DNA from: Thermodesulfobacteriota bacterium | GTDB taxonomy: Bacteria; Desulfobacterota_D; UBA1144; Nemesobacterales; Nemesobacteraceae | Length of the DNA stretch: 64,000 nucleotides | Assembly (NCBI GenBank): GCA_965202785.1 | Contig: OZ241855.1 | Coordinates: forward strand, 869,088-933,087 | Direction of reading: 5' to 3' | In this document: piece by piece, positions 1-64,000 of the stretch | How the letters are laid out: every line of letters starts with the position of its first letter | How positions within the stretch are numbered: position 1 is the first letter of the stretch | The notes under the pieces: generated by a model | Database searches by the model: none | What the model was told of the DNA's origin: nothing | Seen by the model: only the letters and a program-made list of their open reading frames with translations | Translations under genes and position numbers: made by a program

Positions 1-454
1 TGGTTCTTGTGTAGATAAAAAGAAACGATCCCTCTTGGAGCACCCTTGCACTTTCCCTCAGGAATTTCGGGGCGTTGAAAAAATGTATGGCGTTGAAGCA
101 GAATACGGCGTCAAGCGCCTTGTCCCCGATGGGGAGTTCCTGTGCCATGGCGATTTTGGTCACGTAGTTTCGGATGTCGTGGTCCTCAAGGTACTGCTCG
201 AGGCTCTCGAGCATGAACTCGTTTGTGTCATAGCAGTAAAGAAACAGGTTTTCCTTGCCCAGGTGCTCGAAGAAAAGTCTTGCGTACCGTCCGGCTCCTG
301 CCCCCACGTCGGCAGCTTTTATTTTTCCCTTGTTCCCTATTATTCCCTTTATGTAGAGCACGGGTTCTGAGTCTGTAATTCTCAGAGACCTGTAGATGGC
401 CGCTACTCGCGCGTAATGACCCTGCGTCTTCTTTATGAACTGTTGGCTTTTCAT
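1..454 (-). CDS. Class I SAM-dependent methyltransferase; partial, C-terminus runs off the window start
   Basis: The minus-strand translation from the ATG at 452-454 reads MKSQQFIKK...DVGAGAGRYARLF with no stop before position 1. DVGAGAGRY is the glycine-rich SAM-binding motif I. A GGAGAGG RBS sits upstream. The listed +ORF 35..370 is antisense to it. Confidence 0.6.
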   Translation of the reverse strand, partial: MKSQQFIKKTQGHYARVAAIYRSLRITDSEPVLYIKGIIGNKGKIKAADVGAGAGRYARLFFEHLGKENLFLYCYDTNEFMLESLEQYLEDHDIRNYVTKIAMAQELPIGDKALDAVFCFNAIHFFNAPKFLRESARVLQEGSFLFIYTRT

Positions 455-510
455 TCGTTCCTCTCCGGTGTGAGTATGAAATTGTGATTGGCGCTCGGTT
501 GATTAGGGTT

Positions 511-927
511 TCAGCCCCGAGGCTGCGAGTCTAGGATGTTTTTCTGAAAACTTTCCGCGACTTCCCGAAACAAGTAAGCAACCGTGTCGGGAAGGTCATC
601 AATCCCGCACCATTTTCTTTTTCTGTCCCTTTCGTAATCTCCCGTATCCTCAATGGCTCTGGCGCAGAAAAAAGTGTAGAGAACGTGTCTTTTCCCCCCT
701 TCAATGATCATTATGTCGAGAGGTTGCTCTATTTCCACCTTGTATCCGCTTTCCTCAAGACATTCCCTCTCCGCCGCCTCAGCGGGAGTTTCACCGTAAT
801 CGACTCCTCCTGCGGGGAAAACCCATGAATCATTGAGTTTTCTTGAACTCACTAGAATGACTTCAATTTTCCCGAGGCTGTTTTCCCTGTAAGCGACGAC
901 GCCTGCCTTTTGTACGGGTTTACGCAT
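511..927 (-). CDS. NUDIX hydrolase
   Basis: Nudix box GGVDYGETPAEAAERECLEESG matches GX5EX7REUXEEXGU. Confidence 0.8.
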   Translation of the reverse strand: MRKPVQKAGVVAYRENSLGKIEVILVSSRKLNDSWVFPAGGVDYGETPAEAAERECLEESGYKVEIEQPLDIMIIEGGKRHVLYTFFCARAIEDTGDYERDRKRKWCGIDDLPDTVAYLFREVAESFQKNILDSQPRG

Positions 928-1038
928 TTAGGTGAGAATGTTAGCCTAAAAATAGAATATGAACAGAAAGAAATTATTATTTTCCTGATCGGAAGAAATT
1001 TCTCCGACAGGTTTCTCAAAACTGGGAGCGCCTTACGT

Positions 1039-1094
1039 TACAGTGTGTACTCACTTAGTAAAGACGAACGGGATGCTGTTGTGATTGCATCGAG
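1039..1094 (+). repeat. Copy 1 of a 56-bp near-identical direct repeat; copy 2 is at 4861..4916
   Basis: Sequence ta[c/a]agtgtgtactcacttagtaaagacgaacgggatgctg[t/c]tgtgattgcatcgag, with about 54/56 identity between copies. Both copies are intergenic. Confidence 0.85.
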
Positions 1095-1152
1095 TAGAAC
1101 TTATCTCTGATCGTACTATATAATTTCCCCGTTCCCCGAAGCGGAGGTTTGA

Positions 1153-3264
1153 GTGTCAAACAGACTTAAAAACGAAAAGAGTCCTTATCTTCTCCAGCAC
1201 GCGGAGAATCCAGTTGACTGGTATCCGTGGGGAGAGGAGGCGTTCGAGAGAGCGCGGGAACTAGGGAGGCCGATATTTCTTTCCATAGGATACTCGACCT
1301 GTCACTGGTGCCACGTTATGGAGCGCGAATCCTTTGAAGACGCCGAGGTGGCAGGGCTCATGAACGAGAACTTCGTCTCGATCAAGGTCGACAGGGAGGA
1401 GCGTCCCGACATTGACAATATTTACATGACTGTCTGTCACGTGATTTCAAGAAAAGGCTGCGGCTGGCCTCTTAACATAGTGATGACGCCTGAAGGGGAA
1501 CCTTTTTTCGCCGGAACCTATATACCTAAGGAGAACCGTTACGGCAGAGTCGGAATGAAGGAACTTGTGCCGGCGATAAAAGAACTCTGGGAGGACAAAA
1601 GGGAAGAGGTCCTGGAATCTGCCCGGCAGATAACCGATGCCGTCTGCAGCCTTGGAGATTCGCTGCGGAAAGCCGAAGCCTCTCAGCTTAACGAAAAAAC
1701 TCTCGATCAGGCCTACGGTTATTTTCTTTCGACTTTCGATCCCGATGAAGGCGGCTTCGGGAGAGCTCCGAAATTTCCGACTCCTCACAACTTGATGTTT
1801 CTGATGAGGCATTACGGACGCACTAGGAAAGATGTTTCCTTGAGGATGGTTGAGAGGACTCTTCTTGCAATGGGAAGGGGCGGCATATATGACCATGTGG
1901 GCTTCGGTTTTCACAGGTATTCGACCGATTCGCGATGGCTTGTTCCCCATTTCGAGAAGATGCTCTATGATCAGGCGCTTTTAGCAGTTGCTTACACAGA
2001 AGCGTGGCAGATCACGAAAAATCCGTTTTACGAAAAAAAAGCGAGGGAAATACTCGAATACCTGATTCGGGACATGACATCTCTCGAAGGAGCTATTTAC
2101 TCGGCCGAAGATGCCGACAGCGAAGGGGAGGAAGGAAAGTTCTATCTTTGGACCTTGGGGGAGCTAGAGGAACTGGTGGGAGCTGAGGACGCAGAGTTCC
2201 TCTCGGACGTCTACAATCTCTCTAGCGACGGAAATTTCACGGACGAGGCAACGGGAGAGCAAAGCGACAGGAACATATTTCACCTCAAAGAACCTCTGGC
2301 CGACACCGCTGCACGGCGCGGTGTTCCGATTGAAGCGCTTGAGGGGAAGCTTGAGGGTTTGCGGGATAAGCTTTTTGCTTGCAGGGAAAAAAGAGTTCAT
2401 CCCTATAAAGACGACAAGATCCTCACGGACTGGAACGGAATAGCGATAGCGGCATTTTCAAAAGCGGCTGCGGTTTTCGGAGAGGAAAGATATTCTGACG
2501 CCGCACGGGGCTCGATAGAATTCATAATGCGGAACCTTTTCCGCGATGGAAGGCTTCTTCACCGCTACCGCGAGGGTGAAGCGGGCATAATGGCAAGCGT
2601 CGATGATTACGCCTTTTTCATATGGGGACTTCTTGAATACTACGAAAGCGTTTTTGACGAAAAATACCTCGCTTTGGCTATTTCTCTCTGCCGGGACCAG
2701 TTCGAGCATTTCTGGGATGAGGAATTCGCGGGTTTTTTCTTCACGGCCGACGACGGTGAAGCTCTGATAACCAGACAGAAGGAAATTTATGATGGAGCGC
2801 TTCCGTCTGGAAACTCGGTTTCGATACTTAACATCCTGAAGATAGCGAGGCTGACCGCCGACTCCGAACTTGAAGACAGGGCGGCTCGAATGACCGCGGC
2901 TTTTTCTCCCCAGATCTCAAAGCATCCTGCTTCTTTTTCAATGCATATGAACTCTCTTGATTTCATGCTGGGTCCTTCTTTCGAGATAGTCATAGCGGGG
3001 GACAGGAACTCCCCCGAGACCCGCCGGTTTCTCGAGGCCCTCTCGGGCGAGTACTTGCCGAACAAGGTCGTGATATTAAAAGACGAAGAAAACGAAGAGG
3101 AAATTTCAAGAATTGCCCCTTACACACAGGGCCATAGCCCCATTAACGGAAAAACCGCGGCGTACATATGCTCAAATTACGAGTGCCGTCTTCCGACGGA
3201 TGACCCGGTACGGATGCTTGAGCTTATACGAGGGGGGAAAAGTATCGATAAAGTGCCTGGATAG
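1153..3264 (+). CDS. yyaL: Thioredoxin-domain protein of the YyaL/DUF255 family, with N-acylglucosamine 2-epimerase-like (six-hairpin) C-terminal region
   Basis: GTG start preceded by a GCGGAGG RBS. The N-terminus [24 protein letters not shown]...[15 protein letters not shown] is the DUF255 thioredoxin-like CxxC region. Length 703 aa is typical for the family. Confidence 0.8.
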
Positions 3265-3359
3265 GGATGTTTACACGGGCAATCCGCACTTCATAATACT
3301 TCAATTAGACAACTTGATACGGACAGACTAAGGCTGTTTTCTGTAATTCTAGGTTTCGA

Positions 3360-3926
3360 TTATTGACCGTGGGCAAGGCCGTAGAGCAGCACTTGGTCAG
3401 TCCACAGTTCTACTTGTACACCGTTTGTTTCATAGATCCCCGGCTCCACATCCTTTATGTTGTCTGCTATCGGCAAGACATATAAGGTGTGAATAATCTG
3501 GCTTTTGCTGTGGCTCAACTTCAATTGGGCTGCCTGAGACCCTTGAATGGTGCAGTACTTGCCCCCTGCGAGGACGAAATCCTGAACAAATTCGTCGCGG
3601 CGGGGCCGGATGGGAAAGTCCAACTCGCTGAGTGCGGCCTGTACAACGGCGTACTGGTCTGATTCCACCACCAGTGCACCGTGTTGGCGGTGATTGTGTC
3701 CGATTTCGGCGACCACCTGATGGGTAAGGCTGCTGTCCGTACTAATGTGCAGCCACAACCCAATTCCGATTGTTAGCAATATGACCGCAGCAATTGGGAT
3801 AAGATAAGAAACACTGTGGCGCGTTCTTTCCATCTCATGGACGGAGGCTTGCATTGCCGTGATTTTGTGCGAATCAAGGCGCTTGCTTCGATAGTAGTTC
3901 TTGAGTTCTTGTTCCAAGTTCTTCAT
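3360..3926 (-). CDS. Putative anti-sigma factor; single-pass membrane protein co-transcribed with the ECF sigma
   Basis: Its start lies 4 nt after the sigma gene's stop. It has one central TM segment (LIPIAAVILLTIGIGLWL). Function is inferred from gene context only. Confidence 0.5.
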   Translation of the reverse strand: MKNLEQELKNYYRSKRLDSHKITAMQASVHEMERTRHSVSYLIPIAAVILLTIGIGLWLHISTDSSLTHQVVAEIGHNHRQHGALVVESDQYAVVQAALSELDFPIRPRRDEFVQDFVLAGGKYCTIQGSQAAQLKLSHSKSQIIHTLYVLPIADNIKDVEPGIYETNGVQVELWTDQVLLYGLAHGQ

Positions 3927-3930
3927 TGTC

Positions 3931-4401
3931 TCAGTCGGCCGCGTCTAGGGTGGCCAGTTTTTTCCTACTTCTATGTATGAGGCTCAGGACGGTTCCCCGA
4001 GGCCTGTCGGTCAGCGTGGCAATTTCATTAGCCGAGTAGCCCTCCACGATATGTAGAAACAGGACTTCGCGCTCAATATCCCGCAGCTTGGAAAGCATCT
4101 GATCTATGGCGACCTTGGTGTCTCCCCCGGTGGCGGCGCCGGAAGCCGAGAGACCCTCGTGTTCGCTAGTGAGTGTGATAAACTGGACGCGTTGCCGTCT
4201 GCGATACTGGTCGATGTACAGATTTCGGATAGTTGTGAAAAAAAGGGCTTTTGTTTTCACTTTTTTATACCTCTGATGCAACTTAAGCCAAGCCGTCTGC
4301 ACTAGATCCTCAGCGTCGTGATGGTGATGGGTGAGTGCGTAGGCATATCGGAACCCGCTTTGTAACAGTTCTTCTGCACTGAGTGATGGAGATGCTGGCA
4401 T
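3931..4401 (-). CDS. ECF-type RNA polymerase sigma-70 family factor
   Basis: Region 2 (AEDLVQTAWLKLHQRY...FFTTIRNLYIDQYRRR) and region 4 HTH (EREVLFLHIVEGYSANEIATLTDRPRGTVLSLIHRSRKKL) are recognisable. Confidence 0.8.
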   Translation of the reverse strand: MPASPSLSAEELLQSGFRYAYALTHHHHDAEDLVQTAWLKLHQRYKKVKTKALFFTTIRNLYIDQYRRRQRVQFITLTSEHEGLSASGAATGGDTKVAIDQMLSKLRDIEREVLFLHIVEGYSANEIATLTDRPRGTVLSLIHRSRKKLATLDAAD

Positions 4402-4461
4402 GGTTTCATGCGGGCATGGAAGGCCGCGACCGCTTCCAAGTCCGTATACTCCGTGGCCGAT

Positions 4462-4845
4462 TCAGTTTTCCAAATGATACGCCCGTTTGACCTTCCCGAC
4501 TTTGTGTACGATACCCTGTAAGGCCCGGAACTTACCGTCTTTTTCGATCACGAGAAAATCAAGGTCGAAATAGATGCCGTTGCGATCGTGGAAATCCGCG
4601 CAACTGACGTAGTAATCGGCCTTTTTAACGATTCCTTCATGCAGCTTTGTGAGCTTGAGCTTTAGGAGGTCGCCCGTGATTGCGTCATACAGGACATAAT
4701 GTCCGTTCACCGTGTTGTGGTCAATATGCTCCTGCATCGCTGTCTGGATGCCGCGGCGTCTGTCTCCTTTTATACTTGGGTCGTCGGCGGCAAAGGCTGT
4801 GAGGGTGAAAGCCAGAAAAACCAGTATTCCCATTATGCTCTTCAT
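4462..4845 (-). CDS. Secreted hypothetical protein; first gene of the ECF sigma operon
   Basis: Clear signal peptide MKSIMGILVFLAFTLTAFA-ADD. It is co-oriented with and directly upstream of the sigma/anti-sigma pair. Confidence 0.6.
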   Translation of the reverse strand: MKSIMGILVFLAFTLTAFAADDPSIKGDRRRGIQTAMQEHIDHNTVNGHYVLYDAITGDLLKLKLTKLHEGIVKKADYYVSCADFHDRNGIYFDLDFLVIEKDGKFRALQGIVHKVGKVKRAYHLEN

Positions 4846-4860
4846 ATTGAATATCTCCTT

Positions 4861-4916
4861 TAAAGTGTGTACTCACTTAGTAAAGACGAACGGGATGCTG
4901 CTGTGATTGCATCGAG
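4861..4916 (+). repeat. Copy 2 of the 56-bp direct repeat (see 1039..1094)
   Basis: Near-identical to copy 1. It lies between the start of the secreted-protein/ECF operon and the 3' end of mnmG. Confidence 0.85.
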
Positions 4917-5009
4917 CGGTCAACAGCAACTATTTTTTTTGTCGAAACTGTTGCATTTGTAAAAACTGTTCCTATAATCTATGTAAAATTTTTTTCAGGG
5001 GGGACCAAA

Positions 5010-5182
5010 TGGCTAATAGAAGAAATGATAAGAAAGTAAGAGATCTTGTCGAGATGATGCAAGATCCCGAAGGTTCCGGCTACATCGGAAGCGACTGCGA
5101 CACCATGGAACTTTACGAGCAGGAACTTGAGGAGATGGAGGGGGCCGACAGCTTTTACGACGGGGAACTTGATTTCAACTGA
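5010..5182 (+). CDS. Small acidic hypothetical protein (57 aa); uncertain
   Basis: ATG follows a cagggggga RBS-like motif: MANRRNDKKVRDLVEMMQDPEG...DGELDFN. It overlaps the 3' end of mnmG convergently, so it may be spurious. Confidence 0.25.
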
Positions 5183-7071
5183 GCTTCCTGCTCAAGCCCC
5201 CGCGTTTTCCTGATATGAACAAGCAGTACTGATATAGCGGCGGGAGTTATGCCCGAAACCCGACTTGCCTGCCCTACGGATTCGGGTTTTACTCTTGAGA
5301 GTTTCTGAACAATTTCGTTTGAAAGTCCCGGAATGTTTTTGTACTCAAAGGTTTCCGGGATTTTCATATTCTCGAATTTCTGCAATTTCCCGACTTCTTC
5401 TCTCTGCCTTTTTATGTAACCTTCGTATTTTACTTCCATCTCTATCTGCCCACCGAGTTTCGGGGAGATGTCCGGATTCGCTGCGGAGTCTATAAAGCCC
5501 AGCATTTCATACGTGAAACCGGGCCTTCTGAGTATCTCTTTTAGACTCTGGGGCTTTTTGATTCTCTGGGAACCGAGATTCTCGAGAATCTTGTTTGTTT
5601 TCTCGTTTGGAACCACCTTCTCGCTCTCAAGCCTTGCGAGTTCGTTCTCAAGCGCGGTTTTCCTGATGCGAAATTCCTCGATCCGCTCGTCGCTGAGAAG
5701 CCCTATGGAGTGTCCAAGCTCCCCGAGTCTTAAGTCGGCATTGTCCTCCCTCAGTATAAGCCTGTACTCTGCCCTTGAGGTGAACATCCTGTAGGGCTCA
5801 TCGACTCCTTTTGTGACCAGGTCATCAATCAGAATTCCTATGTAGGCCTCCGAGCGTCCGAGCACGAAAGGATCTTTCCCCTTTACCCGAAGCGCCGCGT
5901 TTATTCCCGCTATCAGTCCCTGGCTTGCCGCCTCCTCGTAGCCCGTGGTCCCGTTTACCTGTCCCGCGAAAAATATGTTTTCAAGAAGTTTTGATTCAAG
6001 AGTGGCAGCAAGCTGCGTGGGGTCGAGAAAGTCGTATTCGACTGCGTATCCCGGCCTCATTATTTCCACGTTGCGAAGTCCTTCCATGGTTCTTGAGAAC
6101 TCGTGCTGAACTTCAATGGGAAGGCTGGTTGAAATTCCGTTGGGATAGATTTCGTAAGTATTTCTTCCCTCAGGTTCGAGAAATATCTGGTGGCGGTTCC
6201 GATCGGGAAACTTGACTACCTTGTCTTCTATCGAGGGGCAGTACCTTGGTCCTATTCCCTTTATGAGGCCGGAGTAAAGAGGGGACTTGTCGATGTTTTC
6301 GTTTATAACGCGGTGGGTTTCCTCGTTAGTGTAGGTGATGTAGCACGGCATCTGCTCAGTCGTGATTTCTCCGGCGGAAAAGGAAAAGGGTACGGGGTCC
6401 TCGTCCCCGTCCTGCCTCTCAAGCTTGTCCCACTCGATGGTCCTTCCGTCAAAGCGCGGAGGAGTTCCGGTTTTGAGCCTGCCTGTAGTGAAACCCAGCT
6501 CCGCGAAGGAATTCGATATGGCTCCCGCGGCGGCTTCCCCCGCGCGGCCGGACGAAATCCGCGTAAGGCCTATGTGTATGAGTCCACCGGGAAAAGTTCC
6601 AGGGGTAACCACGACGGTATCTGAAAAAAATCTTTCCCCGAGGGCGGTCTTAACCCCCGCGACTTTCTTGCCGTCAACCAGAAACTCCTCGACCATCGCC
6701 TGTTTTATCTCTATATTCGCTTCGCTCTCAAGAGCCTTTTTCATGTAGGTTCTGTAGCTCTGGCGGTCGGCCTGTATTCTGGTTGCCTGCACCGCCGCTC
6801 CCTTCCGGGTGTTGAGTCTCCTGAACTGTATGGCCGCGGTGTCTGCGGCTTTCCCCATTTCTCCGCCCAGTGCGTCTATTTCCTTTACAAGGTGACCTTT
6901 TCCGACACCCCCTATTGAAGGATTGCACGACATAAGTCCGATTGTGTCTATGTTCGCCGTGAGAACCAGGGTCGTACAGCCCATCCTTGCCGCGGCGAGT
7001 GCCGCCTCGCAGCCCGCATGGCCGGCTCCGATCACTATCACTTCGTATTTTTTTGAACTTATAAGAGACAT
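5155..7071 (-). CDS. mnmG: tRNA uridine-5-carboxymethylaminomethyl(34) synthesis enzyme MnmG (GidA)
   Basis: N-terminal FAD motif YEVIVIGAGHAGCEAALAAARMG. Full-length 638 aa with GidA family conservation throughout. Confidence 0.95.
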   Translation of the reverse strand: MSLISSKKYEVIVIGAGHAGCEAALAAARMGCTTLVLTANIDTIGLMSCNPSIGGVGKGHLVKEIDALGGEMGKAADTAAIQFRRLNTRKGAAVQATRIQADRQSYRTYMKKALESEANIEIKQAMVEEFLVDGKKVAGVKTALGERFFSDTVVVTPGTFPGGLIHIGLTRISSGRAGEAAAGAISNSFAELGFTTGRLKTGTPPRFDGRTIEWDKLERQDGDEDPVPFSFSAGEITTEQMPCYITYTNEETHRVINENIDKSPLYSGLIKGIGPRYCPSIEDKVVKFPDRNRHQIFLEPEGRNTYEIYPNGISTSLPIEVQHEFSRTMEGLRNVEIMRPGYAVEYDFLDPTQLAATLESKLLENIFFAGQVNGTTGYEEAASQGLIAGINAALRVKGKDPFVLGRSEAYIGILIDDLVTKGVDEPYRMFTSRAEYRLILREDNADLRLGELGHSIGLLSDERIEEFRIRKTALENELARLESEKVVPNEKTNKILENLGSQRIKKPQSLKEILRRPGFTYEMLGFIDSAANPDISPKLGGQIEMEVKYEGYIKRQREEVGKLQKFENMKIPETFEYKNIPGLSNEIVQKLSRVKPESVGQASRVSGITPAAISVLLVHIRKTRGLEQEAQLKSSSPS

Positions 7072-7197
7072 TTTTCTAAATCACCTGAGTGATTTCCAAC
7101 GCCAATTATAACCGCCAAACCTCGACGGATAAACGGGGAAAAGCCTTTGGAACTTTTTTCCTAGAACCTCTTCAGGACTTTAACCGAGAGGTGACTA

Positions 7198-7905
7198 TTA
7201 GCTACAAAACTGCGAGAAGATGCTTTCAATTTTTTCTTCGCTCGCTTCACGTGTAAACAGTGTGAATCTGGATAAGTGCGGGAGCCTTAAAAGTTTGGTT
7301 TGGGCCTTATCGCCGAACTCGATAATATCTGCTGTGTAGTCACCCCAACCTGTTTGCAGCTTGTACGATTTTCTCTCGGGCAACTTATAGACGTTTTCAA
7401 TTATTTTTCTGATGCGTTCTCTAGTTTCTGTATTAATACACACAAATAGCCTCGGCTGAACAGATGTGAGTATTTCCGACCATATTTTCTCTCCGAAATC
7501 AAATGCCTCTTTCTTGTTTTCTAGGTTCTCTAGATTTGGAGACCTGAAAGGTACAAAGTGTCCGGATAAAGTGGATTCTATAAGTTCGCGTTTGTTACCA
7601 GGATAATTTATTTTTTTGTGGATTTTTCCAAACATTTTTTGAATTTGTATTTGTAGCTTGCTCTCCCCTGGCTTCTTGCCGCCCCAGCTTTCATCTAAGT
7701 AGGGACTGCCTTCCTCGCAACTGGGGGAGGGGTGGTCGTGGCGTATTCTGCTCCCGCCTGGATTCAATGTAATAAAGGCTATCTCAGGATTGTCTTTCAA
7801 GACGGACTTTGAGCAAGTCAAGAATCTCCAACCAAGTTCATAGCTATGTTCTTGATAGAAGTTCTTTATTTGTTCTACTGTGTCTTGGAAAATATCCTTC
7901 GACAT
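7198..7905 (-). CDS. Hypothetical protein with a uracil-DNA-glycosylase-superfamily-like motif arrangement
   Basis: FITLNPGGS resembles the GxNPG motif-A variant of MUG/SMUG. HFVPFRSPNLENL...EAFDFGEKIWSEILTSVQPRLFVCINTE matches the family-4 UDG pattern NVVKCRPPxNR...C..YL..ql..i.PkvIvaLG. The C-terminal LPHLSRF matches the HPSxLxR-type motif B. The local composition is AT-richer than its flanks. Confidence 0.4.
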   Translation of the reverse strand: MSKDIFQDTVEQIKNFYQEHSYELGWRFLTCSKSVLKDNPEIAFITLNPGGSRIRHDHPSPSCEEGSPYLDESWGGKKPGESKLQIQIQKMFGKIHKKINYPGNKRELIESTLSGHFVPFRSPNLENLENKKEAFDFGEKIWSEILTSVQPRLFVCINTETRERIRKIIENVYKLPERKSYKLQTGWGDYTADIIEFGDKAQTKLLRLPHLSRFTLFTREASEEKIESIFSQFCS

Positions 7906-8030
7906 TTTGCTTGGATATTATACACAGCTAGGGTGTTCGTGGGATAAAACTTAGGATATTTCAATGGAAATTGTGCTTCTTTTGCGCTTTAAAATTGACC
8001 GAACTATGCGAAATTGTTAAAATTTTGAAA

Positions 8031-9134
8031 ATGATTTCTTCTCAATTCTCAGAATTTGTATCTTCAGTTAAAGACAAACTTGGGAAAAATGTCTACGAGA
8101 ACGAGGCTACGGTCAGCATGATGATAGTTCTGCCCGTTCTTAAGCATTTGGGCTGGCCAGCGGACAACCCTTCGTATGTATGCCCCGAGTATCGGCTCCA
8201 AGGGCGTAAGGTTGATTACGGTCTCAAGATATCCGAGGGCAAGGAAGAGGGTTTGCGATGCATAATAGAGGTTAAGGCCGTAGGAAATATAGTGGAAGCA
8301 GACCGCCAGCTTTTTGAGTATGCGTTTCACGCTGGCACGCCTCTGGCAATTCTTACTGACGGAAAACTGTGGAGATTCTATCTGCCCCTTGCCGCCGGGA
8401 AATATAAGGAAAGGCTTGTACGCACTCTTGATTTCGAGGAACACTCAATTGAGGAATTGGGTGAGGGGTTAGTGCGTTATGTTTCCTTTGATAATACGCG
8501 TTCGGGGCAGGCCAAGAAAAACGCGGAGAACGACCTTGATAAACGTATTGCCAAAGATGAGGCGAAGAAAAACATTTCAACTGCTTGGGAGAATCTGCTG
8601 GGTGGAGCTTCCGATAAGCTCGTTAATCTTTTGATTGAGGAAACATCGCTGATTTCATCCGCTCCAGAGAGATCGGACGTGGAGAAGTTTTTGAAGAATT
8701 TCAGAAACGCTGAACGAAGACAAGAGACTCCTCCCGAGATAAAACCGCGCAAGAAAAAGAAACACTGGTCTGAGGATCCTGCGGAGAGGAAGAAGAAAAA
8801 CAAGAAACCTTCTTTTTTCCTTTTGGGCCGAGAGTACAGGGATGAAAAAAACGTAACTTCCGCATTCGTGAAAATCTTTGAAATTCTTGCCGAGCGGGAT
8901 GGAACCTTCCTAGCGCGCTTAGCTCCAGAACTTGCGGGCAGGAAAAACAAACGCCTATCTCGAAATCTCACGGACCTGGGAGATATTGGCAGTAAAGTGG
9001 CCAAGCGATTCCCCGGGGGGTGGTGGTTAAGCACCCATTCGTCAACTGATGGGAAAATCTCTATTTTGCGAAAAGTCTGCAAAGTCGCAGAAATTCCTTT
9101 CGGGAAACCCGGTGGACTTAAAGTCGATTTTTGA
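8031..9134 (+). CDS. HsdR-N / PD-(D/E)xK nuclease-like domain protein with a Lys-rich linker and a C-terminal domain of unknown function
   Basis: VDYGLK...CIIEVKAVGNIVEADRQLFEYA fits the type I R-subunit N-terminal (HSDR_N) D...ExK...Q..Y pattern. A KKKKHWSEDPAERKKKNKK low-complexity segment follows. It is divergent from the 7198..7905 gene. The true start is probably the ATG at 8031, because the upstream TTG at 7971 lacks an RBS. Confidence 0.5.
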   Translation: MISSQFSEFVSSVKDKLGKNVYENEATVSMMIVLPVLKHLGWPADNPSYVCPEYRLQGRKVDYGLKISEGKEEGLRCIIEVKAVGNIVEADRQLFEYAFHAGTPLAILTDGKLWRFYLPLAAGKYKERLVRTLDFEEHSIEELGEGLVRYVSFDNTRSGQAKKNAENDLDKRIAKDEAKKNISTAWENLLGGASDKLVNLLIEETSLISSAPERSDVEKFLKNFRNAERRQETPPEIKPRKKKKHWSEDPAERKKKNKKPSFFLLGREYRDEKNVTSAFVKIFEILAERDGTFLARLAPELAGRKNKRLSRNLTDLGDIGSKVAKRFPGGWWLSTHSSTDGKISILRKVCKVAEIPFGKPGGLKVDF

Positions 9135-9276
9135 CCTGAGTCGCCAAGCAAATTCCTCAACCTAACGCTAGCCTCCCCGTTTTGTTGAATTTGCTGGTGC
9201 TAGTATTATATTTTCCTGTATAGCATAAACTTGGTTTTCAAAAGAAACGGAAATATTTCGGAGGCATTTATAGAAA

Positions 9277-10140
9277 ATGAATACTCTTAAAAGTCTTTTT
9301 CTGCTCGCTTTTCTCTCTGCCATTCTGGTTTGGGTAGGGGGCATGATAGGGGGCAAAAATGGTGCTTTGATAGCACTTGTTCTCGCGGGAGTTATGAATT
9401 TCGTGAGCTACTGGTGGAGCGACAAGATCGTTCTCAAGATGTACAAAGCAAGCGAGGTCGGAAGGGACAACGCGCCTGACCTCTACTCCGATGTCGAGGA
9501 ACTTGCCCAGATAGCGGGACTTCCAATGCCTCGTGTCTACATAATCCCCGAACAGGCCCCGAATGCCTTTGCCACGGGCCGGGACCCTCACCACTCAGCC
9601 GTTGCGGTTACTCAGGGAATCATGCGTCTTTTGAACAGGAACGAACTTAAAGGCGTAATTGCTCATGAGCTTGCCCATATAAAAAACAGAGACATCCTGA
9701 TCGGTTCCGTGGCGGCGACAATCGCCGGCGCTATCACCTATCTTGCCTACATGGCGCAGTTTGCAGCCATTTTCGGAGGAGGGGGAGGAGACAGAAGAGG
9801 CGGAGGGATGCTGGGACTTCTGGCTATGGCCATTATCGCCCCGATGGCGGCAATGATCGTGAGGATGGCCATATCGAGGACCAGAGAATTCGGAGCGGAC
9901 AAGACCGGGGCCGAGATATGCGGAAATCCGCTCTATCTTGCCGGCGCGCTCAGGAAGCTGCAGGCGGGAGCCTCGAGAGTTCCACTGCAGGTAAGCGAGC
10001 AGGCGGCTGAGAGCACGGCTCATATGATGATAGTGAGCCCGATGATCGGGGGAGGTTTCGCAAAGCTTTTCAGCACCCATCCTCCTACGGAAGAGAGAGT
10101 CGCACGGCTTGAAGCGATGGTCGGCGGTGCTTCCCTTTAA
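9277..10140 (+). CDS. htpX: Zinc metalloprotease HtpX
   Basis: [10 protein letters not shown] zincin motif, four TM segments and an M48 family layout. Confidence 0.9.
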
Positions 10141-10172
10141 ACCGGAAGAGAAGACTCTTTGAAAAGGAGCAC

Positions 10173-10889
10173 ATGAAGGCACGACCGCTTATCGGCATAA
10201 CGACTGACCTTGAGGACAAATCAAACTTTATAGAATCCGCCTATTCGAAGGCGGTTGAATTCTACGGTGGCGCCCCGGTTCTTATTCCCACGGTTGCCGA
10301 AGCTTCAAACTCGGATTTTCTGTTCAATATAATCTCCGCAGTCAATGGGCTTTTGATACCGGGTTCCAGGGACATGGACCCGAAGTTCTACGGTGAATCC
10401 CCGCATCCTGCCATAAACCCCATGAGTCCCGAGAGAACGGAAACGGAATTCAGCGTTCTTGGCCTTGCTCTCGAAAAAGACATACCGGTTTTGGGGATAT
10501 GCGGAGGCATGCAGTTCATAAATGTTTTCCGCGGAGGTTCGATACACCAGGACATAAAAGCGCTTCTGCCCGACGCGCTTTGTCACGAAGGGGGCGAGGT
10601 TCACGATGTCACGGTTCTTCCAGACACGGTATTCGGCGGTTTCACGGAAGAAAAGGAATTCGAGATAAAGAGCTACCACCATCAGGCAATAAACAGGGTT
10701 GGAGAGGATCTTAGGGTAAACGCCTTGGCCCCGGACGGAATAGTGGAGGGGTTTGAGTCGGCCGACGGCCGTATCATGGGTTTTCAGTGGCATCCCGAGC
10801 TTGAGCGGACCCGCCTGTCCGAACTGATTTTCACCCGGTTCCTCTCCGAGGCAGCACGGACGGCGGACGGCTCCCCTAGTATCGGGTAA
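10173..10889 (+). CDS. Gamma-glutamyl-gamma-aminobutyrate hydrolase family protein (peptidase C26; class I glutamine amidotransferase-like)
   Basis: GICGGMQ nucleophile elbow plus a downstream His (YHHQAI...FQWHPE). Confidence 0.75.
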   Translation: MKARPLIGITTDLEDKSNFIESAYSKAVEFYGGAPVLIPTVAEASNSDFLFNIISAVNGLLIPGSRDMDPKFYGESPHPAINPMSPERTETEFSVLGLALEKDIPVLGICGGMQFINVFRGGSIHQDIKALLPDALCHEGGEVHDVTVLPDTVFGGFTEEKEFEIKSYHHQAINRVGEDLRVNALAPDGIVEGFESADGRIMGFQWHPELERTRLSELIFTRFLSEAARTADGSPSIG

Positions 10890-10925
10890 TTTTATCTGCG
10901 TATTTTCCCCCGGGGAGCCTTCAAA

Positions 10926-13748
10926 TTGAAGTTCATTAGCATAATAGGTGCGCGGGAGCACAATCTCAAGAACATAGACGTCAAGATACCGAGGCGCAGC
11001 TTCACTGTTGTCACGGGAGTGAGTGGTTCGGGGAAATCTTCTCTGGTTTTCGACATACTTTTTGCCGAGGCGCAGAGAAGATTCATGGAGTCGCTCTCCT
11101 CCTACGCCAGGCAGTTTGTCGAGAAGCTTGACAAGCCGGATGTCGATTTCGTCGAAGGCCTTTCTCCGTCTGTTTCGGTTGATCAGAAGACCTTTCACAG
11201 AAACCCACGCTCGACCGTCGGGACCATAACGGAGATATATGACTACATGCGCGTGCTTTTCTCCGTGGTCGGAGAGCCGCACTGCTATGAGTGCGGCGAG
11301 GAAATATCCTCCCAGACCCCCTCTAGCATGATCGAGAGAATCTGCAAGGAAGCGGGCAGAAAACCCGTGTCCGTATATTCTCCGGTAGTTCAGGGAAGAA
11401 AAGGGATATACAGAAAAGAGCTTGAGGACATGAGGAGGGAGGGTTTCGTCAGGGTTAGAATCGACGGAGAGACCTACGACCTTGAAGACGACATAGAGCT
11501 TTCCCGCAACAAAAAGCACACTATCGAACTTCTGGTGGACAATATCGTTTTGCGCGGGGAGAGTTCGGAAAAAAGACTCTCAGACGCGGTTTCCCTTGCC
11601 CTTAAAAGATCGGGCGGGCTTTTGAAATGCGAGATCGAAGGTGGGAAGATTCTCACTTTCAGCGAACATTTTTCCTGTCCCCGCTGCGCGATAAACTACC
11701 CGGAGATATCCCCTAGGCTTTTCTCCTTTAACAGTCCCTACGGCGCATGCGTGAACTGCCAGGGGCTTGGATTCGAAACGTTTTTCGATCCCGAACTCAT
11801 AGTGGAAGATCCCGGTAAGTCCCTTTGCGAAGGAGCGATCAAGCCATTTGAGGATTCAAAATATGTTGCCCGTATACTCGAGGGGCTCTCCGAGCATTAC
11901 GGGTTTTCACTCGACGTCCCGTTTTCCCGACTCTCCTCTCTGCACAGACAAAAAGTACTCTACGGCTCCGGGACGGAGAATATAAGCTTCAGGAAGGCGA
12001 GGAGGGGGAGGCAAAGGGAATACACCGCGACTTTCCCCGGAATCGTCGGCATGCTTACGGAATGGTACTCGCAGACCAATTCTGAAGAGCTTAGGGAAAA
12101 ACTCTCAAAATACATGAGAACGGTTCCGTGCAGAGAGTGCGACGGATCCAGGCTCAACAAAATCGCCCTTTCCGTGCTTTTCAGGGGAAAGAACATATCG
12201 AATCTTGCCGGTATGGCGGTTTGCGATCTCATACCTTGTTTCGAGTCGCTTGAGCTTTCCGAGAGGGAGAGAAAGATCGCGGGGGAGATAATAAAAGAGA
12301 TATCCTCCCGCCTCGGTTTTCTCGGGGACATAGGGCTTGGCTACGTGAGTCTTGACCGCACGGCTCCGACCCTTTCGGGCGGAGAGGCTCAGAGGGTGAG
12401 GCTCGCAACCCAGGTGGGGTCGAAACTTACGGGAATAACGTACGTGCTCGACGAGCCTTCAATAGGACTTCACCCGAAGGATAACAAAAAGCTCGTTGAG
12501 ACGCTAAAGAGCATAAGGGACATGGGAAACACCGTAATCGTCGTTGAGCATGACGAGGAAACCATAAAAAGCGCAGATTTCGTGCTCGACGTCGGTCCGG
12601 GAGCAGGGGAACTCGGAGGGGAGGTTGTCTGCTCTGGGAGCGTCGGGAGGATCTCCCGGTGTGCCGGTTCGGTTACCGGAAGATATCTTTCGGGCAAAAA
12701 GAAGATCCCGGTGCCCGGCTCAAGACGCTCCTCCGGCACCCGGGTCGGGATTCGGGGGGCTTTCGGGAACAACCTTAGGAAAATTGACGTCGATTTTCCC
12801 CTCGGGACGTTCATATGCGTCACAGGAGTTTCCGGTTCGGGAAAAAGCACCCTCGTTGTTGACACCCTTTATAACGGCCTGTCAAGGAAGCTTAACCGGA
12901 GCAAAAACCGTGCGGCTCCACACGAAGAAATCATCGGCACCGAAAATCTGGACAAGGTCATCAAGGTTGATCAGAGCCCGATAGGCAGAACCCCCAGATC
13001 GAATCCCGCTACCTACACCGGTGTGCTCACTGAGATAAGAAAAATCTTCTCCATGCTTCCAGAGTCGAAGGTGATGGGATACGGGCCGGGCAGGTTCAGC
13101 TTCAATCTTTCCCAAGGAAGTTGTGCGGGTTGCAGGGGAAGCGGAACTGTCAGGATCGAGATGCACTTTCTTCCCGATGTTTACGTTACGTGCGAGGTGT
13201 GCGGAGGAAGGAGGTACAATGACGAGACCTTGGCGATCAAGTACAAGGGAAGGAACATATCGGACGTTCTTGAGATGAATATAAAAGAGGCGGCGGATTT
13301 TTTTGAGAACATACCAAAGATTTCAGGAAAGCTCAGGGTGCTGAACGACGTCGGCCTCGGTTACGTGAGACTCGGGCAGCGGGTAACTACTCTTTCCGGA
13401 GGGGAGGCGCAGCGCATAAAGCTTGCGAGAGAACTTGGAAAAAAAACCTCTGGAAAAACTCTCTACATACTTGACGAACCGTCGGTCGGGCTTCATTTCG
13501 ATGATATACAGAAGCTCGTTTCGGTAATACAAAGACTCGTGGACCTAGGAAACACCGTGGTTGTCATAGAGCATAATCTTGACATCATAAAGTGCGCGGA
13601 CCATGTGATTGATCTCGGTCCTGGGGGCGGAGAGGACGGAGGAGGGCTTGTGGCCTGCGGCACCCCAGAGGAGATATGCGGGGTAAGCGGTTCGCACACG
13701 GCTTTTTATCTTAGAGGTGTTTTAGAAAACGGGATTGCAGGGAGTTAA
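10926..13748 (+). CDS. uvrA: Excinuclease ABC subunit A
   Basis: Two ABC ATPase modules: [10 protein letters not shown] and [10 protein letters not shown] Walker A motifs, and LSGGEAQR signatures twice. Zn-finger cysteines are present. Length 940 aa. TTG start with a GGGGAG RBS. Confidence 0.95.
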
Positions 13749-13751
13749 AGA

Positions 13752-14555
13752 TTGGAGATAGCGCAGTCGATAGTCCTCGGCCTAATACAGGGGATAACCG
13801 AGTTTTTCCCCGTAAGCAGCACAGCTCACCTGTTTCTGGTTCCGTGGCTTTTTTCCTGGCAGGATCAGGGCCTGCCTTTCACGGTTGCGCTTCACGTAGG
13901 GAGCCTCTTTGCGATCCTTTACTGCTTCAGGGGAGAGCTTGTGCTTATCATACGGGATTTTTTCTGCGGCTTGAGATCTTTTTCGTTTGATGGGCGCCAA
14001 CATGGAAAAACTGGAGTCTATCTTGTGGTCGCTACCCTGCCTGCTGTTGCGGCAGGGTTTTTGTTCGAAGGTTATGTTTCAGGCGTGCTTCGCGACCCTG
14101 TTCTGGTTGCCGCCTTTCTTCTGGGCTTCGGGGTGCTTCTTTACATCTCCGACAGAAAGACGACCGCGAGTAAGACTATTTCCGACATGAACCTTGGCGA
14201 CGCGCTTTTTTTCGGTGTGGCTCAGGCTCTTGCGATCCTGCCCGGAGCCTCAAGAGCGGGCGTTACGATTACCGGAGGGCTTTTCAGAAACTACAAAAGA
14301 GAAGAAGCCGCGCGCTTTTCATTTCTTCTGGCCATACCTGTCATAGTTGCGGCCGGGATTTTCGAGATAAGGCATATCGGATACACGGAGATGTTCAGAT
14401 GGTCTTTCGTTCTCGGTGTAGCGACCTCTTTTCTGGCGGCTCTTTTTGCCATCCGATTTCTGCTGGGTTACGTGAAGACGAGATCATTCACTCTTTTTGT
14501 AGTCTACAGGGTAATTCTTTCCATCGTCATAATTACGGTGTATTTGTGGGCGTAG
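13752..14555 (+). CDS. uppP: Undecaprenyl-diphosphate phosphatase
   Basis: Translation GITEFFPVSSTAHL... matches the BacA/UppP family signature; multi-TM; 267 aa. Confidence 0.9.
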   Translation: MEIAQSIVLGLIQGITEFFPVSSTAHLFLVPWLFSWQDQGLPFTVALHVGSLFAILYCFRGELVLIIRDFFCGLRSFSFDGRQHGKTGVYLVVATLPAVAAGFLFEGYVSGVLRDPVLVAAFLLGFGVLLYISDRKTTASKTISDMNLGDALFFGVAQALAILPGASRAGVTITGGLFRNYKREEAARFSFLLAIPVIVAAGIFEIRHIGYTEMFRWSFVLGVATSFLAALFAIRFLLGYVKTRSFTLFVVYRVILSIVIITVYLWA

Positions 14556-14626
14556 AAGACATTGTCTTCATGAGTCCGTCGGAGCGATAATTTTTTAAAA
14601 GGCTTCGATTAAAGCAACTCGGGGTT

Positions 14627-15634
14627 TTATTCGCGAGAAACTTGGTCTGTTAGCTTATTCTTTTTGGAAACGGTTTTTTTTACCGCCTGCAAGACCGCTT
14701 CGTGGATGGTGCCGTTCGTCGCTAGGACTCCTTTGTTTTCGAGGAGTTTCTTGCCAGTGGAGAAATCAAGCGGCTTACCCGAGGAGTCGGTGACGGTTCC
14801 TCCGGCTTCCTTGACGATTATGTATCCTGCAGCGTGGTCCCATATATTTTCTTTGTAATCTTTTCGTGGCGGCGGACGAAGGTAAATGGAAGTATCTCCC
14901 CTAGCCAAAACCGCGTATTTACACTGGCTGTCCATTCTTACGGGTTTTGCGCTTATATCGAGAAAGCGGGCGATTTTCCCCGAAAATTCGTAGGATGCAG
15001 CGGGGGCTTCAACCGATTCACACATAACGGAGTCCGAGGCTTTTTCAACGCTTGATACCGAAATGCGTGTCCGCGGGCTTCCTGAAAGTCCAAACTGGTA
15101 GGAACCCTGTCCTCTCTCCGCGAAAAACATGAATCCTTTTTCCTCACTTGTGCCGTCACTTGCGTCCAGTTCTGGACACCCAAGGATTCCGAGAACTATT
15201 TCTCCGTTCTCAATGAGCGCGAGTGCGATTGCGTACTGGCGTTTCGCGAGAAATCCCCTTGTTCCGTCAATTGGGTCAAGCGTCCAAAATCTGCCGTGAC
15301 TTCCGCCCCTATGGTTTCCCCTGTTGATAGCACGGAAAATCTCGTTCGGGCTTTTTTCGGGCAGGAGTTTCTCAAGATTTCTTCTGAGCGTTTCTCCGCA
15401 GCTGCCCTCGAGACAAAACGAGGTTTCCTCGGCGACTATTGGAATTTCGGGAAAGGCGGCCGTGAGCTCATCGTTTATTGAAGCCTGCACGAAGAAATCT
15501 GCGAGCGTGACTGGAGAACCGTCTGTTTTGTAAAAGGCTTCGCGGAACTCAGGTTTCCCGCTCATTCGTGCGCAGGCCCTTGCCGCTTTTGTTACTGCGT
15601 CAAGACCCGTCTTTTTTTCAAGTTCAAAGCCCAT
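14627..15634 (-). CDS. 3'(2'),5'-bisphosphate nucleotidase (HAL2/CysQ-like; inositol monophosphatase superfamily)
   Basis: WTLDPIDGTRGF metal-binding motif. Length 335 aa fits the long PAP-phosphatase subgroup. Confidence 0.75.
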   Translation of the reverse strand: MGFELEKKTGLDAVTKAARACARMSGKPEFREAFYKTDGSPVTLADFFVQASINDELTAAFPEIPIVAEETSFCLEGSCGETLRRNLEKLLPEKSPNEIFRAINRGNHRGGSHGRFWTLDPIDGTRGFLAKRQYAIALALIENGEIVLGILGCPELDASDGTSEEKGFMFFAERGQGSYQFGLSGSPRTRISVSSVEKASDSVMCESVEAPAASYEFSGKIARFLDISAKPVRMDSQCKYAVLARGDTSIYLRPPPRKDYKENIWDHAAGYIIVKEAGGTVTDSSGKPLDFSTGKKLLENKGVLATNGTIHEAVLQAVKKTVSKKNKLTDQVSRE

Positions 15635-15676
15635 TTGTATTGGATTTCGTCTTTAGGACAAAATCGCGGTGGTTTT

Positions 15677-18070
15677 TCAGGTCTTTGCTACGAATGTCGG
15701 GCTCTCCGGTGAAATTTCAAAACCCACTCCCGCGTGGGAAAGCGCTATTCCGTTTCCGTTTTTAAGCGTGTATCTAGTTTCGGAGTGGCTTAGGTTCACC
15801 TCTATTAGATTGCCCAAGATTGAGATGGAAAAACTAAGTTTCAGCATTTTCTCGGGCAGATTGGGGATGAACTCGGGTCTTTCCCCGGTATTGGCGAGCC
15901 CGGCGAATCCGAACACGAACATCATCCATGTTCCGCCCATGGAGGCTATGTGACAGCCGTCAACGGTGTTTCGTCCCATGTCTCCCAAATCCATGAAAAC
16001 CGCGTTTTCCGCGTATTCCATCGCCTTGTCCATGTGTCCGACCTTGGCGGCAACTATTCCCTGTATGCAGGCTGAAAGCGAAGAGTCTCCCGTCGTGAGA
16101 GGGTCGTAGTAATCAAAGTTCCGTCTTTCTTCTTCCTGCGAGAACTCCTTTTCAAGGAGGAACATCGCGAGTACGAGATCCGACTGCTTGACTACTTTGT
16201 GACGGTAAATGACCAGCGGGTGGTAGTGAAGCAGTATGGGATACTTGTCTTCCGGGATGTTTTCAAAATCCCATTTTTCCTTCTCGAGAAAGTAGTTGTC
16301 CTGGGGGTGGATCCCGAGTTCTTCGTTATATGGTATGTACATGTGCTCGGCGGCGTTTTTCCAGGCCTCGATTTCCGAGATGCGGAGGTTGGTTTTGTGG
16401 GCGAGGCTTTTAAAAAGTTCGGGTTCGGTTTCCTCGAGTTTTTCAACCGTGGCTGCAGCGAGTCTCAGGTTCTCGCGGGCCATGAGATTAGTGTAGGTGT
16501 TGTTATTTACCACGGTGTTGTACTCGTCCGGGCCGGTAACACCGTGTATTTCGAACTTTGCTTCTCCCGAGTTCGAGTAGAATCCGAGATCGCTCCACAG
16601 CCTTGCCGTTTCAATCAGAATTTCCGTTCCGTACTTGGAGACAAAATCATGATCTCCGGTGACATTAACGTATTTTCTAAGTGCGTAGACTATATCAGCG
16701 TTTATATGGTACTGTGCGGTTCCCGCCGCATAGTAAGCTGAAGCCTCTTCCCCGTTTATGGTTCTCCAGGGAAACATCGCTCCTTTCTGGTTGAGTCTCC
16801 TTGCGTATTCCCTAGCTTTGTCAAGCATGCTGTAGCGAAACTTGAGAAGGCTCTCGGCGATAATGGGCGAAGTGTAGATAAGAAAAGGCATTAAGTATAT
16901 TTCCATGTCCCAGAAATAATGGCCGTCGTAGCCCACTCCGGTAAGACCCTTGGACGGGACTCCGGCTCCTTCAACCCTTGCCGACGACTGGTACATCTGG
17001 AAAAGGCTGAATCTTATCGCCTGCTGGAAGGACACTGTCCGCTCATCGCTGTCCATCTCCACGCATATGTCGCTTCTTTCCCAGAATTTGTCGAGATACT
17101 TGCGCTGTCCCTCAAGCAAATCCGAAAATCCGAATTTCTTGGCTCTTTTAAGGCTCCTTCTAGCTCTCTCTCGAAGTTCCTCGTTTGTGTGCGGAGCGGT
17201 TCTTGTGGTGTGATAGGTCATGTACTTGGTAAGACTTATCGGTTCTCCCTTTTGGGCGTCAACCATGAAAACTACTTTTCCTCGGTCATCTGCCGCCCTG
17301 CTTGTATAGGAAAAATCGCAGTTTGTCTCAAGCGTGTGCTCGATACCCGATGTTATCGTCATCTTGCTGTTTCGGGTTGAGTGGCAGAGAATGACACTCG
17401 TGTCCCGCGCTTCGTTCAGACAAGGTTCAAGAACCCGGTGCTCAAGCCTGCTGGCCCTGCGCGGATCTCCTCCGTTGCCCTGCACCTGCTGTTCTTCGTC
17501 CTCTTCCGCATAGTTTTCGTGGTCAATTATTTCCGAAGATATGATTACGGGGGCTTTGTCGTTGAGGACCGTTACTTCGTAGGATATGGCGGCCAGATGG
17601 CGGTGCTCCATGGAAACCAGCCTTTTCGATCTTATCGATATCTGTTTGCCCGAGAACATTTCCCATATGAGGTTTCTCTCTACCACGCCGTTTCTCATGT
17701 CGAGGACCCGCTCGAAGTGAAGAAGAGTCGCGGTCGGTATGTAAAAGGGCTCGTCGTCCACGTAAAGCTTAATTATCTTCGAGTCCGGAACGTTCACTAT
17801 GGTCTGTCCCATTTTCGTGAACCCGAAGGCTTCCTCTCCGTATATAATGGGCCATGTTTCGTAGAAGCCGTTTACTATGGTGAAATTCTGGTAACTCGGG
17901 TTTCCCTCTTCAAAAGCGCCCCGCATTCCTATGTAGCCGTTTGATGTGCAGAAGATGGTTTCCGCAAGGCCGATTAATTCGGGATAAAACTGCTTTTCCG
18001 TTATTCTCCACGGGTCCGGCGGATATATGTGCTGTGCCGCGTATATTCCTCTTTTCTCTCTTCTTATCAT
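15677..18070 (-). CDS. Glycoside hydrolase family 65 disaccharide phosphorylase (trehalose/kojibiose/maltose phosphorylase type)
   Basis: A 797-aa protein with GH65 N-terminal, catalytic (alpha/alpha)6 and C-terminal regions recognisable. It is co-oriented with the downstream beta-phosphoglucomutase gene. Confidence 0.8.
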   Translation of the reverse strand: MIRREKRGIYAAQHIYPPDPWRITEKQFYPELIGLAETIFCTSNGYIGMRGAFEEGNPSYQNFTIVNGFYETWPIIYGEEAFGFTKMGQTIVNVPDSKIIKLYVDDEPFYIPTATLLHFERVLDMRNGVVERNLIWEMFSGKQISIRSKRLVSMEHRHLAAISYEVTVLNDKAPVIISSEIIDHENYAEEDEEQQVQGNGGDPRRASRLEHRVLEPCLNEARDTSVILCHSTRNSKMTITSGIEHTLETNCDFSYTSRAADDRGKVVFMVDAQKGEPISLTKYMTYHTTRTAPHTNEELRERARRSLKRAKKFGFSDLLEGQRKYLDKFWERSDICVEMDSDERTVSFQQAIRFSLFQMYQSSARVEGAGVPSKGLTGVGYDGHYFWDMEIYLMPFLIYTSPIIAESLLKFRYSMLDKAREYARRLNQKGAMFPWRTINGEEASAYYAAGTAQYHINADIVYALRKYVNVTGDHDFVSKYGTEILIETARLWSDLGFYSNSGEAKFEIHGVTGPDEYNTVVNNNTYTNLMARENLRLAAATVEKLEETEPELFKSLAHKTNLRISEIEAWKNAAEHMYIPYNEELGIHPQDNYFLEKEKWDFENIPEDKYPILLHYHPLVIYRHKVVKQSDLVLAMFLLEKEFSQEEERRNFDYYDPLTTGDSSLSACIQGIVAAKVGHMDKAMEYAENAVFMDLGDMGRNTVDGCHIASMGGTWMMFVFGFAGLANTGERPEFIPNLPEKMLKLSFSISILGNLIEVNLSHSETRYTLKNGNGIALSHAGVGFEISPESPTFVAKT

Positions 18071-18088
18071 CCTTGCACTCCTCGCACT

Positions 18089-18874
18089 CTACTCCCCAAA
18101 TCCGAACTCCCCCAGGTCTCTGACGACCATGTCCGCTCCGCTTGAAAAAAGTTCCTCTTCATTTTGCTTTCTGGCTACTCCGATTACCACTCCGAACCCC
18201 CCACTCGCTCCCGCTGCTACTCCTGCCGCCGCATCCTCGATAACGATACTCCTTGCGGGCTTGATTCCAAGAGCCAAGGCGGCTTCAAGGAACGTATCTG
18301 GTTCCGGCTTTCCTCGAAGACCTTTTTCGGCCGCCGTTACCCCGTCCACCGTTACCTCAAAAAGGTCCTCTACTCCCGCGGCCGCCATTACCGCCCGGCA
18401 GTTTCTGCTTGAAGATACGACTGCCAGGCGAAACCCGGATTTCTTAAGATGACGTACCAGCGCGACGGATGTCTGGTAGATTCCAGGCGACTCTTTTTCG
18501 AGGGTTTCCGTGAACATCTGGTTTTTCCTGTTTCCGAGCCCGAAAACTGATTGCTCTCCCGGAGGGGAGTTTGTATCGCCCTCGGGAAGTTCTATCGCGC
18601 GCGAAAGCAGAAAGCCGCGCACGCCCTCATAGCGGGGTTTGCCGTCGACATACTCAAGGTAATCGTCAGTTTCGTTGAAGGGAACGAAGTTCTCGCCCTT
18701 CTTGCTTGCCCAAGTGCGAAGGAACTCGTCAAATGTCTTTTTCCAGCAGGCCGAGTGAACTTTTTCAGTCGTGGTAATTACTCCGTCAAGATCGAAAAGA
18801 ACCGCATCGCAGTTGCTTTTTGAGAAGACGCTTTCTCCGTTTGGAAGTTCTGTCTTAAGGGCCTGCGCTTTCAT
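18089..18874 (-). CDS. pgmB: Beta-phosphoglucomutase (HAD superfamily)
   Basis: HAD motif I AVLFDLDGVITTTE, motif II VVSSS, and the K...ED region. It lies immediately downstream of the GH65 phosphorylase. The start was chosen at MKAQALK; the ORF could extend to 18904. Confidence 0.8.
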   Translation of the reverse strand: MKAQALKTELPNGESVFSKSNCDAVLFDLDGVITTTEKVHSACWKKTFDEFLRTWASKKGENFVPFNETDDYLEYVDGKPRYEGVRGFLLSRAIELPEGDTNSPPGEQSVFGLGNRKNQMFTETLEKESPGIYQTSVALVRHLKKSGFRLAVVSSSRNCRAVMAAAGVEDLFEVTVDGVTAAEKGLRGKPEPDTFLEAALALGIKPARSIVIEDAAAGVAAGASGGFGVVIGVARKQNEEELFSSGADMVVRDLGEFGFGE

Positions 18875-19045
18875 ATCTGTTTTCCGAAGAGGAGTTTCAC
18901 CCACGGCATTTTTGATGCGGATTAATTATACAGCATTATTCCCTGCGAAAAACCACACAAAACGCAGCTAGGTCCTTTGGTACTTCTAGAGGGCATTTTG
19001 AAATTGAACCCTTTTTATGATAGTTTGATAATTCCTTTTGAGTTT

Positions 19046-19121
19046 GGCCCCATCGTCTAGGGGTTTAGGACGCAGCCCTCTCAAGGCTGAAACACGGGTT
19101 CGAATCCCGTTGGGGCTACCA
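19046..19121 (+). tRNA. tRNA-Glu (anticodon CTC)
   Basis: Cloverleaf GGCCCCA...TGGGGCT-A-CCA. Anticodon loop CTCTCAA gives anticodon CUC. TTCGAATCC T-loop. CCA is encoded. Confidence 0.85.
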
Positions 19122-19289
19122 CTTCCACTTTTTTTCGACTGAGTTTTCCATATTTTCCGTGCTTTGCATCAGGGACGGTGAAAAAAGCCATTTGGGAATT
19201 GACGCAACTACCCATGATGTTTTAAACTAACCCTGAAGTTGCCGGCGCTTGCCGCCTGCACAAACAACAACACATCAAGGAGGGGTAAA

Positions 19290-20060
19290 ATGAAACTTGA
19301 AGGTAAATCCGCAATAATTACTGGCGGCAGTCTGGGAATAGGGCAGGTCACTGCGCTTCTTTTTGCAAATGAGGGCGCAGATGTTCTTATAACCGGCAGA
19401 ACTGAAAGCACTCTTGCAGAAGCTGCGGAACTGGCTAAGGATTCTCCCGGCAGGATAGAGTATCTTGTAAGCGACGTATCAAAGGAGGAGGACTGCGAGC
19501 AGGCTGTGGAGCACGCCATAAAGCTTTTCGGCAAAATCGACATACTGTTTAACAATGCCGGGGTGCTTCCTCTCGCAAATACTCACGAGACATCTATTGA
19601 AGACTGGGACCAGGTATTTGCCATTAACGTAAGGGGCACCTTCATGATGTCCAAGTTCTCGATTCCACACATGATCGAGCAGGGTGGAGGCACAATAATC
19701 AATAATTCCTCCATACTTGGAATTAAGGCCATACCGGGTACCGCCGCATATAATTCCACCAAAGGAGCGGTGTCGCAGCTCACAAGAAGCATGGCCCTTG
19801 AGTACGGGGCAAACGGCATCAGGGTAAACGCCATAAATCCCGGCACTACACTGACTCCGATGGTAGAGGCCTTTCTCGAAGATTCGCCCCCGGAGCTTGA
19901 TGCGTATCTGAAGGGACTCCAGCCTATAACCGGGCACTTGGGCCGTTTCGCGACCCCCGAGGAAATAGCGCACGCGGTGCTTTTCCTCTGCGACAGTGAA
20001 AACGTGGCGTATATGACGGGAGCGGAGCTTTCCGTTGACGGCGGGTGGATAGCTAACTAG
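19290..20060 (+). CDS. SDR family oxidoreductase
   Basis: TGGSLGIGQ cofactor motif, NNAG, and the S...YNSTK catalytic triad region. AGGAGGGG RBS before the ATG at 19290. Confidence 0.85.
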   Translation: MKLEGKSAIITGGSLGIGQVTALLFANEGADVLITGRTESTLAEAAELAKDSPGRIEYLVSDVSKEEDCEQAVEHAIKLFGKIDILFNNAGVLPLANTHETSIEDWDQVFAINVRGTFMMSKFSIPHMIEQGGGTIINNSSILGIKAIPGTAAYNSTKGAVSQLTRSMALEYGANGIRVNAINPGTTLTPMVEAFLEDSPPELDAYLKGLQPITGHLGRFATPEEIAHAVLFLCDSENVAYMTGAELSVDGGWIAN

Positions 20061-20091
20061 GGAAGCAGTTTCTGGCCCAGATCCTGTCCTG

Positions 20092-20391
20092 TCAGTCGGT
20101 ATCTGTATCTGTAAGGGTTATATCGGCAAGGGGTCCGTACGCGGCGGAGAGGGTTTTTCTTATAAAGGCTTCGGGATCGTCCGTTTCGGCTTCCACGAGG
20201 ATTTCTCCGCGGTTCTCAAGAGAGCCCCGAAAATCCCCGGCAGGCGACGGGTTTTCGTTTCCCTCGCATGTTGAGCTGTTCAGGATAAAGAGAACCTCAG
20301 GCTTATCCCCGTTTCTCACCTCGCAGTCTATTGACACTATCCCCTCCGGGACCTCTATGTCGGCTACGTATCTTGAGGTTTGTTCCTGCAT
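20092..20391 (-). CDS. Hypothetical acidic protein
   Basis: A 99-aa ORF directly downstream of ispH on the same strand. No recognisable motif. TDTDTD tail. Confidence 0.3.
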   Translation of the reverse strand: MQEQTSRYVADIEVPEGIVSIDCEVRNGDKPEVLFILNSSTCEGNENPSPAGDFRGSLENRGEILVEAETDDPEAFIRKTLSAAYGPLADITLTDTDTD

Positions 20392-20402
20392 TCTCGGTAG
20401 AC

Positions 20403-21344
20403 TCAGCTTGTTGAGAACTCAAGCGAATGTGGAAAGGGGAATTTCGTGGATTCCTCCTTCAAGCTGAACTCTTCAAAGGTGGAGGCTCCCAAATCCTTTA
20501 GCTTTGCGAGCAGCTCTTCGATTATTACCTCGGGAGTTGACGCGCCGGAGCTTATGCCCACGGTCATGTCCCGCTCAAGCGTTTCCACGCCGCCGAGCCC
20601 TTCTGTATCCTCAATTAGGTAGGCTTTTTTTACGCCGCACGATTTTGCGACTTCAACCAGCCTGTTTGAGTTTGAACTCTCGGGCGATCCCACGATGAAA
20701 ATGACGTCTGAGATCTCGGCGAGTTTTTTTACGGCATCCTGGCGGTTCTGGGTGGCGTAGCAGATATCGAGCTTGGAAGGCTTTGCGATTTTCGGAAAAC
20801 GCCTTTCAAGCGCCGCCACTATTTCCTTAGTGTCGTCGACGCTGAGGGTAGTCTGCGTCACGTAGGCTACTTTTTCCGGGTCCGGGACGTTAACCGAGAA
20901 GGCCTCGCTTGCCGATTCCACAACCACGACACTGTCTGGCGCCTCGCCCTTCGTTCCTATGACTTCTACGTGGTCCCTGTGGCCTACGAGTATTATCGTG
21001 TACCCCATTTCGGAGTAGTGCCTTACTTCGTTGTGGACCTTGGTCACGAGCGGACAGACGGCATCCACTATCTGGAAGCCTCGTTTTCTGGCTTCATCGA
21101 TAACCGCGGGGCTTACGCCGTGGGCACTGAAGATGACTCGCGCCTCAGGATCGTTGATTTCGTCGAGTTCCTCTACGAAAACGGCGCCTTTTTGCCTTAG
21201 AGAATCCACTACCCTTTTATTGTGCACTATGGCGTGGCGGACGTAGATAGGGGGACCGTACATCTCAAGGGCCATTTCGACTATTTCGATCGCCCTTTCG
21301 ACTCCGGCGCAGAATCCTCTGGGTTTAGCGACTACGACTCGCAT
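20403..21344 (-). CDS. ispH: 4-hydroxy-3-methylbut-2-enyl diphosphate reductase
   Basis: MRVVVAKPRGFCAGVERAI start with conserved Cys residues (FCAGV, VCPLV). Length about 313 aa from the internal Met. Confidence 0.9.
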   Translation of the reverse strand: MRVVVAKPRGFCAGVERAIEIVEMALEMYGPPIYVRHAIVHNKRVVDSLRQKGAVFVEELDEINDPEARVIFSAHGVSPAVIDEARKRGFQIVDAVCPLVTKVHNEVRHYSEMGYTIILVGHRDHVEVIGTKGEAPDSVVVVESASEAFSVNVPDPEKVAYVTQTTLSVDDTKEIVAALERRFPKIAKPSKLDICYATQNRQDAVKKLAEISDVIFIVGSPESSNSNRLVEVAKSCGVKKAYLIEDTEGLGGVETLERDMTVGISSGASTPEVIIEELLAKLKDLGASTFEEFSLKEESTKFPFPHSLEFSTS

Positions 21345-21525
21345 GTCACCGTAGATGATAACGCCGTGACAACGCAGGTCAAGCAAAATGGCTTTCCGGC
21401 TAACACGGGAGAGATCGGGCTGTAACCACAAGCACGGTGCGCGTTTGCCGGGTATGCTTTATCCCGTTTATTCTCGCCGGAGCGATACAACGGCACACAA
21501 CACAACACAAAGGAATTTTCAAGCT

Positions 21526-22266
21526 ATGACCGCCGAGAACAATGGAGAGAACACCCCGCAGAGCTGCGAGAGGCTGATAATAGCCCTTGACTTTGACTCA
21601 AGGGAAGAAGCCCTTGTTCTGGTGAAGCTTCTCGGCGAAAGGATCGGCATCTACAAGGTTGGCTACCAGCTTTTTATGCGTGAGGGCATGAGCTTCGTAA
21701 AGGAGCTTGTGAGACTTGGAAAGAAGATCTTCCTTGATCTTAAGATGGGAGACATAGACCGAACGATCACGGCCGCGCTTCGGGCGGTGCCGGAGGGAGT
21801 GGAATTCGTTACCATAAACGGCGGAAAGGCAACGGTGGCTGCTGCAAAGGAAGGCCGCGGCGAAAGAGACCGACCTCTTATTCTCTCCCTTACTTTTCTT
21901 TCAAGCCTTAACCAGGATGATCTTAGGGCGCTTATGATGAACGAAGATCTCGAACTCGATGAATACGTGCGGGTCTTTACGCGAAGGTCGATTGAAGCCG
22001 GCTGTGATGGAGTCGTGGCTTCGGGAGAGTCGATACGTGAAATCAGGCGGGAATTCGGAAGCCGCCTCGTGATAGTCGCTCCCGGAATACGCCCCGAGGG
22101 GGAAAGCCGAAACGATCACAAAAGAGCGCTCACCCCAAAGATGGCTATTGATTACGGAGCCGATTATCTGGTCGTAGGACGCCCGGTTACCGAGGCAAAT
22201 AACAGCCTCGGGATTGCGGATGCCATAATCAGGGAAGCCAATATGGCTTTTGCCAGTAGGGGCTGA
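21526..22266 (+). CDS. pyrF: Orotidine 5'-phosphate decarboxylase
   Basis: LIIALDF...IYKVGYQLF...DLKMGDIDRT motifs matching OMP decarboxylase (DxKxxD). Confidence 0.85.
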   Translation: MTAENNGENTPQSCERLIIALDFDSREEALVLVKLLGERIGIYKVGYQLFMREGMSFVKELVRLGKKIFLDLKMGDIDRTITAALRAVPEGVEFVTINGGKATVAAAKEGRGERDRPLILSLTFLSSLNQDDLRALMMNEDLELDEYVRVFTRRSIEAGCDGVVASGESIREIRREFGSRLVIVAPGIRPEGESRNDHKRALTPKMAIDYGADYLVVGRPVTEANNSLGIADAIIREANMAFASRG

Positions 22267-23036
22267 TGGCTGAAACTATGTTTCAGCGCCTGCGCCGTTA
22301 TTACAAAGACAACGGGATTCTTTCCACCTCGTTTACCTGTCCGCACAAGAAGCAGTGCAGTGCCGGTTCTCAGAAGTTTACCGGTCCGAAGTCGGCATTT
22401 GTAAGCACAGGCTATGAGAATAAAAGTTCTGATTTACCCCGACTGCTTTTTTTGTCACTTGATTCCGGCGATGGGGATAAGGACGATAGGAAAAGGCTGC
22501 CGGAAGCCCTGCGGCAGCAGGAAGAAATAGAAAGAGACGTGCTGGCACTGCCACAGCACAAGCACTGGTACAGGACGCATGAACTTGCTTGGTATATATT
22601 CAGGCAGTTTGATCCTAATATCAGAATTGAAGATGCGAAAGGATATTTTGCACACGCAAATTCCGCCAAGTGTTGCATGAATAAACCGGGAAGGAAACAA
22701 GCCGACAAGGTTTTGTTCAGAAACTGCCGGAAGTATCTGAAGGGTGAACTGGAAATACTTTGTCCCGACGTCATCGTTACGCAGGGTGCCGAGGCTAAAA
22801 AAGCCGTTGCGTCGTTTTACAAACCGCTTAAGTGCATCAATGAGTACGCGTCAATTATAAGTATAAATTCCCGAAAGGTCTTCTGGCTCCACACTCATCA
22901 TCCAAGCGGCTGGGGTGCGTTTAACAGGCAGCGCGACTATAGTAAGATCCGAAACCTTGCTTTGGGGTGGGATAAATACTCTTGTATGATCCACGAGTTT
23001 ATAAAATCGAGTGAGAAAGAAGAATCCCGAATTTGA
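22266..23036 (+). CDS. Uracil-DNA glycosylase family-4-like protein with a divergent motif A
   Basis: An N-terminal CPHKKQC is present. LLFLSLDSGDGD occupies the position of the GEAPG motif. ANSAKCCMNKPGRKQADKVLFRNCRKYLKGELEILCPDVIVTQGAEA matches NVVKCRPPGNR...C.pYL..ELE...P.VIVaLG. The C-terminal HTHHPSGWG resembles motif B (HPS). Its start overlaps the pyrF stop (ATGA). Confidence 0.5.
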   Translation: MAETMFQRLRRYYKDNGILSTSFTCPHKKQCSAGSQKFTGPKSAFVSTGYENKSSDLPRLLFLSLDSGDGDKDDRKRLPEALRQQEEIERDVLALPQHKHWYRTHELAWYIFRQFDPNIRIEDAKGYFAHANSAKCCMNKPGRKQADKVLFRNCRKYLKGELEILCPDVIVTQGAEAKKAVASFYKPLKCINEYASIISINSRKVFWLHTHHPSGWGAFNRQRDYSKIRNLALGWDKYSCMIHEFIKSSEKEESRI

Positions 23037-23066
23037 TTCCGGAAGCTACGGTACTTGCAATACAGC

Positions 23067-23825
23067 TCACGCAATGATTTCCATAAGGTCTTCTGCGGTT
23101 ATTATCTCCGTTTCTTCGTTTCCCGAAAGCGTTTTTATTTCCTCTGGAAGATCTTTCCCGTCCATTGAAGGGTAAAGATGCGAGAGGACAATTTTTTTTG
23201 GATTGTTTTCCCGAAGAATTTCCGCTATGTCTGAAGGAGTCATATGAACGGCCATTTTCTCTGAGTCCGGAAGAGCGCATTCCGTAACGAATATGTCCGC
23301 ATCCGAGGCCACCTTGCGAAGCCCGGGAAAATAACCCGTGTCTCCCGTGTAAACGATTTTCTTCCCCAGAGCACTTATTACGTATCCGATACTGTTTTCA
23401 GTGTGAACGGTTTTGAATGTCTTTATTTCAAGGCCGCCGATTTTCTGTTTCTTTTTTCCTATCTCATGGATTTTCACGAGCTCGGGTCTTACCCACTCCC
23501 TGTAGGGAACCCGCAGCTTTTCGACAAATTCCGAGAATCCATCCGGCCCCCATATTCCAAGCGTCTTTTCTCTTTTTTTCCCGTATGGATGTCTCGTGGC
23601 GAAAAGAAGTGGGATCAGGTCTGATGTGTGATCGGGGTGAAAATGGGTTATGAAAACATTGTCGATTCCGAGGTAGTCGACCCCAATTTTTTCGAGTTTC
23701 CATACCGTGCCGTTTCCGCAATCAAAGAGGGACGCGCCGGTATCGGTGCTCAGGAGATATCCGGAGGAACCTCTTTTTTCGTGGGGAACGCATGTTCCCG
23801 AACCCAAGACCGTAAGTTTCACCAT
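23067..23825 (-). CDS. MBL-fold metallo-hydrolase
   Basis: HFHPDH metal-binding motif plus downstream His/Asp residues; 252 aa. Confidence 0.8.
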   Translation of the reverse strand: MVKLTVLGSGTCVPHEKRGSSGYLLSTDTGASLFDCGNGTVWKLEKIGVDYLGIDNVFITHFHPDHTSDLIPLLFATRHPYGKKREKTLGIWGPDGFSEFVEKLRVPYREWVRPELVKIHEIGKKKQKIGGLEIKTFKTVHTENSIGYVISALGKKIVYTGDTGYFPGLRKVASDADIFVTECALPDSEKMAVHMTPSDIAEILRENNPKKIVLSHLYPSMDGKDLPEEIKTLSGNEETEIITAEDLMEIIA

Positions 23826-23880
23826 CTGACTTGATATAATCCTGTCTCCGTTCCATAATCTTACTCGCGGAGCCGTTCAG

Positions 23881-24663
23881 ATGGGAAACATTATAACACT
23901 GACAACCGATTTCGGGTTAAAGGATCATTATGTGGGAGCGATGAAAGGGGTGATGCTTTCCGTAAACGAAAAAGTCCACCCGGTCGATATAACCCACTGC
24001 ATCGAGTCTCATGACGTTCGCGCCGCGTCTTTTGTTATAGGCAATTCGTACCGGTATTTTCCGAAAAAAACCGTGCATCTGGTCGTGGTAGACCCAGGAG
24101 TCGGGAGCAGACGAAAGCCTCTAGCGCTCTTTGCTGACGGTCATTTTTTCGTGGGACCTGATAACGGCGTTTTCAGTTCGGTCATTCGTTCCTGTGAAGA
24201 TTTCCGTGCCCGCGAGATAAAAAACCTTGATTATTGTCTAAAAGAGATAAGCTCGACTTTTCACGGAAGGGACATATTCGCCCCGGTAGCGGCGCATCTC
24301 TCGCTCGGGGTTCCGTTCTCGGAAATCGGACCCCAGATCCAGGATCCCGAAACTCTTCCCCGCGACGGGTACTCGGTAACCGGAAATGAGATTCGCGGAA
24401 CGGTAGTTTACACCGACAAATTCGGGAACCTTGTGACCAGCATACCGACTGAGGCCGTTGGCAACGGGGCCGGAGCCTTGGTGACCGTCGGAGGGAAACG
24501 GATCGCCGGAATTTCAGAGTCCTATTCTTCGGCGGAGCTTGGGGAGATTCTCGCCGTTGGAGGAAGCAGCGGATATATCGAGATATCGGTTAACCAAGGC
24601 CGGGCGTGTGATGTCTTCGGCGAAGAACCGCCGGAAGTCATTATCGTTGAGGAGAAGAACTGA
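23881..24663 (+). CDS. SAM hydroxide adenosyltransferase family protein (DUF62; fluorinase/chlorinase superfamily)
   Basis: N-terminus ITLTTDFG...YVGAMKGV, then VVDPGVGS and FHGRDIFAP, match the DUF62 signature. Confidence 0.7.
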   Translation: MGNIITLTTDFGLKDHYVGAMKGVMLSVNEKVHPVDITHCIESHDVRAASFVIGNSYRYFPKKTVHLVVVDPGVGSRRKPLALFADGHFFVGPDNGVFSSVIRSCEDFRAREIKNLDYCLKEISSTFHGRDIFAPVAAHLSLGVPFSEIGPQIQDPETLPRDGYSVTGNEIRGTVVYTDKFGNLVTSIPTEAVGNGAGALVTVGGKRIAGISESYSSAELGEILAVGGSSGYIEISVNQGRACDVFGEEPPEVIIVEEKN

Positions 24664-24671
24664 GAGGAATT

Positions 24672-25628
24672 ATGAAACCTCCCGAGGAAAAGAACGTAAC
24701 GGAAATACCCCTGGAATTCGCGGGACAAAGAGCGGATGTGTTTCTCTCGGGTTTCCTGACGGAGCTTAGCCGCTCGAGCATCAAAAAGCATATAGAGCGG
24801 GGAAACATACTTATTGACCGCAAAACGTTTAAGCCTTCTAAGATCATAAGCGGCGGAGAGAGCCTGAGCGTCAACATTCCGCCTCCCGAGCCCTGTGGCG
24901 TCGAGGGAGAGGAAATCGATATTGAGGTTCTCCATGAGGACCGCGACATGATCGTGGTCAACAAACCCGCCGGCATGGTGGTTCATCCCGGGGCGGGAGT
25001 GACGGGCGGTACGCTTGTGAACGCCCTTGTCCATATGTGCGAGGATCTTTCGGGAATAGGAGGCGAAATGCGCCCGGGGATAGTGCACCGCCTTGACAAA
25101 GAGACTTCGGGGATCATGGTCGTTGCGAAAAACGACCGCGCGCACAAGAGTCTTTCCGAGCAGTTCAAAAGGAGGGAAACGGAAAAAGGATACGTAGCCG
25201 TTGTTTCGGGGGAGATGAAGAAAAGTTCGGGAGTTTTCAGTTCCCCGATAGGAAGAAGTCCCTCGAACAGGATAAAAATGAGCTCTTCTTCCAAGGCCAC
25301 AAGAGATGCAGAGACCCGCTGGGAAGTGGTCGAGAGGCTGCGCGGAGCGACGCTTGTGAGCGTTTGGCCAAAGACCGGAAGAACCCACCAGATAAGAGTC
25401 CATTTTTCCGAGAACGGGTTTCCCGTATTTGCCGATAAGGTTTACGGGGGCAAAAAAAGCCGTCCGCGAAACTCCGGGACCGCAGGGAGCTTAATAAAAA
25501 GACATGCCCTTCACGCAAAAAGCCTCGGATTCACGCACCCGGCCACGAGAAGGCGGATTGAGTTCTCAGCTGAAATTCCCAAAGATATGATTTCCGTGAT
25601 CGATTTTTTGAGGAGACAGGGCGGATGA
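24672..25628 (+). CDS. rluD: 23S rRNA pseudouridine synthase, RluA family, RluD-like
   Basis: S4-like N-terminus, catalytic HRLDKETSGIMVVAKN with the conserved Asp, and VVNKPAGMVVHP. Confidence 0.85.
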   Translation: MKPPEEKNVTEIPLEFAGQRADVFLSGFLTELSRSSIKKHIERGNILIDRKTFKPSKIISGGESLSVNIPPPEPCGVEGEEIDIEVLHEDRDMIVVNKPAGMVVHPGAGVTGGTLVNALVHMCEDLSGIGGEMRPGIVHRLDKETSGIMVVAKNDRAHKSLSEQFKRRETEKGYVAVVSGEMKKSSGVFSSPIGRSPSNRIKMSSSSKATRDAETRWEVVERLRGATLVSVWPKTGRTHQIRVHFSENGFPVFADKVYGGKKSRPRNSGTAGSLIKRHALHAKSLGFTHPATRRRIEFSAEIPKDMISVIDFLRRQGG

Positions 25629-26299
25629 GGGTTTTTCGTTCTTCTATGCTTGAAAAGTATAACGGCGTGATTCACGGTTTCGTGCATGATCCTGGAGGAC
25701 CAGATATTTCGAAGATTGCTTCTGCTTACGGGCTTGAAAACATCCTTACGGTCAATCAGGTTCACGGGAACTCCGTTTTTTTCGCCGACCGTGATGCGGG
25801 TGAGAAACTTGTTGAAGCTGACTCTATCGTTACGCGCCAGAAGGGCGTCGGGGTTGGGATTCTCACGGCTGACTGTCTTCCGATTCTTCTTTGCTTTCCC
25901 GATTCAGGATGCGTCTGCGCCGTCCACGCGGGGTGGCGCGGAACCTTCTCGCACGTGGTTAAAAACTGTCTTGCCGCCGTTTGTGAAAAGTATTCTTTGA
26001 GACCGCAGGACTCTTTGGCCGTGATAGGGCCGGCCATAAGAAAATGCTGCTACGAGGTTCGGGACGACGTGGCGTCGCGGTTTGTCTCAAGGTTCGGTGG
26101 CGGGGACTGGCTTTTTGAAAAAGGGGACGGGAAATTCCTTCTAGATCTTGCGGAACTTAACAGAATCGAGCTTCGCGACGCGGGAGTTTCAGAAATCGAG
26201 ACGATGGACATGTGCACCTGCTGTCAGGATCTACCTTCATACAGAAGAGATGGTTCCGGTACGGACAAGATGATCAGCTTTATCGGGATTTCTCCTTAG
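25625..26299 (+). CDS. pgeF: Peptidoglycan editing factor PgeF (YfiH/LACC1 family; laccase-domain protein)
   Basis: Conserved LTADCLPIL...AVHAGWRG motifs and a C-terminal Cys cluster (CTCC). Its start overlaps the rluD stop, in the classic rluD-yfiH arrangement. Confidence 0.8.
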   Translation: MRVFRSSMLEKYNGVIHGFVHDPGGPDISKIASAYGLENILTVNQVHGNSVFFADRDAGEKLVEADSIVTRQKGVGVGILTADCLPILLCFPDSGCVCAVHAGWRGTFSHVVKNCLAAVCEKYSLRPQDSLAVIGPAIRKCCYEVRDDVASRFVSRFGGGDWLFEKGDGKFLLDLAELNRIELRDAGVSEIETMDMCTCCQDLPSYRRDGSGTDKMISFIGISP

Positions 26300-26388
26300 T
26301 AGAGTCTTTTTCCCTCTTTCAGCGTTAGTTCGGTATCTTCCGAAAACCCTGCACGCCAAGACGGAACACAGTACTTCGGGGGATTAGG

Positions 26389-26859
26389 TTAGCTTTGGTT
26401 CTTCATCTCCTGATACAGAGTTTCTGCGCGGAGTTTTAATCCCACGCCTACATCGCTAAAACCGCGGCGCATATAACCGCCGAAGAACAGCGAGACGATT
26501 GATGAAAATACACCGCTCAACAGGTCGACATTATGGTAGCTGCAACTGGTATCACTTATAGGTTCCAGATGCTGCTCTCGCACTACAAATAAAAACCAGG
26601 AAGCTCCGAATTTCCTGCTCCAAGCAACAAGGCGTGGTTTTTCAAATGCGCATACAGTTTCGGTTATTCTGAATTTTGTAGGCCCCATTCTTACCAACAG
26701 ATGAGCGGGCGATCCAATTTTAAAATCGGTTCTGGCTTGAGATGTGAACGGATTCCACTCACCGTATTTTTCAACGTCAGTCAGGACCTCCCAAACGAAA
26801 TCAATGGGTGTGTTGATCTGAATGCGGTCGGTACGTACGGTAGAATTATTCATGCCCAT
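26389..26859 (-). CDS. SRPBCC (polyketide cyclase/START-like) family protein
   Basis: N-terminal IDFVWEVLTDVEKYGEWNP is typical of SRPBCC/Bet v1-like ligand-binding proteins. Confidence 0.6.
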   Translation of the reverse strand: MGMNNSTVRTDRIQINTPIDFVWEVLTDVEKYGEWNPFTSQARTDFKIGSPAHLLVRMGPTKFRITETVCAFEKPRLVAWSRKFGASWFLFVVREQHLEPISDTSCSYHNVDLLSGVFSSIVSLFFGGYMRRGFSDVGVGLKLRAETLYQEMKNQS

Positions 26860-27850
26860 CTCTGCTGGCCTTAACTAGAGTCTTAACCCATGCATCTGAT
26901 TTGTCCCAAAGAAGTTTCGATACATCCTGGTCTTTTGTCTCGCCGGATGATTCCGCTGTTTCGCAGCGCACGTAATAACTTCCACCTTGAAGGGGATGCT
27001 TGCTGGCACACATCACGGAAGTTTGCGCGCCCGATACTGGGCTTAGCAGGACAACAGATGCGAGTGCGGAACAGGTTCGGTTTAGAAGATACCCGATTTT
27101 TCCTTTGAACTCTTTAATCTGCGTAAGATTAGTCATAACAGACCCTGGGTGCACCGCTGCCGATTGGAGGTTGTATTCTTTGGCAAACCGTCTCTGGATC
27201 TCGAAAGTAAAATGAATTAGTGCTAATTTTGACAGCCCGTAAGCGTTCCAGGAGTGGTAGTCTCCGTCATCGTTAAACATGCTCTTGTTTTTCACTCTGT
27301 CGTGCAAGTGGGAAGTCACGTTGACGACTCGCGCATCTCCGCTTTCCAAACCATTTTGCTTAAGAATTGGAAGCAATGAACTCGTCAGATGAAAAGTCCC
27401 AAGGAAATTGGTTCGCCAATGAATTTCGAAACCGTCTTTTGTCAGGGGCGGCTTTTTTCTTGGGTTAAGAATATTCTTGTGAATCCCCGCGTTATTGACA
27501 AGTACGTGCAGTCGGTCGTTGTAATTTTTTCGGTACCACGTAGTGAAATTATTAACACTGTCAACATCGCACAGGTCTAACGCATGGGCTGTAATCTTCT
27601 TCTCGGCAGCGCCAATGATTCGCAGGTCTCTCCTCAAAGAGCTTTCCATCAGTTCAATATCGTCAGTACTGGTGACAACGACCGTAGCTCCCCAGCTTGC
27701 GAGGACTTTAGCCGTTTCGTAACCAATTGAATTAGGAGAAGCACCTGTAACGATGACGTTCCTACTCGACATGTCAACTTCTTTCGCCATCGGCTTACTC
27801 ATGAACAGCTGCAGGATATGAGTTATGGATTTTGAGAACGTTTTAGGCAT
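26846..27850 (-). CDS. SDR family oxidoreductase (retinol dehydrogenase/WWOX-like)
   Basis: VIVTGASPNSIGYETAK dinucleotide motif, NNAG, Y...K (YGLSKLA). The start may be the internal Met at about 27802. Confidence 0.75.
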   Translation of the reverse strand: MPKTFSKSITHILQLFMSKPMAKEVDMSSRNVIVTGASPNSIGYETAKVLASWGATVVVTSTDDIELMESSLRRDLRIIGAAEKKITAHALDLCDVDSVNNFTTWYRKNYNDRLHVLVNNAGIHKNILNPRKKPPLTKDGFEIHWRTNFLGTFHLTSSLLPILKQNGLESGDARVVNVTSHLHDRVKNKSMFNDDGDYHSWNAYGLSKLALIHFTFEIQRRFAKEYNLQSAAVHPGSVMTNLTQIKEFKGKIGYLLNRTCSALASVVLLSPVSGAQTSVMCASKHPLQGGSYYVRCETAESSGETKDQDVSKLLWDKSDAWVKTLVKASRDGHE

Positions 27851-27955
27851 TCTGGAACGACGTTATGTGTAAGGTATGGTCTTCGTACGACTCTTTATAT
27901 AACACAAATGCGCATCTGATACTTGCATGGCAGACTGCTATCCCAGTTACAGGAT

Positions 27956-28957
27956 TCACTCCTGGGAATTGGCGACTAATGGCTCACTTGCTTCCCACAG
28001 CTTGGTTCCGTTTTCCTCATCCAGTGCCGTAGGAGACACGGACTTTCGCTGCATTAAATGTAGGTAGATGCCTGTGTCGGTGCCAGCATCTTCTGCACAG
28101 CACAAGTAGATTACCGGTCCAATAGCTTCTTCTGGAGATTGAAAAAAATGCCTCAGCAATGGGTTAACTATGGGCTTCAAAATCGACGGTGTTCCTCGTG
28201 AAAGGTTCGTAGCAACGCCTCCGGGACACATCGAGTGAACTGCAACTTCAGTTTTGCCGCCTGTGTTCAGACGGCGTGAGAGTTCAGTCGCGAACATACA
28301 CAAAATAAGCTTGCTGATGCCGTAATACTTGAAGCCATCCCACAATCCATAGTCGGCAATTTCCCCGAAGTGGTCAAAATCGATAGTATGAGATGACCGA
28401 TGAGCCTCAGATGAAACGAAGATAATTCGCGGTGTCTTTCCAGCTTGGCTGGATGGACAAATCACGCTGTCTTTCAGCCACCGGTCAATCATGATGCGGT
28501 TCGACAGGAAATGAACCGCGAACATTGCTTCGTATCCTTGCGGTGTTTTAGTTGCTTTTTTGGGCATCAGGCCTGCGTTGAAAACCGCAATGTCAATTTT
28601 GATGTCGCGGTTGCTCAGACTATCGCAAAGATGGTGTACCGACCGAAGATCTGATAGGTCTACTTCCATCATTTCCACACTCTCGGAACCAGACAGTGTC
28701 TTTATTTCGTCGCATGTCTTCGTATGACCGGGTCGGCAGGCTAAGATCATGTTTGCGCCTCGCCTCGCAAGCTCAACGGCAGCGGCTTTACCCAGCCCGC
28801 TGTTCGCTCCGGTTATCAGGCAAGTTTTGCCATCTATACGTACGTGCTTTGGAACAGGATTTACTTCCGATACCTTGGGTTGCTTCAAATCTCGAATTGC
28901 GATGGTTATAGCGTCTATGAAAGAACCATCACCCATTTGGTTTGTTTTTCGCTTCAT
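27956..28957 (-). CDS. SDR family oxidoreductase
   Basis: CLITGANSGLGKAAA motif, NAGLM, YGISKL catalytic YxxxK. Confidence 0.8.
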   Translation of the reverse strand: MKRKTNQMGDGSFIDAITIAIRDLKQPKVSEVNPVPKHVRIDGKTCLITGANSGLGKAAAVELARRGANMILACRPGHTKTCDEIKTLSGSESVEMMEVDLSDLRSVHHLCDSLSNRDIKIDIAVFNAGLMPKKATKTPQGYEAMFAVHFLSNRIMIDRWLKDSVICPSSQAGKTPRIIFVSSEAHRSSHTIDFDHFGEIADYGLWDGFKYYGISKLILCMFATELSRRLNTGGKTEVAVHSMCPGGVATNLSRGTPSILKPIVNPLLRHFFQSPEEAIGPVIYLCCAEDAGTDTGIYLHLMQRKSVSPTALDEENGTKLWEASEPLVANSQE

Positions 28958-29014
28958 GATGAGTTTCTCCGCATTGTTTTTTCAGTTCTTTGTAGTTGCC
29001 TGAATTTGCATGGA

Positions 29015-30271
29015 CTATTCGAAAGGAATTTCATGTTTCTCCCGATAAAAGGAGAAATAATCTTCAATAATTTCCTCGCTCAATCCGAAATCACTTAAAT
29101 GGTAGACGTGCCTACCAAAGCGATTCTGCGGATTTATTTTCATAAAGGTCTCGGCTTGCTGCACCGCTTCGGCATCAAAATCAATCCCCGCCTTCAGATA
29201 AATCCGGTGAAGCTCAGCAATCGGATCCTTCATCAAGTCGTAGTACGAAACGTCGACAAACCGATCGGGATCTGCTTTATCTCGAGATTGGATGGTTAAC
29301 TCGACCATCCTGCGAGCCTTTCTGGACCAGTGCCTGGCGATTTCCTTTGGGTCCACATGATCGCTGAATATGCCTCGGTTGTGAGCAACCATGCTGCAGA
29401 AAGAAGGCATGGTTTTTCGAGGGTCGCGGTGGGTCTGGACGACTATCGCAGAGGGGAAAACTTTAAGAAACACGTCCAGATATTCCATGTGATGCGGTGT
29501 TTTGAGCACCCAGTTACTGCTGGGGCGTTGCCAGCACAGAATCTTCAGCACCTTATGGAAATATTCGTAGGTCTGCGTGTGGTCCTGTTTCTCGAGCCAC
29601 CGGGAGTAACCCGGCACATGCATTGTGGCTTCCGGCGCCTGGCTCATAAAGTTAAGATCAAGAAGCATTACGTCTTCTTCCGGCTCATTATGGTCAATGG
29701 GGTGAACCGCCATGAACTGCGGTGACAAATACGAAATCAGTCGTTGTGCGAGAGCTGCCTGCACATTTCGAGTGATCGTTCCTCTGGCCTTGTTGCCTGG
29801 CGGTAACGGGTTGAGTGCTTCCACACCTGACACGCCTCGAATATTCGGATGAGAATTCAGCAGCCTATGCAATATTGTAGTTCCACTTCGCTGCAATCCT
29901 GTGATCAAGACAATCTTCCCCAAATCGATGTCATGTATTTCAGGGTGTTGTTTTAGCAGCTCCTCGATTCGCAAGCGATGAACTAATGCGCTTGCAAGTC
30001 GAAATTTTTGTATCAACCTGCCGGTTGGGGTTAGCTCGGCTTCTTCATTAATCGAATTTACGAGAACTTTCAATGCTTCAAAATGACCGTCGTCACCGAA
30101 ATCCTCAGCCCGGGTTTTTCGAATCGCGCTGGCGGTGAGCTTTTCAATATTCAAAGAACTCGACAATCCAAGGTTTTCACTTAGCTTCCCTACGGAATTG
30201 AAAATCTTAACGGGGAGAGGACGGTAGGGATTCTCATAGTCTGTAGAAGTCGCTAGATTCTTTTTAGCCAT
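29015..30271 (-). CDS. Sulfotransferase family protein (PAPS-dependent)
   Basis: The 5'-PSB P-loop-like motif LITGLQRSGTTILHRLL and a downstream 3'-PB-like region; 418 aa. Confidence 0.7.
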   Translation of the reverse strand: MAKKNLATSTDYENPYRPLPVKIFNSVGKLSENLGLSSSLNIEKLTASAIRKTRAEDFGDDGHFEALKVLVNSINEEAELTPTGRLIQKFRLASALVHRLRIEELLKQHPEIHDIDLGKIVLITGLQRSGTTILHRLLNSHPNIRGVSGVEALNPLPPGNKARGTITRNVQAALAQRLISYLSPQFMAVHPIDHNEPEEDVMLLDLNFMSQAPEATMHVPGYSRWLEKQDHTQTYEYFHKVLKILCWQRPSSNWVLKTPHHMEYLDVFLKVFPSAIVVQTHRDPRKTMPSFCSMVAHNRGIFSDHVDPKEIARHWSRKARRMVELTIQSRDKADPDRFVDVSYYDLMKDPIAELHRIYLKAGIDFDAEAVQQAETFMKINPQNRFGRHVYHLSDFGLSEEIIEDYFSFYREKHEIPFE

Positions 30272-30281
30272 CGCGATTTGC

Positions 30282-31475
30282 TCAACTCAAAAACTGCTTA
30301 AGGTCAGTTAATTTGATTAATCTGGTCCGCGGTTGAGGATGTTCCTTTGCGCGCACCCATCTAAAGCACATCGTGCCGGAAGAATGGCCAGCCGTTTCAA
30401 GCCAATTGGGATGACCGGGATTTTCGTGAGCTATTACCAGGCGCACAGAGCCGTCATTTTCATAGTGGGCAAGGTGCTTGTTAGTATGTATCGTGTGATG
30501 GCGGTAGTCCAGTGATTCCATCCAGTAGTTGTTTAACTGGAAGTTCCAATGTTCGCATTCTGGCGGCATTACTTCTATCAAAAGTGCTTCGTCCTCCGCC
30601 ACTTTCCAATGACTGTGATAGTAAACGATATTGGGGTCACCCCCGGCGGCCAGCGATACTTCCGGATCAAACATTGGCAGTTCGTTGGTGTGTTTCTGAA
30701 AATCACGGGCCCACTTGGCAAACAGCAAGGGTGCGCCCGCTACAAGCGTTCCCGCGGTTTTCAATCCTTCGTCGAGCTGTTTCGGCGTCAATGGAGAAGG
30801 GAGGCGTTCATCTTCGGAACAATTGATCCGTTCTATTCGCAAGTCTGCTGGAGTTTCTGTTTTGCGATCAAGGAAAGTCTGACGTACCACTAATGTGCCG
30901 GTTTCCGGTGTCATAGGAAGCCAGTTACTGCTTTGAGGTTTGCAGCTGAGTATCAGCTCAAAGTACCCATCTTCGTCGGTTTCTATTTGGTCAGATTCTA
31001 TATGCCCGGTGGGAGGCAGCCCTCTTCCTTGCCCGTAATTGCCAGATTGAGTGCCGAAGCTTAAGTATGCAATATTATTGCGCCGACCTGTGATTTTGTA
31101 TTCATACTCGCCGCTCAGACTTGCTGTCTGGTAGAAGTTGTCAGGGTTGTCTGCACCCAGCTTGGTTGTTTCGTTGACGACGCGATGAAGCACAGGTGCT
31201 TTCGGGTCGGCATGCTCGACAAACGCCATCAGCCCGGCCCGGGCGATACGGCTTAAGTACCGATACCCTTCTGCCTGATTAAACGCGTCTTTGGGTGCCT
31301 TTGGAAAATTTAAAGCCGCCCCTGCAGCTTTTAAAGTGTCGCAGAACTCATCCCATGACTTTCCGCTAACTACCCGCTCGGCGGCTAAGTCATCTTCCGT
31401 TTTGCCCCGCAGCTTCCAGATGAAGAGAGATGTCTGTCGGAACAAGGAGAGAAGACGAATTGCGAATTTTCGCAT
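30282..31475 (-). CDS. DUF1254/DUF1214 domain-containing protein (secreted)
   Basis: N-terminal hydrophobic signal-like segment. The overall 397-aa architecture is reminiscent of the DUF1254+DUF1214 pair. Family assignment is from memory, not searched. Confidence 0.45.
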   Translation of the reverse strand: MRKFAIRLLSLFRQTSLFIWKLRGKTEDDLAAERVVSGKSWDEFCDTLKAAGAALNFPKAPKDAFNQAEGYRYLSRIARAGLMAFVEHADPKAPVLHRVVNETTKLGADNPDNFYQTASLSGEYEYKITGRRNNIAYLSFGTQSGNYGQGRGLPPTGHIESDQIETDEDGYFELILSCKPQSSNWLPMTPETGTLVVRQTFLDRKTETPADLRIERINCSEDERLPSPLTPKQLDEGLKTAGTLVAGAPLLFAKWARDFQKHTNELPMFDPEVSLAAGGDPNIVYYHSHWKVAEDEALLIEVMPPECEHWNFQLNNYWMESLDYRHHTIHTNKHLAHYENDGSVRLVIAHENPGHPNWLETAGHSSGTMCFRWVRAKEHPQPRTRLIKLTDLKQFLS

Positions 31476-31710
31476 GGCGTACCTCTAAGCAAAACTGACC
31501 TCATCGCTCGTAGATGTGTTTTTTTGTATTTTCTGGCACACATTTTGTCCGAGAACAATGATTCGTTTTACCCTGTAATGACTTGATAAACATATAAGAC
31601 ACACAAAAAATGGCAATTGTTTTGTCATAGAGATTGCAGAATGAGAAAAAGATTTTCTCGGGATTCTTAAGAGCATGACGGAAAAGGCAGTTTAAATCAA
31701 TCTCGCATCG

Positions 31711-31740
31711 TTGCCCAAAGATGGGATAATAGTATATAAT
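31711..31740 (+). promoter_or_regulatory. Candidate sigma-70 promoter (-35 TTGCCC, 18-nt spacer, -10 TATAAT) upstream of the 31780 ORF
   Basis: TTGCCC at 31711-31716 and TATAAT at 31735-31740 within an AT-rich intergenic region. It shares the 13-mer TATATAATTTCCC with the region upstream of yyaL (1117-1129). Confidence 0.4.
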
Positions 31741-31779
31741 TTCCCAAAATATCCATGTGAATCCTTGGAGGAAAAAACA

Positions 31780-32208
31780 ATGAAAATAATGTCTTGGCTC
31801 GATGCGGAAGATTACTGGTACATGAATTCCCTAAGCGAGCAGAACAAAGAAATAAACTACTACGGCTACGTGATGGATGTCGGAGACGAGGAAGATTCGA
31901 GCAGGATAAAGATCATGGTGGTCGAACTGCAGAGCGTGAAGATGGTGGTGGGATTCATTGTTCCTCTTGACATGGATTTGAGCGGGGAGATAGAGATGGG
32001 TTTTATCTGTCAGGAAAGACCGGATAAGGACATACCCTTTTCGTGCAAACTCTCGGGAGAGGTAAAGAACCTTAGCTACACTGGAGACGACCTCCAGAAA
32101 ATAGAGTATGCTGGCCTTTCGCTTGAAAAGTTCTACCAGAACAAGGGAATAAAATTCTACCTTCTAGACCTTCGCCCGATCTCCGAGCAGAATCAGGACA
32201 TGCCTTGA
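31780..32208 (+). CDS. Hypothetical protein
   Basis: ATG preceded by GGAGGAAAAAAC. 142 aa (MKIMSWLDAEDYWYMNS...). No recognised motif. Confidence 0.45.
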   Translation: MKIMSWLDAEDYWYMNSLSEQNKEINYYGYVMDVGDEEDSSRIKIMVVELQSVKMVVGFIVPLDMDLSGEIEMGFICQERPDKDIPFSCKLSGEVKNLSYTGDDLQKIEYAGLSLEKFYQNKGIKFYLLDLRPISEQNQDMP

Positions 32209-32250
32209 TTAAGCTTTTCATGCGCGAAGAAATACCGGAGTACCAGTAAC

Positions 32251-33453
32251 ATGTCTGAGAAAAAGAAGATAGTTCTCGCCTATTCGGGGGGGCTTGATAC
32301 CTCCGTAATCCTTAAGTGGCTCGTGAACGAGTACGACTCCGATGTTATAGCCTATGTGGCTGACATAGGACAGAAAGAGGACTTGCAGGAGGCGGAGAAG
32401 AAAGCCTGGGATACTGGCGCGTGCGCCGTATTCATCGAAGATCTGAGAGACGAGTTCGTTAAGGATTACGTTTTCCCTGCGATAAGCGCAAACGCCGTGT
32501 ATGAAGGCAGCTATCTCCTGGGAACTTCCATAGCGCGCCCCCTTATCGCGAAAAGACAGATTGAAATAGCCAAGCGCGAGGGAGCCTTCGCAGTTTCCCA
32601 CGGAGCGACAGGCAAGGGGAATGATCAGGTCCGCTTTGAACTTACTTTCTACGCGCTCCACCCCGACATAAAGATTATAGCCCCGTGGCGCGAGTGGGAT
32701 TTCAAATCGAGGACCGACCTGATAAATTACGCCAGGGAAAACGGAATAGACGTTACGGTGACCGAGAAAAAACCCTACAGTTGTGACCGTAACCTTCTTC
32801 ATGTCAGTTATGAGGGGGGTATCTTGGAGGACCCGTGGGCTGAACCTCCTGAGGATATGTTCGAGATGACGGTTTCTCCCGAGGCGGCCCCCGATCAGTC
32901 GGTTTACGTGGAAATCGGGTTTGAAAGCGGCATTCCCGTTTCAGTTGACGGAAAAGAACTTTCTCCATCGGCGCTTCTTGGTTGCTTAAACGATGTCGCC
33001 GGAGCAAACGGCATCGGGAGGGTAGACATTGTTGAAAACAGGTTCGTCGGTATGAAATCAAGGGGGGTGTACGAGACCCCCGGCGGCACGATTCTTCATG
33101 TGGCGCACAGGGCTCTTGAGTCGATTACCATGGACAGGGAAGTAATGCGACTCAGGGATTCCCTGATTCCGAAAATATCGGAACTTATCTACTACGGCTT
33201 CTGGTTTTCTCCCGAGATGGAAATGCTGACCGCCGCCATCCGTCAGAGTCAGAAAGACGTAAGCGGTACAGTAAGGCTTAAGCTTTACAAGGGAACCGTT
33301 ACAGTCTGTGGAAGAAAGTCTCCGAATTCTCTCTACAGCGAGAACTTGGCGACCTTCGAAGAGGATTCGATTTACGATCAGTCGGACGCTACCGGGTTCA
33401 TAAGGCTAAACTCACTCCGGCTTTCCGTAAAAAAACTTCTTGAGGGGGAATAG
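32251..33453 (+). CDS. argG: Argininosuccinate synthase
   Basis: [11 protein letters not shown]-loop motif and a conserved ArgG body; 400 aa. Confidence 0.95.
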
Positions 33454-33465
33454 CCCCTTTCGCGG

Positions 33466-34476
33466 ATGAGAACGGATCAATTCGACTATGATCTTCCCCA
33501 GCGGCTGATTGCCCAGTATCCGCTTTCCAACCGCAGTTCCTCAAAGCTCCTTGTGGTTGACAGGGAAACGCAAGGTTTCTCCCACGCCAAGTTTTCTGAT
33601 CTGAGGGACCTGCTCCGCCCCGGTGACCTCATGGTTCTTAACAATACCAGAGTGATTCCCGCGAGGCTTGTGGGACGCGTGGAACGAAGGGGGATCGTCG
33701 AATTTCTTCTTACGGAGAAAAAGAGTGAAACACAGTGGAAGGTGCTTTTTAAGAATCCGGCCGAGGGTCTTAGGGTCTCCCTTGACGGAGGGGTGTCGGG
33801 CAGTCTTGAGAAGGAACCCGATAAAAGCTGGACTATAAGATTCAGCGAACCCGTCGAGCAGATTATCAGCAGCACAGGACGGATGCCGCTTCCGCCCTAC
33901 ATAGCAAGGGAACCCGAACCGTCGGATAAAAAGACCTATCAGACTGTCTACGCAACCGAGGAGGGAGCGGTCGCCGCTCCGACGGCCGGGCTTCATTTCG
34001 ACCCGGAACTTCTCTCGGATCTTTGCGAAAAGGGCATTCTGATGAAATATGTCACTCTGCATGTGGGGGAGGGAACCTTCAGGCCCGTAAAGGATGAGCT
34101 TATCGATAACCATGCAATGCATTCAGAGCGCGTCTCTGTTCCACAGGAGACCGCGGAAGCGGTAAATGAAGCCAAGGCGCAGGGAAGAAGGATTATTTCC
34201 GTCGGGACCACGGTTACCAGAGCCCTTGAGTCGGCAGAGGGGAATGTAGGGGAAATGCGGCCTTTTTCCGGAAGGACGGATCTTTTCATAAGATCTCCTT
34301 ACGAGTTCCGCTTTGTAGATGTTCTTATAACTAATTTCCATATGCCCCGCTCAACCCTTCTTATGCTTGTTTCCGCGTTCTGCGGCACAAGGGAGCTGGC
34401 CCTCGCCGCTTATGAAGAGGCGAAATCGCGCGGTTACAGGTTCTTGAGTTACGGCGACTCGATGATGATAGTGTGA
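33466..34476 (+). CDS. queA: S-adenosylmethionine:tRNA ribosyltransferase-isomerase
   Basis: N-terminus DYDLPQRLIAQYP and a conserved QueA body; 336 aa. Confidence 0.9.
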   Translation: MRTDQFDYDLPQRLIAQYPLSNRSSSKLLVVDRETQGFSHAKFSDLRDLLRPGDLMVLNNTRVIPARLVGRVERRGIVEFLLTEKKSETQWKVLFKNPAEGLRVSLDGGVSGSLEKEPDKSWTIRFSEPVEQIISSTGRMPLPPYIAREPEPSDKKTYQTVYATEEGAVAAPTAGLHFDPELLSDLCEKGILMKYVTLHVGEGTFRPVKDELIDNHAMHSERVSVPQETAEAVNEAKAQGRRIISVGTTVTRALESAEGNVGEMRPFSGRTDLFIRSPYEFRFVDVLITNFHMPRSTLLMLVSAFCGTRELALAAYEEAKSRGYRFLSYGDSMMIV

Positions 34477-34592
34477 GGGGGTTTTTAACCGTGCCCGTCC
34501 TCGGGTTTGTTTTTGTACATTATCAGGCGGAATTGTTATACTCTTGTGGAAAATGTTTTTCTTCAATTAATTTTCCCGGAGGAAAATAGCAG

Positions 34593-35579
34593 ATGGCGAC
34601 AGTAGTTACGGGAGCGACCGGGTTTATAGGATCGCGCATAACCAGAAAACTGGTTGAGAGAGGAGACAGGGTCAAGGTTCTCGTCAGAAAGACGAGCAAT
34701 ACTAAAAACATAGACTCTCTCGATGTTGAGAAGGTCTACGGGGATGTTGGAGATCCGGATTCTCTTAAGGCTGCTTTTTCCGGATGCGATACGCTTTTCC
34801 ATACGGCTGGGTTCGTGTCGTTTAAGAAATCGGATCACCAGAAAATGCTGGATATAAACGTCCGCGGCGCTTCAAACGTTCTCTCCGCCGCCATGGACGT
34901 GGGCGTATCCAAGGTTGTTTTCACAAGCAGCGTAGCCGCCATTGGGGTCGAGCGGGACGGTTCCCCTGTAACCGAATCCACCCAGTACGATCTTTACTCC
35001 GAGGGAATAGGGTACATGAACTGCAAGTATCTCGCGGAAAGGGAGGCAAAGAGCTTCAGTGAAAAGGGGCTTCCAGTGGTTATAACGAATCCTTCGGTGG
35101 TTCTCGGTGCTGGGGACATCTATCTTTCAAGCTCGGGATCGGTTCTGTGGTTCTGCAAGAAAAGATTCCCTGGTTACATGGACGGCACCTTTAACATTGT
35201 CGACGTTGAAGACGTCGCGAACGGACACCTGCTTGCGGAGAAGAACGGAAAGCCCGGAGAGCGCTACATACTCGCAAACGAGAACGTCAATGTGCAAGGT
35301 TATTTTGCCCTTCTAGAAGAAATAACCGGCATCTCTGCTCCCAAAATCAAGATTCCCTACATATTCGCTTACACCACTGCGTTTCTCCTTGAGAGGGTCC
35401 TGGGACTCGGATTTCCGAATTATTCCACACTGGATATCGATTCCATAAAGCTTTCAAGGTTTAACTGGCACGCTGACAATTCAAAGGCCGTAAGGGAACT
35501 CGGATTCACGGTGAGTCCGATCGAACAGACTATACAGAAGACCGTGGAATGGTTCAGGGAAAACGGCTATCTGAAGTAA
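34593..35579 (+). CDS. NAD-dependent epimerase/dehydratase family protein (extended SDR)
   Basis: VTGATGFIGSRI Rossmann motif, Y...K (YMNCKYLAE). 328 aa. Confidence 0.8.
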   Translation: MATVVTGATGFIGSRITRKLVERGDRVKVLVRKTSNTKNIDSLDVEKVYGDVGDPDSLKAAFSGCDTLFHTAGFVSFKKSDHQKMLDINVRGASNVLSAAMDVGVSKVVFTSSVAAIGVERDGSPVTESTQYDLYSEGIGYMNCKYLAEREAKSFSEKGLPVVITNPSVVLGAGDIYLSSSGSVLWFCKKRFPGYMDGTFNIVDVEDVANGHLLAEKNGKPGERYILANENVNVQGYFALLEEITGISAPKIKIPYIFAYTTAFLLERVLGLGFPNYSTLDIDSIKLSRFNWHADNSKAVRELGFTVSPIEQTIQKTVEWFRENGYLK

Positions 35580-35592
35580 AAAAGAGAGAAAA

Positions 35593-36663
35593 GTGGCGGG
35601 AAACAGCTTCGGAAGATTTTTCAGAATTACCACTTGGGGGGAATCCCACGGCCCCGCTCTGGGAGTTATAGTTGATGGCTGTCCCGCGGGACTTGAGCTT
35701 TGCGTCGAGGACATACAGTATGAACTTGACAGAAGGCGCCCGGGGCAGAGCAGGATCACGACCCAGAGAAAGGAAGCCGACGCAATCGAGATACTCTCGG
35801 GTGTTTTTGAAGGAAAAACCCTTGGAACTCCCATATCCATGATGGTTAGAAACACAGACGCCATATCGAAATCCTACGAGGACATAAAGGATGTCTACCG
35901 TCCCGGCCACGCCGATTTCACCTACGACGAGAAATACGGGCGCAGGGACCACCGTGGAGGCGGGCGCTCCTCGGCGCGGGAAACGGTCGGCAGGGTGGCT
36001 GCCGCCGCGATAGCCAAAAAAATTCTTAATTCCCACGGAGTGACTACCACAGGGTACGTAAAGCAGGTGGGAGACATAGTCGCTCAGGACATTGATTTTG
36101 ACCGGATCGAGGAAAACCCCGTACGCTGTCCCGACCCGCAAGCCGCGGAGAGGATGATCGATCTTATAGAATCAGTTAGAAAGGAGGGAGATTCCGTTGG
36201 AGGAACCGTAGAGGTAGTGTCCCAAGGGCTTCCTACGGGTCTCGGCGAGCCCGTGTTTAACAAACTTGATGCGGACCTCGCGCGCTCTCTTATGAGTATA
36301 GGGGGAATAAGGGGCTTCGAAGTGGGGATGGGTTTCGGGGTCGTCGAGAGAAAAGGTTCGCAGGTAAATGATCTCATGTATAAAAAGGAAGACGGAACCC
36401 TCGGCTTCAGAACGAACAACTCGGGCGGCCTTCTGGGAGGAATAACCAGCGGGGCGGACTTGGTCGTGAGAATAGCCATAAAACCCACTTCTTCCATATC
36501 CCAGGTTCAGGACACCGTGGATAAAGAGGGAGAGAAAACCCAATTGCGGGTGAAGGGGAGGCACGATCCGTGTCTTTGCCCCAGGGCGGTTCCAATAGCG
36601 GAGGCCATGGTCAATCTTGTTCTGGTCGATCACCTGCTGATCTCAAAACTGTCGACTATCTGA
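35593..36663 (+). CDS. aroC: Chorismate synthase
   Basis: N-terminus GRFFRITTWGESHGPALG and a conserved AroC body; 356 aa. Confidence 0.95.
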   Translation: MAGNSFGRFFRITTWGESHGPALGVIVDGCPAGLELCVEDIQYELDRRRPGQSRITTQRKEADAIEILSGVFEGKTLGTPISMMVRNTDAISKSYEDIKDVYRPGHADFTYDEKYGRRDHRGGGRSSARETVGRVAAAAIAKKILNSHGVTTTGYVKQVGDIVAQDIDFDRIEENPVRCPDPQAAERMIDLIESVRKEGDSVGGTVEVVSQGLPTGLGEPVFNKLDADLARSLMSIGGIRGFEVGMGFGVVERKGSQVNDLMYKKEDGTLGFRTNNSGGLLGGITSGADLVVRIAIKPTSSISQVQDTVDKEGEKTQLRVKGRHDPCLCPRAVPIAEAMVNLVLVDHLLISKLSTI

Positions 36664-36674
36664 ATTTAACTGTC

Positions 36675-37019
36675 ATGTCGGAACTGTTCAGAATTTACGT
36701 AGGAGAGCAAGAGATATACTCGGGACATCTGGCCGACGTACCTGATTACTACCGCCGCAATCTGGTCGAAGCAATTTCCGAGTGGGGGGAGTGTCTTAGC
36801 AAAAGCGGTTTCAGGGAGCTTCTTTATTCCTCTTTACATTGGTATAACCTGAAGACATATTACTGCGGGGATTGCGAAAAAGAGTCTGATGAGGGGGGTG
36901 CGTGCGGGGACTGCGACGGAGAGTTCTCGGAAACTTTCGTTCATGAAAGGGATCCGGGTATAGACAAGATAATGATGTGCATCGGTTTGATAGACCGCGT
37001 GGAGATGGAGGTTCTTTAG
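36675..37019 (+). CDS. Hypothetical Cys-rich small protein (possible zinc ribbon)
   Basis: The ORF carries CGDCEKESDEGGACGDCDG (CxxC...CxxC). No clear RBS, so the start is uncertain. Confidence 0.35.
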   Translation: MSELFRIYVGEQEIYSGHLADVPDYYRRNLVEAISEWGECLSKSGFRELLYSSLHWYNLKTYYCGDCEKESDEGGACGDCDGEFSETFVHERDPGIDKIMMCIGLIDRVEMEVL

Positions 37020-37033
37020 TTTTTCAGGCTGTC

Positions 37034-37315
37034 ATGAAGTTTCTCGTTAAAGGACACATCTATCCCAAGGCCTGGGAGATCGCCAAAAGCGTTAAGAGGC
37101 TAAGGGAAGAGCGGAAAAAAGTTAACATAGGAAGCGGAACGATCGGCTATACGGTTTACGAGGTTGATCTTCCTGAGCAAACCGTAAAAACGGGAAACTA
37201 CCTTACTACTCCCCAAGGAATACGACTCTACCACAACTCGGGCGACTATTACGGGATCGGTTACCTGATCTCGGAAATAGACAATGACCCGCTTGTCTCA
37301 AAACATTTTTCCTGA
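37034..37315 (+). CDS. Hypothetical small protein
   Basis: A 93-aa ORF following the previous one in a 640-bp gap between aroC and a minus-strand gene. No motif recognised. Confidence 0.3.
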   Translation: MKFLVKGHIYPKAWEIAKSVKRLREERKKVNIGSGTIGYTVYEVDLPEQTVKTGNYLTTPQGIRLYHNSGDYYGIGYLISEIDNDPLVSKHFS

Positions 37316-37969
37316 ATACAGATCCCACAGAGGGACAAGCCGCACTAACAGATCTCGGGTTTCGAGAATAAAAGCGGCAGGATCCGCTGCTACCTCGCTC
37401 GGTTCCCGCGTCTGAAGAGCGCAAAGGTGCGGCCCTTCAAGAAAACTTTCCGCCTTTGCCGGGTCGAGCGTCCGGTCAACTTCGCCATACTTTTTGCACG
37501 CGACCAAATCAATATCAGTTCCGAGGCCGATTTCTTGGGCCAAATTGATGACTCCCTGTGAATCATTTTCAATTTCTTCGGCCATCGGGGCGTCGGGGGC
37601 GAGTAGCGAGGTAGGCACGTAAAGTCCCCGCCATACGCCTTCCGGCTGAAGGCCCAGAAATAATTGAGCGTCAAGTCTTTTGCGCCCCTCTCTGTAAAAA
37701 AGAGCGAGCATGTTGTCTTTGTAGGGACTTTGCCCTTTGGCAAAACGCATGTCCCGGTTTATCCGGGTAATCGTTTTGTTGACGGTGGGGCGGATCTCGC
37801 AGTCTTTGATCACTTCGCGGAGACTGGGACCTATGTCGGCGACGGCTTGGCGCAAGGGCCCGAGGAGGCTTTCCTCGTACCGCCCGCGGTTTTCCTCAAA
37901 CCATGTCTTGTCGCGCGGACTGCTGAGATCCTTTAGAAAACGGAAGGTTTCTGAGGAGAAGCGCTTCAT
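37298..37969 (-). CDS. DUF2461 (TIGR02453) family protein
   Basis: N-terminus FSSETFRFLKDLSSPRDKTWFEENRGRYE matches the conserved DUF2461 opening. Confidence 0.65.
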   Translation of the reverse strand: MKRFSSETFRFLKDLSSPRDKTWFEENRGRYEESLLGPLRQAVADIGPSLREVIKDCEIRPTVNKTITRINRDMRFAKGQSPYKDNMLALFYREGRKRLDAQLFLGLQPEGVWRGLYVPTSLLAPDAPMAEEIENDSQGVINLAQEIGLGTDIDLVACKKYGEVDRTLDPAKAESFLEGPHLCALQTREPSEVAADPAAFILETRDLLVRLVPLWDLYSGKMF

Positions 37970-38027
37970 ATGTGGTGCTGTCCGGCTTCAGTCCGCTTGA
38001 CTTGCGGACGTCACATAGTAACGGCGC

Positions 38028-39167
38028 CTATGCCGTTCCCAACATTTCCGATACCTTGGCAACACCGGCTCCGCCCGTGAAGTCGTGTCCCAAAGATTCC
38101 AAGACGGATTCAAGGGCCGAAACAAACGCTACCATGTCGTTTCGGTCGACGTCTCCTATGTGGGATACCCGGAAGATTTTCCCCTTGGCATGATCCTGTC
38201 CGCCTGCGACGGTCATACCGAATTTCGCTTGAAGCTCGGAGATGATCTTTCCTGCCCCTATTTCTTCGGGTGCTACTCCCACGGTAAGTGCCGGGCTTGC
38301 CGCATCAGTGGTGAAGAGATCTATGTCGATCGCTTGCAGCGCCTGGCGGGTCGCAAGCGACATCATCTCACGTTTTCTGTAAATGTTCTCCATTCCCTCT
38401 TCCATAAATCCCTCTATAACTTTGCCGAGGCCGACTATGAGAGTGACGGCCGGGGTCCAAGGTGTCGTGTTTTTCTGGGCGCTTTTCTGGTAGTCAGCAA
38501 AGTTGAGATAGAACTTCGGGAGGTCCGAGGTCTTGTTGAATTCCCAGGCTTTCTCGCTCATCGCTGCGAATGAAAGCCCCGGGGGGAGCATGAAAGCCTT
38601 CTGCGAACCGCCCACGAGAACATCTATTCCCAGCTCGTCAAACGGGAGAGGAAACACCCCGACGGCGGTTATGCCGTCAACTATCAACAGCACGTCGTCT
38701 CTTTTCGAGGTAATCGCCGCGACTTGATCGGTTGGGTGCTTGACTCCGGTGGAGGTTTCACTTGCCTGCATCAGAACCGCCCTTATCGAGGGGTCGCTGT
38801 CGAGTTTCTCCTCTATGATTGCGGAGGAAACCGCCTCGCCCCAAGTAACGCCTATCTCATCCACTTCTAGTCCGTAGGCCCTTGCGATCTTTCCCCACCT
38901 CTCTCCGAATTTCCCGCCGTTTACCGTGATTACCTTATCGCCTGCGCGGAGAGTGTTCACAACTGCTCCTTCCATGGCGCCGGTTCCCGAAGCCGCCAGT
39001 ATAAAAACTTCGTTTTCGGTCTGAAAAATGTGTTTCAGCCCTTCTCTTGCCCGCTCGAATATAGCTTCGAATTCCTTGGTTCTGTGGTGAATGAGCGGTC
39101 TTGCCATCTCAACCATTATTTCGCTTGAGACCGCGACAGGACCCGGGGTCAGCAGCAATCTTTTCAT
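38028..39167 (-). CDS. Class V aminotransferase (alanine--glyoxylate / serine--pyruvate aminotransferase family)
   Basis: PLP-lysine region VGGSQKAFMLPPG, with LTPGP and GTGAMEG motifs. Confidence 0.8.
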   Translation of the reverse strand: MKRLLLTPGPVAVSSEIMVEMARPLIHHRTKEFEAIFERAREGLKHIFQTENEVFILAASGTGAMEGAVVNTLRAGDKVITVNGGKFGERWGKIARAYGLEVDEIGVTWGEAVSSAIIEEKLDSDPSIRAVLMQASETSTGVKHPTDQVAAITSKRDDVLLIVDGITAVGVFPLPFDELGIDVLVGGSQKAFMLPPGLSFAAMSEKAWEFNKTSDLPKFYLNFADYQKSAQKNTTPWTPAVTLIVGLGKVIEGFMEEGMENIYRKREMMSLATRQALQAIDIDLFTTDAASPALTVGVAPEEIGAGKIISELQAKFGMTVAGGQDHAKGKIFRVSHIGDVDRNDMVAFVSALESVLESLGHDFTGGAGVAKVSEMLGTA

Positions 39168-39319
39168 TTGGTGTTTCTCCTCACATTATTAAAGGATTAA
39201 ATCAAAGCGGATAAAATACCCACAAACCTGCGGCGTTTCAATTGATCCGCATGTCGTTTTTTTGAATTCGCAGGTTATTTGCGTACTATGTTTCGGTGCG
39301 TTCTAAGGAGGTATCTTAG

Positions 39320-40442
39320 ATGAAAGAAGAACTGCGCGGTCTTGTAGAAGACCTCAGAAGCAGAATCCACAGGACAGGAGACTGTCTTTGACCTGCCTTC
39401 CAAGGCTAACAGACTCAAAGAACTTGAAAAAATTACTTCAGGTCCCGGCTTCTGGGACAATTCTGAACTAGCGCGCAAGACGCTTCAGGAACAATCCGAA
39501 ATCAAGGACCGTATTTCGGGATTCGAGAAGCTCCGTTCCGACATGGAGGACGCGGCGTGTCTTTTCGAACTTGCGGTCGGTGAAGACGATCAGGATTCGA
39601 TTGAAGAGGCAGGTAGCATGCTTGCGTCCGTAGAAGCCAGGCTTGCCGAACTTGAGTTCACCCGGATTCTTGGCGGTCCTGACGACGCTCGAAACGCCAT
39701 AGTATCGGTAAACGCCGGGGCGGGGGGGACAGAAGCTCAGGACTGGGCCGAGATGCTTCTTCGCATGTACCTTCGGTACGCGGAGAGAAAGGGGTTTTCA
39801 GCGAAACTGCTTGAGACTCAGGACGGAGAGGAAGCCGGCATAAAGAGCGCCACTATTCTTGCCCAAGGGGGGTTTGCTTTCGGTTATCTCAAGGCGGAGA
39901 CCGGGGTTCACAGACTGGTGAGGATATCCCCGTTTGACTCGAATAAAAGGAGGCACACGTCGTTCGCCTCGGTTTTTGTTTCTCCCGAGATAGATGATTC
40001 AATAGAGGTGAACATAGAGGAAAAGGACCTCAGGATTGACACTTACCGTGCGAGCGGAAAGGGCGGACAGCACGTTAACAAAACGGATTCCGCGGTCCGC
40101 ATCACCCACCTGCCCACCGGAGTTGCGGTCAGCTGCCAGAACGAGAGGTCGCAACGCCAGAACAAGGAAAGTGCCATGAAGATACTCAAGGCAAGGCTCT
40201 ACGAACTGCGCAGGATGGAGGAAAAACAAAAAGAAGATGAACTCAATTCTTCGAAAAAGGAAATCGGCTGGGGAAGTCAGATAAGATCGTATGTCATGCA
40301 CCCCTATCGCATGGTGAAAGATCACCGTACCAATTTCGAGTCCTCAGGGGTTGATGCGATACTTGACGGAGAGATAGATGATTTTATAGAATCGTATCTT
40401 TTGCATGATGCGACTGAAAATCCAGGGGAGGAAGCGACTTGA
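39320..40442 (+). CDS. prfB: Peptide chain release factor 2, with a programmed +1 ribosomal frameshift: join(39320..39388, 39390..40442); coordinates +/-1
   Basis: The short frame-0 ORF MKEELRGLVEDLRSRIHRTGDCL ends at an in-frame UGA, within the canonical AGGAGA-N4-CUU UGA C shifty site. The +1 frame continues DLPSKANRLKELE...GPGFWD and carries the SPF and GGQ (GKGGQHVNKT) motifs. Confidence 0.9.
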
Positions 40443-41305
40443 AGTTCGGTATAACGGGTAAAAAGGATAGCGCGGAAGTCTACGAGATTGCCAGGCGGCT
40501 GTGCGGGTGGCTTCGCGAAAGAGACATAGAGTTCTTCGTTGAGGAGAATCTTGGGCGGAGCATAGACGCTGAGAACGTGCTTGCGGAGCGCGACCTAGCT
40601 GCGGCCGTCGACATAATAGTTGTGTTCGGGGGTGACGGTTCCTTTATCTGGGTTTCACGGATGGTGCAGGGCCACGATGTATCAATACTGGGCTGCAATC
40701 TCGGCGGACTCGGGTTTCTCACTGAATTCACTGTGGATGAGTTTTTTCCGATGATGGAGAGAGTGCTAGCCGGAGACTACGAGATAGAAAAAAGGGACAT
40801 GATATCGTGCTGCGTAGACAGAAAGGACGGAGAGCGGGAAGAATTCACGGTACTAAACGACGTAGTTATAAACAACGGTCCAATTTCCAAGGTTGTGGAT
40901 CTCTCCATATATATAAACGAAAAATACGTTACGACCTTTAAGGCTGACGGAATTATCTTCGCGACCCCTACCGGCTCAACCGCCTATTCTCTTTCTGCGG
41001 GCGGGCCGATAATTTATCCGACGCTGCCCGTGATAACCGTCACTCCAATATGTCCGCATATTCTTACCAACAGGCCTATCGTGGTTCCCTACACGAAAAA
41101 GATAAGGACGAGGGTGCTTACCGACATACAGAACACCTACCTCACGCTTGACGGTCAGGTGGGAGTTCCTCTTTATCTCGGCGACGAGGTTGTTCTTGAG
41201 GGTTCGGAGAGCTACGTGAATATCATAAAATCTCCTTTCAGGGATTATTTCAACATTCTGAAGACAAAGCTTATGTGGAGCGGGAGATATGAAAATTCCG
41301 AGTGA
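40439..41305 (+). CDS. nadK: NAD(+) kinase
   Basis: GGDGS motif, NDVVI, and a conserved PpnK body. TTG start overlaps the prfB stop (TTGA). Confidence 0.85.
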   Translation: MKFGITGKKDSAEVYEIARRLCGWLRERDIEFFVEENLGRSIDAENVLAERDLAAAVDIIVVFGGDGSFIWVSRMVQGHDVSILGCNLGGLGFLTEFTVDEFFPMMERVLAGDYEIEKRDMISCCVDRKDGEREEFTVLNDVVINNGPISKVVDLSIYINEKYVTTFKADGIIFATPTGSTAYSLSAGGPIIYPTLPVITVTPICPHILTNRPIVVPYTKKIRTRVLTDIQNTYLTLDGQVGVPLYLGDEVVLEGSESYVNIIKSPFRDYFNILKTKLMWSGRYENSE

Positions 41306-41657
41306 GGAGAAGTTAATCCATGACTGGGTAATAAGTCAGGTGGAGCACAAATACTCCTCCCTTTATAATGAGATAAGTACCAACCCCGGCGAAGAGCAAC
41401 TCTGTGAGTTCGAGGGTTTTTTCCCCGACGTAATTCTCGGTTCATATGGGCAGGTCGTGCAGATTATTGAAGTTGAGACCGAAGCCACTATCGACGAAAA
41501 AAGAAGCGAGTACTGGAAAGCGCTCTCGGAGCTTTCAGTCCAGCTTATCCTGCTCGTTCCCGCAAAGTCAAAGACCCACGTCACAGATCTTTGCTGGAAA
41601 TGCGGGCTCGCCGGCAAAGTGAAAATAGGAACTTTCGAGGTCTCAATCAGGATATAG
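41289..41657 (+). CDS. Hypothetical protein; possible PD-(D/E)xK-like fold
   Basis: FPDVILGS...QIIEVETE resembles a minimal PD...ExK-like arrangement. It overlaps the nadK end by 17 nt. Weak RBS. Confidence 0.35.
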   Translation: MKIPSEEKLIHDWVISQVEHKYSSLYNEISTNPGEEQLCEFEGFFPDVILGSYGQVVQIIEVETEATIDEKRSEYWKALSELSVQLILLVPAKSKTHVTDLCWKCGLAGKVKIGTFEVSIRI

Positions 41658-42596
41658 GGAGCTTCCGGGCGTTCCCATGAACTGCCCTTCCCGAAGATCT
41701 TTTTTGCCCCGTTTGAATTCAGGAGCGTCCATTTTTCTCCCCCCTTCGATTTGAAGGGAGAGTATCTGCAAGATCCCATTACCCGTTGCAACATCCAAGC
41801 TTTCTCCCCCGAGCGATACTATTTCTCCGGGTCTTCCCTGCCCCGGGCCCGAAAGTGCCCTTAATATCTTGAGGTTTTTTCCCCCGAGCGTGGTGTGGGC
41901 GCACGGCCACGGAGTCATCGCCCTTACTAGGTTCTTTATCTCTTCTGCGTCCCGGTTCCAGTCCACCCGGCCGTCTTTTCTCGAAATAAGAGGTGCGTAG
42001 GTGGCTGCGGCCGGATCCTGCTTTACAGGAGATATTTCATTTTTTGCGATGCGGTCGATCGTTTGCAAAAGAAGCTGTGCTCCTTCAAGCGAAAGTTTTT
42101 TTGAAAGTTCCTCGGCGGTTTCCTCATCCCCTATCGGCACCTCTGTTTGAGCGAGAATGTCTCCCGTGTCCATTTCCTCGTCAATATACATGATTGTAAC
42201 TCCCGTTTTTTTCTCTCCCTTCGCTATCGCCCAGTTAATCGGGGCTGCTCCCCTGTAGCTGGGAAGCAGCGATGCATGAAGGTTTACGCAACCGAAAGGG
42301 GGTGCGTCAAGCATGGCGGTGGGAAGCATCTTTCCGTAGGCTACGACCGCTATGAGATCGGGGGAAAGGGCCTTCAGTGTCTCTTCGAACTCGGGTGTTT
42401 TTAAGTCTTGGGGCTGAAAAACGGGGACTCCGCGCTCCGCGGCAATTTTTTTTGTTTCCGGCCATACGGGTTTTCGACTTCTCCCCCTTGGCCTGTCCGG
42501 CTTCGAGAGAAGCGCGATTACCTCGTGGAGAGAATCGCAAAGTACCTCAAGCGATGGTACGGCGAATTCTGGTGTTCCGGCGAAAAGAATTCTCAT
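41643..42596 (-). CDS. fmt: Methionyl-tRNA formyltransferase
   Basis: MRILFAGTPEFAVPSL N-terminus and a formyltransferase core (NLHASLLPSYRGAAPI). Confidence 0.9.
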   Translation of the reverse strand: MRILFAGTPEFAVPSLEVLCDSLHEVIALLSKPDRPRGRSRKPVWPETKKIAAERGVPVFQPQDLKTPEFEETLKALSPDLIAVVAYGKMLPTAMLDAPPFGCVNLHASLLPSYRGAAPINWAIAKGEKKTGVTIMYIDEEMDTGDILAQTEVPIGDEETAEELSKKLSLEGAQLLLQTIDRIAKNEISPVKQDPAAATYAPLISRKDGRVDWNRDAEEIKNLVRAMTPWPCAHTTLGGKNLKILRALSGPGQGRPGEIVSLGGESLDVATGNGILQILSLQIEGGRKMDAPEFKRGKKDLREGQFMGTPGSSLYPD

Positions 42597-42876
42597 TTTT
42601 CCGTGTTCTTAAAGGAAGCGATTGCTTCAGTCTCCATATTTTTGCGCCTGCATGCGATTTTTGCTCTAAACGGTTTTTTTCAGTGCACACTGTGCACATT
42701 TTTTAGGCATGGTTTGCAGGCTCTAAGTCTACTTGAAAATCTCGAGCCCTTGGGGATTTATTTTTTTCTAGTTATTTCAGAGGGTTAGAGGGAGCACTTC
42801 CTGTCTTCTGGTTTTATGGCCCTTTAATTGCAAAAGGTATTGAGAAGAAAATTGTCCAAACATGGAGGAGTTGGTT

Positions 42877-44229
42877 ATGAATATCGCAGATTTTTTAAGA
42901 AAACCCTTCGGATGCAGCCGCGTGCTGTTTCTTTCGGTTTTCGCTTTTGTTGTTCTGGGGGGCTATTCAGCTTTTGCGTCAGAAGGTGCGGCCCATTCTG
43001 TCTTCGTGGCGAACAACGTGTGGATGCTGCTTGCGACTTTTCTTGTCTTTATAATGCATCTCGGATTTGCCTCTCTCGAGACCGGACTTACCAGATCAAA
43101 GAACACGGTAAACATACTTTTTAAAAACACGTTTATCATTTCAGCGGGCATTCTCACTTACGCACTTATGGGTTTTAACCTTATGTACCCGGGGGATTTC
43201 AACCTTATAAGTGGCGGCATCTTCGGCTTTGCCGGTTTCGGTATTTCATCGCCGGCCGGGGCTGAGGGGCTCATAGAGTATGCAGATGGTGGCTATACCT
43301 ACTACACCGATTTCATATTCCAGGCAATGTTTGCCGCAACAGCGGCCACGATTGTCTCTGGAGCTGTTGCCGAACGTATAAAGCTTTCAAGTTTTCTTAT
43401 TTTCGCAACCATATTCGTCGCCATCGTGTATCCCATAGCTGGGTCCTGGAAATGGGGTGGCGGATGGCTTGATCAGATGGGTTTTTACGATTTCGCCGGT
43501 TCCACGCTCGTTCACAGCGTAGGCGGATGGGGAGGACTTGTCGGAGCCTATCTTCTCGGCCCGCGCATAGGGAAATACCTCGCCTCAGGAGCGATGAGAC
43601 CGATTCCCGGTCATTCGCTACCTCTTCTTGCTATCGGCGTGTTCCTGCTCTGGATGGGGTGGTTCGGTTTTAACGGCGGTTCGGTGCTGAGCGCGGATCC
43701 GGAACTGATTTCGCTGGTCATAGTGACGACTTCGCTTGCGGCTGCTGCGGGCGCTTTAGGAGCGGCTTTCACGTCGTGGGGAACTTTTAAGTATCCTGAC
43801 CTCTCCATGGCTCTAAACGGTGTGCTTGCGGGTCTTGTGGGAATCACCGCCGGAGCCGACGTGGTCTCTCCGGGAGAGGCGGTCATCATAGGACTTGTGG
43901 CCGGAATAATAGTGGTTTTCGCGGTCAGTTTCTTCGACAAGATAAGAATAGATGACCCGGTGGGTGCGATTTCCGTTCACCTGGTCTGCGGTATATGGGG
44001 AACGCTTGCCGTGGGAATTTTCGGAGGACCGGATTTCAGCTTTATGGTCCAGCTTATCGGAGTTCTGGCATACGGAGCCTTCACGGTTGTCTGCGCCTTC
44101 ATCATCTTCTACGCCATAAAGATGGTTATGGGTATAAGGGTGAGCGAGGAAGAAGAGAGAAGAGGGCTCGACATAACCGAGCACGGAATGGAGTCCTATC
44201 CGGATTTCCAAGCCGCATCGGAGATTTAA
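42877..44229 (+). CDS. amt: Ammonium transporter (Amt family)
   Basis: GGAGG RBS 6 nt before the ATG at 42877, with an N-terminal signal/TM segment. Multi-TM; Amt-family membrane transporter (about 11 TM). Confidence 0.9.
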   Translation: MNIADFLRKPFGCSRVLFLSVFAFVVLGGYSAFASEGAAHSVFVANNVWMLLATFLVFIMHLGFASLETGLTRSKNTVNILFKNTFIISAGILTYALMGFNLMYPGDFNLISGGIFGFAGFGISSPAGAEGLIEYADGGYTYYTDFIFQAMFAATAATIVSGAVAERIKLSSFLIFATIFVAIVYPIAGSWKWGGGWLDQMGFYDFAGSTLVHSVGGWGGLVGAYLLGPRIGKYLASGAMRPIPGHSLPLLAIGVFLLWMGWFGFNGGSVLSADPELISLVIVTTSLAAAAGALGAAFTSWGTFKYPDLSMALNGVLAGLVGITAGADVVSPGEAVIIGLVAGIIVVFAVSFFDKIRIDDPVGAISVHLVCGIWGTLAVGIFGGPDFSFMVQLIGVLAYGAFTVVCAFIIFYAIKMVMGIRVSEEEERRGLDITEHGMESYPDFQAASEI

Positions 44230-44283
44230 TAGCAGCATGAAAACAGGAAAAAGGAAAATAACAACTCTTATAGGAGGAGAAAA

Positions 44284-45378
44284 ATGAGAAGTATAGTTTC
44301 TAAACTTTCATTGATGATGATCGCGGCGGCTTTGCTGCTCGGGACCCAGTTCGGGGCCCCGAGGGCAAACGCCCTTGATCTCGGAAACCTCGAGTCGATC
44401 GGACTCGGCTTTTCGCTTGACACGACTTATCAGTATGTTTCGAACGGGGAAGTCGGAGAGGGTATTGCTGAGAGGGGTCTTTATCCCGAACACAACGATT
44501 TCTCTATAGATGCCTTTACGCTTTCGCTTGAAAAGGTTCCGACCGTCGGCGACGGAGCAATGGATCAGGTGGGTTTCAGGGCTGATGTTCTTTTTGGCGA
44601 GCAGGCTGAACGTCTCGGCTTCGGTTTTAACACCGACGGCGACGGCGCGGTAAGTCCTTATCAGGCTTACATAAACGTGCTCGTTCCATCGGGTGCCGGC
44701 GGTCTTAACATCTACGCCGGTCAGTTCACCACGCTTGCGGGCTGGGAACTTATAGAAGCCAAGGACAACACCAACATAACGAGATCCCTGCTTTTTTACA
44801 GGATTCCGTTTGCGCACAGCGGTGTCCGGGCGACCTTCAGTGCCGGATCACTCGATTTCGCTCTCGGCTTAAGCAACGACTGGGACGCGGTTGATGATGT
44901 GGATGACGGCAAGACGTTTGAATCGCAGATTGCGCTTAATTTCGCGAACGACGGCTGGCTCGGTGTTACCGGGTACTTCGGTGATACTGATGGCGATACC
45001 AGGACCCTTGTGACGGTCGTTGGTACCATGACCCTCATGGAGAAGGTCACCTTGATAGCCGATTTCGAGTACACGTCGCATGACGCGGGGGGAGACCGTT
45101 GGGGTTTTGCCGGTTACGCGATAGTAAGTCTTGCGGACTCCATGTCACTCGCTCTCAGGGGTGAGTACGTTGATGAGTCGGAAAGAGTTGATACGCCGGA
45201 CCTTGAGCTCTACGAGTTCACCTCGACTCTTATATTGACTCCTTTCGAGTCCATGGGGAATTTCGAGACGAGGGTTGAGTACAGGTACGACAACGCGAAC
45301 GGCGACGACTCTTATTTTGCCGGGGAAGAGGATCAGCACGGATTTGCCGTACAGCTTCTTTACTGGCTTGACGTATAA
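44284..45378 (+). CDS. Putative outer-membrane beta-barrel porin
   Basis: Signal peptide MRSIVSKLSLMMIAAALLLGTQFGAPRANA. Alternating amphipathic beta-strand pattern, Asp/Gly-rich loops, and a C-terminal aromatic end LLYWLDV. It sits directly downstream of amt. Confidence 0.55.
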   Translation: MRSIVSKLSLMMIAAALLLGTQFGAPRANALDLGNLESIGLGFSLDTTYQYVSNGEVGEGIAERGLYPEHNDFSIDAFTLSLEKVPTVGDGAMDQVGFRADVLFGEQAERLGFGFNTDGDGAVSPYQAYINVLVPSGAGGLNIYAGQFTTLAGWELIEAKDNTNITRSLLFYRIPFAHSGVRATFSAGSLDFALGLSNDWDAVDDVDDGKTFESQIALNFANDGWLGVTGYFGDTDGDTRTLVTVVGTMTLMEKVTLIADFEYTSHDAGGDRWGFAGYAIVSLADSMSLALRGEYVDESERVDTPDLELYEFTSTLILTPFESMGNFETRVEYRYDNANGDDSYFAGEEDQHGFAVQLLYWLDV

Positions 45379-45464
45379 ATAGAGGAAACAAAACACAACG
45401 CAGAAGAAAAAAACCATCTCTCCATACCTCTTTTTTCTGTGTTCATGGGGCTTCGGTTCTTTAG

Positions 45465-45488
45465 AAAAGGGCCGGGGCCCTTTTGTTT
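45465..45488 (+). terminator. Rho-independent terminator-like hairpin (GGGCC-GG-GGCCC) flanked by an A-run and a T-run
   Basis: Sequence aaaaGGGCCGGGGCCCttttgttt downstream of the porin gene. Confidence 0.5.
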
Positions 45489-45558
45489 ATGAATGAAGGA
45501 ATTTTGTTTCTTGAAACAAAATATTTTCTTCGGGTAGAATTAAACCCCGTTTGTTTCT

Positions 45559-45631
<73 letters not shown>

Positions 45632-45700
45632 CATTATTTTCATGGTATTTTTGCGGGAGAAGCGGAATCTTCCCTTTTTTCTGCCTAGGCTAGGTGGTTT

Positions 45701-46144
45701 ATGCCGAAGATGCTTAATCAGACAGCTAATGCTCTAGTTGCTATCGCGGCTCTTCTTGCGGCTTGCGCTTTCATCGTGTCATGTTCTTCCGAGGCTCAGA
45801 CAAATCCGTGTCCGGACGGTACCGAACCTTATACTGAATACAGACTTTTTTTCGGGCGTGGGGACGACTCGGCACAGGTTGTGAGCGATGATGCTTGGGG
45901 AGAATTCCTTGAAGACACGATTACTGTTCAGTTCCCAGCCGGCCTTACCGTTCTGGACGCCCGTGGACAGTATACAGATTCCGCCGAAACACTGATAAGG
46001 GAAGATACGAAGGTACTTATAATTCTCGTCTCGCCGAATTCCGGTTCCGCTCCCAAGATAGACACAATTATTGATGAATACAAACAAAGGTTCACCCAGC
46101 AAGCGGTGCTGCGCCAGGTAATAGATACCTGCGCATCCTTCTGA
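45701..46144 (+). CDS. Putative lipoprotein (hypothetical)
   Basis: Signal peptide with lipobox (LLAACAFIVSC-SS). 147 aa. First gene after tRNA-Phe. Confidence 0.5.
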   Translation: MPKMLNQTANALVAIAALLAACAFIVSCSSEAQTNPCPDGTEPYTEYRLFFGRGDDSAQVVSDDAWGEFLEDTITVQFPAGLTVLDARGQYTDSAETLIREDTKVLIILVSPNSGSAPKIDTIIDEYKQRFTQQAVLRQVIDTCASF

Positions 46145-46293
46145 CCCTCTTGCCTTATTCCGGCTTTACTTCTTACCTTCTTTTCTTTGTTTTAACTCCT
46201 GTATCTAAAGTTGGTCTGAGCGGATTGTTTTGTTATGTACATTAGGTTAGTATTAGCTTACACAGGATTGTTTTATTCTCGGAGGAATTTTAA

Positions 46294-46707
46294 ATGAAGT
46301 TTGGAGATTATCTAAAGAGGATAAGGAAGAGGAAAAAGATTACCCAAGAGAACCTCGCTCGATCTCTTGAGGTTTCAAGCGTGTACATACATCAGCTTGA
46401 AACTGGAAAGGTTGACGCACCCTCCTTTGATCGCTGCCAGCAGATATCTTCAATCTTGGAAGTCAAGGTTGAGGAAATCTGGAGCGTCTCCAGGACGGAG
46501 AGACTCAAAAGATTCATCGAAAAAGAGGCCATATCCGAACAGGAACTCGAAGTTCTCACGAATGAGGAGAAGATGCTCCTTAAGCTTTACAGAAGCCTTG
46601 ACGGAGAAATAAAAAAGGATTTTGCCGGAATGGTATTCATGCTTCTCCGACATTCTCAGGACAAAAAGCTACGCAAGATACTTGAAGAGTTTGTAAAATG
46701 CGCCTGA
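46294..46707 (+). CDS. XRE-family helix-turn-helix transcriptional regulator
   Basis: The N-terminal LKRIRKRKKITQENLARSLEVSSVYIHQLETGK is a typical HTH_XRE. AGGAGG RBS. AT-rich coding sequence. Confidence 0.75.
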   Translation: MKFGDYLKRIRKRKKITQENLARSLEVSSVYIHQLETGKVDAPSFDRCQQISSILEVKVEEIWSVSRTERLKRFIEKEAISEQELEVLTNEEKMLLKLYRSLDGEIKKDFAGMVFMLLRHSQDKKLRKILEEFVKCA

Positions 46708-47459
46708 ACCAGAAACTTGGACTGCTGTTCAAAATATCAATGGTTGAGCTGGGCATCATAGCCCTTATAGGGGTGGTGTTCTATTTTCAGTTTGACAATG
46801 CAAAAAAAGAGTTTGTCACTAAGACCAGAGCCATAGCCGAGACTATAGGCGACCAGGCGACCAGTTTCTATCAGGATCACGGAGAGGCACCCACAAGCGA
46901 CGAGTTCTATCTTTTTCTTGACGAAAGGCTGGGCAGGGAGAAGCTGTTTAACACCTTCGGGATCTCGCCAAAGTTTTTCAGCGTTACTTTCACCAAACAG
47001 CCGGAGAACGAATTGGCTTCCGGGCACTTTATGGAAAGCACTTATCCGCCCGAGGGGTATTCGGTTGAAAAATACGCAGGAAAGATCTCCGTTTCTGTTC
47101 CGTTTCTCTCCCCGCAGGTCGAGGGGCCGCTCGGCATAGTTAAGATCGATTCCGATACGAAAACATTGATGAAAAAGGTTTTCGCCGACAACTTCCTGCT
47201 TTACGTAGCCATTTTGATGGTGCTCAACAATCAGGCCTTCATTCTTCATCTGTTCTTAAGAAGGAGGAAGGAGGAGATTCCCTTCAGCGAGGGTTATCTC
47301 AAGGAACACTCCATAAGCGCGCTTAAGCTGATGCACAAGGTGCTTGGAGACATAATAGAAGACCACGCTTCTGAAGATAAAAAAACCGCGAAAGAGAAAA
47401 CCGTGGATACGCCAAACGTAATTTCGATTTCAAATGCGGGTACTAAACTGGAAAAATGA
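46698..47459 (+). CDS. Hypothetical membrane protein (two TM segments)
   Basis: N-terminal TM (VELGIIALIGVVFYF) and a second TM (FLLYVAILMVLNN). Overlaps the previous gene by 10 nt. The N-terminus MRLNQKLGLLFK is vaguely PilN-like (INLLP). Confidence 0.5.
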   Translation: MRLNQKLGLLFKISMVELGIIALIGVVFYFQFDNAKKEFVTKTRAIAETIGDQATSFYQDHGEAPTSDEFYLFLDERLGREKLFNTFGISPKFFSVTFTKQPENELASGHFMESTYPPEGYSVEKYAGKISVSVPFLSPQVEGPLGIVKIDSDTKTLMKKVFADNFLLYVAILMVLNNQAFILHLFLRRRKEEIPFSEGYLKEHSISALKLMHKVLGDIIEDHASEDKKTAKEKTVDTPNVISISNAGTKLEK

Positions 47460-47821
47460 AAAAGAGCTTCCTAATCACTTCATTGTTTCTCCTTGCGGCC
47501 TTTGTTCTTGCGGCCTGCACCGCGGAGGAATCCGCCGTTGAACTCGACGGGCCGGTTCTCCAGACCGAGAACTTTGACGGAAGCGTGGATTTTAACGGCG
47601 CCGTGGTGAACACAGCGGATTTTCCGGTACAGTCGGTTTACGTCGTTATATTCGCAAAGGATTCGGATGGAAACGCCCTTGCCGCGACCTCCGCTCTTGT
47701 TGAGGAAGGGGAAAGACTTGATCCTACGGAAAGCTTTTTCTTCACAGCCAGTTTCGATGATCTTCCCCCGGAAGCCCATTCTAGGGAAGTGCAAATATAT
47801 TACGATCTTGTGGAAGAGTAG
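47456..47821 (+). CDS. Putative lipoprotein
   Basis: Signal peptide plus lipobox (LLAAFVLAAC-TAEE). 121 aa. ATGA overlap with the upstream gene. Confidence 0.55.
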   Translation: MKKSFLITSLFLLAAFVLAACTAEESAVELDGPVLQTENFDGSVDFNGAVVNTADFPVQSVYVVIFAKDSDGNALAATSALVEEGERLDPTESFFFTASFDDLPPEAHSREVQIYYDLVEE

Positions 47822-47836
47822 TTTCCTATCCCCGGT

Positions 47837-48922
47837 TTGTTGATTTCTCCTTTTAAAAAATTGGCTTTCGGTAAACTTCACCGCCCAGATTCGCTCCCTG
47901 AAGGGAAAGATGCCGTGGCTGGAATAGATATAGGCTCAAGTTCCGTTAAGGTTGTGGAACTTTCCTACAGGGGTGGAAACTACCGGCTTGAGAATATGGG
48001 AGAGGCTATGCTTCCTAGAGATGCGGTAATCCGCAAGTCGATTTCAAGGGGCGACATAGTTTCGGGGGTTGTATCAAGTCTCGTTTCTAGGCTCGGTGTG
48101 AGAACGAAAAAGGCGGTTATAGGGGTTTCCGGCGAAGCTGTTGCTTTAAAAGTCGTCAATGTTCCCAGAATTTTTCTCAGAAAGGATATGGAAAAGCTTG
48201 TTCCGGACCTTGTGAGAACCAGTCTTTGCAGAAACGTTAACGGGGTTAATTACAGCTACACTCCGCTTTTCCGCCGCAACGGAAAATCCGAAGAGACTCA
48301 GGTGCTGGTTGCGGCAGTTTCGAAAAAAACGGCGCAGGAGTATAAAAGTTCGCTTTTCTCGGCGGGCCTTCGCGCCCGGGTAATTGATGTTGACGCCATG
48401 GCTCTTTCAAACAGCTACGCAACTTTTTGCCGAGGTCGCGGTCAAAAGGTGGCGCTTGTGAACATCGGAGCGTCAGGGACTAACTTGAGCGTTTTGGACG
48501 GCACAGTGCCTTTTATACTGAGGGATATTCCGCTTGGAGGGCAATGGATTACGCTTCGTTTGATGGAGAAATTCGAAATTACCTACGAGGAGGCGGAGAG
48601 AATAAAGTTCAGCATTAAGGGTTATGGCAGATATGACGAGATAGAAAGTGTTTTCACTGATTTCGTTGCTCGTGCCATAGATGAGATAAAGATGGTTCTT
48701 GACGAAGCTGGAGACGTAATCGACCAAATAATTCTTTCCGGTGGATCTTCAAGAATAGCAACTCTCGCCGATACGCTTGGAGAGGCTACGGGGGTTCCGG
48801 TCGAGATTTCGAATCCTTTTCGAAACATCACTGTTTCGGATTCGCATTTTGATCCTGAATACATTGAACATCTGGCCCCAAAGATGGCGGTTGCGGTGGG
48901 GCTTGCGCTCAGGGGTTTGTGA
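47837..48922 (+). CDS. pilM: PilM-like actin-fold ATPase (type IV pilus assembly protein PilM family)
   Basis: AGIDIGSSSVKVVEL phosphate-1 motif, VIDVDAMAL, IGASGTNLSV, and the ILSGGSS adenosine motif. Full PilM/FtsA-like length. No pilN/O/P/Q downstream. Confidence 0.7.
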   Translation: MLISPFKKLAFGKLHRPDSLPEGKDAVAGIDIGSSSVKVVELSYRGGNYRLENMGEAMLPRDAVIRKSISRGDIVSGVVSSLVSRLGVRTKKAVIGVSGEAVALKVVNVPRIFLRKDMEKLVPDLVRTSLCRNVNGVNYSYTPLFRRNGKSEETQVLVAAVSKKTAQEYKSSLFSAGLRARVIDVDAMALSNSYATFCRGRGQKVALVNIGASGTNLSVLDGTVPFILRDIPLGGQWITLRLMEKFEITYEEAERIKFSIKGYGRYDEIESVFTDFVARAIDEIKMVLDEAGDVIDQIILSGGSSRIATLADTLGEATGVPVEISNPFRNITVSDSHFDPEYIEHLAPKMAVAVGLALRGL

Positions 48923-48960
48923 ATAGAAGAAAAAGCTGGTAAGAAATTCCGCGTACCGGA

Positions 48961-49143
48961 TCAGTTTCTTGACGGTATAAGGTGGACTATCAGAGAGACC
49001 GCAAGCGCGACTGCGCCGACTACCGAGAGAACCTTAAAGTAAAAAGACCAGTCAAGTGAGAATTTGAGGGAGATTCCGAAACCTACTATAAAGAGAACAA
49101 GCGCGGTTATGAGGATCCCTCCGAGGATGTTTGTTCTAAGCAT
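48961..49143 (-). CDS. Small two-TM membrane protein (hypothetical)
   Basis: A 60-aa ORF encoding two hydrophobic helices. No other support. Confidence 0.25.
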   Translation of the reverse strand: MLRTNILGGILITALVLFIVGFGISLKFSLDWSFYFKVLSVVGAVALAVSLIVHLIPSRN

Positions 49144-49256
49144 AAGAAACTCCAGAAAGCAGAATTAATAAAAACGGCACTATTGTATACAAGACCCCAT
49201 AAATTTCAATTTTTAAAGCAGGGAATCTCCCGTGGCTGGAAAGCCGGGTTTATATC

Positions 49257-51215
49257 ATGGCAAGTAAAAGAGAATCGCGGATTCTAAAACTGCTCAGTCA
49301 AAAAGAGGGAAGAAGCCTCTCCGAGGGCAATATTCTCCGAGGGCTTGATATGCCCGAGAGAAAAAGAAAAAATCTCCGTGCCGCACTTGAGCGTATGGTT
49401 CTTGAGGGCACGATCAGAAGGACTTCTAAAGGGCGCTACCGCCTCGGAAAATATGAAAAAAAACCCGCCGGGCAAGACCACCGGCGTCCGAATTTTCCCG
49501 GTCACACCTTAAACGGGAACCGGAAAAATATCGGATCGAACGGCCTGTCCAACGGGAACTCCCTGAGGGTTTTGGCCGATCTGCGAAAAACCCCAAAGGG
49601 TTTTGTTGCATGCCCGAGAAAGGCGGAGATTCCCGAGTGTGAGATTGAAAGCAGAGGTGGGGAAAGGAGCTTCTCCGACGGGGAACTCGTGGTTATAGAG
49701 ATTGGACTTGGGAAGACATCGGCGAGAGTGACCGAGCGTCTTGGGGTATCCGGAGAGATTGAAACTGAAAAGAAGGGGATTATCTCCGAGTATGGTCTTC
49801 CGAAGGGTTTTTCGCGCAGCGTGACCAAAGAAGTCGGCAACCTGAGCGCGGAACTTCCAAACGGTGATCTTTCGGCGAGGGTGAATCTTGAGAGGGAAAA
49901 CATTTTCACCATAGACGGGGATGACGCAAAGGATTTTGACGATGCCGTGGGCATAAAAAGAATCCGCAAGGGCAAGGGATACAGACTCTGGGTAAGCATA
50001 GCGGATGTTTCTCATTACGTGCTATCCGGGAGTGCGTGCGATGAGGAGGCCGCGCGCAGGGCTACCAGCACCTATCTCTCGGACAGGGTTATTCCCATGC
50101 TTCCCAAGCGGCTCTCGAATGATCTCTGCAGCCTGCGGCCGAAAAAAAGACGGCTTACCAAAACAGTCGAGATGGATTTTGATTCCTCGGGAAGGCTTAA
50201 GGACTCAAGGATATACAACAGCGTGATCAAAAGCTCTGCGAGACTTACCTATTCCAAGGCCGCGGCCGTTTTGGAAGGAAACAGCACTGCCTCATCCTCG
50301 CTCAGTAAAAGTATAACTTCTTCCCTGATTGTGATGAGAGAGCTCTATGGCAAGCTCAAGGAGCTTAGAATCGGAAAAGGAGGTCTTGACTTTGATTTCC
50401 CCGAGGCCGTGCTTCTTCGCAATTCCTCAGGAGAGGTAAGGGACGTCGACAGGCTTAAGCGAAACACGGCCCACGAGATAATAGAGGAGTTCATGATCAT
50501 GGCCAACTCCGTAGTTGCGGAGTTTGTCTTTAGAAACGGTTTTGAATCGATCTACAGAATTCACGAGCCCCCGGATCCGGATTCAATAAAGCAGCTGCGC
50601 GAAAGCCTTCTCAAAATAGGAATCAAGGCGAACCTGGGAGCAAGAGCAAAACAGCCTGACATCCAGGCGGTGATGAAGACCGCTTCGGGAAGACGGGACC
50701 GGGAGCAGATAAACTTCATGATTCTGCGCGCGCTTAAAAAAGCTGTCTACTCGACAAAGCATATTCCCCATTTCGGTCTTGCGATAGACGATTACACTCA
50801 TTTCACTTCGCCCATAAGAAGATATCCCGATCTTGTTGTTCACAGGATTGTCGACGACATACTGGAGAAAAAAGACCCTTCCTACGATTCTGCTCTTCTC
50901 AAAAAGATCGCCGAACGCTGCTCAATTCTGGAGAGGACGGCCGAGGGTGCGGAACGTCAGTTTATGAACCTCGAGACCGCGAATTTCATGAAAACCCGCG
51001 TGGGCGAAGTCTTCCACGGGAAAATACTCAGCATACATCCCTTCGGAGTCTTCATAGAAATAAAGGAACACTTCGTCGAAGGACTCATCCCCGAGCACTT
51101 TTACAAACACAAGGGCAAGAAAAGAAAGTGGTTTGAACTCGGAGAAGGTGTTCGCGTAAAGCTCGTGTCGGCCGATCTGGAAAGAAGAAGGCTCACCTTT
51201 GATCTGGTATCCTGA
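49257..51215 (+). CDS. rnr: Ribonuclease R
   Basis: N-terminal winged HTH; RNB domain (FTIDGDDAKDFDDAVG); C-terminal S1 (GEVFHGKILSIHPFGVFIEI). 652 aa. Confidence 0.85.
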   Translation: MASKRESRILKLLSQKEGRSLSEGNILRGLDMPERKRKNLRAALERMVLEGTIRRTSKGRYRLGKYEKKPAGQDHRRPNFPGHTLNGNRKNIGSNGLSNGNSLRVLADLRKTPKGFVACPRKAEIPECEIESRGGERSFSDGELVVIEIGLGKTSARVTERLGVSGEIETEKKGIISEYGLPKGFSRSVTKEVGNLSAELPNGDLSARVNLERENIFTIDGDDAKDFDDAVGIKRIRKGKGYRLWVSIADVSHYVLSGSACDEEAARRATSTYLSDRVIPMLPKRLSNDLCSLRPKKRRLTKTVEMDFDSSGRLKDSRIYNSVIKSSARLTYSKAAAVLEGNSTASSSLSKSITSSLIVMRELYGKLKELRIGKGGLDFDFPEAVLLRNSSGEVRDVDRLKRNTAHEIIEEFMIMANSVVAEFVFRNGFESIYRIHEPPDPDSIKQLRESLLKIGIKANLGARAKQPDIQAVMKTASGRRDREQINFMILRALKKAVYSTKHIPHFGLAIDDYTHFTSPIRRYPDLVVHRIVDDILEKKDPSYDSALLKKIAERCSILERTAEGAERQFMNLETANFMKTRVGEVFHGKILSIHPFGVFIEIKEHFVEGLIPEHFYKHKGKKRKWFELGEGVRVKLVSADLERRRLTFDLVS

Positions 51216-51236
51216 CCGTTTTTTCCGGTTTCTTCA

Positions 51237-51266
51237 AAGACTTGCGCTGGGCGAAGTTTTTTAGGG
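51237..51266. terminator. Possible bidirectional terminator between convergent rnr and fic
   Basis: Imperfect hairpin cttgcgctgggcgaag followed by TTTTTT. Confidence 0.3.
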
Positions 51267-51277
51267 TCATTGACGGC

Positions 51278-52399
51278 TTACCTTGAGATAGCATCCGGCA
51301 AGCGGTAGCTTGTGCTTCGTCCGCCACCGGGGTTCTGAATAAAAATCCCGCGTGACTTTAGGTCTTGGATATCCCTTAGTGCCGTGTCGGGAGAGCACTT
51401 GGCCAGTTTAGCATATTTTGAGGTATTCATATGCCCTTTAAAACCATCTTCTAGCATGCGATTAATAATCAGACGCTGACGTTCATTGACAGGTCGCCGA
51501 TTAACTTTTTCCCATAGTTGCGCTTTAAACAAGACAGCGCTCAGTGCCTCTTCGGCGTTGGCAATAGCGCGGCCGAAGCAATCCAAGAACCATTCAAGCC
51601 AACCCGTTACCTCCGGCGCGCTGCGCTGCTGCTTTTCCAGTTGGTCATAATAATCCTTACGCTCAGATTCAAATTGCGATGAAAGGCTGTAAAAGCGGTG
51701 CGGCATGCCGTCAGCGCGCGCCAGGGCCATATCGGCAATCGCTCTACCAATACGTCCATTACCATCTTCAAATGGATGAACCGTCACAAACCACAAATGA
51801 GCAATACCGGCTCTGAGCACAGGGTCAGTATCATCTTTGCTCTCAAACCATGCCAGAAACTCTGTCATCTCATGCTCAAGACGCTCCGCATCCGGGGCTT
51901 CAAAATGAACTTTTTCACGTCCAATAGGGCCAGAAACCACTTGCATTGAACCTGATTCCGCGGAGCGCCATCCACCGACTGCGATACGACGCATGCCGCT
52001 ACGACCAGTTGAAAATAGCGCGGCATGCCAGTCAAACAGCCTCTCTTTTGTTAAGGGTTTGGCAGATTGCTGAGTCGCATCCAGCATGATTTCGACAATC
52101 CCTTCGACATCTCGGTTCACTGGCACGGGGCTAGCGATATGAATGCCCAGTCGGCGGGCGATTGACGAACGAACCTCTCGGGGATTCAGATTTTCCCCCT
52201 CGATGGCCGATGATTTAACAACGTCGCTTGTCAAAGTGCTTAGACTTGCTTCTCTCTTCAGTTCAAAACCTAATCCTTCCATTCTGCCTAATAAACGGCC
52301 CTGACGGTGCCGAATATCTGCAAGCTTAGAAGCGAGTTTTCCGCTGTCCCAAGTGAAGTCCGGCCAACTCTGATGTTTGTATATCCACATGTTATTCAC
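51278..52399 (-). CDS. Fic family protein (AMPylase/adenylyltransferase type) with C-terminal winged HTH
   Basis: Fic motif HPFEDGNGRIGR. The N-terminal SSAIEGEN (Fic_N / inhibitory [S/T]xxxE[G/N]-like) region. 373 aa. AT-rich. Confidence 0.85.
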   Translation of the reverse strand: MNNMWIYKHQSWPDFTWDSGKLASKLADIRHRQGRLLGRMEGLGFELKREASLSTLTSDVVKSSAIEGENLNPREVRSSIARRLGIHIASPVPVNRDVEGIVEIMLDATQQSAKPLTKERLFDWHAALFSTGRSGMRRIAVGGWRSAESGSMQVVSGPIGREKVHFEAPDAERLEHEMTEFLAWFESKDDTDPVLRAGIAHLWFVTVHPFEDGNGRIGRAIADMALARADGMPHRFYSLSSQFESERKDYYDQLEKQQRSAPEVTGWLEWFLDCFGRAIANAEEALSAVLFKAQLWEKVNRRPVNERQRLIINRMLEDGFKGHMNTSKYAKLAKCSPDTALRDIQDLKSRGIFIQNPGGGRSTSYRLPDAISR

Positions 52400-52619
52400 C
52401 GTATTATTTGCAGTGATTATAACCTTGTTCTCCGTAGAAGCAAGAAAAATTGCCGCAAAATATGCGGTGAATGAAATCGCTATTCACCGCATAGCGCCAA
52501 GTTCTCTTGATAGCGTATCCATCCAGCCGGCAGGATGCATCAAATAAAACATAAAATTTGCATGGTAGATTATATTTCAAAGGTTGTAATTTGTATCATT
52601 GCCTATCGTGGAGTATGTG

Positions 52620-53162
52620 ATGGAACTTGAAACACTCTGGCAGAAATATAGAGCTAATATAAAAGCATTTTTACATTCAAGGGTTTCTAATCCAGACGAT
52701 GTTGATGACTTGTTGCAGGAGGTATTAATCAAAACCTACAAAAACCTCGACACGCTTGCCTCAGAAAACAGCATCAAGCCATGGCTGTTCCAGGTTGCAA
52801 ACAATACGATTATTGACTTTTACCGCAAAAAAGGACGTCTGAATAAGTTCATACATGACGACTTTCATTTGGATGAAGAAGATTCTGATACACAAGATGA
52901 GCTTGCGCGGTGCATAGAGTCTTTCATTAAAAACCTGCCACAACAGAATGCAGAACTTTTAACAGTTATTGATATAAAAGGTCGATCGCAAAAAGAGTAT
53001 GCAGAGGAGACAGGCGTTAGTTATTCCACACTTAAATCCCGTGTGCAAAAAAGCCGAGATTTGTTGCGAAAGCTCTTTGATGATTGCTGTCATTTATCTT
53101 TTGACCAATTTGGCAGAGTTATTGAATACACTCCAAAGTCAGGCGATTGTAAAAATTGTTAA
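52620..53162 (+). CDS. ECF-type sigma-70 family RNA polymerase sigma factor (SigZ-like) with a C-terminal Cys-rich extension
   Basis: Region 2 (DDLLQEVLIKTYKNL...PWLFQVANNTIIDFYRKK) and region 4 (AELLTVIDIKGRSQKEYAEETGVSYSTLKSRVQKSRDLLRK) are recognisable. A C-terminal tail CCHLSFDQFGRVIEYTPKSGDCKNC follows. GGAG RBS. Confidence 0.8.
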   Translation: MELETLWQKYRANIKAFLHSRVSNPDDVDDLLQEVLIKTYKNLDTLASENSIKPWLFQVANNTIIDFYRKKGRLNKFIHDDFHLDEEDSDTQDELARCIESFIKNLPQQNAELLTVIDIKGRSQKEYAEETGVSYSTLKSRVQKSRDLLRKLFDDCCHLSFDQFGRVIEYTPKSGDCKNC

Positions 53163-53229
53163 GTTTTTTTCGTCTTTTTTGTTTGCTGCACGTCTTACAG
53201 GTAAAGCAACCAAAAAATAGGAGTTAAAG

Positions 53230-53937
53230 ATGATTAAAGTTATCAGCTTCAAAATTTGTCCATTCGTTCAGCGCGTGACTGCTTTGCTTGAAGCTAAGAA
53301 TTTGCCGTATGAACTGGAATACGTTGACCTAGGCAAGAAACCGCAATGGTTTTTAGACATATCACCAACAGGACAAGTTCCTGTGCTGATTACGGAAGAT
53401 GGAACGGCATTATTTGAATCCGATGCTATCGTTGAATATCTGGATGAGGTTTTTGAACCTTTAGAATCCGATCTTACGCCGGAACAACGTGCTCTTGATC
53501 GCGCATGGAACTATCAAGCCACAAAACATTACCTTGTGCAATGTTCTGCACAACGTAGTGCTGATAAAGATACTCTTATAGAGCGTTCAGCAAAATTGGG
53601 TAAAGCGTTTGAAAAAGCCGAAAAAGCTCTGGGCGAAGGTCCATATTTTAAAGGAAAAACATTCAGCAATGTTGATGTTGCCTGGATACCTTTACTTCAT
53701 CGCGCGGCAATTACTGAAAAACATAGCTGCTATGATTTCTTGGCTCAATATCCGAAGGTCAAGGCATGGCAGGCTTCACTTTTAAAAACGGATGTGGTGA
53801 CAAACTCGGTTGCAGATGATTTTGAGAAAGCTTTTACGGGTTTTTATTTATCTGATGAAACTTTTCTGGGTAAATATAAAGAGTGCTCTACAGAGCCATT
53901 TAGTAGAAAATCCTGTGAAGCGTATGAATGTTGCTAG
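53230..53937 (+). CDS. Glutathione S-transferase family protein
   Basis: N-terminal thioredoxin-like GST domain (FKICPFVQRV...PTGQVPVL...ESDAIVEYL) and a helical C-terminal domain. AGGAG RBS. Confidence 0.8.
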   Translation: MIKVISFKICPFVQRVTALLEAKNLPYELEYVDLGKKPQWFLDISPTGQVPVLITEDGTALFESDAIVEYLDEVFEPLESDLTPEQRALDRAWNYQATKHYLVQCSAQRSADKDTLIERSAKLGKAFEKAEKALGEGPYFKGKTFSNVDVAWIPLLHRAAITEKHSCYDFLAQYPKVKAWQASLLKTDVVTNSVADDFEKAFTGFYLSDETFLGKYKECSTEPFSRKSCEAYECC

Positions 53938-54046
53938 GATTTGAATTATGCGGAAATGCATATGACTAAAATCTGATGCGTTAGAATAGAATAAAGCCAT
54001 GTGTTTCCCGTTCTCAGAGTTCGAGAATGTGAACAACTGTACTGAG

Positions 54047-54137
54047 TGGCGGAGGGAGTGGGATTCGAACCCACGAGGGCCAAAAAGACCCCACTGGTTT
54101 TCGAGACCAGCGCCTTAAACCACTCGGCCATCCCTCC
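54047..54137 (-). tRNA. tRNA-Ser (anticodon CGA)
   Basis: The reverse complement GGAGGGATGGCCGAGTGGTTTAAGGCGCTGGTCTCGAAAACCAG...long variable arm...GGTTCGAATCCCACTCCCTCCGCCA folds as a class II tRNA. Anticodon loop CTCGAAA. Confidence 0.85.
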
Positions 54138-54230
54138 CGACCCGCAAAACAGGCTACCGAAGCCCGAGGGGCAAGGCAACATCTCCCGGGAAGTTTTGTT
54201 ATTAACCCCTCCGTGTAAAATTAAGCGGAT

Positions 54231-56735
54231 ATGATTGAGGACTACTTTACCCCCGAAGCCGCTGAATTCATCAGAGAGTCGATAACCGAGGCCCACGGAA
54301 ACGAGGTTTTTTTCGTCGGCAAGGTAGACGAAGGCTCTCTGGTGTATGATGTGAAAGTCCTTGCACGCGGTAACCGCCAAGCGGTTCCGGCCATCCTTGA
54401 CGCGGCGAAAACGGGGAACGTCGTTGTGCATAATCATCCCTCAGGCAACCTCGAACCTTCACCTCAGGATGTGGCAGTCGCTTCGGCTTTCGGAAACAAA
54501 GGCGTCGGTTTCTACATAGTGGACAGTGAGGTCGAGAAGGTGTACGTAGTTGTTGAGCCTTTTGTTCCGGGGGAAACGGTACGCGTTGACAATGAATCCG
54601 CGAGGGAATATCTTCTGCCTGCGGGTCCCGTGGCCCGTGTCTTGGGAGAGAAATACGAACACAGGGACGAACAGCTGGAAGTCCTCTCAAACGTAATCGA
54701 TGCATTCAACGACGAGCACCTCTCAATGATAGAGGCCGGCACGGGAACCGGAAAAACTCTTTCCTATCTCATACCTTCCATTCTCTGGTCAATTAGCAAC
54801 AATGAGAGGGTTTTGGTCTCAACAAATACCATCAATCTTCAGGAACAGCTGATAAACAAGGATCTTCCTCTCCTTCGGGATCTTTTTCCGAGGAAGTTTG
54901 ATTATGCTCTCGTTAAAGGAATGAGAAACTACTTCTGTCTTCTCCGGGGCGAAGCCGTCGGGCAGGATCTTTTCGATTTTATAGACGACGGTGAAAGAGG
55001 GTCGATGAAGGATGTGCTTGAGTGGGCCAAGACCACCGCGGACGGTTCACTTTCCGATCTTGCGTTTACACCCCCTGACGATGTATGGGACAGGGTATCT
55101 GCGGAAAGCGAAAGCTGCCCGGGGACCAAGTGCCCTCATTATTCGAGTTGCTTTTTCTTTAAGTCGCGGAGGGAGCTATCGAGGGCTTCGGTGCTGGTTG
55201 CCAACCACCACATGCTTTTTTCCGATATTGCGATAAAAGGAACTGCGGGACCCGATTCGGATTTCGGGATAATTCCCCGCTACGCAAAGGTCGTTTTTGA
55301 TGAGGCGCACAACATTGCCGAGGCGGCTACTTCACATTTCAGCCTGAAGCTTAGCAAGCACGGGATTGCGAGGACCCTCTCAAAGCTTCGTTCCCGGAAA
55401 AATAGGGACAAGGGGCTTGTATCATACATCTCGCACCTTGCGCAGAAAGAAAAAGATTCCGCCCTCAGGGAGGTTTTCGAGCGCTCGGGTGGCGGGCTTG
55501 CGAAGGCCGTTGAGCGTATAGAGGTTGTAAGCGAAGAGGTCTTTAATTCGCTTTACGGTTTTGGGGTGGAGCTCTCGGGTGAGACAGCGATAAGCCTGAG
55601 GCTCACAGAAGAGGTTGTGCGGCACGAGAAATGGCCTGCCGTTGAGGAGCGCTTCGGGGCACTTGAAAAATCCCTTTTTTCGCTTGAAAGGGAGATTGCC
55701 CACCTGCTGGGAGTAGTCGAGGGCTCACCGCACGCGGATTCCCACATAAAACTCACCGCTGAACTTGGTGGCATCGCCAAGAGATCCCTTGCTTTCCGCG
55801 AAGCCATAGGAAGGTTTTTTGGCGAGCAGGACGAGAGTTATATAAGGTGGTTTGAGGGGAACCGCAGAAGGGCGGCGATTTTCTGCTCCATCAACCTTTC
55901 CCCCCTTGATGTATCCAAGGAGCTTGATGAAAAGCTCTACTCGAAGACCAAAACCGTCGTTATGACTTCCGCATCGCTTGCCGTGGATAAGAACTTCGAT
56001 TTCCAGAGGAAAAACATAGGACTTTCGGATAATGAAAGATTCAGGGGGCTTATTGTTGATTCACCGTTTGATTTCCGAACGCAGTCCTTACTGCTGGTCC
56101 CCTCGGACATGCCCGAGCCTGGGCGCGAGGACTACGAAGATTCCCTTGCGCGGATACTCTCAGACTCGATTTCTGTAACGAACGGAAATGCTCTGGTGCT
56201 TTTCACCTCCTACTCCTCGCTTAACAGGGTTTATGAAAAGACAGGAAAAATCCTTGAGAGCATCGGGACCGTCCCGGTCAGTCTTTTCAAGCAGGGAGAA
56301 ATGCCTAGGGGCCTGTTGCTTGAGAAATTCAAAACGCTTGGGAATTCGGTGCTTTTCGCAACCGACAGCTTCTGGGAAGGAGTAGACATTCCCGGGGATT
56401 CCCTGAAGATGGTCGTCATATGCAGACTTCCCTTCAAGGTCCCCACGGATCCGGTTACGGAGGCGAAAATCGAGTACATGGAAAATCAGGATATAGATTC
56501 ATTCCGCGAATACATACTTCCCCATGCCGTACTCAGGTTCAAGCAGGGTTTCGGAAGACTCATACGCACCAAGACGGACCGCGGTGTTGTTATGGTTCTT
56601 GATAAGCGTATCGTGTCGAAGTACTACGGGAAATTCTTTATCAACTCCGTTGCGGGGAGTGACTTTTTCTGCGGAAAGACGGAGCAGATACTCGGGCGGA
56701 TGCGGAATTTTTTCTCCGAGGAGCGAAAGCATTGA
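54231..56735 (+). CDS. dinG: DinG-family (XPD-like) ATP-dependent DNA helicase fused to an N-terminal JAB/MPN (RadC-like) metalloprotease domain
   Basis: The N-terminal 110 aa carry a complete JAMM motif: E (TEAHGNE)...HNHPSGNLEPSPQD = HxHx7Sx2D. Then come helicase motif I AGTGTGKTLSYL, FeS-domain cysteines (CLLRG...CPGTKCPHYSSC), DEAH box VVFDEAHN, and C-terminal helicase motifs. 834 aa. Confidence 0.8.
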   Translation: MIEDYFTPEAAEFIRESITEAHGNEVFFVGKVDEGSLVYDVKVLARGNRQAVPAILDAAKTGNVVVHNHPSGNLEPSPQDVAVASAFGNKGVGFYIVDSEVEKVYVVVEPFVPGETVRVDNESAREYLLPAGPVARVLGEKYEHRDEQLEVLSNVIDAFNDEHLSMIEAGTGTGKTLSYLIPSILWSISNNERVLVSTNTINLQEQLINKDLPLLRDLFPRKFDYALVKGMRNYFCLLRGEAVGQDLFDFIDDGERGSMKDVLEWAKTTADGSLSDLAFTPPDDVWDRVSAESESCPGTKCPHYSSCFFFKSRRELSRASVLVANHHMLFSDIAIKGTAGPDSDFGIIPRYAKVVFDEAHNIAEAATSHFSLKLSKHGIARTLSKLRSRKNRDKGLVSYISHLAQKEKDSALREVFERSGGGLAKAVERIEVVSEEVFNSLYGFGVELSGETAISLRLTEEVVRHEKWPAVEERFGALEKSLFSLEREIAHLLGVVEGSPHADSHIKLTAELGGIAKRSLAFREAIGRFFGEQDESYIRWFEGNRRRAAIFCSINLSPLDVSKELDEKLYSKTKTVVMTSASLAVDKNFDFQRKNIGLSDNERFRGLIVDSPFDFRTQSLLLVPSDMPEPGREDYEDSLARILSDSISVTNGNALVLFTSYSSLNRVYEKTGKILESIGTVPVSLFKQGEMPRGLLLEKFKTLGNSVLFATDSFWEGVDIPGDSLKMVVICRLPFKVPTDPVTEAKIEYMENQDIDSFREYILPHAVLRFKQGFGRLIRTKTDRGVVMVLDKRIVSKYYGKFFINSVAGSDFFCGKTEQILGRMRNFFSEERKH

Positions 56736-56744
56736 ATTTCTTAC

Positions 56745-57131
56745 ATGTATAAAGCGAAAAACGGTGAAAGGGAACGGCTGGAGAATGTTTTCAGAAGACT
56801 GGGCAGGTCCCGGTTCCGTTCTGGGTTCAGGCTGAATGCCAAGGAAACATTGTATCTCAGGCAAAAAGGCCTCCCCGAGGTGCTTTCGCACGGAAGGGAT
56901 TTTCTTGAAAAAAGGCTTGCCCCCTCTCTGCCCCCTAACGACGGGAAGCAGACTCCATGGGGTGGACATCCTGTGTTTCGTGCCCAGCATGCCACGGCCA
57001 CGTGCTGTCGGAGCTGCCTACTAAAATGGCACGGCATCCCTAAAAAAAGAAAGCTTACGGAACGGGAAATTGATTATATTCTTCTGGCAATTGAAATGTG
57101 GCTTTCGGCTCAGAGCAGCCCGCAGGAGTGA
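56745..57131 (+). CDS. Hypothetical protein (DUF4186-like)
   Basis: A 128-aa ORF with the conserved-looking TATCCRSCLLKWHGI segment. Family name is recalled from memory and not verified. Confidence 0.4.
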   Translation: MYKAKNGERERLENVFRRLGRSRFRSGFRLNAKETLYLRQKGLPEVLSHGRDFLEKRLAPSLPPNDGKQTPWGGHPVFRAQHATATCCRSCLLKWHGIPKKRKLTEREIDYILLAIEMWLSAQSSPQE

Positions 57132-57189
57132 TTTCCAAAAAAAAATTGTTTTATGTTAGAATATCGGGAGATATAAAAGATTTTATATT

Positions 57190-59331
57190 ATGGAGCCAGA
57201 AACCATGGATGAAGAGACGCCAACTCTGCCCAAGCTTGTAAAGGATGAGATCGACGAATTCGAACAGCAGATCTCTGACTACATGAACGGGAAGATAAGC
57301 GAGGTGAAATTCCAGAAGATAAGACTCCAGTTGGGAGTGTACGCACAACGCCAGGAAGGAGTCCAGATGCAGAGGATAAAGATTCCCTACGGGAAACTGA
57401 GTTCTGCTCAATTGAGAAAACTTGCGGACGTTTCAGACAAGTACGCAAGTGGCTTCTTTCACCTTACGACCCGTCAGGACACTCAGCTTTACTACGTCAA
57501 CCTTGAAACAGTTCCCGACATGATGAGGGATCTTGCAAGTGCGGGGATCACAACTCGTGAAGCCTGCGGCAACACAGTAAGAAACGTCACGGCTTCCCCG
57601 ATAACCGGAGCTTCGCCTACGGAAACCTTTGACGTGACTCCTTACGCCGAGGCGTTTAAGCAGTTTATGCTCCGAAACCCCATATGCCAGAACATGGGAA
57701 GGAAATTCAAGGTCTGCTTTGAGAGCAATCCGGATGTCGACAATGCGGGAATCCGCATCCATGATCTGGGTTTTCGCGCCAGGGTAAGGGAAGAGGATGG
57801 AAAGCACGGCTTTCAGGTCTACGTCGGCGGGGGGCTCGGCGCTTCGCCTTCGCTTGGACATCTCTGGACGGAGTTCATGCCGGTTGAGGAGATGATACCT
57901 TTTTCGGCTTCGGTCGTCAGGATCTTTGACAGGTACGGAGAGAGAAAGGTCAGGATGAAGGCCAGGATGAAGTTTCTTGTGAGGAAGCTCGGTTTTGAGA
58001 AGTTCAGAGAGGTAGTCGAGCAGGAAAGGGCTTCGCTTGAGGTCGATCCTTCATGGAACGACTATCTTGAGGCGATTGACCGGGAGCACGAAACTCCAAA
58101 GCCGAACGGGCACGATCTTCCGGACACTCCTGGCTGGGTGGAGGATGACCCGGATTTTACGGAGTGGCGGCAAAAAAACGTTTCTCCGGCAGGGGTCGAG
58201 GGATATTCAATCGTTAATGTGAGGGTGCTTCTGGGGGACGTTCCGTCCGATACCGCGAGAGCGCTTGCGGACATGATAGATGCTTATGCAGACGGCTCCA
58301 TAAGGATAACTATCCAGCAGAATTTCGTGATTAGATGGGTTCCCGATCAGGTCATACCCTCGCTTTACGCCGACCTTAAGGAAGCGGACATTTCTGGTTC
58401 GGGTGCAGACACTTTCGAAGATGTAACCGCCTGCCCGGGTGCCGATACCTGCCGTCTGGGCATCACTTCGGCCAAGGGCCTTGCGACGAAGCTTACCAGC
58501 ATGATGGATAACGGTCTTGGGAAATACAAGGAGACTCTCGGGGATCTCAGGATCAAAATATCCGGCTGTCCCAACGCTTGCGCTCAGCATGTTTCGGCCA
58601 GCATAGGGTTCCAGGGAGCGTCCATAACCAGAGAAGGTAGAAGCGTTCCTGCGGAGATGCTTTTCCTCGGCGGAGGACTTTACGGAGACGACTCGCGCCT
58701 TGCTATGCCGGTTACCAAAATTCCGACCAGAAACGCTCCCAAGGTTGTCCAGAGACTGCTTGAGATATACGAGAGGGAAAAAGAAGACGGTGAACATTTT
58801 GACCTCACTATGAAAAGGCTCGGCGCCAAGTACATCAAGGAAGCGGTTTCCGAGTTCAACGAGATCCCCTCGTACGAGGATGATCCCGATTTTTACACCG
58901 ACTGGGGACACGAAGAGAAAAAATTTGCTGTGCAGCAGGGAGTAAGAGGGGAGTGCGCGGGGGTTACCGTCGAGGAGAAAATCCCGGTCTTCTCAGATGC
59001 TGAGAGGCGTCTTGAGCAGGCCCAGGCTCTTTTTCTCCACGGCGACTACGAGGCATGCATAAACGAGCTTTATCTGGCATGCTCCGAGAGTGCCCATGTT
59101 CCTCTCTACACCAAGCTTATCGATCCGTTCACTCCTGAGCAGACGATATGGGAGTTTGAAAACCTTATCGTGAGAACCGGGGAGACTGATGAGAAATGGC
59201 TTGATGTCTCGCGCAAGTTCAGCGAATACAGGGGAGGAGAGGCTTCGGCGTCAAAAGCTATAGAGTTCCTTGAAGTCGCAAAGAGTTTCCACTCTGACTG
59301 CGAGAAGGTTCAGGAGCAGCTGACCGCGTAA
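57190..59331 (+). CDS. Nitrite/sulfite reductase family protein (siroheme-[4Fe-4S] hemoprotein type) with a C-terminal extension
   Basis: Two NIR_SIR ferredoxin-like halves with cluster cysteines (TACPGADTCRLG, SGCPNACAQH). 713 aa. The last ~170 aa have no recognised domain. Confidence 0.75.
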   Translation: MEPETMDEETPTLPKLVKDEIDEFEQQISDYMNGKISEVKFQKIRLQLGVYAQRQEGVQMQRIKIPYGKLSSAQLRKLADVSDKYASGFFHLTTRQDTQLYYVNLETVPDMMRDLASAGITTREACGNTVRNVTASPITGASPTETFDVTPYAEAFKQFMLRNPICQNMGRKFKVCFESNPDVDNAGIRIHDLGFRARVREEDGKHGFQVYVGGGLGASPSLGHLWTEFMPVEEMIPFSASVVRIFDRYGERKVRMKARMKFLVRKLGFEKFREVVEQERASLEVDPSWNDYLEAIDREHETPKPNGHDLPDTPGWVEDDPDFTEWRQKNVSPAGVEGYSIVNVRVLLGDVPSDTARALADMIDAYADGSIRITIQQNFVIRWVPDQVIPSLYADLKEADISGSGADTFEDVTACPGADTCRLGITSAKGLATKLTSMMDNGLGKYKETLGDLRIKISGCPNACAQHVSASIGFQGASITREGRSVPAEMLFLGGGLYGDDSRLAMPVTKIPTRNAPKVVQRLLEIYEREKEDGEHFDLTMKRLGAKYIKEAVSEFNEIPSYEDDPDFYTDWGHEEKKFAVQQGVRGECAGVTVEEKIPVFSDAERRLEQAQALFLHGDYEACINELYLACSESAHVPLYTKLIDPFTPEQTIWEFENLIVRTGETDEKWLDVSRKFSEYRGGEASASKAIEFLEVAKSFHSDCEKVQEQLTA

Positions 59332-59349
59332 GGCTGGTTCAGGTGTGGC

Positions 59350-59784
59350 TTAGTAGCCTCCGGTTATATATTTCTTAAGTGCCTCGATCTCGAATTTCTG
59401 ACGGGAGATAATGTGGTTTATGATGTCGCCGCTCGTCACCATCCCGCAAAGTTTCCCATCTTCTATTACCGGAAGGTGCCTTATCTTGTTCGCCGTCATG
59501 ATAGCCATACTTTCCTGAATCGGGTCGTCGGGCGAACCGTAGATCACATCCCTGATCATGAGTTCGCTTATTTTCGTGTTCGCCGATGACCTTCCCTGAA
59601 GGATAACCTTCCTCGCGTAGTCGCGCTCGGAGAATATCCCAACGACTTTTTCCCCGTCAAGCACGAGCAGAGCACCTATTTCTTTTTCCGCCATCATCTG
59701 AAGGGCTTTATACACGGTTTCATCCGGTCCTATCGACCATACGCTGCTGCCCTTGTGTTTAAGTATGTGTCTTAGATTTTCCAT
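59350..59784 (-). CDS. CBS domain-pair protein
   Basis: Two CBS motifs (ALLVLDGEKVVGIFSERD and LPVIEDGKLCGMVTSGDI). 144 aa. Confidence 0.75.
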   Translation of the reverse strand: MENLRHILKHKGSSVWSIGPDETVYKALQMMAEKEIGALLVLDGEKVVGIFSERDYARKVILQGRSSANTKISELMIRDVIYGSPDDPIQESMAIMTANKIRHLPVIEDGKLCGMVTSGDIINHIISRQKFEIEALKKYITGGY

Positions 59785-60040
59785 GATGCACTCTGTCTTT
59801 TACGTTTCGCAATCTATATTATCAAGTATATAAGTTTTTTGCGGCAAAACAAACGGCATACGCCCAGTAGGCGGGGGTGGCCGAAGCGAACTGATGGTAT
59901 CGGGAACCGACACTTGCTTTTCGTAGTTGCCTTCAGGATATTTCATCTCTTTTTTACAGTATCTGGGAATTATTCGTATAGTATTATGTCTATGTTAATT
60001 GTCGGGGTATGCGGGATGACTTTACTAACTTTTTTTCGCA

Positions 60041-60736
60041 ATGGGTAAGACCGAAGAACTTAAAAAGGCCGCGGGTATAAAAGCCGTTGACTTCGTGCGC
60101 GCGGGAATGCTTGTCGGACTCGGCACCGGGTCGACTGCGGAGTTTGCCATCGAAGAGCTCTCAAAGCGGGTAAGAGACGGCCGGCTTTCGGACATATCCT
60201 GCGTTCCAAGCTCTGAGAGAACGAAAAATTTCGCCGAAGCCATGGACCTCGATCTCGTTGAGCTCGATTCGGCAAGGAGGATTGACGTCACTATTGACGG
60301 AGCGGATGAAATCGATTCCGATTTTAACCTTATTAAAGGGGGCGGAGGCGCCCTTCTAAGGGAGAAGATTCTCGCGCAGAACAGCAAAAGAAACATAATC
60401 GTTGCTGACGAATCGAAGCTATCGCGGCGGCTCGGAGAGCGTTTTCCCGTTCCCGTCGAGGTGCTTCAGTTTGCCCTTGAAGCTGAAAAGGGCTACCTCG
60501 AGAGTCTTGGAGGAGGGGTCCACTTGCGACTCGCTCGCGACGGTTCCCCGTTTTTGACAGATCAGGGCAATCTTATTGTCGACTGGGGTTTTGGAGAGAT
60601 GGACGACCCCTCTTTTTTCGCCGACCGGTTGTCAGCAAGGGCCGGGATAGTCGAGCACGGCCTTTTCATAGGTACCGCGAACGATATCATAGTAGCTTTC
60701 TCCCGGGAAGTGAAGCACTGGCAACCAGGCTCGTAA
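60041..60736 (+). CDS. rpiA: Ribose-5-phosphate isomerase A
   Basis: GMLVGLGTGSTA motif and DGADE catalytic region. 231 aa. Confidence 0.9.
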   Translation: MGKTEELKKAAGIKAVDFVRAGMLVGLGTGSTAEFAIEELSKRVRDGRLSDISCVPSSERTKNFAEAMDLDLVELDSARRIDVTIDGADEIDSDFNLIKGGGGALLREKILAQNSKRNIIVADESKLSRRLGERFPVPVEVLQFALEAEKGYLESLGGGVHLRLARDGSPFLTDQGNLIVDWGFGEMDDPSFFADRLSARAGIVEHGLFIGTANDIIVAFSREVKHWQPGS

Positions 60737-60811
60737 ATTTAAGTGAATTACTTAATTTATCGTGTTTTTTGCCACGAACGATTTTTTTAATCTAGTTTGC
60801 TGGGGAAAGGA

Positions 60812-62542
60812 TCAGATAAAAAAACGGGCGATTTTCCGTATGCTCTCTGAGGCGTCAGACGTAATGCCGATTCTTATAATGCCCCTTCCCATTTCGTCAA
60901 GAGACTTGAAGTCTCCCGTGGCCTGAGCCATTTTGAGTACTTGGAAAGAGAATACTGATTCCGCAGAACCGACATCATCAGGTATGCACAGATCGTTTTT
61001 GTTATCGCTTACAATCTGAATGAAAAACCCTTCTCCGGAGTCTCCTTTGTGAAGCTGGCCCGTTGAGTGGAGAAATCTCGGGCCGAAACCCAGAGTTACG
61101 GGCACGGATGATATGCTTTCGATCTGCGTGCGCAGGGAAAGAAGCTCTTTTGAATTTTCTTCTGCGGGGTCTACGTAGGCCTGAATCGATACGTAACCTC
61201 TTTTCTTCGAAGAGATGATATCTCTTAGCTGTCCTGGGGATTCTATTTTTCTGTTGCTGGAGAAAGCAAGCCCGTTTTTAGAAAAATCGGGTTCTTTGGA
61301 TTCAAGTTTGCCCGTTTCCCTGTAGAGCTTGAGAAAATTTCTTGCAAAGGCTTTTGCGGATTCGACATCGGGCTGGTCGAAGGGATTTATTCCCATTATG
61401 CTTCCGGCAAGTGCGACGGCAAACTCAAAGCGGAAAAGTTCTGCGGCTATCTGGTCGGGACTGTCAACTACTATCTTCACGAAGGGAATCTTAGAGTCCT
61501 TGATGCGCGAGGCGACCATATCCACAGTTCTGTCTTCCCTCAGCGAAAGAAGAATGTATGCCCTGTCATCTCCGGGCCGCGGACAGTCCGAGACCTCTTC
61601 ATCAAGCAGCGGAAGTATGCCGACGCCGTTTTTTCCGGTACTTTCAGCGATCAGCTGCTCCACCCAGTAGCCGAAAGGAAAAAGTTTTTCCGAAAAAACA
61701 AAACCCAGTTTATCTCTTCCCTGTTCGGCCATGACCCCGAGAAAGGTCCCTAGGCGAAAGGAAGGACTCTCGTGGCATTTTCCTCCGACTGAGTTTTCAA
61801 GTTCAAGCAGTACGGAAGATGCCGATTGAAGTATCTTGCGTATATCGACTCCTGCGAGGGATGCGGGAACGAGGCCGAAGTAGGAAAGCGCGCTGAATCT
61901 CCCGCCGACATTCGGATCGTTGATAAAAACCCTGCTGAAACCATGTTCGTCGGCAGTTTGGATGAGTTTTGAGCCAGGGTCCGTTATGCAGATGAAATGT
62001 TCTCCCGGGGAGCCGGTTTTTCTCGTGAGTTCTCCGTAAAAGTATTTCATGAGGGAAACGGTTTCCACGGTCGAGCCTGATTTTGAAGAAACTACAAAGA
62101 GAGTTCTCAGAAGATCTATGCTTTCCCGGGTCTTAAGAATGAAGTCGGGATCCGTGGTATCAAGAAGAGTGAGCCGCAAAAAGCCGTCGCGGAGGGTAAA
62201 TATGTTTCTGAACACCTCGGAGGAGAGACTTGAGCCTCCCATGCCTAAAACAACGACGTCGGTGAACCCTTTTTTTCTTATGGATTCTGAGAAGTCGTCA
62301 ATTTCGTTTATTGCCGTGAGCATCTGCTTCGGAAGATGGACCCAGCCGAGGCGATTTGTGATCTCGGAAGGATTGTCTGCCCAGAGCAGATGATCGTAGT
62401 CGAAGAATCTTTCGGCAAAACGGTTTTTCTCAAGTTCGAGGAGTTGAGATTGGATTATACTTTCGTAATTGCCCGCGTATTCAGTGTAGTTTTGTGACTC
62501 GAAACTGACTTTGTTCTTAGTGGACACGGCACTAGTTACCAA
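60812..62542 (-). CDS. pgi: Glucose-6-phosphate isomerase (SIS-domain PGI)
   Basis: VVVLGMGGSSL, VVSSKSGSTVET and GGRFSALSYFGL, which are PGI signature regions. Confidence 0.8.
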   Translation of the reverse strand: MVTSAVSTKNKVSFESQNYTEYAGNYESIIQSQLLELEKNRFAERFFDYDHLLWADNPSEITNRLGWVHLPKQMLTAINEIDDFSESIRKKGFTDVVVLGMGGSSLSSEVFRNIFTLRDGFLRLTLLDTTDPDFILKTRESIDLLRTLFVVSSKSGSTVETVSLMKYFYGELTRKTGSPGEHFICITDPGSKLIQTADEHGFSRVFINDPNVGGRFSALSYFGLVPASLAGVDIRKILQSASSVLLELENSVGGKCHESPSFRLGTFLGVMAEQGRDKLGFVFSEKLFPFGYWVEQLIAESTGKNGVGILPLLDEEVSDCPRPGDDRAYILLSLREDRTVDMVASRIKDSKIPFVKIVVDSPDQIAAELFRFEFAVALAGSIMGINPFDQPDVESAKAFARNFLKLYRETGKLESKEPDFSKNGLAFSSNRKIESPGQLRDIISSKKRGYVSIQAYVDPAEENSKELLSLRTQIESISSVPVTLGFGPRFLHSTGQLHKGDSGEGFFIQIVSDNKNDLCIPDDVGSAESVFSFQVLKMAQATGDFKSLDEMGRGIIRIGITSDASESIRKIARFFI

Positions 62543-64000
62543 GCAGTTCGAGGCATTCCTTGAGGATGGTTTCCGCGTTAAACCCGAAGTTGTTCATCAC
62601 GTCGCGGCTTGGTGCGGATTCTCCGAAGCAGTCTATTCCGTAGGCCTTGGCGGCAGGGCCCGGTCCCGTGAACTTTTCCCATCCGAACGTTGCTCCGGCT
62701 TCGACACTTAATCTTGTACTGACAGAAGGCGGCAGGACGCTGTCTTTGTACTTCTGGGACTGAGCTTCGAAAAGACTCCAGCACGGAAGGCTTACAACTC
62801 TTGGATTTTTCTTCATCTCGCGCAGTTTTTCATAAACTTCAAGACAGACATGAACTTCGGAACCCGTGGATATCAGTACGATGTCAGGCATGCCGTCTGA
62901 ATCTGCAAGTACATAGCCGCCCGCGAGCGCTCCCTCGGGCGCGGCGTAACGGTCCCTGTCTATTATCGGAACATTCTGTCTTGTGAGAACGAACGCGGCG
63001 GGACGGTCAGAAAGTCCCATCACGTGTTTCCAAAGAATCGCAAGCTCGTTCGCGTCGCAGGGACGGATGACATCGATGTTGGGCGTGACTCTGAGGCTTG
63101 TCAGATGCTCAATCGGCTGATGAGTGGGTCCGTCCTCGCCTACCCCTATGCTGTCATGAGTGAAAATGTAGATCACGGGAAGTTTCATCAGGGCCGCAAG
63201 CCTTATCGAAGGTTTCATGTAATCGGCAAACACGAAATAGGTCGAGGCATAGGCTCTGAGTCCGCTGAGACACATGCCGCTTGCTATCGCGGCCATTGAA
63301 TGCTCCCTGACTCCGAAATGAAAGTTTCTTCCCTCGCGGTCCTCGGCGGAAAAGCTCGTCGCACACTTAAGATAGGTTTTTGTCGAGGAGCCTACATCCG
63401 CGGCGCCGCCCATGAACCACGGCACTTTTTCTCCTATGGCGTTAATTATGCTTGAATTCGCAGAACGGGTCGCAACCGGGTCTGCGGGATAAGGAAAAGA
63501 CGGGATGTTGCTGTCCCATCCCTCAGGCAGCTTCTTTTTATCAACCATCTCAAACTCGTGAGCGAGTTCCGGGTATTCGTTTGAATACTTCCTGAAATTT
63601 TCCCTCCAAGCCGCTTCGGCATCGTTTCCTCTGGCGATCGCTCCTTCCCTGTAAGAGAGGATCTCGTCGGGAATGTGAAAGTTCCCCGGGGCATCCCACC
63701 CGTAAAATTCCTTTACCAGCCTGACTTCTTCTTCTCCAAGCGGCGCTCCGTGGGCCTCGCACGTGTTCTGCTTATTGGGGCTTCCGTACGCTATCTGGCT
63801 TTTCAATATTACAATGGAAGGCTTATCGGTTTCGGACCGCGCGCGCGCGAGGGCTTTTTCAATTTCCCCAAGATTGTTTGCGTCCGAGACTTTTTCCACG
63901 TGCCAGTTGTAGGATCCGAACCGCATCTCCGTGTCCTCAGAATACGCAAGCGAGGTGTTGCCCTCGATTGTTATGCTGTTGCTGTCGTATATCCAGATCA
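62532..64000 (-). CDS. tkt: Transketolase; partial, N-terminus lies beyond the window end
   Basis: The C-terminal 2/3 of transketolase (pyrimidine-binding and C-terminal domains; ...FGVREHSMAAIASG...). The reading frame stays open upstream of the listed Met to the window end. Followed by pgi and rpiA in a pentose-phosphate cluster. Confidence 0.85.
   Translation of the reverse strand, partial: IWIYDSNSITIEGNTSLAYSEDTEMRFGSYNWHVEKVSDANNLGEIEKALARARSETDKPSIVILKSQIAYGSPNKQNTCEAHGAPLGEEEVRLVKEFYGWDAPGNFHIPDEILSYREGAIARGNDAEAAWRENFRKYSNEYPELAHEFEMVDKKKLPEGWDSNIPSFPYPADPVATRSANSSIINAIGEKVPWFMGGAADVGSSTKTYLKCATSFSAEDREGRNFHFGVREHSMAAIASGMCLSGLRAYASTYFVFADYMKPSIRLAALMKLPVIYIFTHDSIGVGEDGPTHQPIEHLTSLRVTPNIDVIRPCDANELAILWKHVMGLSDRPAAFVLTRQNVPIIDRDRYAAPEGALAGGYVLADSDGMPDIVLISTGSEVHVCLEVYEKLREMKKNPRVVSLPCWSLFEAQSQKYKDSVLPPSVSTRLSVEAGATFGWEKFTGPGPAAKAYGIDCFGESAPSRDVMNNFGFNAETILKECLELLGN

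What the first reader, a model, noticed from the sequence alone, without database searches (positions are those of the whole stretch)
7198..9160. AT-richer two-gene islet: a UDG-fold protein divergently paired with an HsdR-N/PD-(D/E)xK nuclease-like protein
This roughly 2-kb block lies between mnmG and htpX and has visibly lower GC than its flanks. It encodes two divergently transcribed proteins with no close housekeeping analogue. The first has a uracil-DNA-glycosylase-superfamily motif arrangement: GxNPG-like FITLNPGGS, a family-4-like CRPP...PxxIVxLG segment, and an HPS-like C-terminal motif. The second has an N-terminal type-I-restriction-R-subunit-like PD-(D/E)xK module (D...EVK...Q..Y), an extremely Lys-rich linker, and an uncharacterised C-terminal domain of about 150 aa. 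Pairing a base-lesion or base-modification reader (UDG fold) with a nuclease module is the logic of modification-dependent restriction and other anti-phage systems. A UDG-like plus HsdR-N pair would be an uncharacterised candidate defence or DNA-surveillance module. This is a hypothesis drawn from domain logic and composition only.
Basis: partly seen in the sequence, partly recalled or inferred. Interest (0 to 1): 0.65.

Follow-up and report, generated by a model that had tools for sequence, protein, structure and literature searches.

The report
Two independent DNA-defence-like genes, not a pair
A low-GC, 2-kb variable spot between two housekeeping genes holds a divergent uracil-DNA-glycosylase-fold protein and a restriction-type nuclease fused to a SeqA-like DNA-binding domain, but they are gained, lost and exchanged independently, so each looks like a stand-alone accessory (probably anti-phage) gene, not a two-gene system.

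Summary
Window 7072-9276 is a low-GC islet (43.5% vs 49.8%) between mnmG and htpX, with two divergent intact genes.

- **Gene A (7198-7905, minus strand):** its AlphaFold model (pLDDT 96) matches only uracil-DNA-glycosylase (UDG) superfamily structures. It has an N-type motif 1 (TLNPGG) and an H-type motif 2 (PHLS).
- **Gene B (true start 8031, to 9134):** it has an HsdR-N-type PD-(D/E)xK nuclease domain with invariant E25/D62/E80/K82/Q93/Y97. A helical region and a disordered Lys-rich linker follow.

The pairing idea fails its own refutation test.
- None of 12 distinct A-family loci outside Dadabacteria has B within 8 kb.
- None of 3 distinct B loci has A.
- Across 10 related Dadabacteria genomes at this same site: 4 have both intact, 2 A only, 2 B only, 2 neither. 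The disrupted copies have IS insertions and frameshifts.
- In one relative, A and B have discordant synonymous divergence.

Best reading: an accessory-gene hotspot holding two independent single-gene modules. A is a candidate Brig-like defence glycosylase, and its family often sits in defence or mobile islands. B is a candidate modification-directed (type IV-like) nuclease. Both functions are inferred, not shown.

The parts
7072..9276 (.). Low-GC variable islet between mnmG (5155-7071, -) and htpX (9277-10140, +). It is an accessory-gene hotspot in this Dadabacteria lineage.
   Evidence: GC is 0.435 against 0.498, in the lowest 1.6% of 2.2-kb windows. In 9 related genomes the same site holds A with or without B, toxin-antitoxin pairs and IS elements.
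7198..7905 (-). Gene A: a 235-aa divergent UDG-superfamily protein and candidate monofunctional DNA glycosylase.
   Evidence: AF2 model has pLDDT 96 and pTM 0.92. Foldseek PDB top hits are 4zby, SMUG1, TDG, MUG and UdgX at E from 1e-4 and TM 0.4-0.54. The family has 1257 50%-identity cluster representatives. dN/dS is 0.06-0.15.
7753..7770 (-). A residues 46-51, TLNPGG: UDG motif 1 (water-activating loop) with Asn, as in MUG/TDG/SMUG1 and Brig1.
   Evidence: The motif follows strand 42-46 of the model. L47, P49 and G51 are invariant; T46, N48 and G50 are conserved at 90% or more.
7270..7281 (-). A residues 209-212, PHLS: UDG motif 2-like loop (HPS-type).
   Evidence: The motif follows strand 203-208. 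P209 is invariant; H210, L211 and S212 are conserved at 90% or more.
7112..7128 (-). Terminator-like hairpin between the stop of A and the start of mnmG.
   Evidence: Consensus scan only; weak evidence.
7906..8030 (.). Divergent intergenic region with a sigma-70-like site at 7995-8023 (+) (TTGACC-17-TAAAAT, TG-extended) just upstream of B's ATG.
   Evidence: This is a consensus match only, and the number of sites found is no higher than in shuffles.
8031..8450 (+). B residues 1-140: HsdR-N/COG2810-type PD-(D/E)xK nuclease domain with catalytic E25, D62, E80-x-K82 and Q93...Y97.
   Evidence: Pfam HSDR_N scores 28 bits against a 25.1 cutoff, and 62/62 homologs match. The catalytic residues are invariant in 61-62 of 62 sequences. 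Foldseek hits are 3h1t HsdR fragment, BpuSI and DrdV.
8451..8723 (+). B residues 141-231: helical region, including a helix spanning residues 160-191, with no family match.
   Evidence: DSSP of the model. There is no Pfam hit at E up to 10 apart from noise.
8724..8792 (+). B residues 232-254: Lys-rich, predicted disordered linker, variable in length and sequence across the family.
   Evidence: pLDDT is below 50. The alignment is gap-rich and unconserved here.
8802..9134 (+). B residues 258-367 plus stop: SeqA-C-terminal-like DNA-binding domain.
   Evidence: Pfam SeqA E is 1.7e-4 on the isolated domain. 31/62 homologs hit SeqA, best 5.6e-6. The family profile against PDB SeqA gives E 1.2e-4. 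Foldseek to 1lrr_A gives rmsd 1.9 A over 90 columns and TM(target) 0.64. In the DNA-reading loop, T335, [N/H]336 and S338 align to SeqA T149, N150 and N152, and R304 aligns to R116.
9147..9195 (+). AT-rich inverted repeat just after B's stop; a possible terminator.
   Evidence: Inverted repeat I4: 14-nt arms, 86% complementary; weak evidence.

Best explanation
The islet is a variable accessory-gene hotspot between mnmG and htpX in a Dadabacteria lineage. It happens to hold two unrelated, self-sufficient single-gene modules.

**Gene A.** A is a divergent UDG-superfamily enzyme. The inferred mechanism is that it flips a base out of duplex DNA into a pocket and hydrolyses the N-glycosidic bond, leaving abasic sites. 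The pocket would be built by the TLNPGG loop (Asn48), the VPFRS strand, the family-specific SCExGxxYxxExW insert and the PHLS loop. Its target is most likely a non-canonical or modified base in foreign DNA, as for Brig1, Brig2 and Brig3.

**Gene B.** B is a stand-alone PD-(D/E)xK endonuclease. The inferred mechanism is that its C-terminal SeqA-like domain reads a DNA mark or site, plausibly adenine-methylated DNA, and tethers the nuclease through a flexible Lys-rich linker. That would make it a type IV or type IIM-like restriction enzyme with no cognate methyltransferase.

**Shown versus inferred.** Shown: the folds, the intact catalytic motifs, purifying selection, independent distribution, and the hotspot behaviour. 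Inferred: glycosylase and nuclease activity, the substrates, and a defence role.
For: **Folds and motifs.**

**Independence of A and B.**
- 12 distinct A-family loci outside Dadabacteria (14 loci fetched, L011-L019 and L024-L028; L015/L016 and L017/L019 are repeats) have no B within about 8 kb.
- 3 distinct B-family loci have no A.
- Among the window plus 9 related genomes, 4 have both intact, 2 have A only (L001, L004), 2 have B only (A frameshifted in L006, IS-split in L008), and 2 have neither (L007, L009).

**Exchange at the site.** dS of A is 0.98-3.4 and of B 1.6-2.2, against 0.15-0.78 for the flanking genes. In L003, B has dS 0.35, like the flanks, while A has 2.0. dN/dS is 0.06-0.17, so both are functional under purifying selection.

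**Accessory or defence flavour of the A family.** Neighbours include:
- ThsB-TIR, a caspase and NERD (L014);
- a NACHT protein and an integrase on a plasmid (L024);
- a WYL regulator (L017);
- toxin-antitoxin pairs, RES, a reverse transcriptase and transposases (L012);
- type I RM fragments, AbiEii and AAA_13 (L027);
- SIR2, GmrSD and N6-methyltransferases (L028).

**Precedent.** Brig1, Brig2 and Brig3 are divergent UDG-superfamily defence glycosylases. Brig1's best structural match is 4ZBY, the same as A's, and Brig2 homologues sit in A/T-rich regions (PMC11078745; bioRxiv 10.1101/2025.10.29.685425; bioRxiv 10.64898/2026.02.25.707755).

**B as a solo gene.** It has no adjacent methyltransferase in 4 different contexts. 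JGI names some homologs 'predicted type IV restriction endonuclease'.
Against: - No biochemical or phage-challenge data exist for either family.
- PADLOC has no significant hit for either protein.
- A shows no sequence relationship to Brig1 beyond the LNPG motif (hhalign probability 1.7%).
- Foldseek TM-scores for A are only 0.4-0.54, so the pocket and substrate cannot be read off.
- 4 of 12 distinct A-family contexts (L011, L013, L025 and arguably L026) show little or no defence signal, and no control set of neighbourhoods was scored.
- SeqA binds hemimethylated GATC without cutting. In B, the two base-reading Asn of SeqA are only partly kept (N/H and S), so neither methyl dependence nor sequence specificity is established.
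- B homologs in L021 and L022 sit among housekeeping genes with no defence neighbours.
- Adjacency of A and B recurs in about 13 Dadabacteria contigs (matching contig lengths). Some functional interplay in this lineage therefore cannot be excluded.
Confidence: 0.6

Rival explanations
1. One reading: A and B are a cooperating two-gene system. The glycosylase recognises or removes a modified base, and the nuclease then cleaves at or near the lesion.
For: They are adjacent and divergently transcribed with a shared 125-bp control region. The same arrangement recurs in L002, L003 and L005 and in about 13 contig-length-matched Dadabacteria contigs, including adjacent locus tags F4X55_06740/06745.
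Against: No co-occurrence was found in 12 distinct A loci and 3 distinct B loci outside the lineage. A-only and B-only states exist in close relatives. Synonymous divergence is discordant in L003. In L007 and L008 a toxin-antitoxin pair sits between the two genes. The B family (683 or more hits) is several times larger than the A family in the same search (114 hits).
Confidence: 0.1
2. Both are dispensable housekeeping DNA-maintenance proteins. A would be a back-up repair glycosylase for uracil, hypoxanthine or mismatches. B would be a SeqA- or MutH-like factor acting on the host's own hemimethylated DNA after replication.
For: UDG-superfamily enzymes are classically repair enzymes, and Brig1 and Brig3 keep residual uracil activity. 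SeqA-C recognises hemimethylated host DNA. Some B homologs sit among housekeeping genes. The islet lies next to uvrA and mnmG.
Against: Composition is atypical. Close relatives show presence/absence, IS disruption and pseudogenes. The alleles are far older than the flanking genome. The A family is frequent in defence or mobile islands and occurs on plasmids. B lacks SeqA's N-terminal oligomerisation domain. GATC is not notably depleted or enriched in the window (observed/expected 0.81).
Confidence: 0.2
3. The genes are decaying remnants of a past insertion with no current function.
For: Four of ten related genomes carry a disrupted A, and two carry a disrupted B.
Against: In the window both ORFs are full length with all conserved motifs. 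dN/dS between intact copies is 0.06-0.17.
Confidence: 0.05

Closest known systems
Brig1 / Brig2 / Brig3 antiviral DNA glycosylases (UDG superfamily)
   Same: Like A, these are single-gene proteins of about 230-260 aa with a divergent UDG fold. Brig1's best structural match is S. tokodaii family 4 UDG 4ZBY, the same as for A. Brig1 carries an LNPG motif 1, as A does. They sit in defence islands or A/T-rich, mobile regions.
   Different: There is no detectable sequence homology to Brig1 (hhalign probability 1.7%, 15 columns). The Brig2 and Brig3 sequences could not be obtained, so membership is untested. A has its own conserved set of residues (WRF, SCExGxxYxxExW, LQxQ, VPFRS, GWG, PHLS). Its substrate is unknown and no phage phenotype is known.
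MUG/TDG (family 2) and SMUG1 (family 3) uracil-DNA glycosylases
   Same: They share the alpha/beta fold, an Asn-type motif 1 (G-I/M-N-P-G against T-L-N-P-G-G), and a His/Asn-P-S-type motif 2.
   Different: Sequence identity is 8-16% and TM only 0.4-0.5. A has an insert of about 25 residues after motif 1 and reads H-L-S instead of H-P-S. Its distribution is accessory, not housekeeping.
Modification-dependent (type IV / IIM) restriction endonucleases built as sensor domain plus nuclease (DpnI and wH-fusion enzymes, MspJI, EVE-HNH VcaM4I)
   Same: B has the same layout: a PD-(D/E)xK catalytic domain, a separate DNA-reading domain and a flexible linker. It is a stand-alone gene without a methyltransferase. 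Background papers were listed.
   Different: B's reading domain is SeqA-C-like, not wH, SRA or PUA. No characterised enzyme with this sensor turned up in the literature searches. Dependence on modification is untested.
E. coli SeqA (replication sequestration protein)
   Same: B's C-terminal domain superposes on SeqA-C at 1.9 A over 90 columns. It keeps the GR(K) and W-W-L-x-T-x-x-S loops that correspond to SeqA's DNA-contacting R116 and T149-N152.
   Different: B has no SeqA N-terminal oligomerisation domain and is fused to a nuclease. N150 becomes N or H, and N152 becomes S. Pfam SeqA scores fall below the gathering cutoff (18.7-22 bits against 25.5).
Type I restriction enzyme HsdR subunit
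   Same: The N-terminal nuclease domain belongs to the same Pfam family, HSDR_N/HSDR_N_2, and has the same D...ExK...QxxxY motif.
   Different: B has no SF2 motor domains and no HsdM/HsdS genes nearby, and is only 367 aa.

Membership tests
UDG superfamily (fold level), gene A | An alpha/beta/alpha fold with a central parallel sheet that matches solved UDG-family structures. | tested here: met
   The model has pLDDT 96. All seven Foldseek PDB hits at E up to 0.001 are UDG family members, and almost all of the top 50 are families 1-5 or UdgX. TM is 0.4-0.54, so this is a distant member. The viral library mainly returns phage UDGs.
UDG superfamily, gene A | Motif 1 (G-x-[D/N/E/Q]-P-[G/Y]) after the first strand and motif 2 (H/N-P-S type) after the last strand. 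| tested here: met
   TLNPGG at residues 46-51 follows strand 42-46. LPHLS at 208-212 follows strand 203-208. Both are the best-conserved positions in 62 homologs. The first Gly is replaced by Thr, and the Pro of HPS by Leu.
UDG superfamily, gene A | A match to Pfam PF03167 at its gathering score. | tested here: not met
   The window protein has no hit at E up to 1. 12 of 62 homologs hit weakly, best E 1.6e-4. PGAP does name one plasmid homolog 'uracil-DNA glycosylase family protein'.
   No Cys column is invariant or nearly invariant. Motif 1 carries Asn, not Glu. No 'CRPP' exists in the sequence.
Brig1 family, gene A | Sequence homology to Brig1 (PSI-BLAST family of PMC11078745). | tested here: not met
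   hhalign of the A-family profile against Brig1 (sequence taken from the paper's supplement) aligns only 15 columns around LNPG, with probability 1.7%. BLASTP gives E 1.4.
Brig2 / Brig3 families, gene A | Sequence homology to Brig2 or Brig3. | not testable with these tools
   The sequences are not in the held text or supplements. No A-family match was found in PDB sequences. Brig3 residue numbers F31/N50/P51 resemble A's F28/N48/P49, but that is only a lead.
DNA glycosylase activity / anti-phage function, gene A | Base excision in vitro and phage restriction in vivo. | not testable with these tools
   This needs experiments.
HSDR_N / PD-(D/E)xK nucleases, gene B | A Pfam match above the gathering score, plus the D...(D/E)xK catalytic triad. 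| tested here: met
   PF04313 scores 28 bits against a 25.1 cutoff, and 62/62 homologs match. D62 and E80 are 62/62 and K82 is 61/62. The structural match is to 3h1t, BpuSI and DrdV.
Type I restriction R subunit (HsdR), gene B | SF2 helicase/translocase domains and HsdM/HsdS partners. | tested here: not met
   B is 367 aa with no helicase domain. Its neighbours are A and htpX.
SeqA, gene B C-terminal domain | A SeqA C-terminal DNA-binding fold. | tested here: met
   Foldseek to 1lrr_A gives rmsd 1.9 A, 90 columns and TM(target) 0.64. The profile against PDB SeqA gives E 1.2e-4. 31/62 homologs hit Pfam SeqA, though all of the window protein's own scores are below the gathering cutoff.
SeqA, gene B | An N-terminal oligomerisation domain and the hemimethylated-GATC-reading residues R116, R118, N150 and N152. 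| tested here: not met
   The N-terminus is a nuclease domain. The R116 position is kept as R or K in 49/62. The R118 position is mostly R, N or K and is not conserved. The N150 position is N in 30 and H in 25 of 62. The N152 position is S in 56/62. SeqA residue roles are from my own knowledge of Guarne et al. 2002.
Type IV (modification-dependent) restriction, gene B | Cleavage that requires modified DNA, with no cognate methyltransferase. | tested here: inconclusive
   No methyltransferase is adjacent in the window or in L020-L022. JGI labels some homologs 'predicted type IV restriction endonuclease'. Dependence on modification cannot be tested here.
   0 of 12 distinct A loci outside the lineage carry B, and 0 of 3 B loci carry A. 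Within the lineage, presence is independent (4 both, 2 A only, 2 B only, 2 neither) and dS is discordant.

The most novel reading that the evidence does not exclude
Each gene founds an uncharacterised class of stand-alone anti-phage enzyme. A would be a new sequence family of Brig-like UDG-fold glycosylases, with more than 1200 cluster representatives, that excises a phage-specific modified base. B would be a type IV/IIM-like restriction endonuclease that uses a SeqA-like domain as its sensor of methylated adenine. The mnmG-htpX site would then be a defence hotspot in Dadabacteria where such genes are swapped.
Probability: 0.35. Interest if true: 0.55.

Novelty: new variant of a known kind. 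Interest (0 to 1): 0.38.

Why it matters
**If A is a defence glycosylase.** It would add a large, widely spread family to the very recent Brig1-3 class: about 1257 50%-identity clusters, found on plasmids and in defence islands. It could also give a new reagent that recognises some modified base.

**If B reads methylated adenine through a SeqA-like domain.** It would be a new sensor type for modification-dependent restriction. It could be useful for mapping m6A, and it would link a replication-control fold to immunity.

**The negative result.** Adjacency plus 'domain logic' was misleading here. Comparative presence/absence and dS analysis show two independent cargo genes sharing a hotspot.

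Tried and rejected
- **Profile libraries for A.** Pfam and NCBIfam gave no hit. PHROGs gave nothing. The only PADLOC hit was an insignificant Dsr2 match at E 0.009.
- **A-family profile against PDB sequences.** No match at E up to 10.
- **Search for related loci.** The single-protein scan of genome contigs then found only the close Dadabacteria relatives.
- **Brig1 homology.** Tested and rejected. Brig2 and Brig3 sequences could not be obtained.
- **Phage and plasmid searches.** A is absent from phages and present on 2 plasmids. For B, only the nuclease domain matches.
- **Fusion partners of long A-family members.** Uninformative: HTH_3 once and EcsC once.
- **Searching with B's C-domain alone.** It returned mainly 90-190-aa proteins or fragments and no alternative nuclease fusions. 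The 'mobile sensor module' idea therefore got no support.
- **Flanking repeats or att sites around the islet.** Only short chance-level repeats.
- **GATC frequency.** Unremarkable, observed/expected 0.81.
- **235-aa ORF at 53230-53937 as a paralog of A.** Checked because it has the same length. It is a GST-like protein, so the idea was rejected.
- **First dN/dS script.** It timed out and was rerun with my own NG86 code.
Full report
**1. What is there**

The window carries mnmG (5155-7071, -), a 235-aa ORF A (7198-7905, -), an ORF B on the opposite strand (7971/8031-9134, +), and then htpX, a glutamine amidotransferase and uvrA.

The stretch 7072-9276 has GC 0.435 against 0.498 for the window. 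Only 1.6% of 2.2-kb windows are as low. GC3 is 0.45 for A and 0.49 for B, against 0.57-0.62 in six flanking genes.

B most likely starts at the ATG at 8031. Homologs start MISSQF, an identical 367-aa protein is on record (P0115), and a sigma-70-like site (TTGACC-17-TAAAAT) lies at 7995-8023.

**2. Gene A**

- **Profile libraries.** No Pfam, NCBIfam or PHROGs model matches the window protein. However, 12 of 62 homologs hit Pfam UDG weakly.
- **Structure.** An AlphaFold2 model built on 62 homologs is very confident (pLDDT 96, pTM 0.92). Against the PDB, its seven hits at E up to 0.001 are all uracil-DNA-glycosylase superfamily members: S. tokodaii family 4 UDG (4zby, E 1e-4) and SMUG1. TDG, MUG, UdgX and UNG follow at weaker E-values. 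TM-scores are 0.4-0.54 and identity is 8-16%. The viral library mainly returns phage UDGs.
- **Conserved positions.** The best-conserved positions map to the two classical UDG loops. TLNPGG (46-51) follows the first strand and carries Asn, as in MUG/TDG/SMUG1 and Brig1. LPHLS (208-212) follows the last strand. There is also a family-specific set: WRF, SCExGxxYxxExW, LQxQ, VPFRS and GWG.
- **Family 4 claim.**
- **Family size.** The family is sizeable. It has 114 hits in the word-indexed search and 1257 50%-identity cluster representatives at E up to 1e-3. Most are solo proteins of 215-250 aa.
- **Existing annotation.** PGAP already calls one plasmid homolog 'uracil-DNA glycosylase family protein', and UniRef names one 'DUF1643 domain-containing'.

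**3. Gene B**

- **Nuclease domain (residues 1-140).** It passes Pfam HSDR_N (28 bits against a 25.1 cutoff). All 62 homologs match HSDR_N and 48 match HSDR_N_2. E25, D62, E80, K82, Q93 and Y97 are invariant in 61-62 of 62 sequences. The model (pLDDT 90) matches an HsdR N-terminal fragment and the BpuSI and DrdV nuclease domains.
- **Middle and linker.** Residues 141-231 are helical with no family match. Residues 232-254 form the Lys-rich linker, which is predicted disordered and is variable across the family.
- **C-terminal domain (residues 258-367).**
  - Pfam SeqA gives E 1.7e-4 on the isolated domain.
  - 31 of 62 homologs hit SeqA, best 5.6e-6.
  - The family profile against PDB SeqA gives E 1.2e-4.
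  - The model superposes on 1lrr_A at 1.9 A over 90 columns.
- **DNA-contact loops.** These are partly kept. The position of R116 is R or K in 49/62. T149 is T in 55/62. N150 is N in 30 and H in 25. N152 is S in 56/62. SeqA residue roles are from my own knowledge of Guarne et al. 2002.
- **What B lacks.** It has no helicase domains and no SeqA N-terminal domain.
- **Family size and naming.** The B family has at least 683 hits, and JGI names some 'predicted type IV restriction endonuclease'.

**4. Is it a pair?**

*Outside the lineage.* I fetched 14 loci with A-family members, which represent 12 distinct contexts: L011-L015, L017, L018 and L024-L028. None has a B homolog within about 8 kb, either by gene call or by tblastn with six diverse B queries. 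Three distinct B-family loci (L020, L021, L022/23) have no A.

*Inside the lineage.* Nine related genomes (flanking proteins 88-99.7% identical) all have the same mnmG-[islet]-htpX layout, but the content differs:

| State at the site | Genomes |
|---|---|
| A and B both intact | window, L002, L003, L005 |
| A only, B cleanly absent | L001, L004 |
| B intact, A frameshifted | L006 |
| B intact, A split by about 5 kb of IS elements | L008 |
| B split by an IS3-type element, A truncated | L007 |
| Both degraded | L009 |

That is 4 both, 2 A only, 2 B only and 2 neither, which is what independence predicts. In L007 and L008 a DinJ/YafQ-like toxin-antitoxin pair lies between the two genes.

*Synonymous divergence.*

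| Gene | dS against the window |
|---|---|
| Flanking genes | 0.15-0.78 |
| A | 0.98-3.4 |
| B in L002 and L005 | 1.6-2.2 |
| B in L003 | 0.35 (like the flanks) |
| A in L003 | 2.0 |

The alleles at this site are therefore much older than the surrounding genome, which points to exchange or long-maintained polymorphism. A and B also have separate histories. dN/dS of 0.06-0.17 shows that both are kept functional.

**5. What each gene most likely does**

*The A family.* Its neighbourhoods are often defence or mobile:
- ThsB-TIR, a caspase and NERD (L014);
- a NACHT protein, an integrase and a type IV secretion system on a Roseibium plasmid (L024);
- a divergent WYL-WCX regulator (L017-19);
- toxin-antitoxin pairs, RES, a reverse transcriptase and transposases (L012);
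- an integrase and a PIN toxin (L015);
- type I RM fragments, DUF559, AbiEii and AAA_13 (L027);
- SIR2, GmrSD and N6-methyltransferases (L028);
- a transposase (L026).

L011, L013 and L025 are uninformative. This is a small sample without a control set.

The literature now contains three divergent UDG-superfamily enzymes that defend against phages by excising modified bases:
- Brig1 acts on alpha-glucosyl-5hmC. It is 261 aa, and its best structural match is 4ZBY, as for A.
- Brig2 acts on modified thymidines. Its homologues lie in A/T-rich regions near mobile elements.
- Brig3 acts on 5hmC.

These come from PMC11078745, bioRxiv 10.1101/2025.10.29.685425 and bioRxiv 10.64898/2026.02.25.707755.

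A works like these by fold, motif 1, size, solo status and context. It is not a Brig1 sequence relative (hhalign probability 1.7%). Brig2 and Brig3 could not be compared.

*The B family.* B has the layout of modification-dependent restriction enzymes: a catalytic PD-(D/E)xK domain, a linker and a separate DNA-reading domain, with no methyltransferase next door. Its reader domain is SeqA-like, and I found no characterised enzyme with that sensor. One review notes SeqA domains fused to RAMA domains in R-M contexts (PMC4738411). Methyl dependence and target sequence remain inferences.

**6. Rivals**

- **A cooperative pair (about 0.1).** Only lineage-restricted adjacency supports it.
- **Dispensable repair or replication roles (about 0.2).** This fits the ancestry of the folds, but it fits poorly with the composition, the pseudogenisation, the old alleles and the island contexts.
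- **Decaying remnants (about 0.05).** The intact motifs and low dN/dS contradict this.

**7. Novelty and score**

The fold assignments are correct but not surprising, since part of the A family is already labelled as UDG family by PGAP. Each gene is an uncharacterised variant of a known kind: Brig-like glycosylases, and sensor-plus-nuclease restriction enzymes. The proposed two-gene system is not supported.

What remains of value is two testable candidate single-gene defence enzymes and a clearly documented accessory-gene hotspot. Interest is 0.38.

Noticed in passing
window 50900-54000: This is the only other strongly low-GC stretch of the window (minimum 0.42). It holds a Fic-motif protein (51278-52399, -, HPFEDGNGRIGR), an ECF-sigma-like protein (52599-53162, +) and a GST-like protein (53230-53937, +). 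It may be a second accessory islet.
   Followed up: partly
L020 7001-11255: In a 3.7-Mb genome, two B-family paralogs flank a FitA-like RHH/PIN toxin-antitoxin pair. The second paralog (9714-11255, 513 aa) carries two tandem SeqA-like C-terminal domains.
   Followed up: partly
L008 2100-8000; L007 5700-8260: The same mnmG-htpX site in relatives holds a DinJ/YafQ-like toxin-antitoxin pair between B and A. IS elements also disrupt the genes: IS110-like and a 501-aa transposase split A in L008, and an IS3-type element splits B in L007.
   Followed up: partly
L017 944-3077 (also L018, L019): A 325-aa A-family variant is divergently paired with a WYL-WCX transcription regulator. The arrangement recurs in contigs from three different samples. 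An ADP-ribosyl-glycohydrolase-domain protein lies 5 kb away, as reported next to Brig1 and Brig3.
   Followed up: no
L025 8001-8639 (Synechocystis sp. PCC 6714 plasmid pSYLB 21427-22065): A full-length A-family homolog (37% identity, 98% coverage) lies in a stretch with no CDS in the plasmid gene table.
   Followed up: no
proteins P0377-P0496: The SeqA-C-like domain of B also occurs as 90-190-aa proteins, some on large contigs (Thermosynechococcus sp. NK55a, Nitrosomonas ureae, Marinospirillum insulare, Nitrospinae). Some sources name them 'negative regulator of replication initiation'. Many others are probably fragments on short contigs.
   Followed up: no
window 8477-9160 (-): A 227-aa antisense ORF lies inside gene B. 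It is Phe/Ser-rich because it is the complement of the Lys-rich linker, so it is probably not a gene. It explains the finding's end coordinate of 9160.
   Followed up: partly
L001-L005 vs window, flanking genes: Synonymous divergence of htpX against L001 and L004 (0.69-0.71) is about twice that of the neighbouring mnmG and uvrA against L001 (0.31). This hints that recombination tracts at the hotspot sometimes extend into htpX.
   Followed up: no

Follow-up and report, generated by a model that had tools for sequence, protein, structure and literature searches.

A lone pilM gene in Dadabacteria: probable survivor of an ancestral pilMNOPQ operon beside an older, putative sensor/regulator module

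Genes and features of the locus

The window (the whole stretch of 64,000 nucleotides analysed here) carries, 3' of a tRNA-Phe gene, five genes on the same (+) strand, ORF1 to ORF5, with rnr downstream (Table 1). Within this cluster ORF2 overlaps ORF3 by 10 nt (46698/46707) and ORF3 overlaps ORF4 by 4 nt (47456/47459), which suggests that the three genes are translationally coupled. An earlier description made from the letters alone, hereafter the sequence-only reading, had recognized the tightly packed co-directional arrangement with its overlapping stops and starts, the lipoproteins ORF1 and ORF4, the XRE-type regulator ORF2, the two-transmembrane (TM) protein ORF3, and a full-length PilM/FtsA-like ATPase, and the profile matches, lipoboxes, and hydrophobic helices listed in Table 1 bear out each of these assignments. 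It overlooked a small two-TM ORF on the minus strand between pilM and rnr. This ORF is extremely conserved (dN/dS about 0), and positions 49209-49182 hold a promoter-like TTGAAA-16-TACAAT.

ORF5 is a genuine PilM, scoring 183.6 bits against PF11104 (cut-off 27) over profile positions 1-339 of 340 and 182.5 bits against TIGR01175 (cut-off 133), and it is matched by PilM proteins in the PDB at E values of 1e-46 to 3e-24. Its true start is almost certainly GTG 47915 rather than TTG 47837, because stops or frameshifts interrupt the 26 codons upstream in at least seven of 25 orthologous loci and because an SD-like GAAGGGA precedes the GTG, a position at which most relatives have ATG.

Table 1. Features of the pilM locus, with positions in the window.
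Feature	Position	Strand	Basis or remark
tRNA-Phe (GAA)	45559..45632	+	ARAGORN; Rfam 70.5 bits
ORF1, 147-aa DUF3574 lipoprotein	45701..46144	+	PF12098, E 2e-29; lipobox
Weak candidate sigma70-like element, TTGTTT-17-TAGTAT	46225..46253	+	Read from sequence, 5' of the HTH gene
ORF2, 137-aa XRE-family HTH protein	46294..46707	+	HTH_3, E 1e-10
ORF3, 253-aa two-TM protein	46698..47459	+	Two hydrophobic helices
ORF4, 121-aa lipoprotein	47456..47821	+	Invariant lipobox Cys21
ORF4-pilM spacer, 93 nt	47822..47914	+	Nucleotide-level conservation within the clade
ORF5, orphan pilM, 335 aa	47915..48922	+	GTG start; PF11104/TIGR01175; listed ORF 47837-48922
60-aa two-TM small protein	48961..49143	-	85-100% identity

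Chromosomal context and composition

Each of the 26 related Dadabacteria loci, with PilM identities as low as 47%, shows the order HTH gene-ORF3-ORF4-pilM-(60-aa ORF)-rnr, with amt, BBP2, and tRNA-Phe upstream. The sequence-only reading was right that PilM is tightly linked with the XRE regulator ORF2, the two-TM protein ORF3, and the small lipoprotein ORF4, and the synteny survey that it proposed singles out ORF1 as the variable member. The tRNA-Phe gene holds the same position in all scanned relatives whose locus extends far enough and is, in all lineages, the ancestral neighbour immediately 5' of the HTH gene. Presence varies among relatives only for ORF1, which sits in the slot that separates tRNA-Phe from the HTH gene: loci L003 and L004 lack it and have an RTX/collagen-like gene in its place, and L026 lacks it as well; the slot is empty in L028, L029, L031, and L032, and in L027 it holds a four-gene insert of about 6.7 kb.

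The segment had been described as AT-rich, at about 40-45% GC, but its measured GC content is 47.1% against a window mean of 49.8%, which places it at the 8th percentile and about 1.5 standard deviations below the mean (sd 1.8% for windows of the same size). A dip to 41-44% is confined to ORF2 (43.5%) and the spacer between ORF1 and ORF2, and the GC3 of the orphan pilM is ordinary. As the sequence-only reading had noted, no integrase or recombinase is present among the ORFs of the segment, and neither a phage nor a defence signature was found at the locus. A search extending to the far boundary for a direct repeat of the tRNA-Phe 3' end likewise gave no credible att repeat, the sole repeat touching that end being one of 24 nt (79% identity) within the conserved coding sequence of ORF3. 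The proposed islet integrated at tRNA-Phe did not survive the comparison with relatives, which showed ORF2-ORF5 together with the tRNA and the two flanks in collinear order in 26 of 26 related loci and in deeper lineages. With no integrase or att repeat, a composition near the window mean, and ORF2-ORF5 in every related locus, a tRNA-linked genomic island was rejected, and the locus appears to belong to the core, vertically inherited Dadabacteria chromosome rather than to a mobile islet.

The ancestral pil operon and its loss

In larger-genome relatives the same slot holds a full pilM-N-O-P-Q operon. Loci L027, L028, L030, and L031 carry the HTH-ORF3-ORF4 trio followed by PilM, PilN (PF05137), PilO (PF04350), PilP (PF04351), and a secretin, while two small genomes (L029 and L032) have kept the trio and lost pilM. 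The clade with pilM only consists of Dadabacteria with small genomes (1.5-2.4 Mb) and is monophyletic in the tree of HTH protein, ORF3, and ORF4 (200/200 bootstraps). In this tree the two genomes without pil genes branch separately within the full-operon lineages, which implies at least three independent losses. The 60-aa ORF follows the pil operon in L028 and comes directly after ORF4 in L029 and L032; from its placement it would be the ancestral downstream neighbour and mark the far edge of the deletion.

The statement of the sequence-only reading that no pilN, pilO, pilP, or pilQ follows pilM and that rnr lies downstream was confirmed, with the 60-aa ORF intervening. Searches with tblastn for relics of PilN, PilO, PilP, PilQ, and the downstream genes found none in the window or in any orphan locus. 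Among the 120 best PilQ matches, all of at least 63% identity, there was none on an orphan-clade chromosome. The rest of the window has no pilus or secretion genes, and the flanks of 6-10 kb on either side of the 26 loci have no pil or gsp genes. It had also been considered that the gene might be a stray paralogue of a pilM in a normal operon elsewhere; a second pilMNOPQ was not found in the 64 kb or the 26 loci, and by position the orphan is orthologous to the operon pilM. The spacer between ORF4 and pilM measures 93 nt here and 270-470 nt in full-operon relatives. Consensus scans detected neither a terminator-like hairpin nor a sigma70-like match in the 93-nt spacer, and of the long spacers only those of L027 and L028 contain a promoter-like TTGACA-17-TATTTT.

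The HTH-ORF3-ORF4 trio

The trio is an older, undescribed module beside pilM, putatively of the sensor/regulator kind. ORF2, which is predicted to bind DNA, matches HTH_3 (PF01381) at 41.5 bits (cut-off 23) and HTH_25 at 22.9 bits, just under the cut-off of 24.6; its C-terminal domain is helical, highly conserved, and ends in KCA. It is 80-99% identical across the clade (dN/dS 0.00-0.12) and is paired with ORF3 in every lineage, distant ones included. ORF3 comprises a short cytoplasmic N-terminus, TM1, a periplasmic alpha/beta domain of about 130 aa, TM2, a conserved cytoplasmic helix of about 25 residues, GYLKEHSI(G/S)ALK(L/I)MHKVLGDIIEDH, and a C-terminal NVISIS. No Pfam family matches it at E<=0.1, including Cache and PAS, and its family is tiny; the fold appears to resemble that of PDC/Cache sensor domains, and ORF3 looks like a two-TM periplasmic sensor of the PDC/Cache type. 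ORF4 has an all-beta Ig/FN3-like domain with a weak match to the FxLYD domain. Upstream of the trio, a 13-nt direct repeat, GGATTGTTTT(G/A)TT, at 46222-46234 and 46265-46277 flanks the TTGTTT-17-TAGTAT element; alignments of the orphan clade show conservation of this block, and other lineages have TTGCAT/TTGATA...TAxAAT-like elements at the same place. Element and repeat together are a candidate promoter/operator of the trio.

The sequence-only reading took ORF3 and ORF4 for PilN-like and PilP-like components of a rearranged PilM-PilN-PilP-like module, a proposal that profile-profile comparison does not uphold, with hhalign probabilities of 0.3-9% for the two proteins against PilN, PilO, and PilP. 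ORF3 gave 0.3% against the PilN of the relatives; family-wide its N-terminus, thought to be faintly PilN-like, conserves only MR[LI], whereas true PilN of the relatives begins MIR(I/V)NLL(P/G), and it has two TM helices compared with the single one of bitopic PilN. As a PilO, ORF3 reached 2.9% over the TM segment only, and ORF4 did not show the similarity or the HR-domain beta-sandwich of a PilP. The trio lies upstream of genuine pilN, pilO, and pilP in the relatives, and ORF3 and ORF4 thus coexist with the true PilN, PilO, and PilP. It also persists where pilM is lacking (L029, L032, L033, and L035) and so does not need PilM, and in distant lineages it adjoins a gspC-D-E-F-G-H type II secretion (T2SS) cluster or an RR-PilZ gene.

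Constraint and remodelling of the orphan PilM

The orphan pilM is under purifying selection and is no pseudogene. Its reading frame is intact in every clade genome examined (25 or more at species level), down to 47% identity, its dN/dS of 0.13-0.28 compares with 0.13-0.22 for rnr, and the nucleotide-binding motifs (phosphate-1 DIGSxxxK, DxD, phosphate-2 NIGA, and adenosine GGxS) show little or no variation across 80 orphan-clade sequences. Between full-operon pairs PilM identity tracks that of ORF3 (73 vs 73%, 56 vs 56%); in the orphan clade it is 37%, compared with 58% for ORF3. Against the value of about 57% that its neighbours predict, pilM has diverged about 1.5 times faster. Sixty-five of 103 conserved PilM columns are kept in the clade, 18 have switched, and 20 are relaxed, the changes being clustered at residues 86-114, while ORF3 keeps 105 of 115. 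Here the signature EEL.ES..W..E..IP....DV..D (residues about 86-114), assigned to the IC subdomain by alignment and general knowledge of the fold rather than by coordinates, has only one of its 12 columns kept and 11 switched or relaxed. PilN binds the IA-IC cleft of PilM (PMC7613929), and the IC surface beside this cleft appears to have been replaced by a new, clade-conserved sequence.

Among 5.8e9 proteins, the best matches of the window PilM outside the clade are positional operon PilMs, namely P0083 (the PilM of L030) and then P0084-87 of the same group. The orphan forms a long branch, with much the same distance (36-37% identity) to many PilMs, and its orthology is mainly positional.

Origin and present role of the lone pilM

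The likely explanation of these observations is that an ancestral pilMNOPQ operon decayed in a core locus beside the older trio and left only pilM, PilM being retained and possibly repurposed. The locus would thus join two units of different history, the ancient ORF2-ORF3-ORF4 module and a pilM remnant. The ancestral operon would have comprised pilM-N-O-P-Q with two or three accessory genes behind the trio, and a single deletion of about 6 kb at the base of the clade may have taken out everything from pilN to a point just short of the 60-aa ORF, the spacer upstream of pilM shrinking from 270-470 nt to its present length. Spacing and consensus scans suggest that transcription of pilM now most likely starts at the trio promoter and reads through. 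The trio itself most likely links envelope signals to transcription, with ORF3 as a membrane sensor that, aided by the ORF4 lipoprotein, would govern how active or how available the soluble HTH protein is.

Less likely, though the strongest of the alternatives, is that PilM still serves a type IV filament machine (type IV pilus, T2SS, or competence pilus) whose other parts, such as pilB/C/T, pilins, or a divergent pilN or pilQ, lie elsewhere in the genome, maybe with a divergent PilN/GspL-like partner. PilM contacts PilB, PilC, and PilT as well as PilN in the type IVa pilus family, and purifying selection would fit a retained machine role. The gene searches covered the window, the flanks of the 26 loci, and the 120 best PilQ matches, and type II secretion genes are reported in non-pelagic Dadabacteria clades (Graham and Tully, PMC8115339). 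Against this stand the missing orphan-clade PilQ among those matches, the lack of pil and gsp genes in window and flanks, and the rebuilding of an IC signature common to all operon-type PilMs, which is not expected had the same partners been kept.

That the gene is functionless debris under relaxed constraint and heading for loss is improbable. Its accelerated divergence, the 38 of 103 conserved columns lost or changed, the decaying N-terminal extension, and the complete loss of pilM in two other small-genome lineages (L029 and L032) would agree with such a course, but the frame is intact throughout, dN/dS is on a par with rnr, the nucleotide-binding motifs are all kept, and the 18 columns re-fixed to a new residue across the clade point to new constraint rather than drift. 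Still more doubtful is a xenologue, a foreign pilM inserted at the same site after pilMNOPQ had been fully lost; the long separate branch, with 36-37% identity to any PilM, positional counterparts included, could be read in this way, but the five best matches outside the clade are without exception operon PilMs of the Dadabacteria type, the gene occupies the same place between ORF4 and the 60-aa ORF in the same orientation, its GC3 is ordinary, and no traces of mobile elements were found. Hardly any credence is left to a horizontally acquired AT-rich tRNA-Phe islet bearing a minimal PilM/PilN-like/PilP-like envelope module with its own XRE regulator: it draws on the position directly 3' of the tRNA, the tight packing, the variable slot with its insert in L027, and the somewhat GC-poor ORF2, but by the collinearity of ORF2-ORF5 and both flanks in all relatives, the near-average composition, the missing mobility signatures, and an ORF3 and ORF4 that are not homologous to the PilN/O/P they coexist with, the ORF3 N-terminal motif not being conserved as a PilN motif, it is already refuted for ORF2-ORF5.

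With operon decay as the preferred history, the reading to which we commit is that PilM would have given up its PilN-docking role and survive in the cytoplasm as an ATP-binding adaptor that serves a different partner. The other alternative raised by the sequence-only reading, a novel use of a PilM-fold protein, gains some support from the purifying selection and the remodelled IC subdomain. As the likeliest partner we tentatively name part of the trio on the cytoplasmic side, either the N-terminus or tail of ORF3 or the C-terminal domain of the HTH protein; only slightly less likely is an ATPase or platform protein left over from a type IV filament and encoded elsewhere. The cytoplasmic parts of ORF3 showed no clade-specific changes of a compensatory kind, which leaves adjacency as the argument for a link between PilM and the trio.

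Comparison with known systems

Among known systems the closest is PilM of the type IVa pilus alignment complex, with solved structures from M. xanthus (3JC8), P. aeruginosa (5EOX/5EOU), and T. thermophilus (2YCH). With type IVa PilM the orphan shares a full-length match above curated cut-offs, about 37% identity to M. xanthus-type proteins, the actin/FtsA-like fold with its IC subdomain, all nucleotide-binding motifs, and positional descent from a pilMNOPQ operon. It differs in having no pilN, pilO, pilP, or pilQ alongside in the window and the 26 loci, and none detected in the clade by the searches above, in the replaced IC signature beside the PilN-binding cleft, and in abutting an unrelated regulator/sensor operon with which it is probably co-transcribed.

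FtsA and the cytoplasmic domain of GspL also share the actin fold and have an IC subdomain, and they engage other partners through the IA-IC region (FtsN and GspE, respectively). The IA-IC cleft is bound by FtsN as well as by PilN, though in different ways (PMC7613929). The same fold can evidently change partner with its architecture kept, and weak T2SSL and FtsA Pfam signals occur in the family of the window PilM; however, the window protein scores 182 bits as a PilM and 37 bits as an FtsA (cut-off 176), and it has no TM segment or periplasmic extension of the GspL type. The Amuc_1101-family PilM-like proteins (NF045709) likewise occur outside a classical pilMNOPQ context and are partially matched by the window PilM (100.7 bits over residues 26-259), which is nonetheless far under the cut-off of 650 bits, is shorter (335 vs about 608 aa), and has other neighbours.

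Compared with the two-TM receptors CitA, WalK, TlpB, and KinD, which have an extracytoplasmic single-PDC/Cache sensor domain, ORF3 has no kinase, MCP, GGDEF, or other output domain, so that output would need a separate protein, presumably that of the overlapping HTH gene. RodZ combines HTH_25, a TM segment, and a periplasmic domain, and its HTH binds the actin homologue MreB. The trio resembles it, in arrangement only, in that an XRE/HTH_25-type HTH gene overlaps a membrane-protein gene beside an actin-fold protein, and HTH_25 is among the (unmarked) precomputed Pfam matches of the L033 and L034 homologues; here, however, the HTH and membrane parts are separate polypeptides, DUF4115 is absent, HTH_25 stays under its cut-off, and the HTH/ORF3 pair is also present in genomes without PilM.

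Gene content and conservation of the locus

The pilM gene (ORF5) that lies downstream of tRNA-Phe, with no pilus or secretion genes found in the rest of the 64-kb window, is best explained as the product of operon decay during genome reduction, with selection maintaining pilM and with remodeling of the part of the protein that binds its partner. What the sequence-only reading had observed is largely real: five co-directional ORFs follow tRNA-Phe, with overlaps of 10 and 4 nt. A Rfam scan of 45.3–49.4 kb gave no match besides the tRNA.

Coordinates of features in the window and in related loci
Feature	Sequence	Position	Length	Match or remark
122-aa ORF	window	41289-41657	122 aa	no Pfam match; overlaps end of NAD kinase gene
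tRNA-Phe(GAA)	window	45559-45632		ARAGORN and Rfam
ORF1	window	45701-46144	147 aa	DUF3574 (E 2e-29), lipobox
Direct repeat	window	46222-46234 and 46265-46277	13 nt	
ORF2	window	46294-46707	137 aa	XRE HTH_3 (E 1e-10)
ORF3	window	46698-47459	253 aa	no Pfam/NCBIfam match
ORF4	window	47456-47821	121 aa	lipoprotein; sub-threshold FxLYD-domain match
ORF4-pilM spacer	window	47822-47914		
ORF5 (pilM)	window	47837-48922 (as called)		PilM; PF11104, 183.6 bits; TIGR01175, 182.5 bits (cut-off 133)
60-aa ORF	window	48961-49143 (minus)	60 aa	two TM
Promoter-like element of 60-aa ORF	window	49209-49182		TTGAAA-16-TACAAT, good match
rnr	window	start 49257		
rnr to tRNA-Ser(CGA)	window	51278-54137		Fic/DUF4172 gene, ECF sigma factor, further ORF
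Slot cargo	L003 (pilM-only locus)	6487-7830		RTX/collagen-like protein
Slot cargo	L027 (deeper relative)	2925-9594		P-type ATPase, Usp protein, CBAH hydrolase, methyltransferase
Post-pilQ genes	L027	16588-18057		
Post-pilQ genes	L028 (deeper relative)	16555-18863		
Post-pilQ genes	L030 (deeper relative)	6758-8200		
Post-pilQ genes	L031 (deeper relative)	16235-18096		
Distant module	L033 (distant ORF3-family locus)	227-2174		
Distant module	L034 (distant ORF3-family locus)	86-2033		
Distant module	L035 (distant ORF3-family locus)	1-9156		
Distant module	L036 (distant ORF3-family locus)	2-6622		

Homologs of the lone PilM form a clade in which identity runs from 96% to approximately 48% and then steps down to 37%; the contigs are MAGs labeled as either Candidatus Dadabacteria or Thermodesulfobacteriota, and many are closed chromosomes, 1.5–2.4 Mb in size. 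Each of the 26 loci compared has the gene order amt, BBP2 porin, tRNA-Phe, (ORF1), HTH, ORF3, ORF4, pilM, (60-aa ORF, minus strand), rnr, and the synteny survey thus found ORF2 to ORF5 in the same order throughout. Identity to the window across these loci is 80–99% for the HTH protein, 75–96% for ORF3, 85–100% for the 60-aa ORF, 47–93% for PilM, and 58–97% for RNase R.

The proposal that the cluster is an AT-rich islet at tRNA-Phe is wrong, a mobile islet being ruled out by composition statistics, repeat search, PADLOC and PHROGs scans, and the conserved synteny. The segment has an ordinary GC content (47.1% vs 49.8% for the window), which places it at the 8th percentile of same-sized windows, approximately 1.5 standard deviations under their mean. 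As had been noted from the sequence, there is no integrase at the locus and no credible att repeat: a single repeat reaches the 3′ end of the tRNA, and it is 24 nt long, 79% identical, and located within the ORF3 coding sequence; the scans for defense and phage genes gave generic HTH matches only.

ORF1 is the sole varying gene, being absent from one pilM-only locus (L026), with an RTX/collagen-like gene in its stead in two others (L003 and L004), and in deeper relatives the slot between tRNA-Phe and the HTH gene is either empty or holds a four-gene insert of ~6.7 kb (L027). It is this slot 3′ of tRNA-Phe, rather than the pilM cluster, that behaves as the variable spot.

An ancestral pil operon and its loss

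Homologs of ORF3 at 54–65% identity were found in further MAGs of the same group. In four of these deeper relatives (L027, with a 3.1-Mb genome, L028, with 2.7 Mb, L030, and L031), the trio of ORF2 (HTH), ORF3 (a two-TM protein), and ORF4 (a lipoprotein) is followed by a 270–470-nt spacer and then by a pil operon encoding PilM, PilN (PF05137), PilO (PF04350), PilP (PF04351), and a secretin, after which come two or three conserved genes without a Pfam match. In L028, a 61-aa ORF and rnr come next, the same as in the window, and L031 has upstream synteny in common with the window back to prfB. Two other relatives, L029 (2.0 Mb) and L032 (1.8 Mb), lack pilM, and their trio runs directly into the small ORF and rnr. 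In a tree of HTH, ORF3, and ORF4, the pilM-only clade is monophyletic (200 of 200 bootstraps) and the two pil-less genomes nest separately among full-operon lineages. These contexts are decisive; together with the nesting in the tree, they imply at least three losses of the operon and one survival of pilM.

Searches by tblastn with PilN, PilO, PilP, PilQ, and the downstream genes detected remnants neither in the window nor at any of the orphan loci, and the pilM stop is separated from the small ORF by only 38 nt. Among the 120 best matches listed for L028 PilQ, whose identities go down to 63%, there is no contig with the length of an orphan-clade chromosome, which suggests that the clade may have no secretin elsewhere. 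The orthology of the lone PilM to the operon PilMs is based on position and best-match identity, the best matches outside the clade being the positional operon PilMs (e.g., P0083, the PilM of L030). Sequence phylogeny was rejected as proof of this orthology, the orphan clade standing alone on a long branch of a neighbor-joining tree that is uninformative in this respect. Nothing was found in the literature on pili in Dadabacteria or on orphan pilM, nor were pil entries found in the accessible part of the PMC8115339 supplements.

The clade provides a dated natural experiment: selection has preserved a single member of the PilMNOP alignment complex clade-wide, the deletion of the secretin and of PilM's obligate partners lying far back; sister lineages lost PilM as well. 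In terms of annotation, genomes of this kind should not be taken to be piliated because they list a “type IV pilus assembly protein PilM”. The genes that follow pilQ in the relatives, of about 190 aa, 280–420 aa, and 212 aa, were deleted along with pilNOPQ; possibly they encode accessory proteins of the pilus that have yet to be described.

ORF3 and ORF4 are distinct from PilN and PilP

The sequence-only reading had also likened ORF3, by its N-terminus, to PilN and ORF4 to PilP. This interpretation is wrong, and Pfam, NCBIfam, hhalign, the N-terminal motif, and fold searches rule out ORF3 as PilN or PilO and ORF4 as PilP. Both proteins coexist with real PilN, PilO, and PilP in the relatives. 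Profile comparison with hhalign gave the ORF3 family a probability of 0.3% against PilN and 2.9% against PilO (TM helix only), and the ORF4 family 9% against PilP (signal peptide only). The N-terminus of PilN in the relatives reads MIRVNLLG, MIKINLLP, or MIRINL(K/L)P; that of ORF3 is conserved across its family as MR[LI] only.

Start, transcription, and remodeling of the orphan pilM

The start at TTG 47837 was discarded, the 26-codon extension that it implies being interrupted in at least 7 of 25 orthologs. Nearly all orthologs have an ATG start preceded by GAGGGRA, and in the window the start codon at this place is the GTG at 47915; with this start, pilM encodes 335 aa and follows ORF4 after a 93-nt spacer. 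The nucleotide sequence of the spacer is conserved and can be translated as a pseudo N-terminal extension (LISPFKKLAF...), the frame of which is open in part of the genomes and interrupted in the rest; the spacer may be a former leader or coding sequence in decay, or may have a regulatory function.

Promoter evidence was drawn from consensus scans only. Neither a terminator-like hairpin nor a sigma70-like match was found in the 93-nt spacer, and in L027 and L028 the long ORF4-pilM spacers both have TTGACA-17-TATTTT, a pattern that would fit if pilM had lost a promoter of its own and were transcribed by read-through from the trio. Upstream of the HTH gene is a weak promoter-like element, TTGTTT-17-TAGTAT, bracketed by a 13-nt direct repeat, GGATTGTTTT(G/A)TT; the repeat shows partial conservation within the clade and may serve as an autoregulatory operator.

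In nine close pairs, dN/dS (Nei-Gojobori) was 0.13–0.28 for pilM vs 0.13–0.22 for rnr, with values of 0.00–0.12 for the HTH gene and 0.04–0.32 for ORF3. PilM and ORF3 identities are equal in full-operon pairs (73 vs 73%, 56 vs 56%); when the orphan clade is compared with L028, they are 37% for PilM and 58% for ORF3. When 103 columns conserved at 85% or more in 41 operon-type PilMs were checked in 80 orphan sequences, 65 were kept (including GxDIGSxxxK, DxD, NIGA, RD..GG, AExxK, and GGxS), 20 were relaxed, and 18 were re-fixed to a different residue. The remodeling is specific to PilM, since 105 of the 115 conserved columns in ORF3 are maintained. Eleven of the changed PilM columns fall within residues 86–114, where EEL.ES..W..E..IP....DV..D has become KDMEKLVPDLVR..L....VNYS. 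By alignment, this segment would belong to the IC insertion; the IA-IC cleft of PilM is the binding site of PilN (PMC7613929).

The HTH-ORF3-ORF4 module

The ORF3 family is tiny, with only 29 representatives among 1.84 billion in an exhaustive profile search. An AF2 model from a 44-sequence alignment (pLDDT 67) places in order a helix over residues 2–61 (TM1 and stalk), two short helices, four strands, a helix, TM2 (166–191), and a cytoplasmic helix (200–224). The single-sequence model of ORF4 (pLDDT 63) is an all-beta sandwich with generic matches only.

Divergent ORF3 members have an XRE/HTH_25 gene upstream, overlapping or closely adjacent. In two distant loci (L035 and L036), an ORF4 homolog (hhalign 95%) follows ORF3 and the module is head-to-head with gspC-D-E-F-G-H, and in two others (L033 and L034) a response-regulator-PilZ gene follows ORF3. 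On the strength of these contexts the trio is an old module, found repeatedly with type-IV-filament/secretin systems and retained where those systems have gone; they also hint that its connection with type IV filament systems is a general one. More conserved than RNase R, and representing an uncharacterized family that recurs in the vicinity of genes for type IV pili, type II secretion, and PilZ, the trio is a candidate new regulator of type IV pilus/secretion machines.

Possible partners of the lone PilM

The pilM of the decayed operon now stands beside an independent, uncharacterized module of an HTH protein, a putative PDC sensor, and a lipoprotein. The preferred guess for the present partner of PilM is a cytoplasmic element of this trio, with which pilM is probably co-transcribed; a leftover filament ATPase or platform protein comes close behind. 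A new partner, if there is one, would reveal the way in which actin-fold adaptors of the PilM/FtsA/GspL type change clients, and the surface on which specificity resides. A more specific scenario, which we consider rather unlikely, is that PilM was captured by the trio operon after loss of pilNOPQ and serves as the cytoplasmic ATP-binding partner of an envelope-sensing module, its rebuilt IA-IC surface binding the cytoplasmic tail of ORF3 or the C-terminal domain of the HTH protein; no convincing clade-specific ORF3 changes co-evolving with PilM were found. Were capture true, a pilus alignment-complex protein would have been repurposed for signaling and, as a corollary, the trio would be an undescribed regulatory module dedicated to secretin/type-IV-filament systems, since it adjoins pilMNOPQ, gspCDEFGH, or a response-regulator-PilZ gene according to lineage.

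Other features of the neighborhood

The most conserved gene of the neighborhood is the 60-aa ORF, which is 85–100% identical across the clade with a dN/dS near 0, lies between the pil locus and rnr in all lineages, and has no informative family match. Between rnr and tRNA-Ser(CGA), GC content falls to 37–42%, the Fic gene is missing from several relatives, and the distance between rnr and the tRNA varies widely; this stretch is a better candidate than the pilM cluster for a variable AT-rich tRNA-linked spot. In every relative, the 122-aa ORF that overlaps the NAD kinase gene is called with this length and in this position, suggesting a small conserved protein of no known family.

Follow-up and report, generated by a model that had tools for sequence, protein, structure and literature searches.

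A RadC-like DinG gene of Candidatus Dadabacteria, with an N-terminal JAB domain joined to an FeS helicase

A single long reading frame in a 64-kb stretch of Thermodesulfobacteriota DNA (64,000 nucleotides, here called the window) raises two questions: whether a RadC-type JAB metalloprotease domain is genuinely fused there to a DinG/XPD-family helicase, and what an enzyme so built might do. The fusion had been proposed in a preliminary description of the DNA, which regarded the architecture as unusual and connected the gene with a tRNA-Ser-associated islet. The gene and its parts were located as follows.

54231–56735, forward strand: whole RadC-like DinG gene, a single ORF of 834 aa (domain matches; colinear with A0A0M4DKS9)
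54231–54566, forward strand: N-terminal RadC-type JAB/MPN+ domain, aa 1–112 (PF04002, AF2 model, Foldseek, PDB profile match)
54303–54305, forward strand: codon of E25, a Glu predicted to serve as general base in the JAMM site (conserved without exception in 78/78 orthologues and throughout a diverse alignment of 56 sequences)
54429–54470, forward strand: zinc-binding motif H67-x-H69-x7-S77-xx-D80, HNHPSGNLEPSPQD (kept in 78/78 loci)
54567–54650, forward strand: two-helix linker from JAB to helicase, aa 113–140 (AF2 helices 121–128 and 133–138)
54651–56735, forward strand: DinG/XPD-family SF2 helicase body, aa 141–834 (NCBIfam and PDB matches)
54735–54758, forward strand: Walker A (motif I), A169-GTGTGK-T176 (G172, G174 and K175 invariant)
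54936–55151, forward strand: FeS-cluster domain with C236, C296, C301 and C307 (cysteines invariant; DEAD_2 match)
55299–55310, forward strand: DEAH box (motif II), aa 357–360 (invariant)
56163–56651, forward strand: Helicase_C_2, motor domain 2, aa 645–807 (PF13307, E=5e-46)

The ORF begins with ATG and has no internal stop, and the full-length orthologues were 830–840 aa long. In the Pfam search the RadC-like JAB domain (PF04002) was recognised at aa 10–86 with 27.9 bits against a cut-off of 22.1, followed in the same polypeptide by DEAD/ResIII matches at aa 142–210, DEAD_2 at aa 304–377 and Helicase_C_2 at aa 645–807, and the helicase body was also matched by the DinG and YoaA models. The proposed uninterrupted joining of JAB to DinG was thus borne out, both in the single 834-aa frame and in the profile search for the two domains.

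Related genomic loci were collected from 77 independent assemblies, which include complete chromosomes of 1.5–2.4 Mb, with identities to the window protein down to 36%. They comprised 29 Dadabacteria-lineage loci and 48 from other phyla, and represented Dadabacteria/Thermodesulfobacteriota, Hydrogenedentota, Nitrospirales, Spirochaetia, the FCB group and others. In all 77 the signature HNHPxGxxxPSxxD was situated 104–105 residues 5′ of Walker A within one ORF. The zinc-binding motif was furthermore kept in 120/120 homologues among the database matches listed, and in 148 of the 150 best representatives of 50%-identity clusters, the remaining two differing only by a loop insertion. A frameshift artefact, against which the preliminary description had advised a check, was rejected, since the same uninterrupted ORF with the same motif-to-Walker A spacing recurs at 77 independent loci and the motif in every listed homologue; the fusion is genuine and widely conserved. 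That separate radC and dinG genes had been joined by an error of sequencing or assembly is of negligible probability: this explanation found no support in the analysis, and is opposed by the identical spacing across the 77 assemblies and among the representatives of hundreds of clusters.

The helicase body was complete, as had been claimed, with Walker A, the four FeS cysteines, the DEAH box and Helicase_C_2 all present. The cysteines are predicted to bind a 4Fe-4S cluster. The residues G172, G174 and K175, the DEAH box at 357–360, and C236, C296, C301 and C307 were all invariant in 78 orthologues. Against PDB sequences the helicase matched Escherichia coli DinG (6fwr, E=3.8e-49) and ExoDinG (8zef, E=2.8e-45). 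Across phyla, identity was 47% in the JAB domain, 44–49% in the motor domains, 37% in the FeS domain, 20% in the Arch domain and 24% in the linker, which is of low conservation.

Within the JAB domain, the JAMM signature consists of E25 in the segment GNEVFF and of H67-N-H69-PSGNLEP-S77-PQ-D80; when the window was scanned in all six frames, no other uninterrupted HxHx7[ST]xxD match appeared. E25, H67, H69, S77 and D80 showed no exchange in any of the 78 orthologues, the most distant of which have 36% identity; R46 is likewise invariant. An AF2 model of aa 1–140 built on the 56-sequence diverse alignment had a pLDDT of 95.9, and superseded one from only 17 close homologues (pLDDT 57); its JAB portion has the order helix-strand-strand-strand-helix-strand-strand. 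The best Foldseek match in the PDB was the RadC structure 2QLC, followed by Rpn11 homologues, AfJAMM, CSN5, AMSH and PfJAMM1, and the matches after 2QLC were almost all JAMM/MPN proteins. When the family profile was compared with PDB sequences, 2qlc was likewise found (E=2.5e-7). The RadC/JAMM zinc-site signature is accordingly intact, with the motif exactly as originally quoted and the fold backed by AF2 and Foldseek. As to the glutamate, which had been quoted within “TEAHGNE”, the site is present but its predicted catalytic residue is E25 and not E20. The alignments show strong purifying selection on the zinc site across phyla, and the domain is predicted to be a catalytically intact zinc hydrolase.

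RadC-JAB/DinG fusions were first described by Iyer et al. in NAR in 2011 (PMC3239186), and a review from 2025 (PMC11981726) named the subgroup “RadC-like DinG”, with Desulfuromonas soudanensis A0A0M4DKS9 and Ca. Kuenenia A0A2C9CFG9 as examples. The window protein has the features of this subgroup: an N-terminal RadC-like JAB and a DinG-like helicase in the same polypeptide; one Glu, two His and one Asp, i.e. E25, H67, H69 and D80 (plus S77); and MD1, a 4-Cys FeS domain, Arch and MD2 with intact ATP-binding motifs. In sequence it also directly resembles A0A0M4DKS9, the type member, with which it is colinear over aa 14–401 at 47% identity (E=2e-119), the comparison being made with the first 399 aa given in the supplement of PMC11981726. 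The subgroup and the window protein agree in architecture, E/H/H/D site, four FeS cysteines and YoaA-like body, and are of similar length; the window gene differs only in its host lineage (Candidatus Dadabacteria/Thermodesulfobacteriota MAGs) and in its DUF4186 neighbour. On account of this direct sequence and fold evidence the gene is identified as a RadC-like DinG, and it is highly probable that it belongs to the described subgroup and follows a general model of a helicase-delivered zinc hydrolase.

In a census across taxa, 871 clusters at 50% identity had the N-domain of the window protein, 178 of them at E≤1e-30, and the fusion proved to be common in several phyla. The best 150 N-domain profile matches were full-length fusions or their fragments, none of them free-standing or of another architecture; matches of odd length, considered as alternative architectures, were all fragments of the same fusion. 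In the RadC-like DinG family the JAB domain thus appears to be obligately fused to the DinG helicase. The architecture, published in 2011, named in 2025 and present in 871 clusters, cannot be called unusual. It was already known; with the Dadabacteria orthologue a further lineage and a conserved DUF4186 neighbour are added to the picture, without any new principle.

The nearest relatives of the helicase body carry other N-termini. ExoDinG of Bacillus and Staphylococcus (PRK08074; 8zef) has a homologous body (496.6 bits), and aa 138–829 of the window protein align to positions 252–930 of the 931 in PRK08074, i.e. after the exonuclease. In both proteins an extra catalytic domain thus occupies the same N-terminal position, but that of ExoDinG is a 3′-5′ exonuclease of DnaQ/RNase H fold, unrelated to the JAB fold. 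The observation that Firmicute DinG has a DnaQ exonuclease where the window protein has JAB is in agreement with this alignment. The window protein has no exonuclease match in Pfam, and its 496.6 bits are below the cut-off of 789 for ExoDinG (PRK08074/TIGR01407). The best-scoring NCBIfam model was YoaA (NF053712), with 541.3 bits against a cut-off of 680, which places the protein outside YoaA proper. YoaA and E. coli DinG (6fwr) share the FeS SF2 5′→3′ helicase core with the window protein, and both are without an N-terminal JAB. The YoaA partner HolC is described as absent from genomes with RadC-like DinG (PMC11981726).

With RadC/YicR (PF04002; 2QLC of Chlorobium tepidum), its best PDB match in both sequence and structure, the window protein shares the HNHPSGxxxPSxxD signature. 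However, canonical RadC is a protein of ca. 220 aa with an N-terminal HhH module, whereas the JAB of the window is fused to a helicase instead. The canonical RadC models TIGR00608 and PRK00024 scored far below their cut-offs (23.2 bits versus 180 and 19.2 versus 133.85) and aligned only at the motif region, and the best matches of the N-domain profile were DinG fusions, not free RadC. The fold and the E...HxHx7SxxD site are also those of the JAMM/MPN+ peptidases Rpn11, CSN5, AMSH and PfJAMM1.

By homology with E. coli DinG and other XPD-family enzymes, which is the basis for its polarity, the helicase would load on single-stranded DNA and move 5′→3′ with ATP, bringing the tethered zinc hydrolase to whatever blocks its path, and unwinding would thereby be coupled to one hydrolytic step. 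As the substrate of this step we tentatively favour an amide bond in a protein or peptide stuck on DNA, either a roadblock or a DNA-protein crosslink. The lean towards peptidase chemistry on DNA-bound protein obstacles is slight, with the nuclease hypothesis nearly as likely. There is a possible parallel in eukaryotes, where the DinG homologue FANCJ, on moving into a crosslinked protein, unfolds it and thereby lets the zinc protease SPRTN cut (PMC12279946). The pair likewise combines an XPD/DinG-family FeS helicase with a zinc hydrolase acting on DNA-bound protein, and JAB-DinG might be its one-polypeptide analogue. The analogy is functional only. FANCJ and SPRTN are separate proteins, and SPRTN has a zincin (SprT) fold, not JAB. 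A self-contained enzyme for crosslinks and roadblocks, in which a 5′→3′ FeS helicase and a JAB metallopeptidase cut would combine the roles of FANCJ and SPRTN, is in this specific form rather unlikely. If this is true, the RadC clade of JAB domains, the function of which has been disputed for decades, would thereby gain its first biochemical activity. Against the proposed mechanism stand the statements, from Attaiech 2008 as cited in PMC11981726, that no activity has been demonstrated for RadC and that radC mutants of E. coli are normal in their sensitivity to DNA damage. On RadC-like DinG the same review states that “no research has been conducted”, and our literature searches on the biochemistry of RadC-like DinG, on RadC nuclease activity and on DUF4186 returned nothing informative. 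Since the fusion has been published and named, and occurs commonly in several phyla, it is of little weight as a discovery; its interest lies in the access it gives to the function of RadC-type JAB domains. Because the JAB is permanently tethered to a helicase of predictable behaviour, and its zinc site is strictly selected, the family offers a clean system for the question of nuclease versus peptidase activity towards substrates bound to DNA.

According to the nuclease hypothesis of Iyer and Aravind, the JAB would be a metal-dependent nuclease or other nucleic-acid-processing enzyme that has replaced the DnaQ exonuclease, in a protein that unwinds DNA and degrades or trims it. This reading is possible, and only slightly less likely than the peptidase. 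It is favoured by the location of JAB at the exonuclease position of the closest helicase relatives, with the PRK08074 alignment starting at 252, and by the non-homologous domain displacement for which Iyer et al. argued (PMC3239186). The same authors reported RadC fused elsewhere to the DNA-binding or DNA-processing modules HhH, ArdC-N and DnaG primase, and favoured a nuclease, RadC-type JABs being in their view probably without the groove that holds the ubiquitin tail (PMC3239186). Also consistent with it are EndoDinG, listed with an N-terminal nuclease in the 2025 review (PMC11981726), and the finding that the surveyed neighbourhoods contained no ubiquitin-like or E1/E2-like genes of the kind expected beside a JAMM/MPN+ peptidase. 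Catalytically dead MPN domains are common as scaffolds, Rpn8 and CSN6 among them, and the JAB might correspondingly serve an otherwise ordinary DinG/YoaA-like repair helicase in DNA binding, dimerisation or regulation, without catalysis. The YoaA-like helicase body (541 bits) and the fusobacterial RadC-DinG versions without zinc ligands (Iyer et al., PMC3239186) agree with such a role, but it is improbable, because the five catalytic residues do not vary in any of the orthologues examined across phyla, which a mere scaffold would not need. A role in defence, as a CasDinG of type IV CRISPR or as a DinG of some other anti-phage kind on the tRNA-Ser islet, was judged from model scores and from the surroundings of the gene, in which the following features were located.

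54047–54137, reverse strand: tRNA-Ser(CGA), divergent neighbour (ARAGORN)
54138–54230, no strand assigned: intergenic region separating the divergent tRNA-Ser and helicase genes (conserved in an alignment of 13 orthologous regions)
56745–57131, forward strand: DUF4186 gene (PF13811, E=6e-46), 10 nt (9 intervening bases) 3′ of the helicase gene

The defence reading drew on the PADLOC model “typeIV_DinG (associated)”, a generic match of 435 bits, and on a SoFic-like Fic gene 1.8 kb upstream, in a segment that is variable and in part of low GC and also contains ECF sigma and GST genes. However, with the Csf4 model TIGR03117 the protein reached 101 bits, far short of the required 400. The helicase gene does not differ in GC content from its surroundings, and it keeps its synteny with housekeeping genes across 29 loci, whereas the Fic/sigma/GST segment varies and is situated across the tRNA, on its opposite (3′) side. 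There were no csf or cas genes among the flanking genes examined (47.8–64 kb) and no CRISPR or tandem repeat array in 40–64 kb, and this explanation is very improbable. A search for att-like direct copies of the 3′ terminus of tRNA-Ser on the flanks of the upstream islet gave none. Of the islet claim, it holds that the gene adjoins tRNA-Ser, which was at the same position in 5/5 Dadabacteria-lineage loci scanned (L001, L004, L012, L025 and L029), but the gene is not in the islet, with the variable DNA lying across the tRNA and DUF4186 synteny kept in 29/29 loci. The helicase gene lies on the chromosome, is inherited vertically and belongs to the syntenic core of Candidatus Dadabacteria; in other phyla, too, it has housekeeping genes beside it.

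The neighbours identified were an RNase II-like gene, the tRNA, DUF4186, sulfite/nitrite reductase, CBS, RpiA, PGI and fol genes. When ORFs within ±4 kb were clustered for the 48 loci outside Dadabacteria, the genes that emerged were limited to PGI, a TPR membrane protein, response regulators and folE/folK/folB; in these loci and in the window flanks, no conserved repair, protease or ubiquitin-like partner was found. Each of the 29 Dadabacteria-lineage loci has DUF4186 3′ of the helicase gene, adjoining it in 28 and ca. 3.7 kb away in the remaining one (L028), and none of the 48 from other phyla has it there; DUF4186 is possibly an operon partner in the Dadabacteria lineage only. A simple scan for sigma-70 promoters and terminators gave no more sites than in shuffled controls, and did not pick out TGTAAAAT, a sequence in the conserved intergenic region that resembles an extended -10 element. 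This element ends 9 nt before the ATG of the helicase gene, and may act as a promoter element.

The gene at 54231–56735 (+), a RadC-like DinG, is a single uninterrupted ORF of 834 codons with an ATG start. Its translation joins a RadC-like JAB domain (Pfam PF04002, residues 10–86, 27.9 bits against a cut-off of 22.1) to the Pfam domains DEAD/ResIII (residues 142–210), DEAD_2 (residues 304–377) and Helicase_C_2 (residues 645–807), in agreement with the domain call of the preliminary description. The JAMM motif quoted there was also found intact, as E25 (GNEVFF) and H67-N-H69-PSGNLEP-S77-PQ-D80, and nothing else in a six-frame translation of the whole window matched the JAMM pattern without interruption. 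Among NCBIfam models the helicase body was nearest to YoaA (541 bits, cut-off 680), and scored 497 bits (cut-off 789) with PRK08074, the Bacillus-type DinG; residues 138–829 correspond to PRK08074 positions 252–930, i.e. all of the model past the DnaQ exonuclease. The nearest solved structures by sequence were E. coli DinG (6fwr) and ExoDinG, which carries the N-terminal exonuclease (8zef).

Thousands of relatives came out of a homologue search covering about 5.8 billion proteins; the best 120 were all 831–855 aa long and carried the motif (120/120), including those lacking PF04002 in the precomputed Pfam list. Scanning one genome per GTDB species gave 77 distinct loci with identity down to 36%, hosted by Candidatus Dadabacteria/Thermodesulfobacteriota, Hydrogenedentota, Nitrospirales, Spirochaetia and others. 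In all 77 loci and in the window, HNHPxGxxxPSxxD was located 104–105 residues ahead of Walker A in the same uninterrupted frame; this spacing, together with the cross-phylum conservation, excludes a frameshift or assembly fusion, the artefact considered initially. Aligning the 78 sequences showed 158 positions with a conservation of at least 97%, including G23, E25, H67, N68, H69, P70, P76, S77 and D80 of the N-domain, G172, G174 and K175 of Walker A, DEAH (357–360), and the cysteines C236, C296, C301 and C307. The alignment thus shows a predicted ATPase/helicase core that is intact, with a putative FeS cluster, and a predicted single-Zn JAMM site, likewise intact and under strict selection. 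Cross-phylum identity to the window protein was 47% in the JAB domain, 44–49% in the motor domains, 37% in the FeS and 20% in the Arch domain, i.e. the JAB is as conserved as the motor domains and more so than the FeS and Arch domains.

The A45-R46-G47 ("ARG") triplet of the DinG-fused JAB subfamily was at least 97% conserved at each residue in the 78 sequences; among diverse N-domain representatives G47 was invariant, A45 nearly so, and R46 slightly less conserved. A counterpart of R46 is presumably absent from the free-standing RadC consensus, and this Arg, if it lies close to the Zn site, could be a candidate binder of DNA phosphate or of a substrate carboxylate.

The AlphaFold model of the N-domain (residues 1–140, window 54231–54650) reached a pLDDT of 95.9 with an alignment of 56 diverse N-domains (57 with a shallow alignment). 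Foldseek ranked Chlorobium tepidum RadC (2QLC) first among PDB matches, followed by the Caldiarchaeum Rpn11 homologue, BubCD, AF2198/AfJAMM, CSN5, AMSH/Sst2 and PfJAMM1, all JAB/MPN, as were nearly all other matches listed. The family profile also retrieved 2QLC from PDB sequences (E=2.5e-7), and the JAB fold assigned initially is therefore upheld.

When 1.84 billion representatives of 50%-identity clusters were searched with an N-domain profile, 871 proteins matched at E≤1e-3; stricter limits of 1e-10 and 1e-30 left 527 and 178, respectively. The best 150 of the 871 comprised 83 full-length proteins (at least 780 aa), 39 truncated ones with Walker A at similar spacing (mostly 104–105 residues), 23 fragments of up to 200 aa, and 5 pieces frameshifted or otherwise incomplete. 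The odd-length matches examined were fragments of the RadC-JAB/DinG architecture, and the strict motif was retained in 148/150, the other two having only a longer loop. It follows that this JAB subfamily seems to occur exclusively in DinG fusions, and that it is common; JAB and helicase are obligatorily fused via a variable two-helix linker.

The preliminary description called the architecture unusual, but the fusion is already known, and a 2025 review (PMC11981726) treats it as a subgroup of its own, RadC-like DinG. The relevant section of Iyer et al. 2011 (PMC3239186) places RadC-JAB/DinG helicases close to versions with a 3′-5′ exonuclease in the same place, and, arguing from non-homologous domain displacement, proposes a possible nuclease role for the JAB. 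A passage of PMC5512222 repeats this proposal, and states that the groove for the ubiquitin tail is probably absent from RadC-type JABs. The window protein is 47% identical to and colinear with (E=2e-119) the type protein, Desulfuromonas soudanensis A0A0M4DKS9, part of which is printed in the supplement of PMC11981726, which on sequence grounds places it in the described family. A literature search found no experimental work on RadC-like DinG. The family offers a good experimental way into the question of what RadC-type JABs do.

By analogy with E. coli DinG and other XPD-family enzymes, RadC-like DinG would load onto ssDNA and translocate 5′→3′, so that the Zn hydrolase would be delivered to a structure or obstacle along the DNA. 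To our knowledge, the JAMM enzymes characterised so far are all amide-bond hydrolases. Where the activity of a structural neighbour is known, it is that of a peptidase, and the Glu and Ser assisting amide hydrolysis are invariant in RadC-like DinG. On these grounds the JAB may be a DNA-targeted peptidase, clearing proteins or peptide remnants that block the helicase, a tentative reading that would fit the evidence on both the peptidase and the nuclease side. The proposed action would be similar to the way in which the DinG homologue FANCJ works with SPRTN, a Zn protease (PMC12279946). The positional equivalence of the JAB to the exonuclease and the DNA-related nature of RadC's other fusions argue instead for a nuclease, which we regard as almost equally likely; a non-catalytic role is very improbable. 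A firm assignment of peptidase activity is not supported, even if a DNA-targeted peptidase is the reading we would tentatively favour.

The gene neighbourhood in the window is as follows:

47837–48922, +, PilM
49257–51215, +, RNase II-like (RNB and S1)
51278–52399, −, Fic/DUF4172
52599–53162, +, ECF sigma factor
53230–53937, +, GST
54047–54137, −, tRNA-Ser(CGA)
54231–56735, +, RadC-like DinG
56745–57131, +, DUF4186
57190–59331, +, NIR_SIR reductase
59350–59784, −, CBS
60041–60736, +, RpiA
60812–62542, −, PGI-like
62532–63926, −, transketolase

DUF4186 is an uncharacterised family that includes E. coli YneG and has a conserved CCRxC...KWH stretch; in the window its gene begins 10 nt past the last base of the helicase stop codon. 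It was downstream of DinG in 29/29 Dadabacteria-lineage loci (directly in 28, about 3.7 kb off in L028), usually with the reductase next, and the pairing persisted down to 67% DinG identity; DUF4186 could be a partner in an operon, or the synteny may simply have been retained. tRNA-Ser(CGA) was at the same place in 5/5 Dadabacteria-lineage loci scanned for tRNAs. Variable DNA was on its 3′ side, where the gap to the RNase gene was empty in some genomes and held Fic alone in many. The ECF sigma and GST pair was present only in the window when compared with the ca. 6 kb upstream flanks of 29 syntenic Dadabacteria-lineage loci, and therefore looks like a recent insertion at tRNA-Ser; its segment (52500–54000) abuts the tRNA 3′ end with a GC of 0.38–0.40 against about 0.50 around, and neither an integrase nor an att-like repeat was found for it. 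The tRNA-Ser islet noted initially is thus real, but with DinG, DUF4186 and tRNA-Ser syntenic and variability confined to the tRNA 3′ side, the helicase gene does not belong to its cargo and the suggested link between them falls away.

Both islet proteins have Cys-rich C-terminal tails (sigma factor ...CCHLSFDQFGRVIEYTPKSGDCKNC; GST ...KECSTEPFSRKSCEAYECC). Fic/DUF4172 gave a full-length match to the PADLOC defence candidate "SoFic" (E=6e-46); it varies in presence among close genomes, and where present it invariably lies between the RNase II-like gene and tRNA-Ser, an interval that forms a small hotspot of variation. The 93-nt divergent intergenic region 54138–54230 was highly conserved among 13 orthologous loci and includes the extended -10-like TGTAAAAT, for which a simple promoter scan gave no call. 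Because TGTAAAAT ends 9 nt ahead of the ATG and the region has no obvious Shine-Dalgarno, the helicase mRNA is suggested to be leaderless or near-leaderless. The flanking genes examined around RadC-like DinG between 47.8 and 64 kb included neither cas nor ubiquitin-like genes, and no tandem repeat array was found in 40–64 kb. The strong PADLOC match of RadC-like DinG was to a generic "associated" DinG model, and a type IV CRISPR link is very improbable (curated Csf4 model, 101 bits, cut-off 400).

Outside the Dadabacteria lineage, RadC-like DinG had no DUF4186 beside it. In about 33 of 48 such loci, a glucose-6-phosphate-isomerase-like gene came next on the DinG strand (about 430 nt downstream in the Hydrogenedentota/Nitrospirales-labelled loci L031–L075), then one for a TPR-containing membrane protein, and folE, folK and folB were often upstream; the neighbours in the 48 loci were housekeeping genes, with no repair genes among them. 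Two contigs of one MAG (CAYSDX01, "uncultured Spirochaetia"; loci L010 and L013) carry DinG copies 89–92% identical to that of the window, with the full Dadabacteria synteny (DUF4186, reductase, CBS, RpiA, PGI). As the two copies differ in identity, this suggests that the bin is mislabelled or a mix of two Dadabacteria strains.
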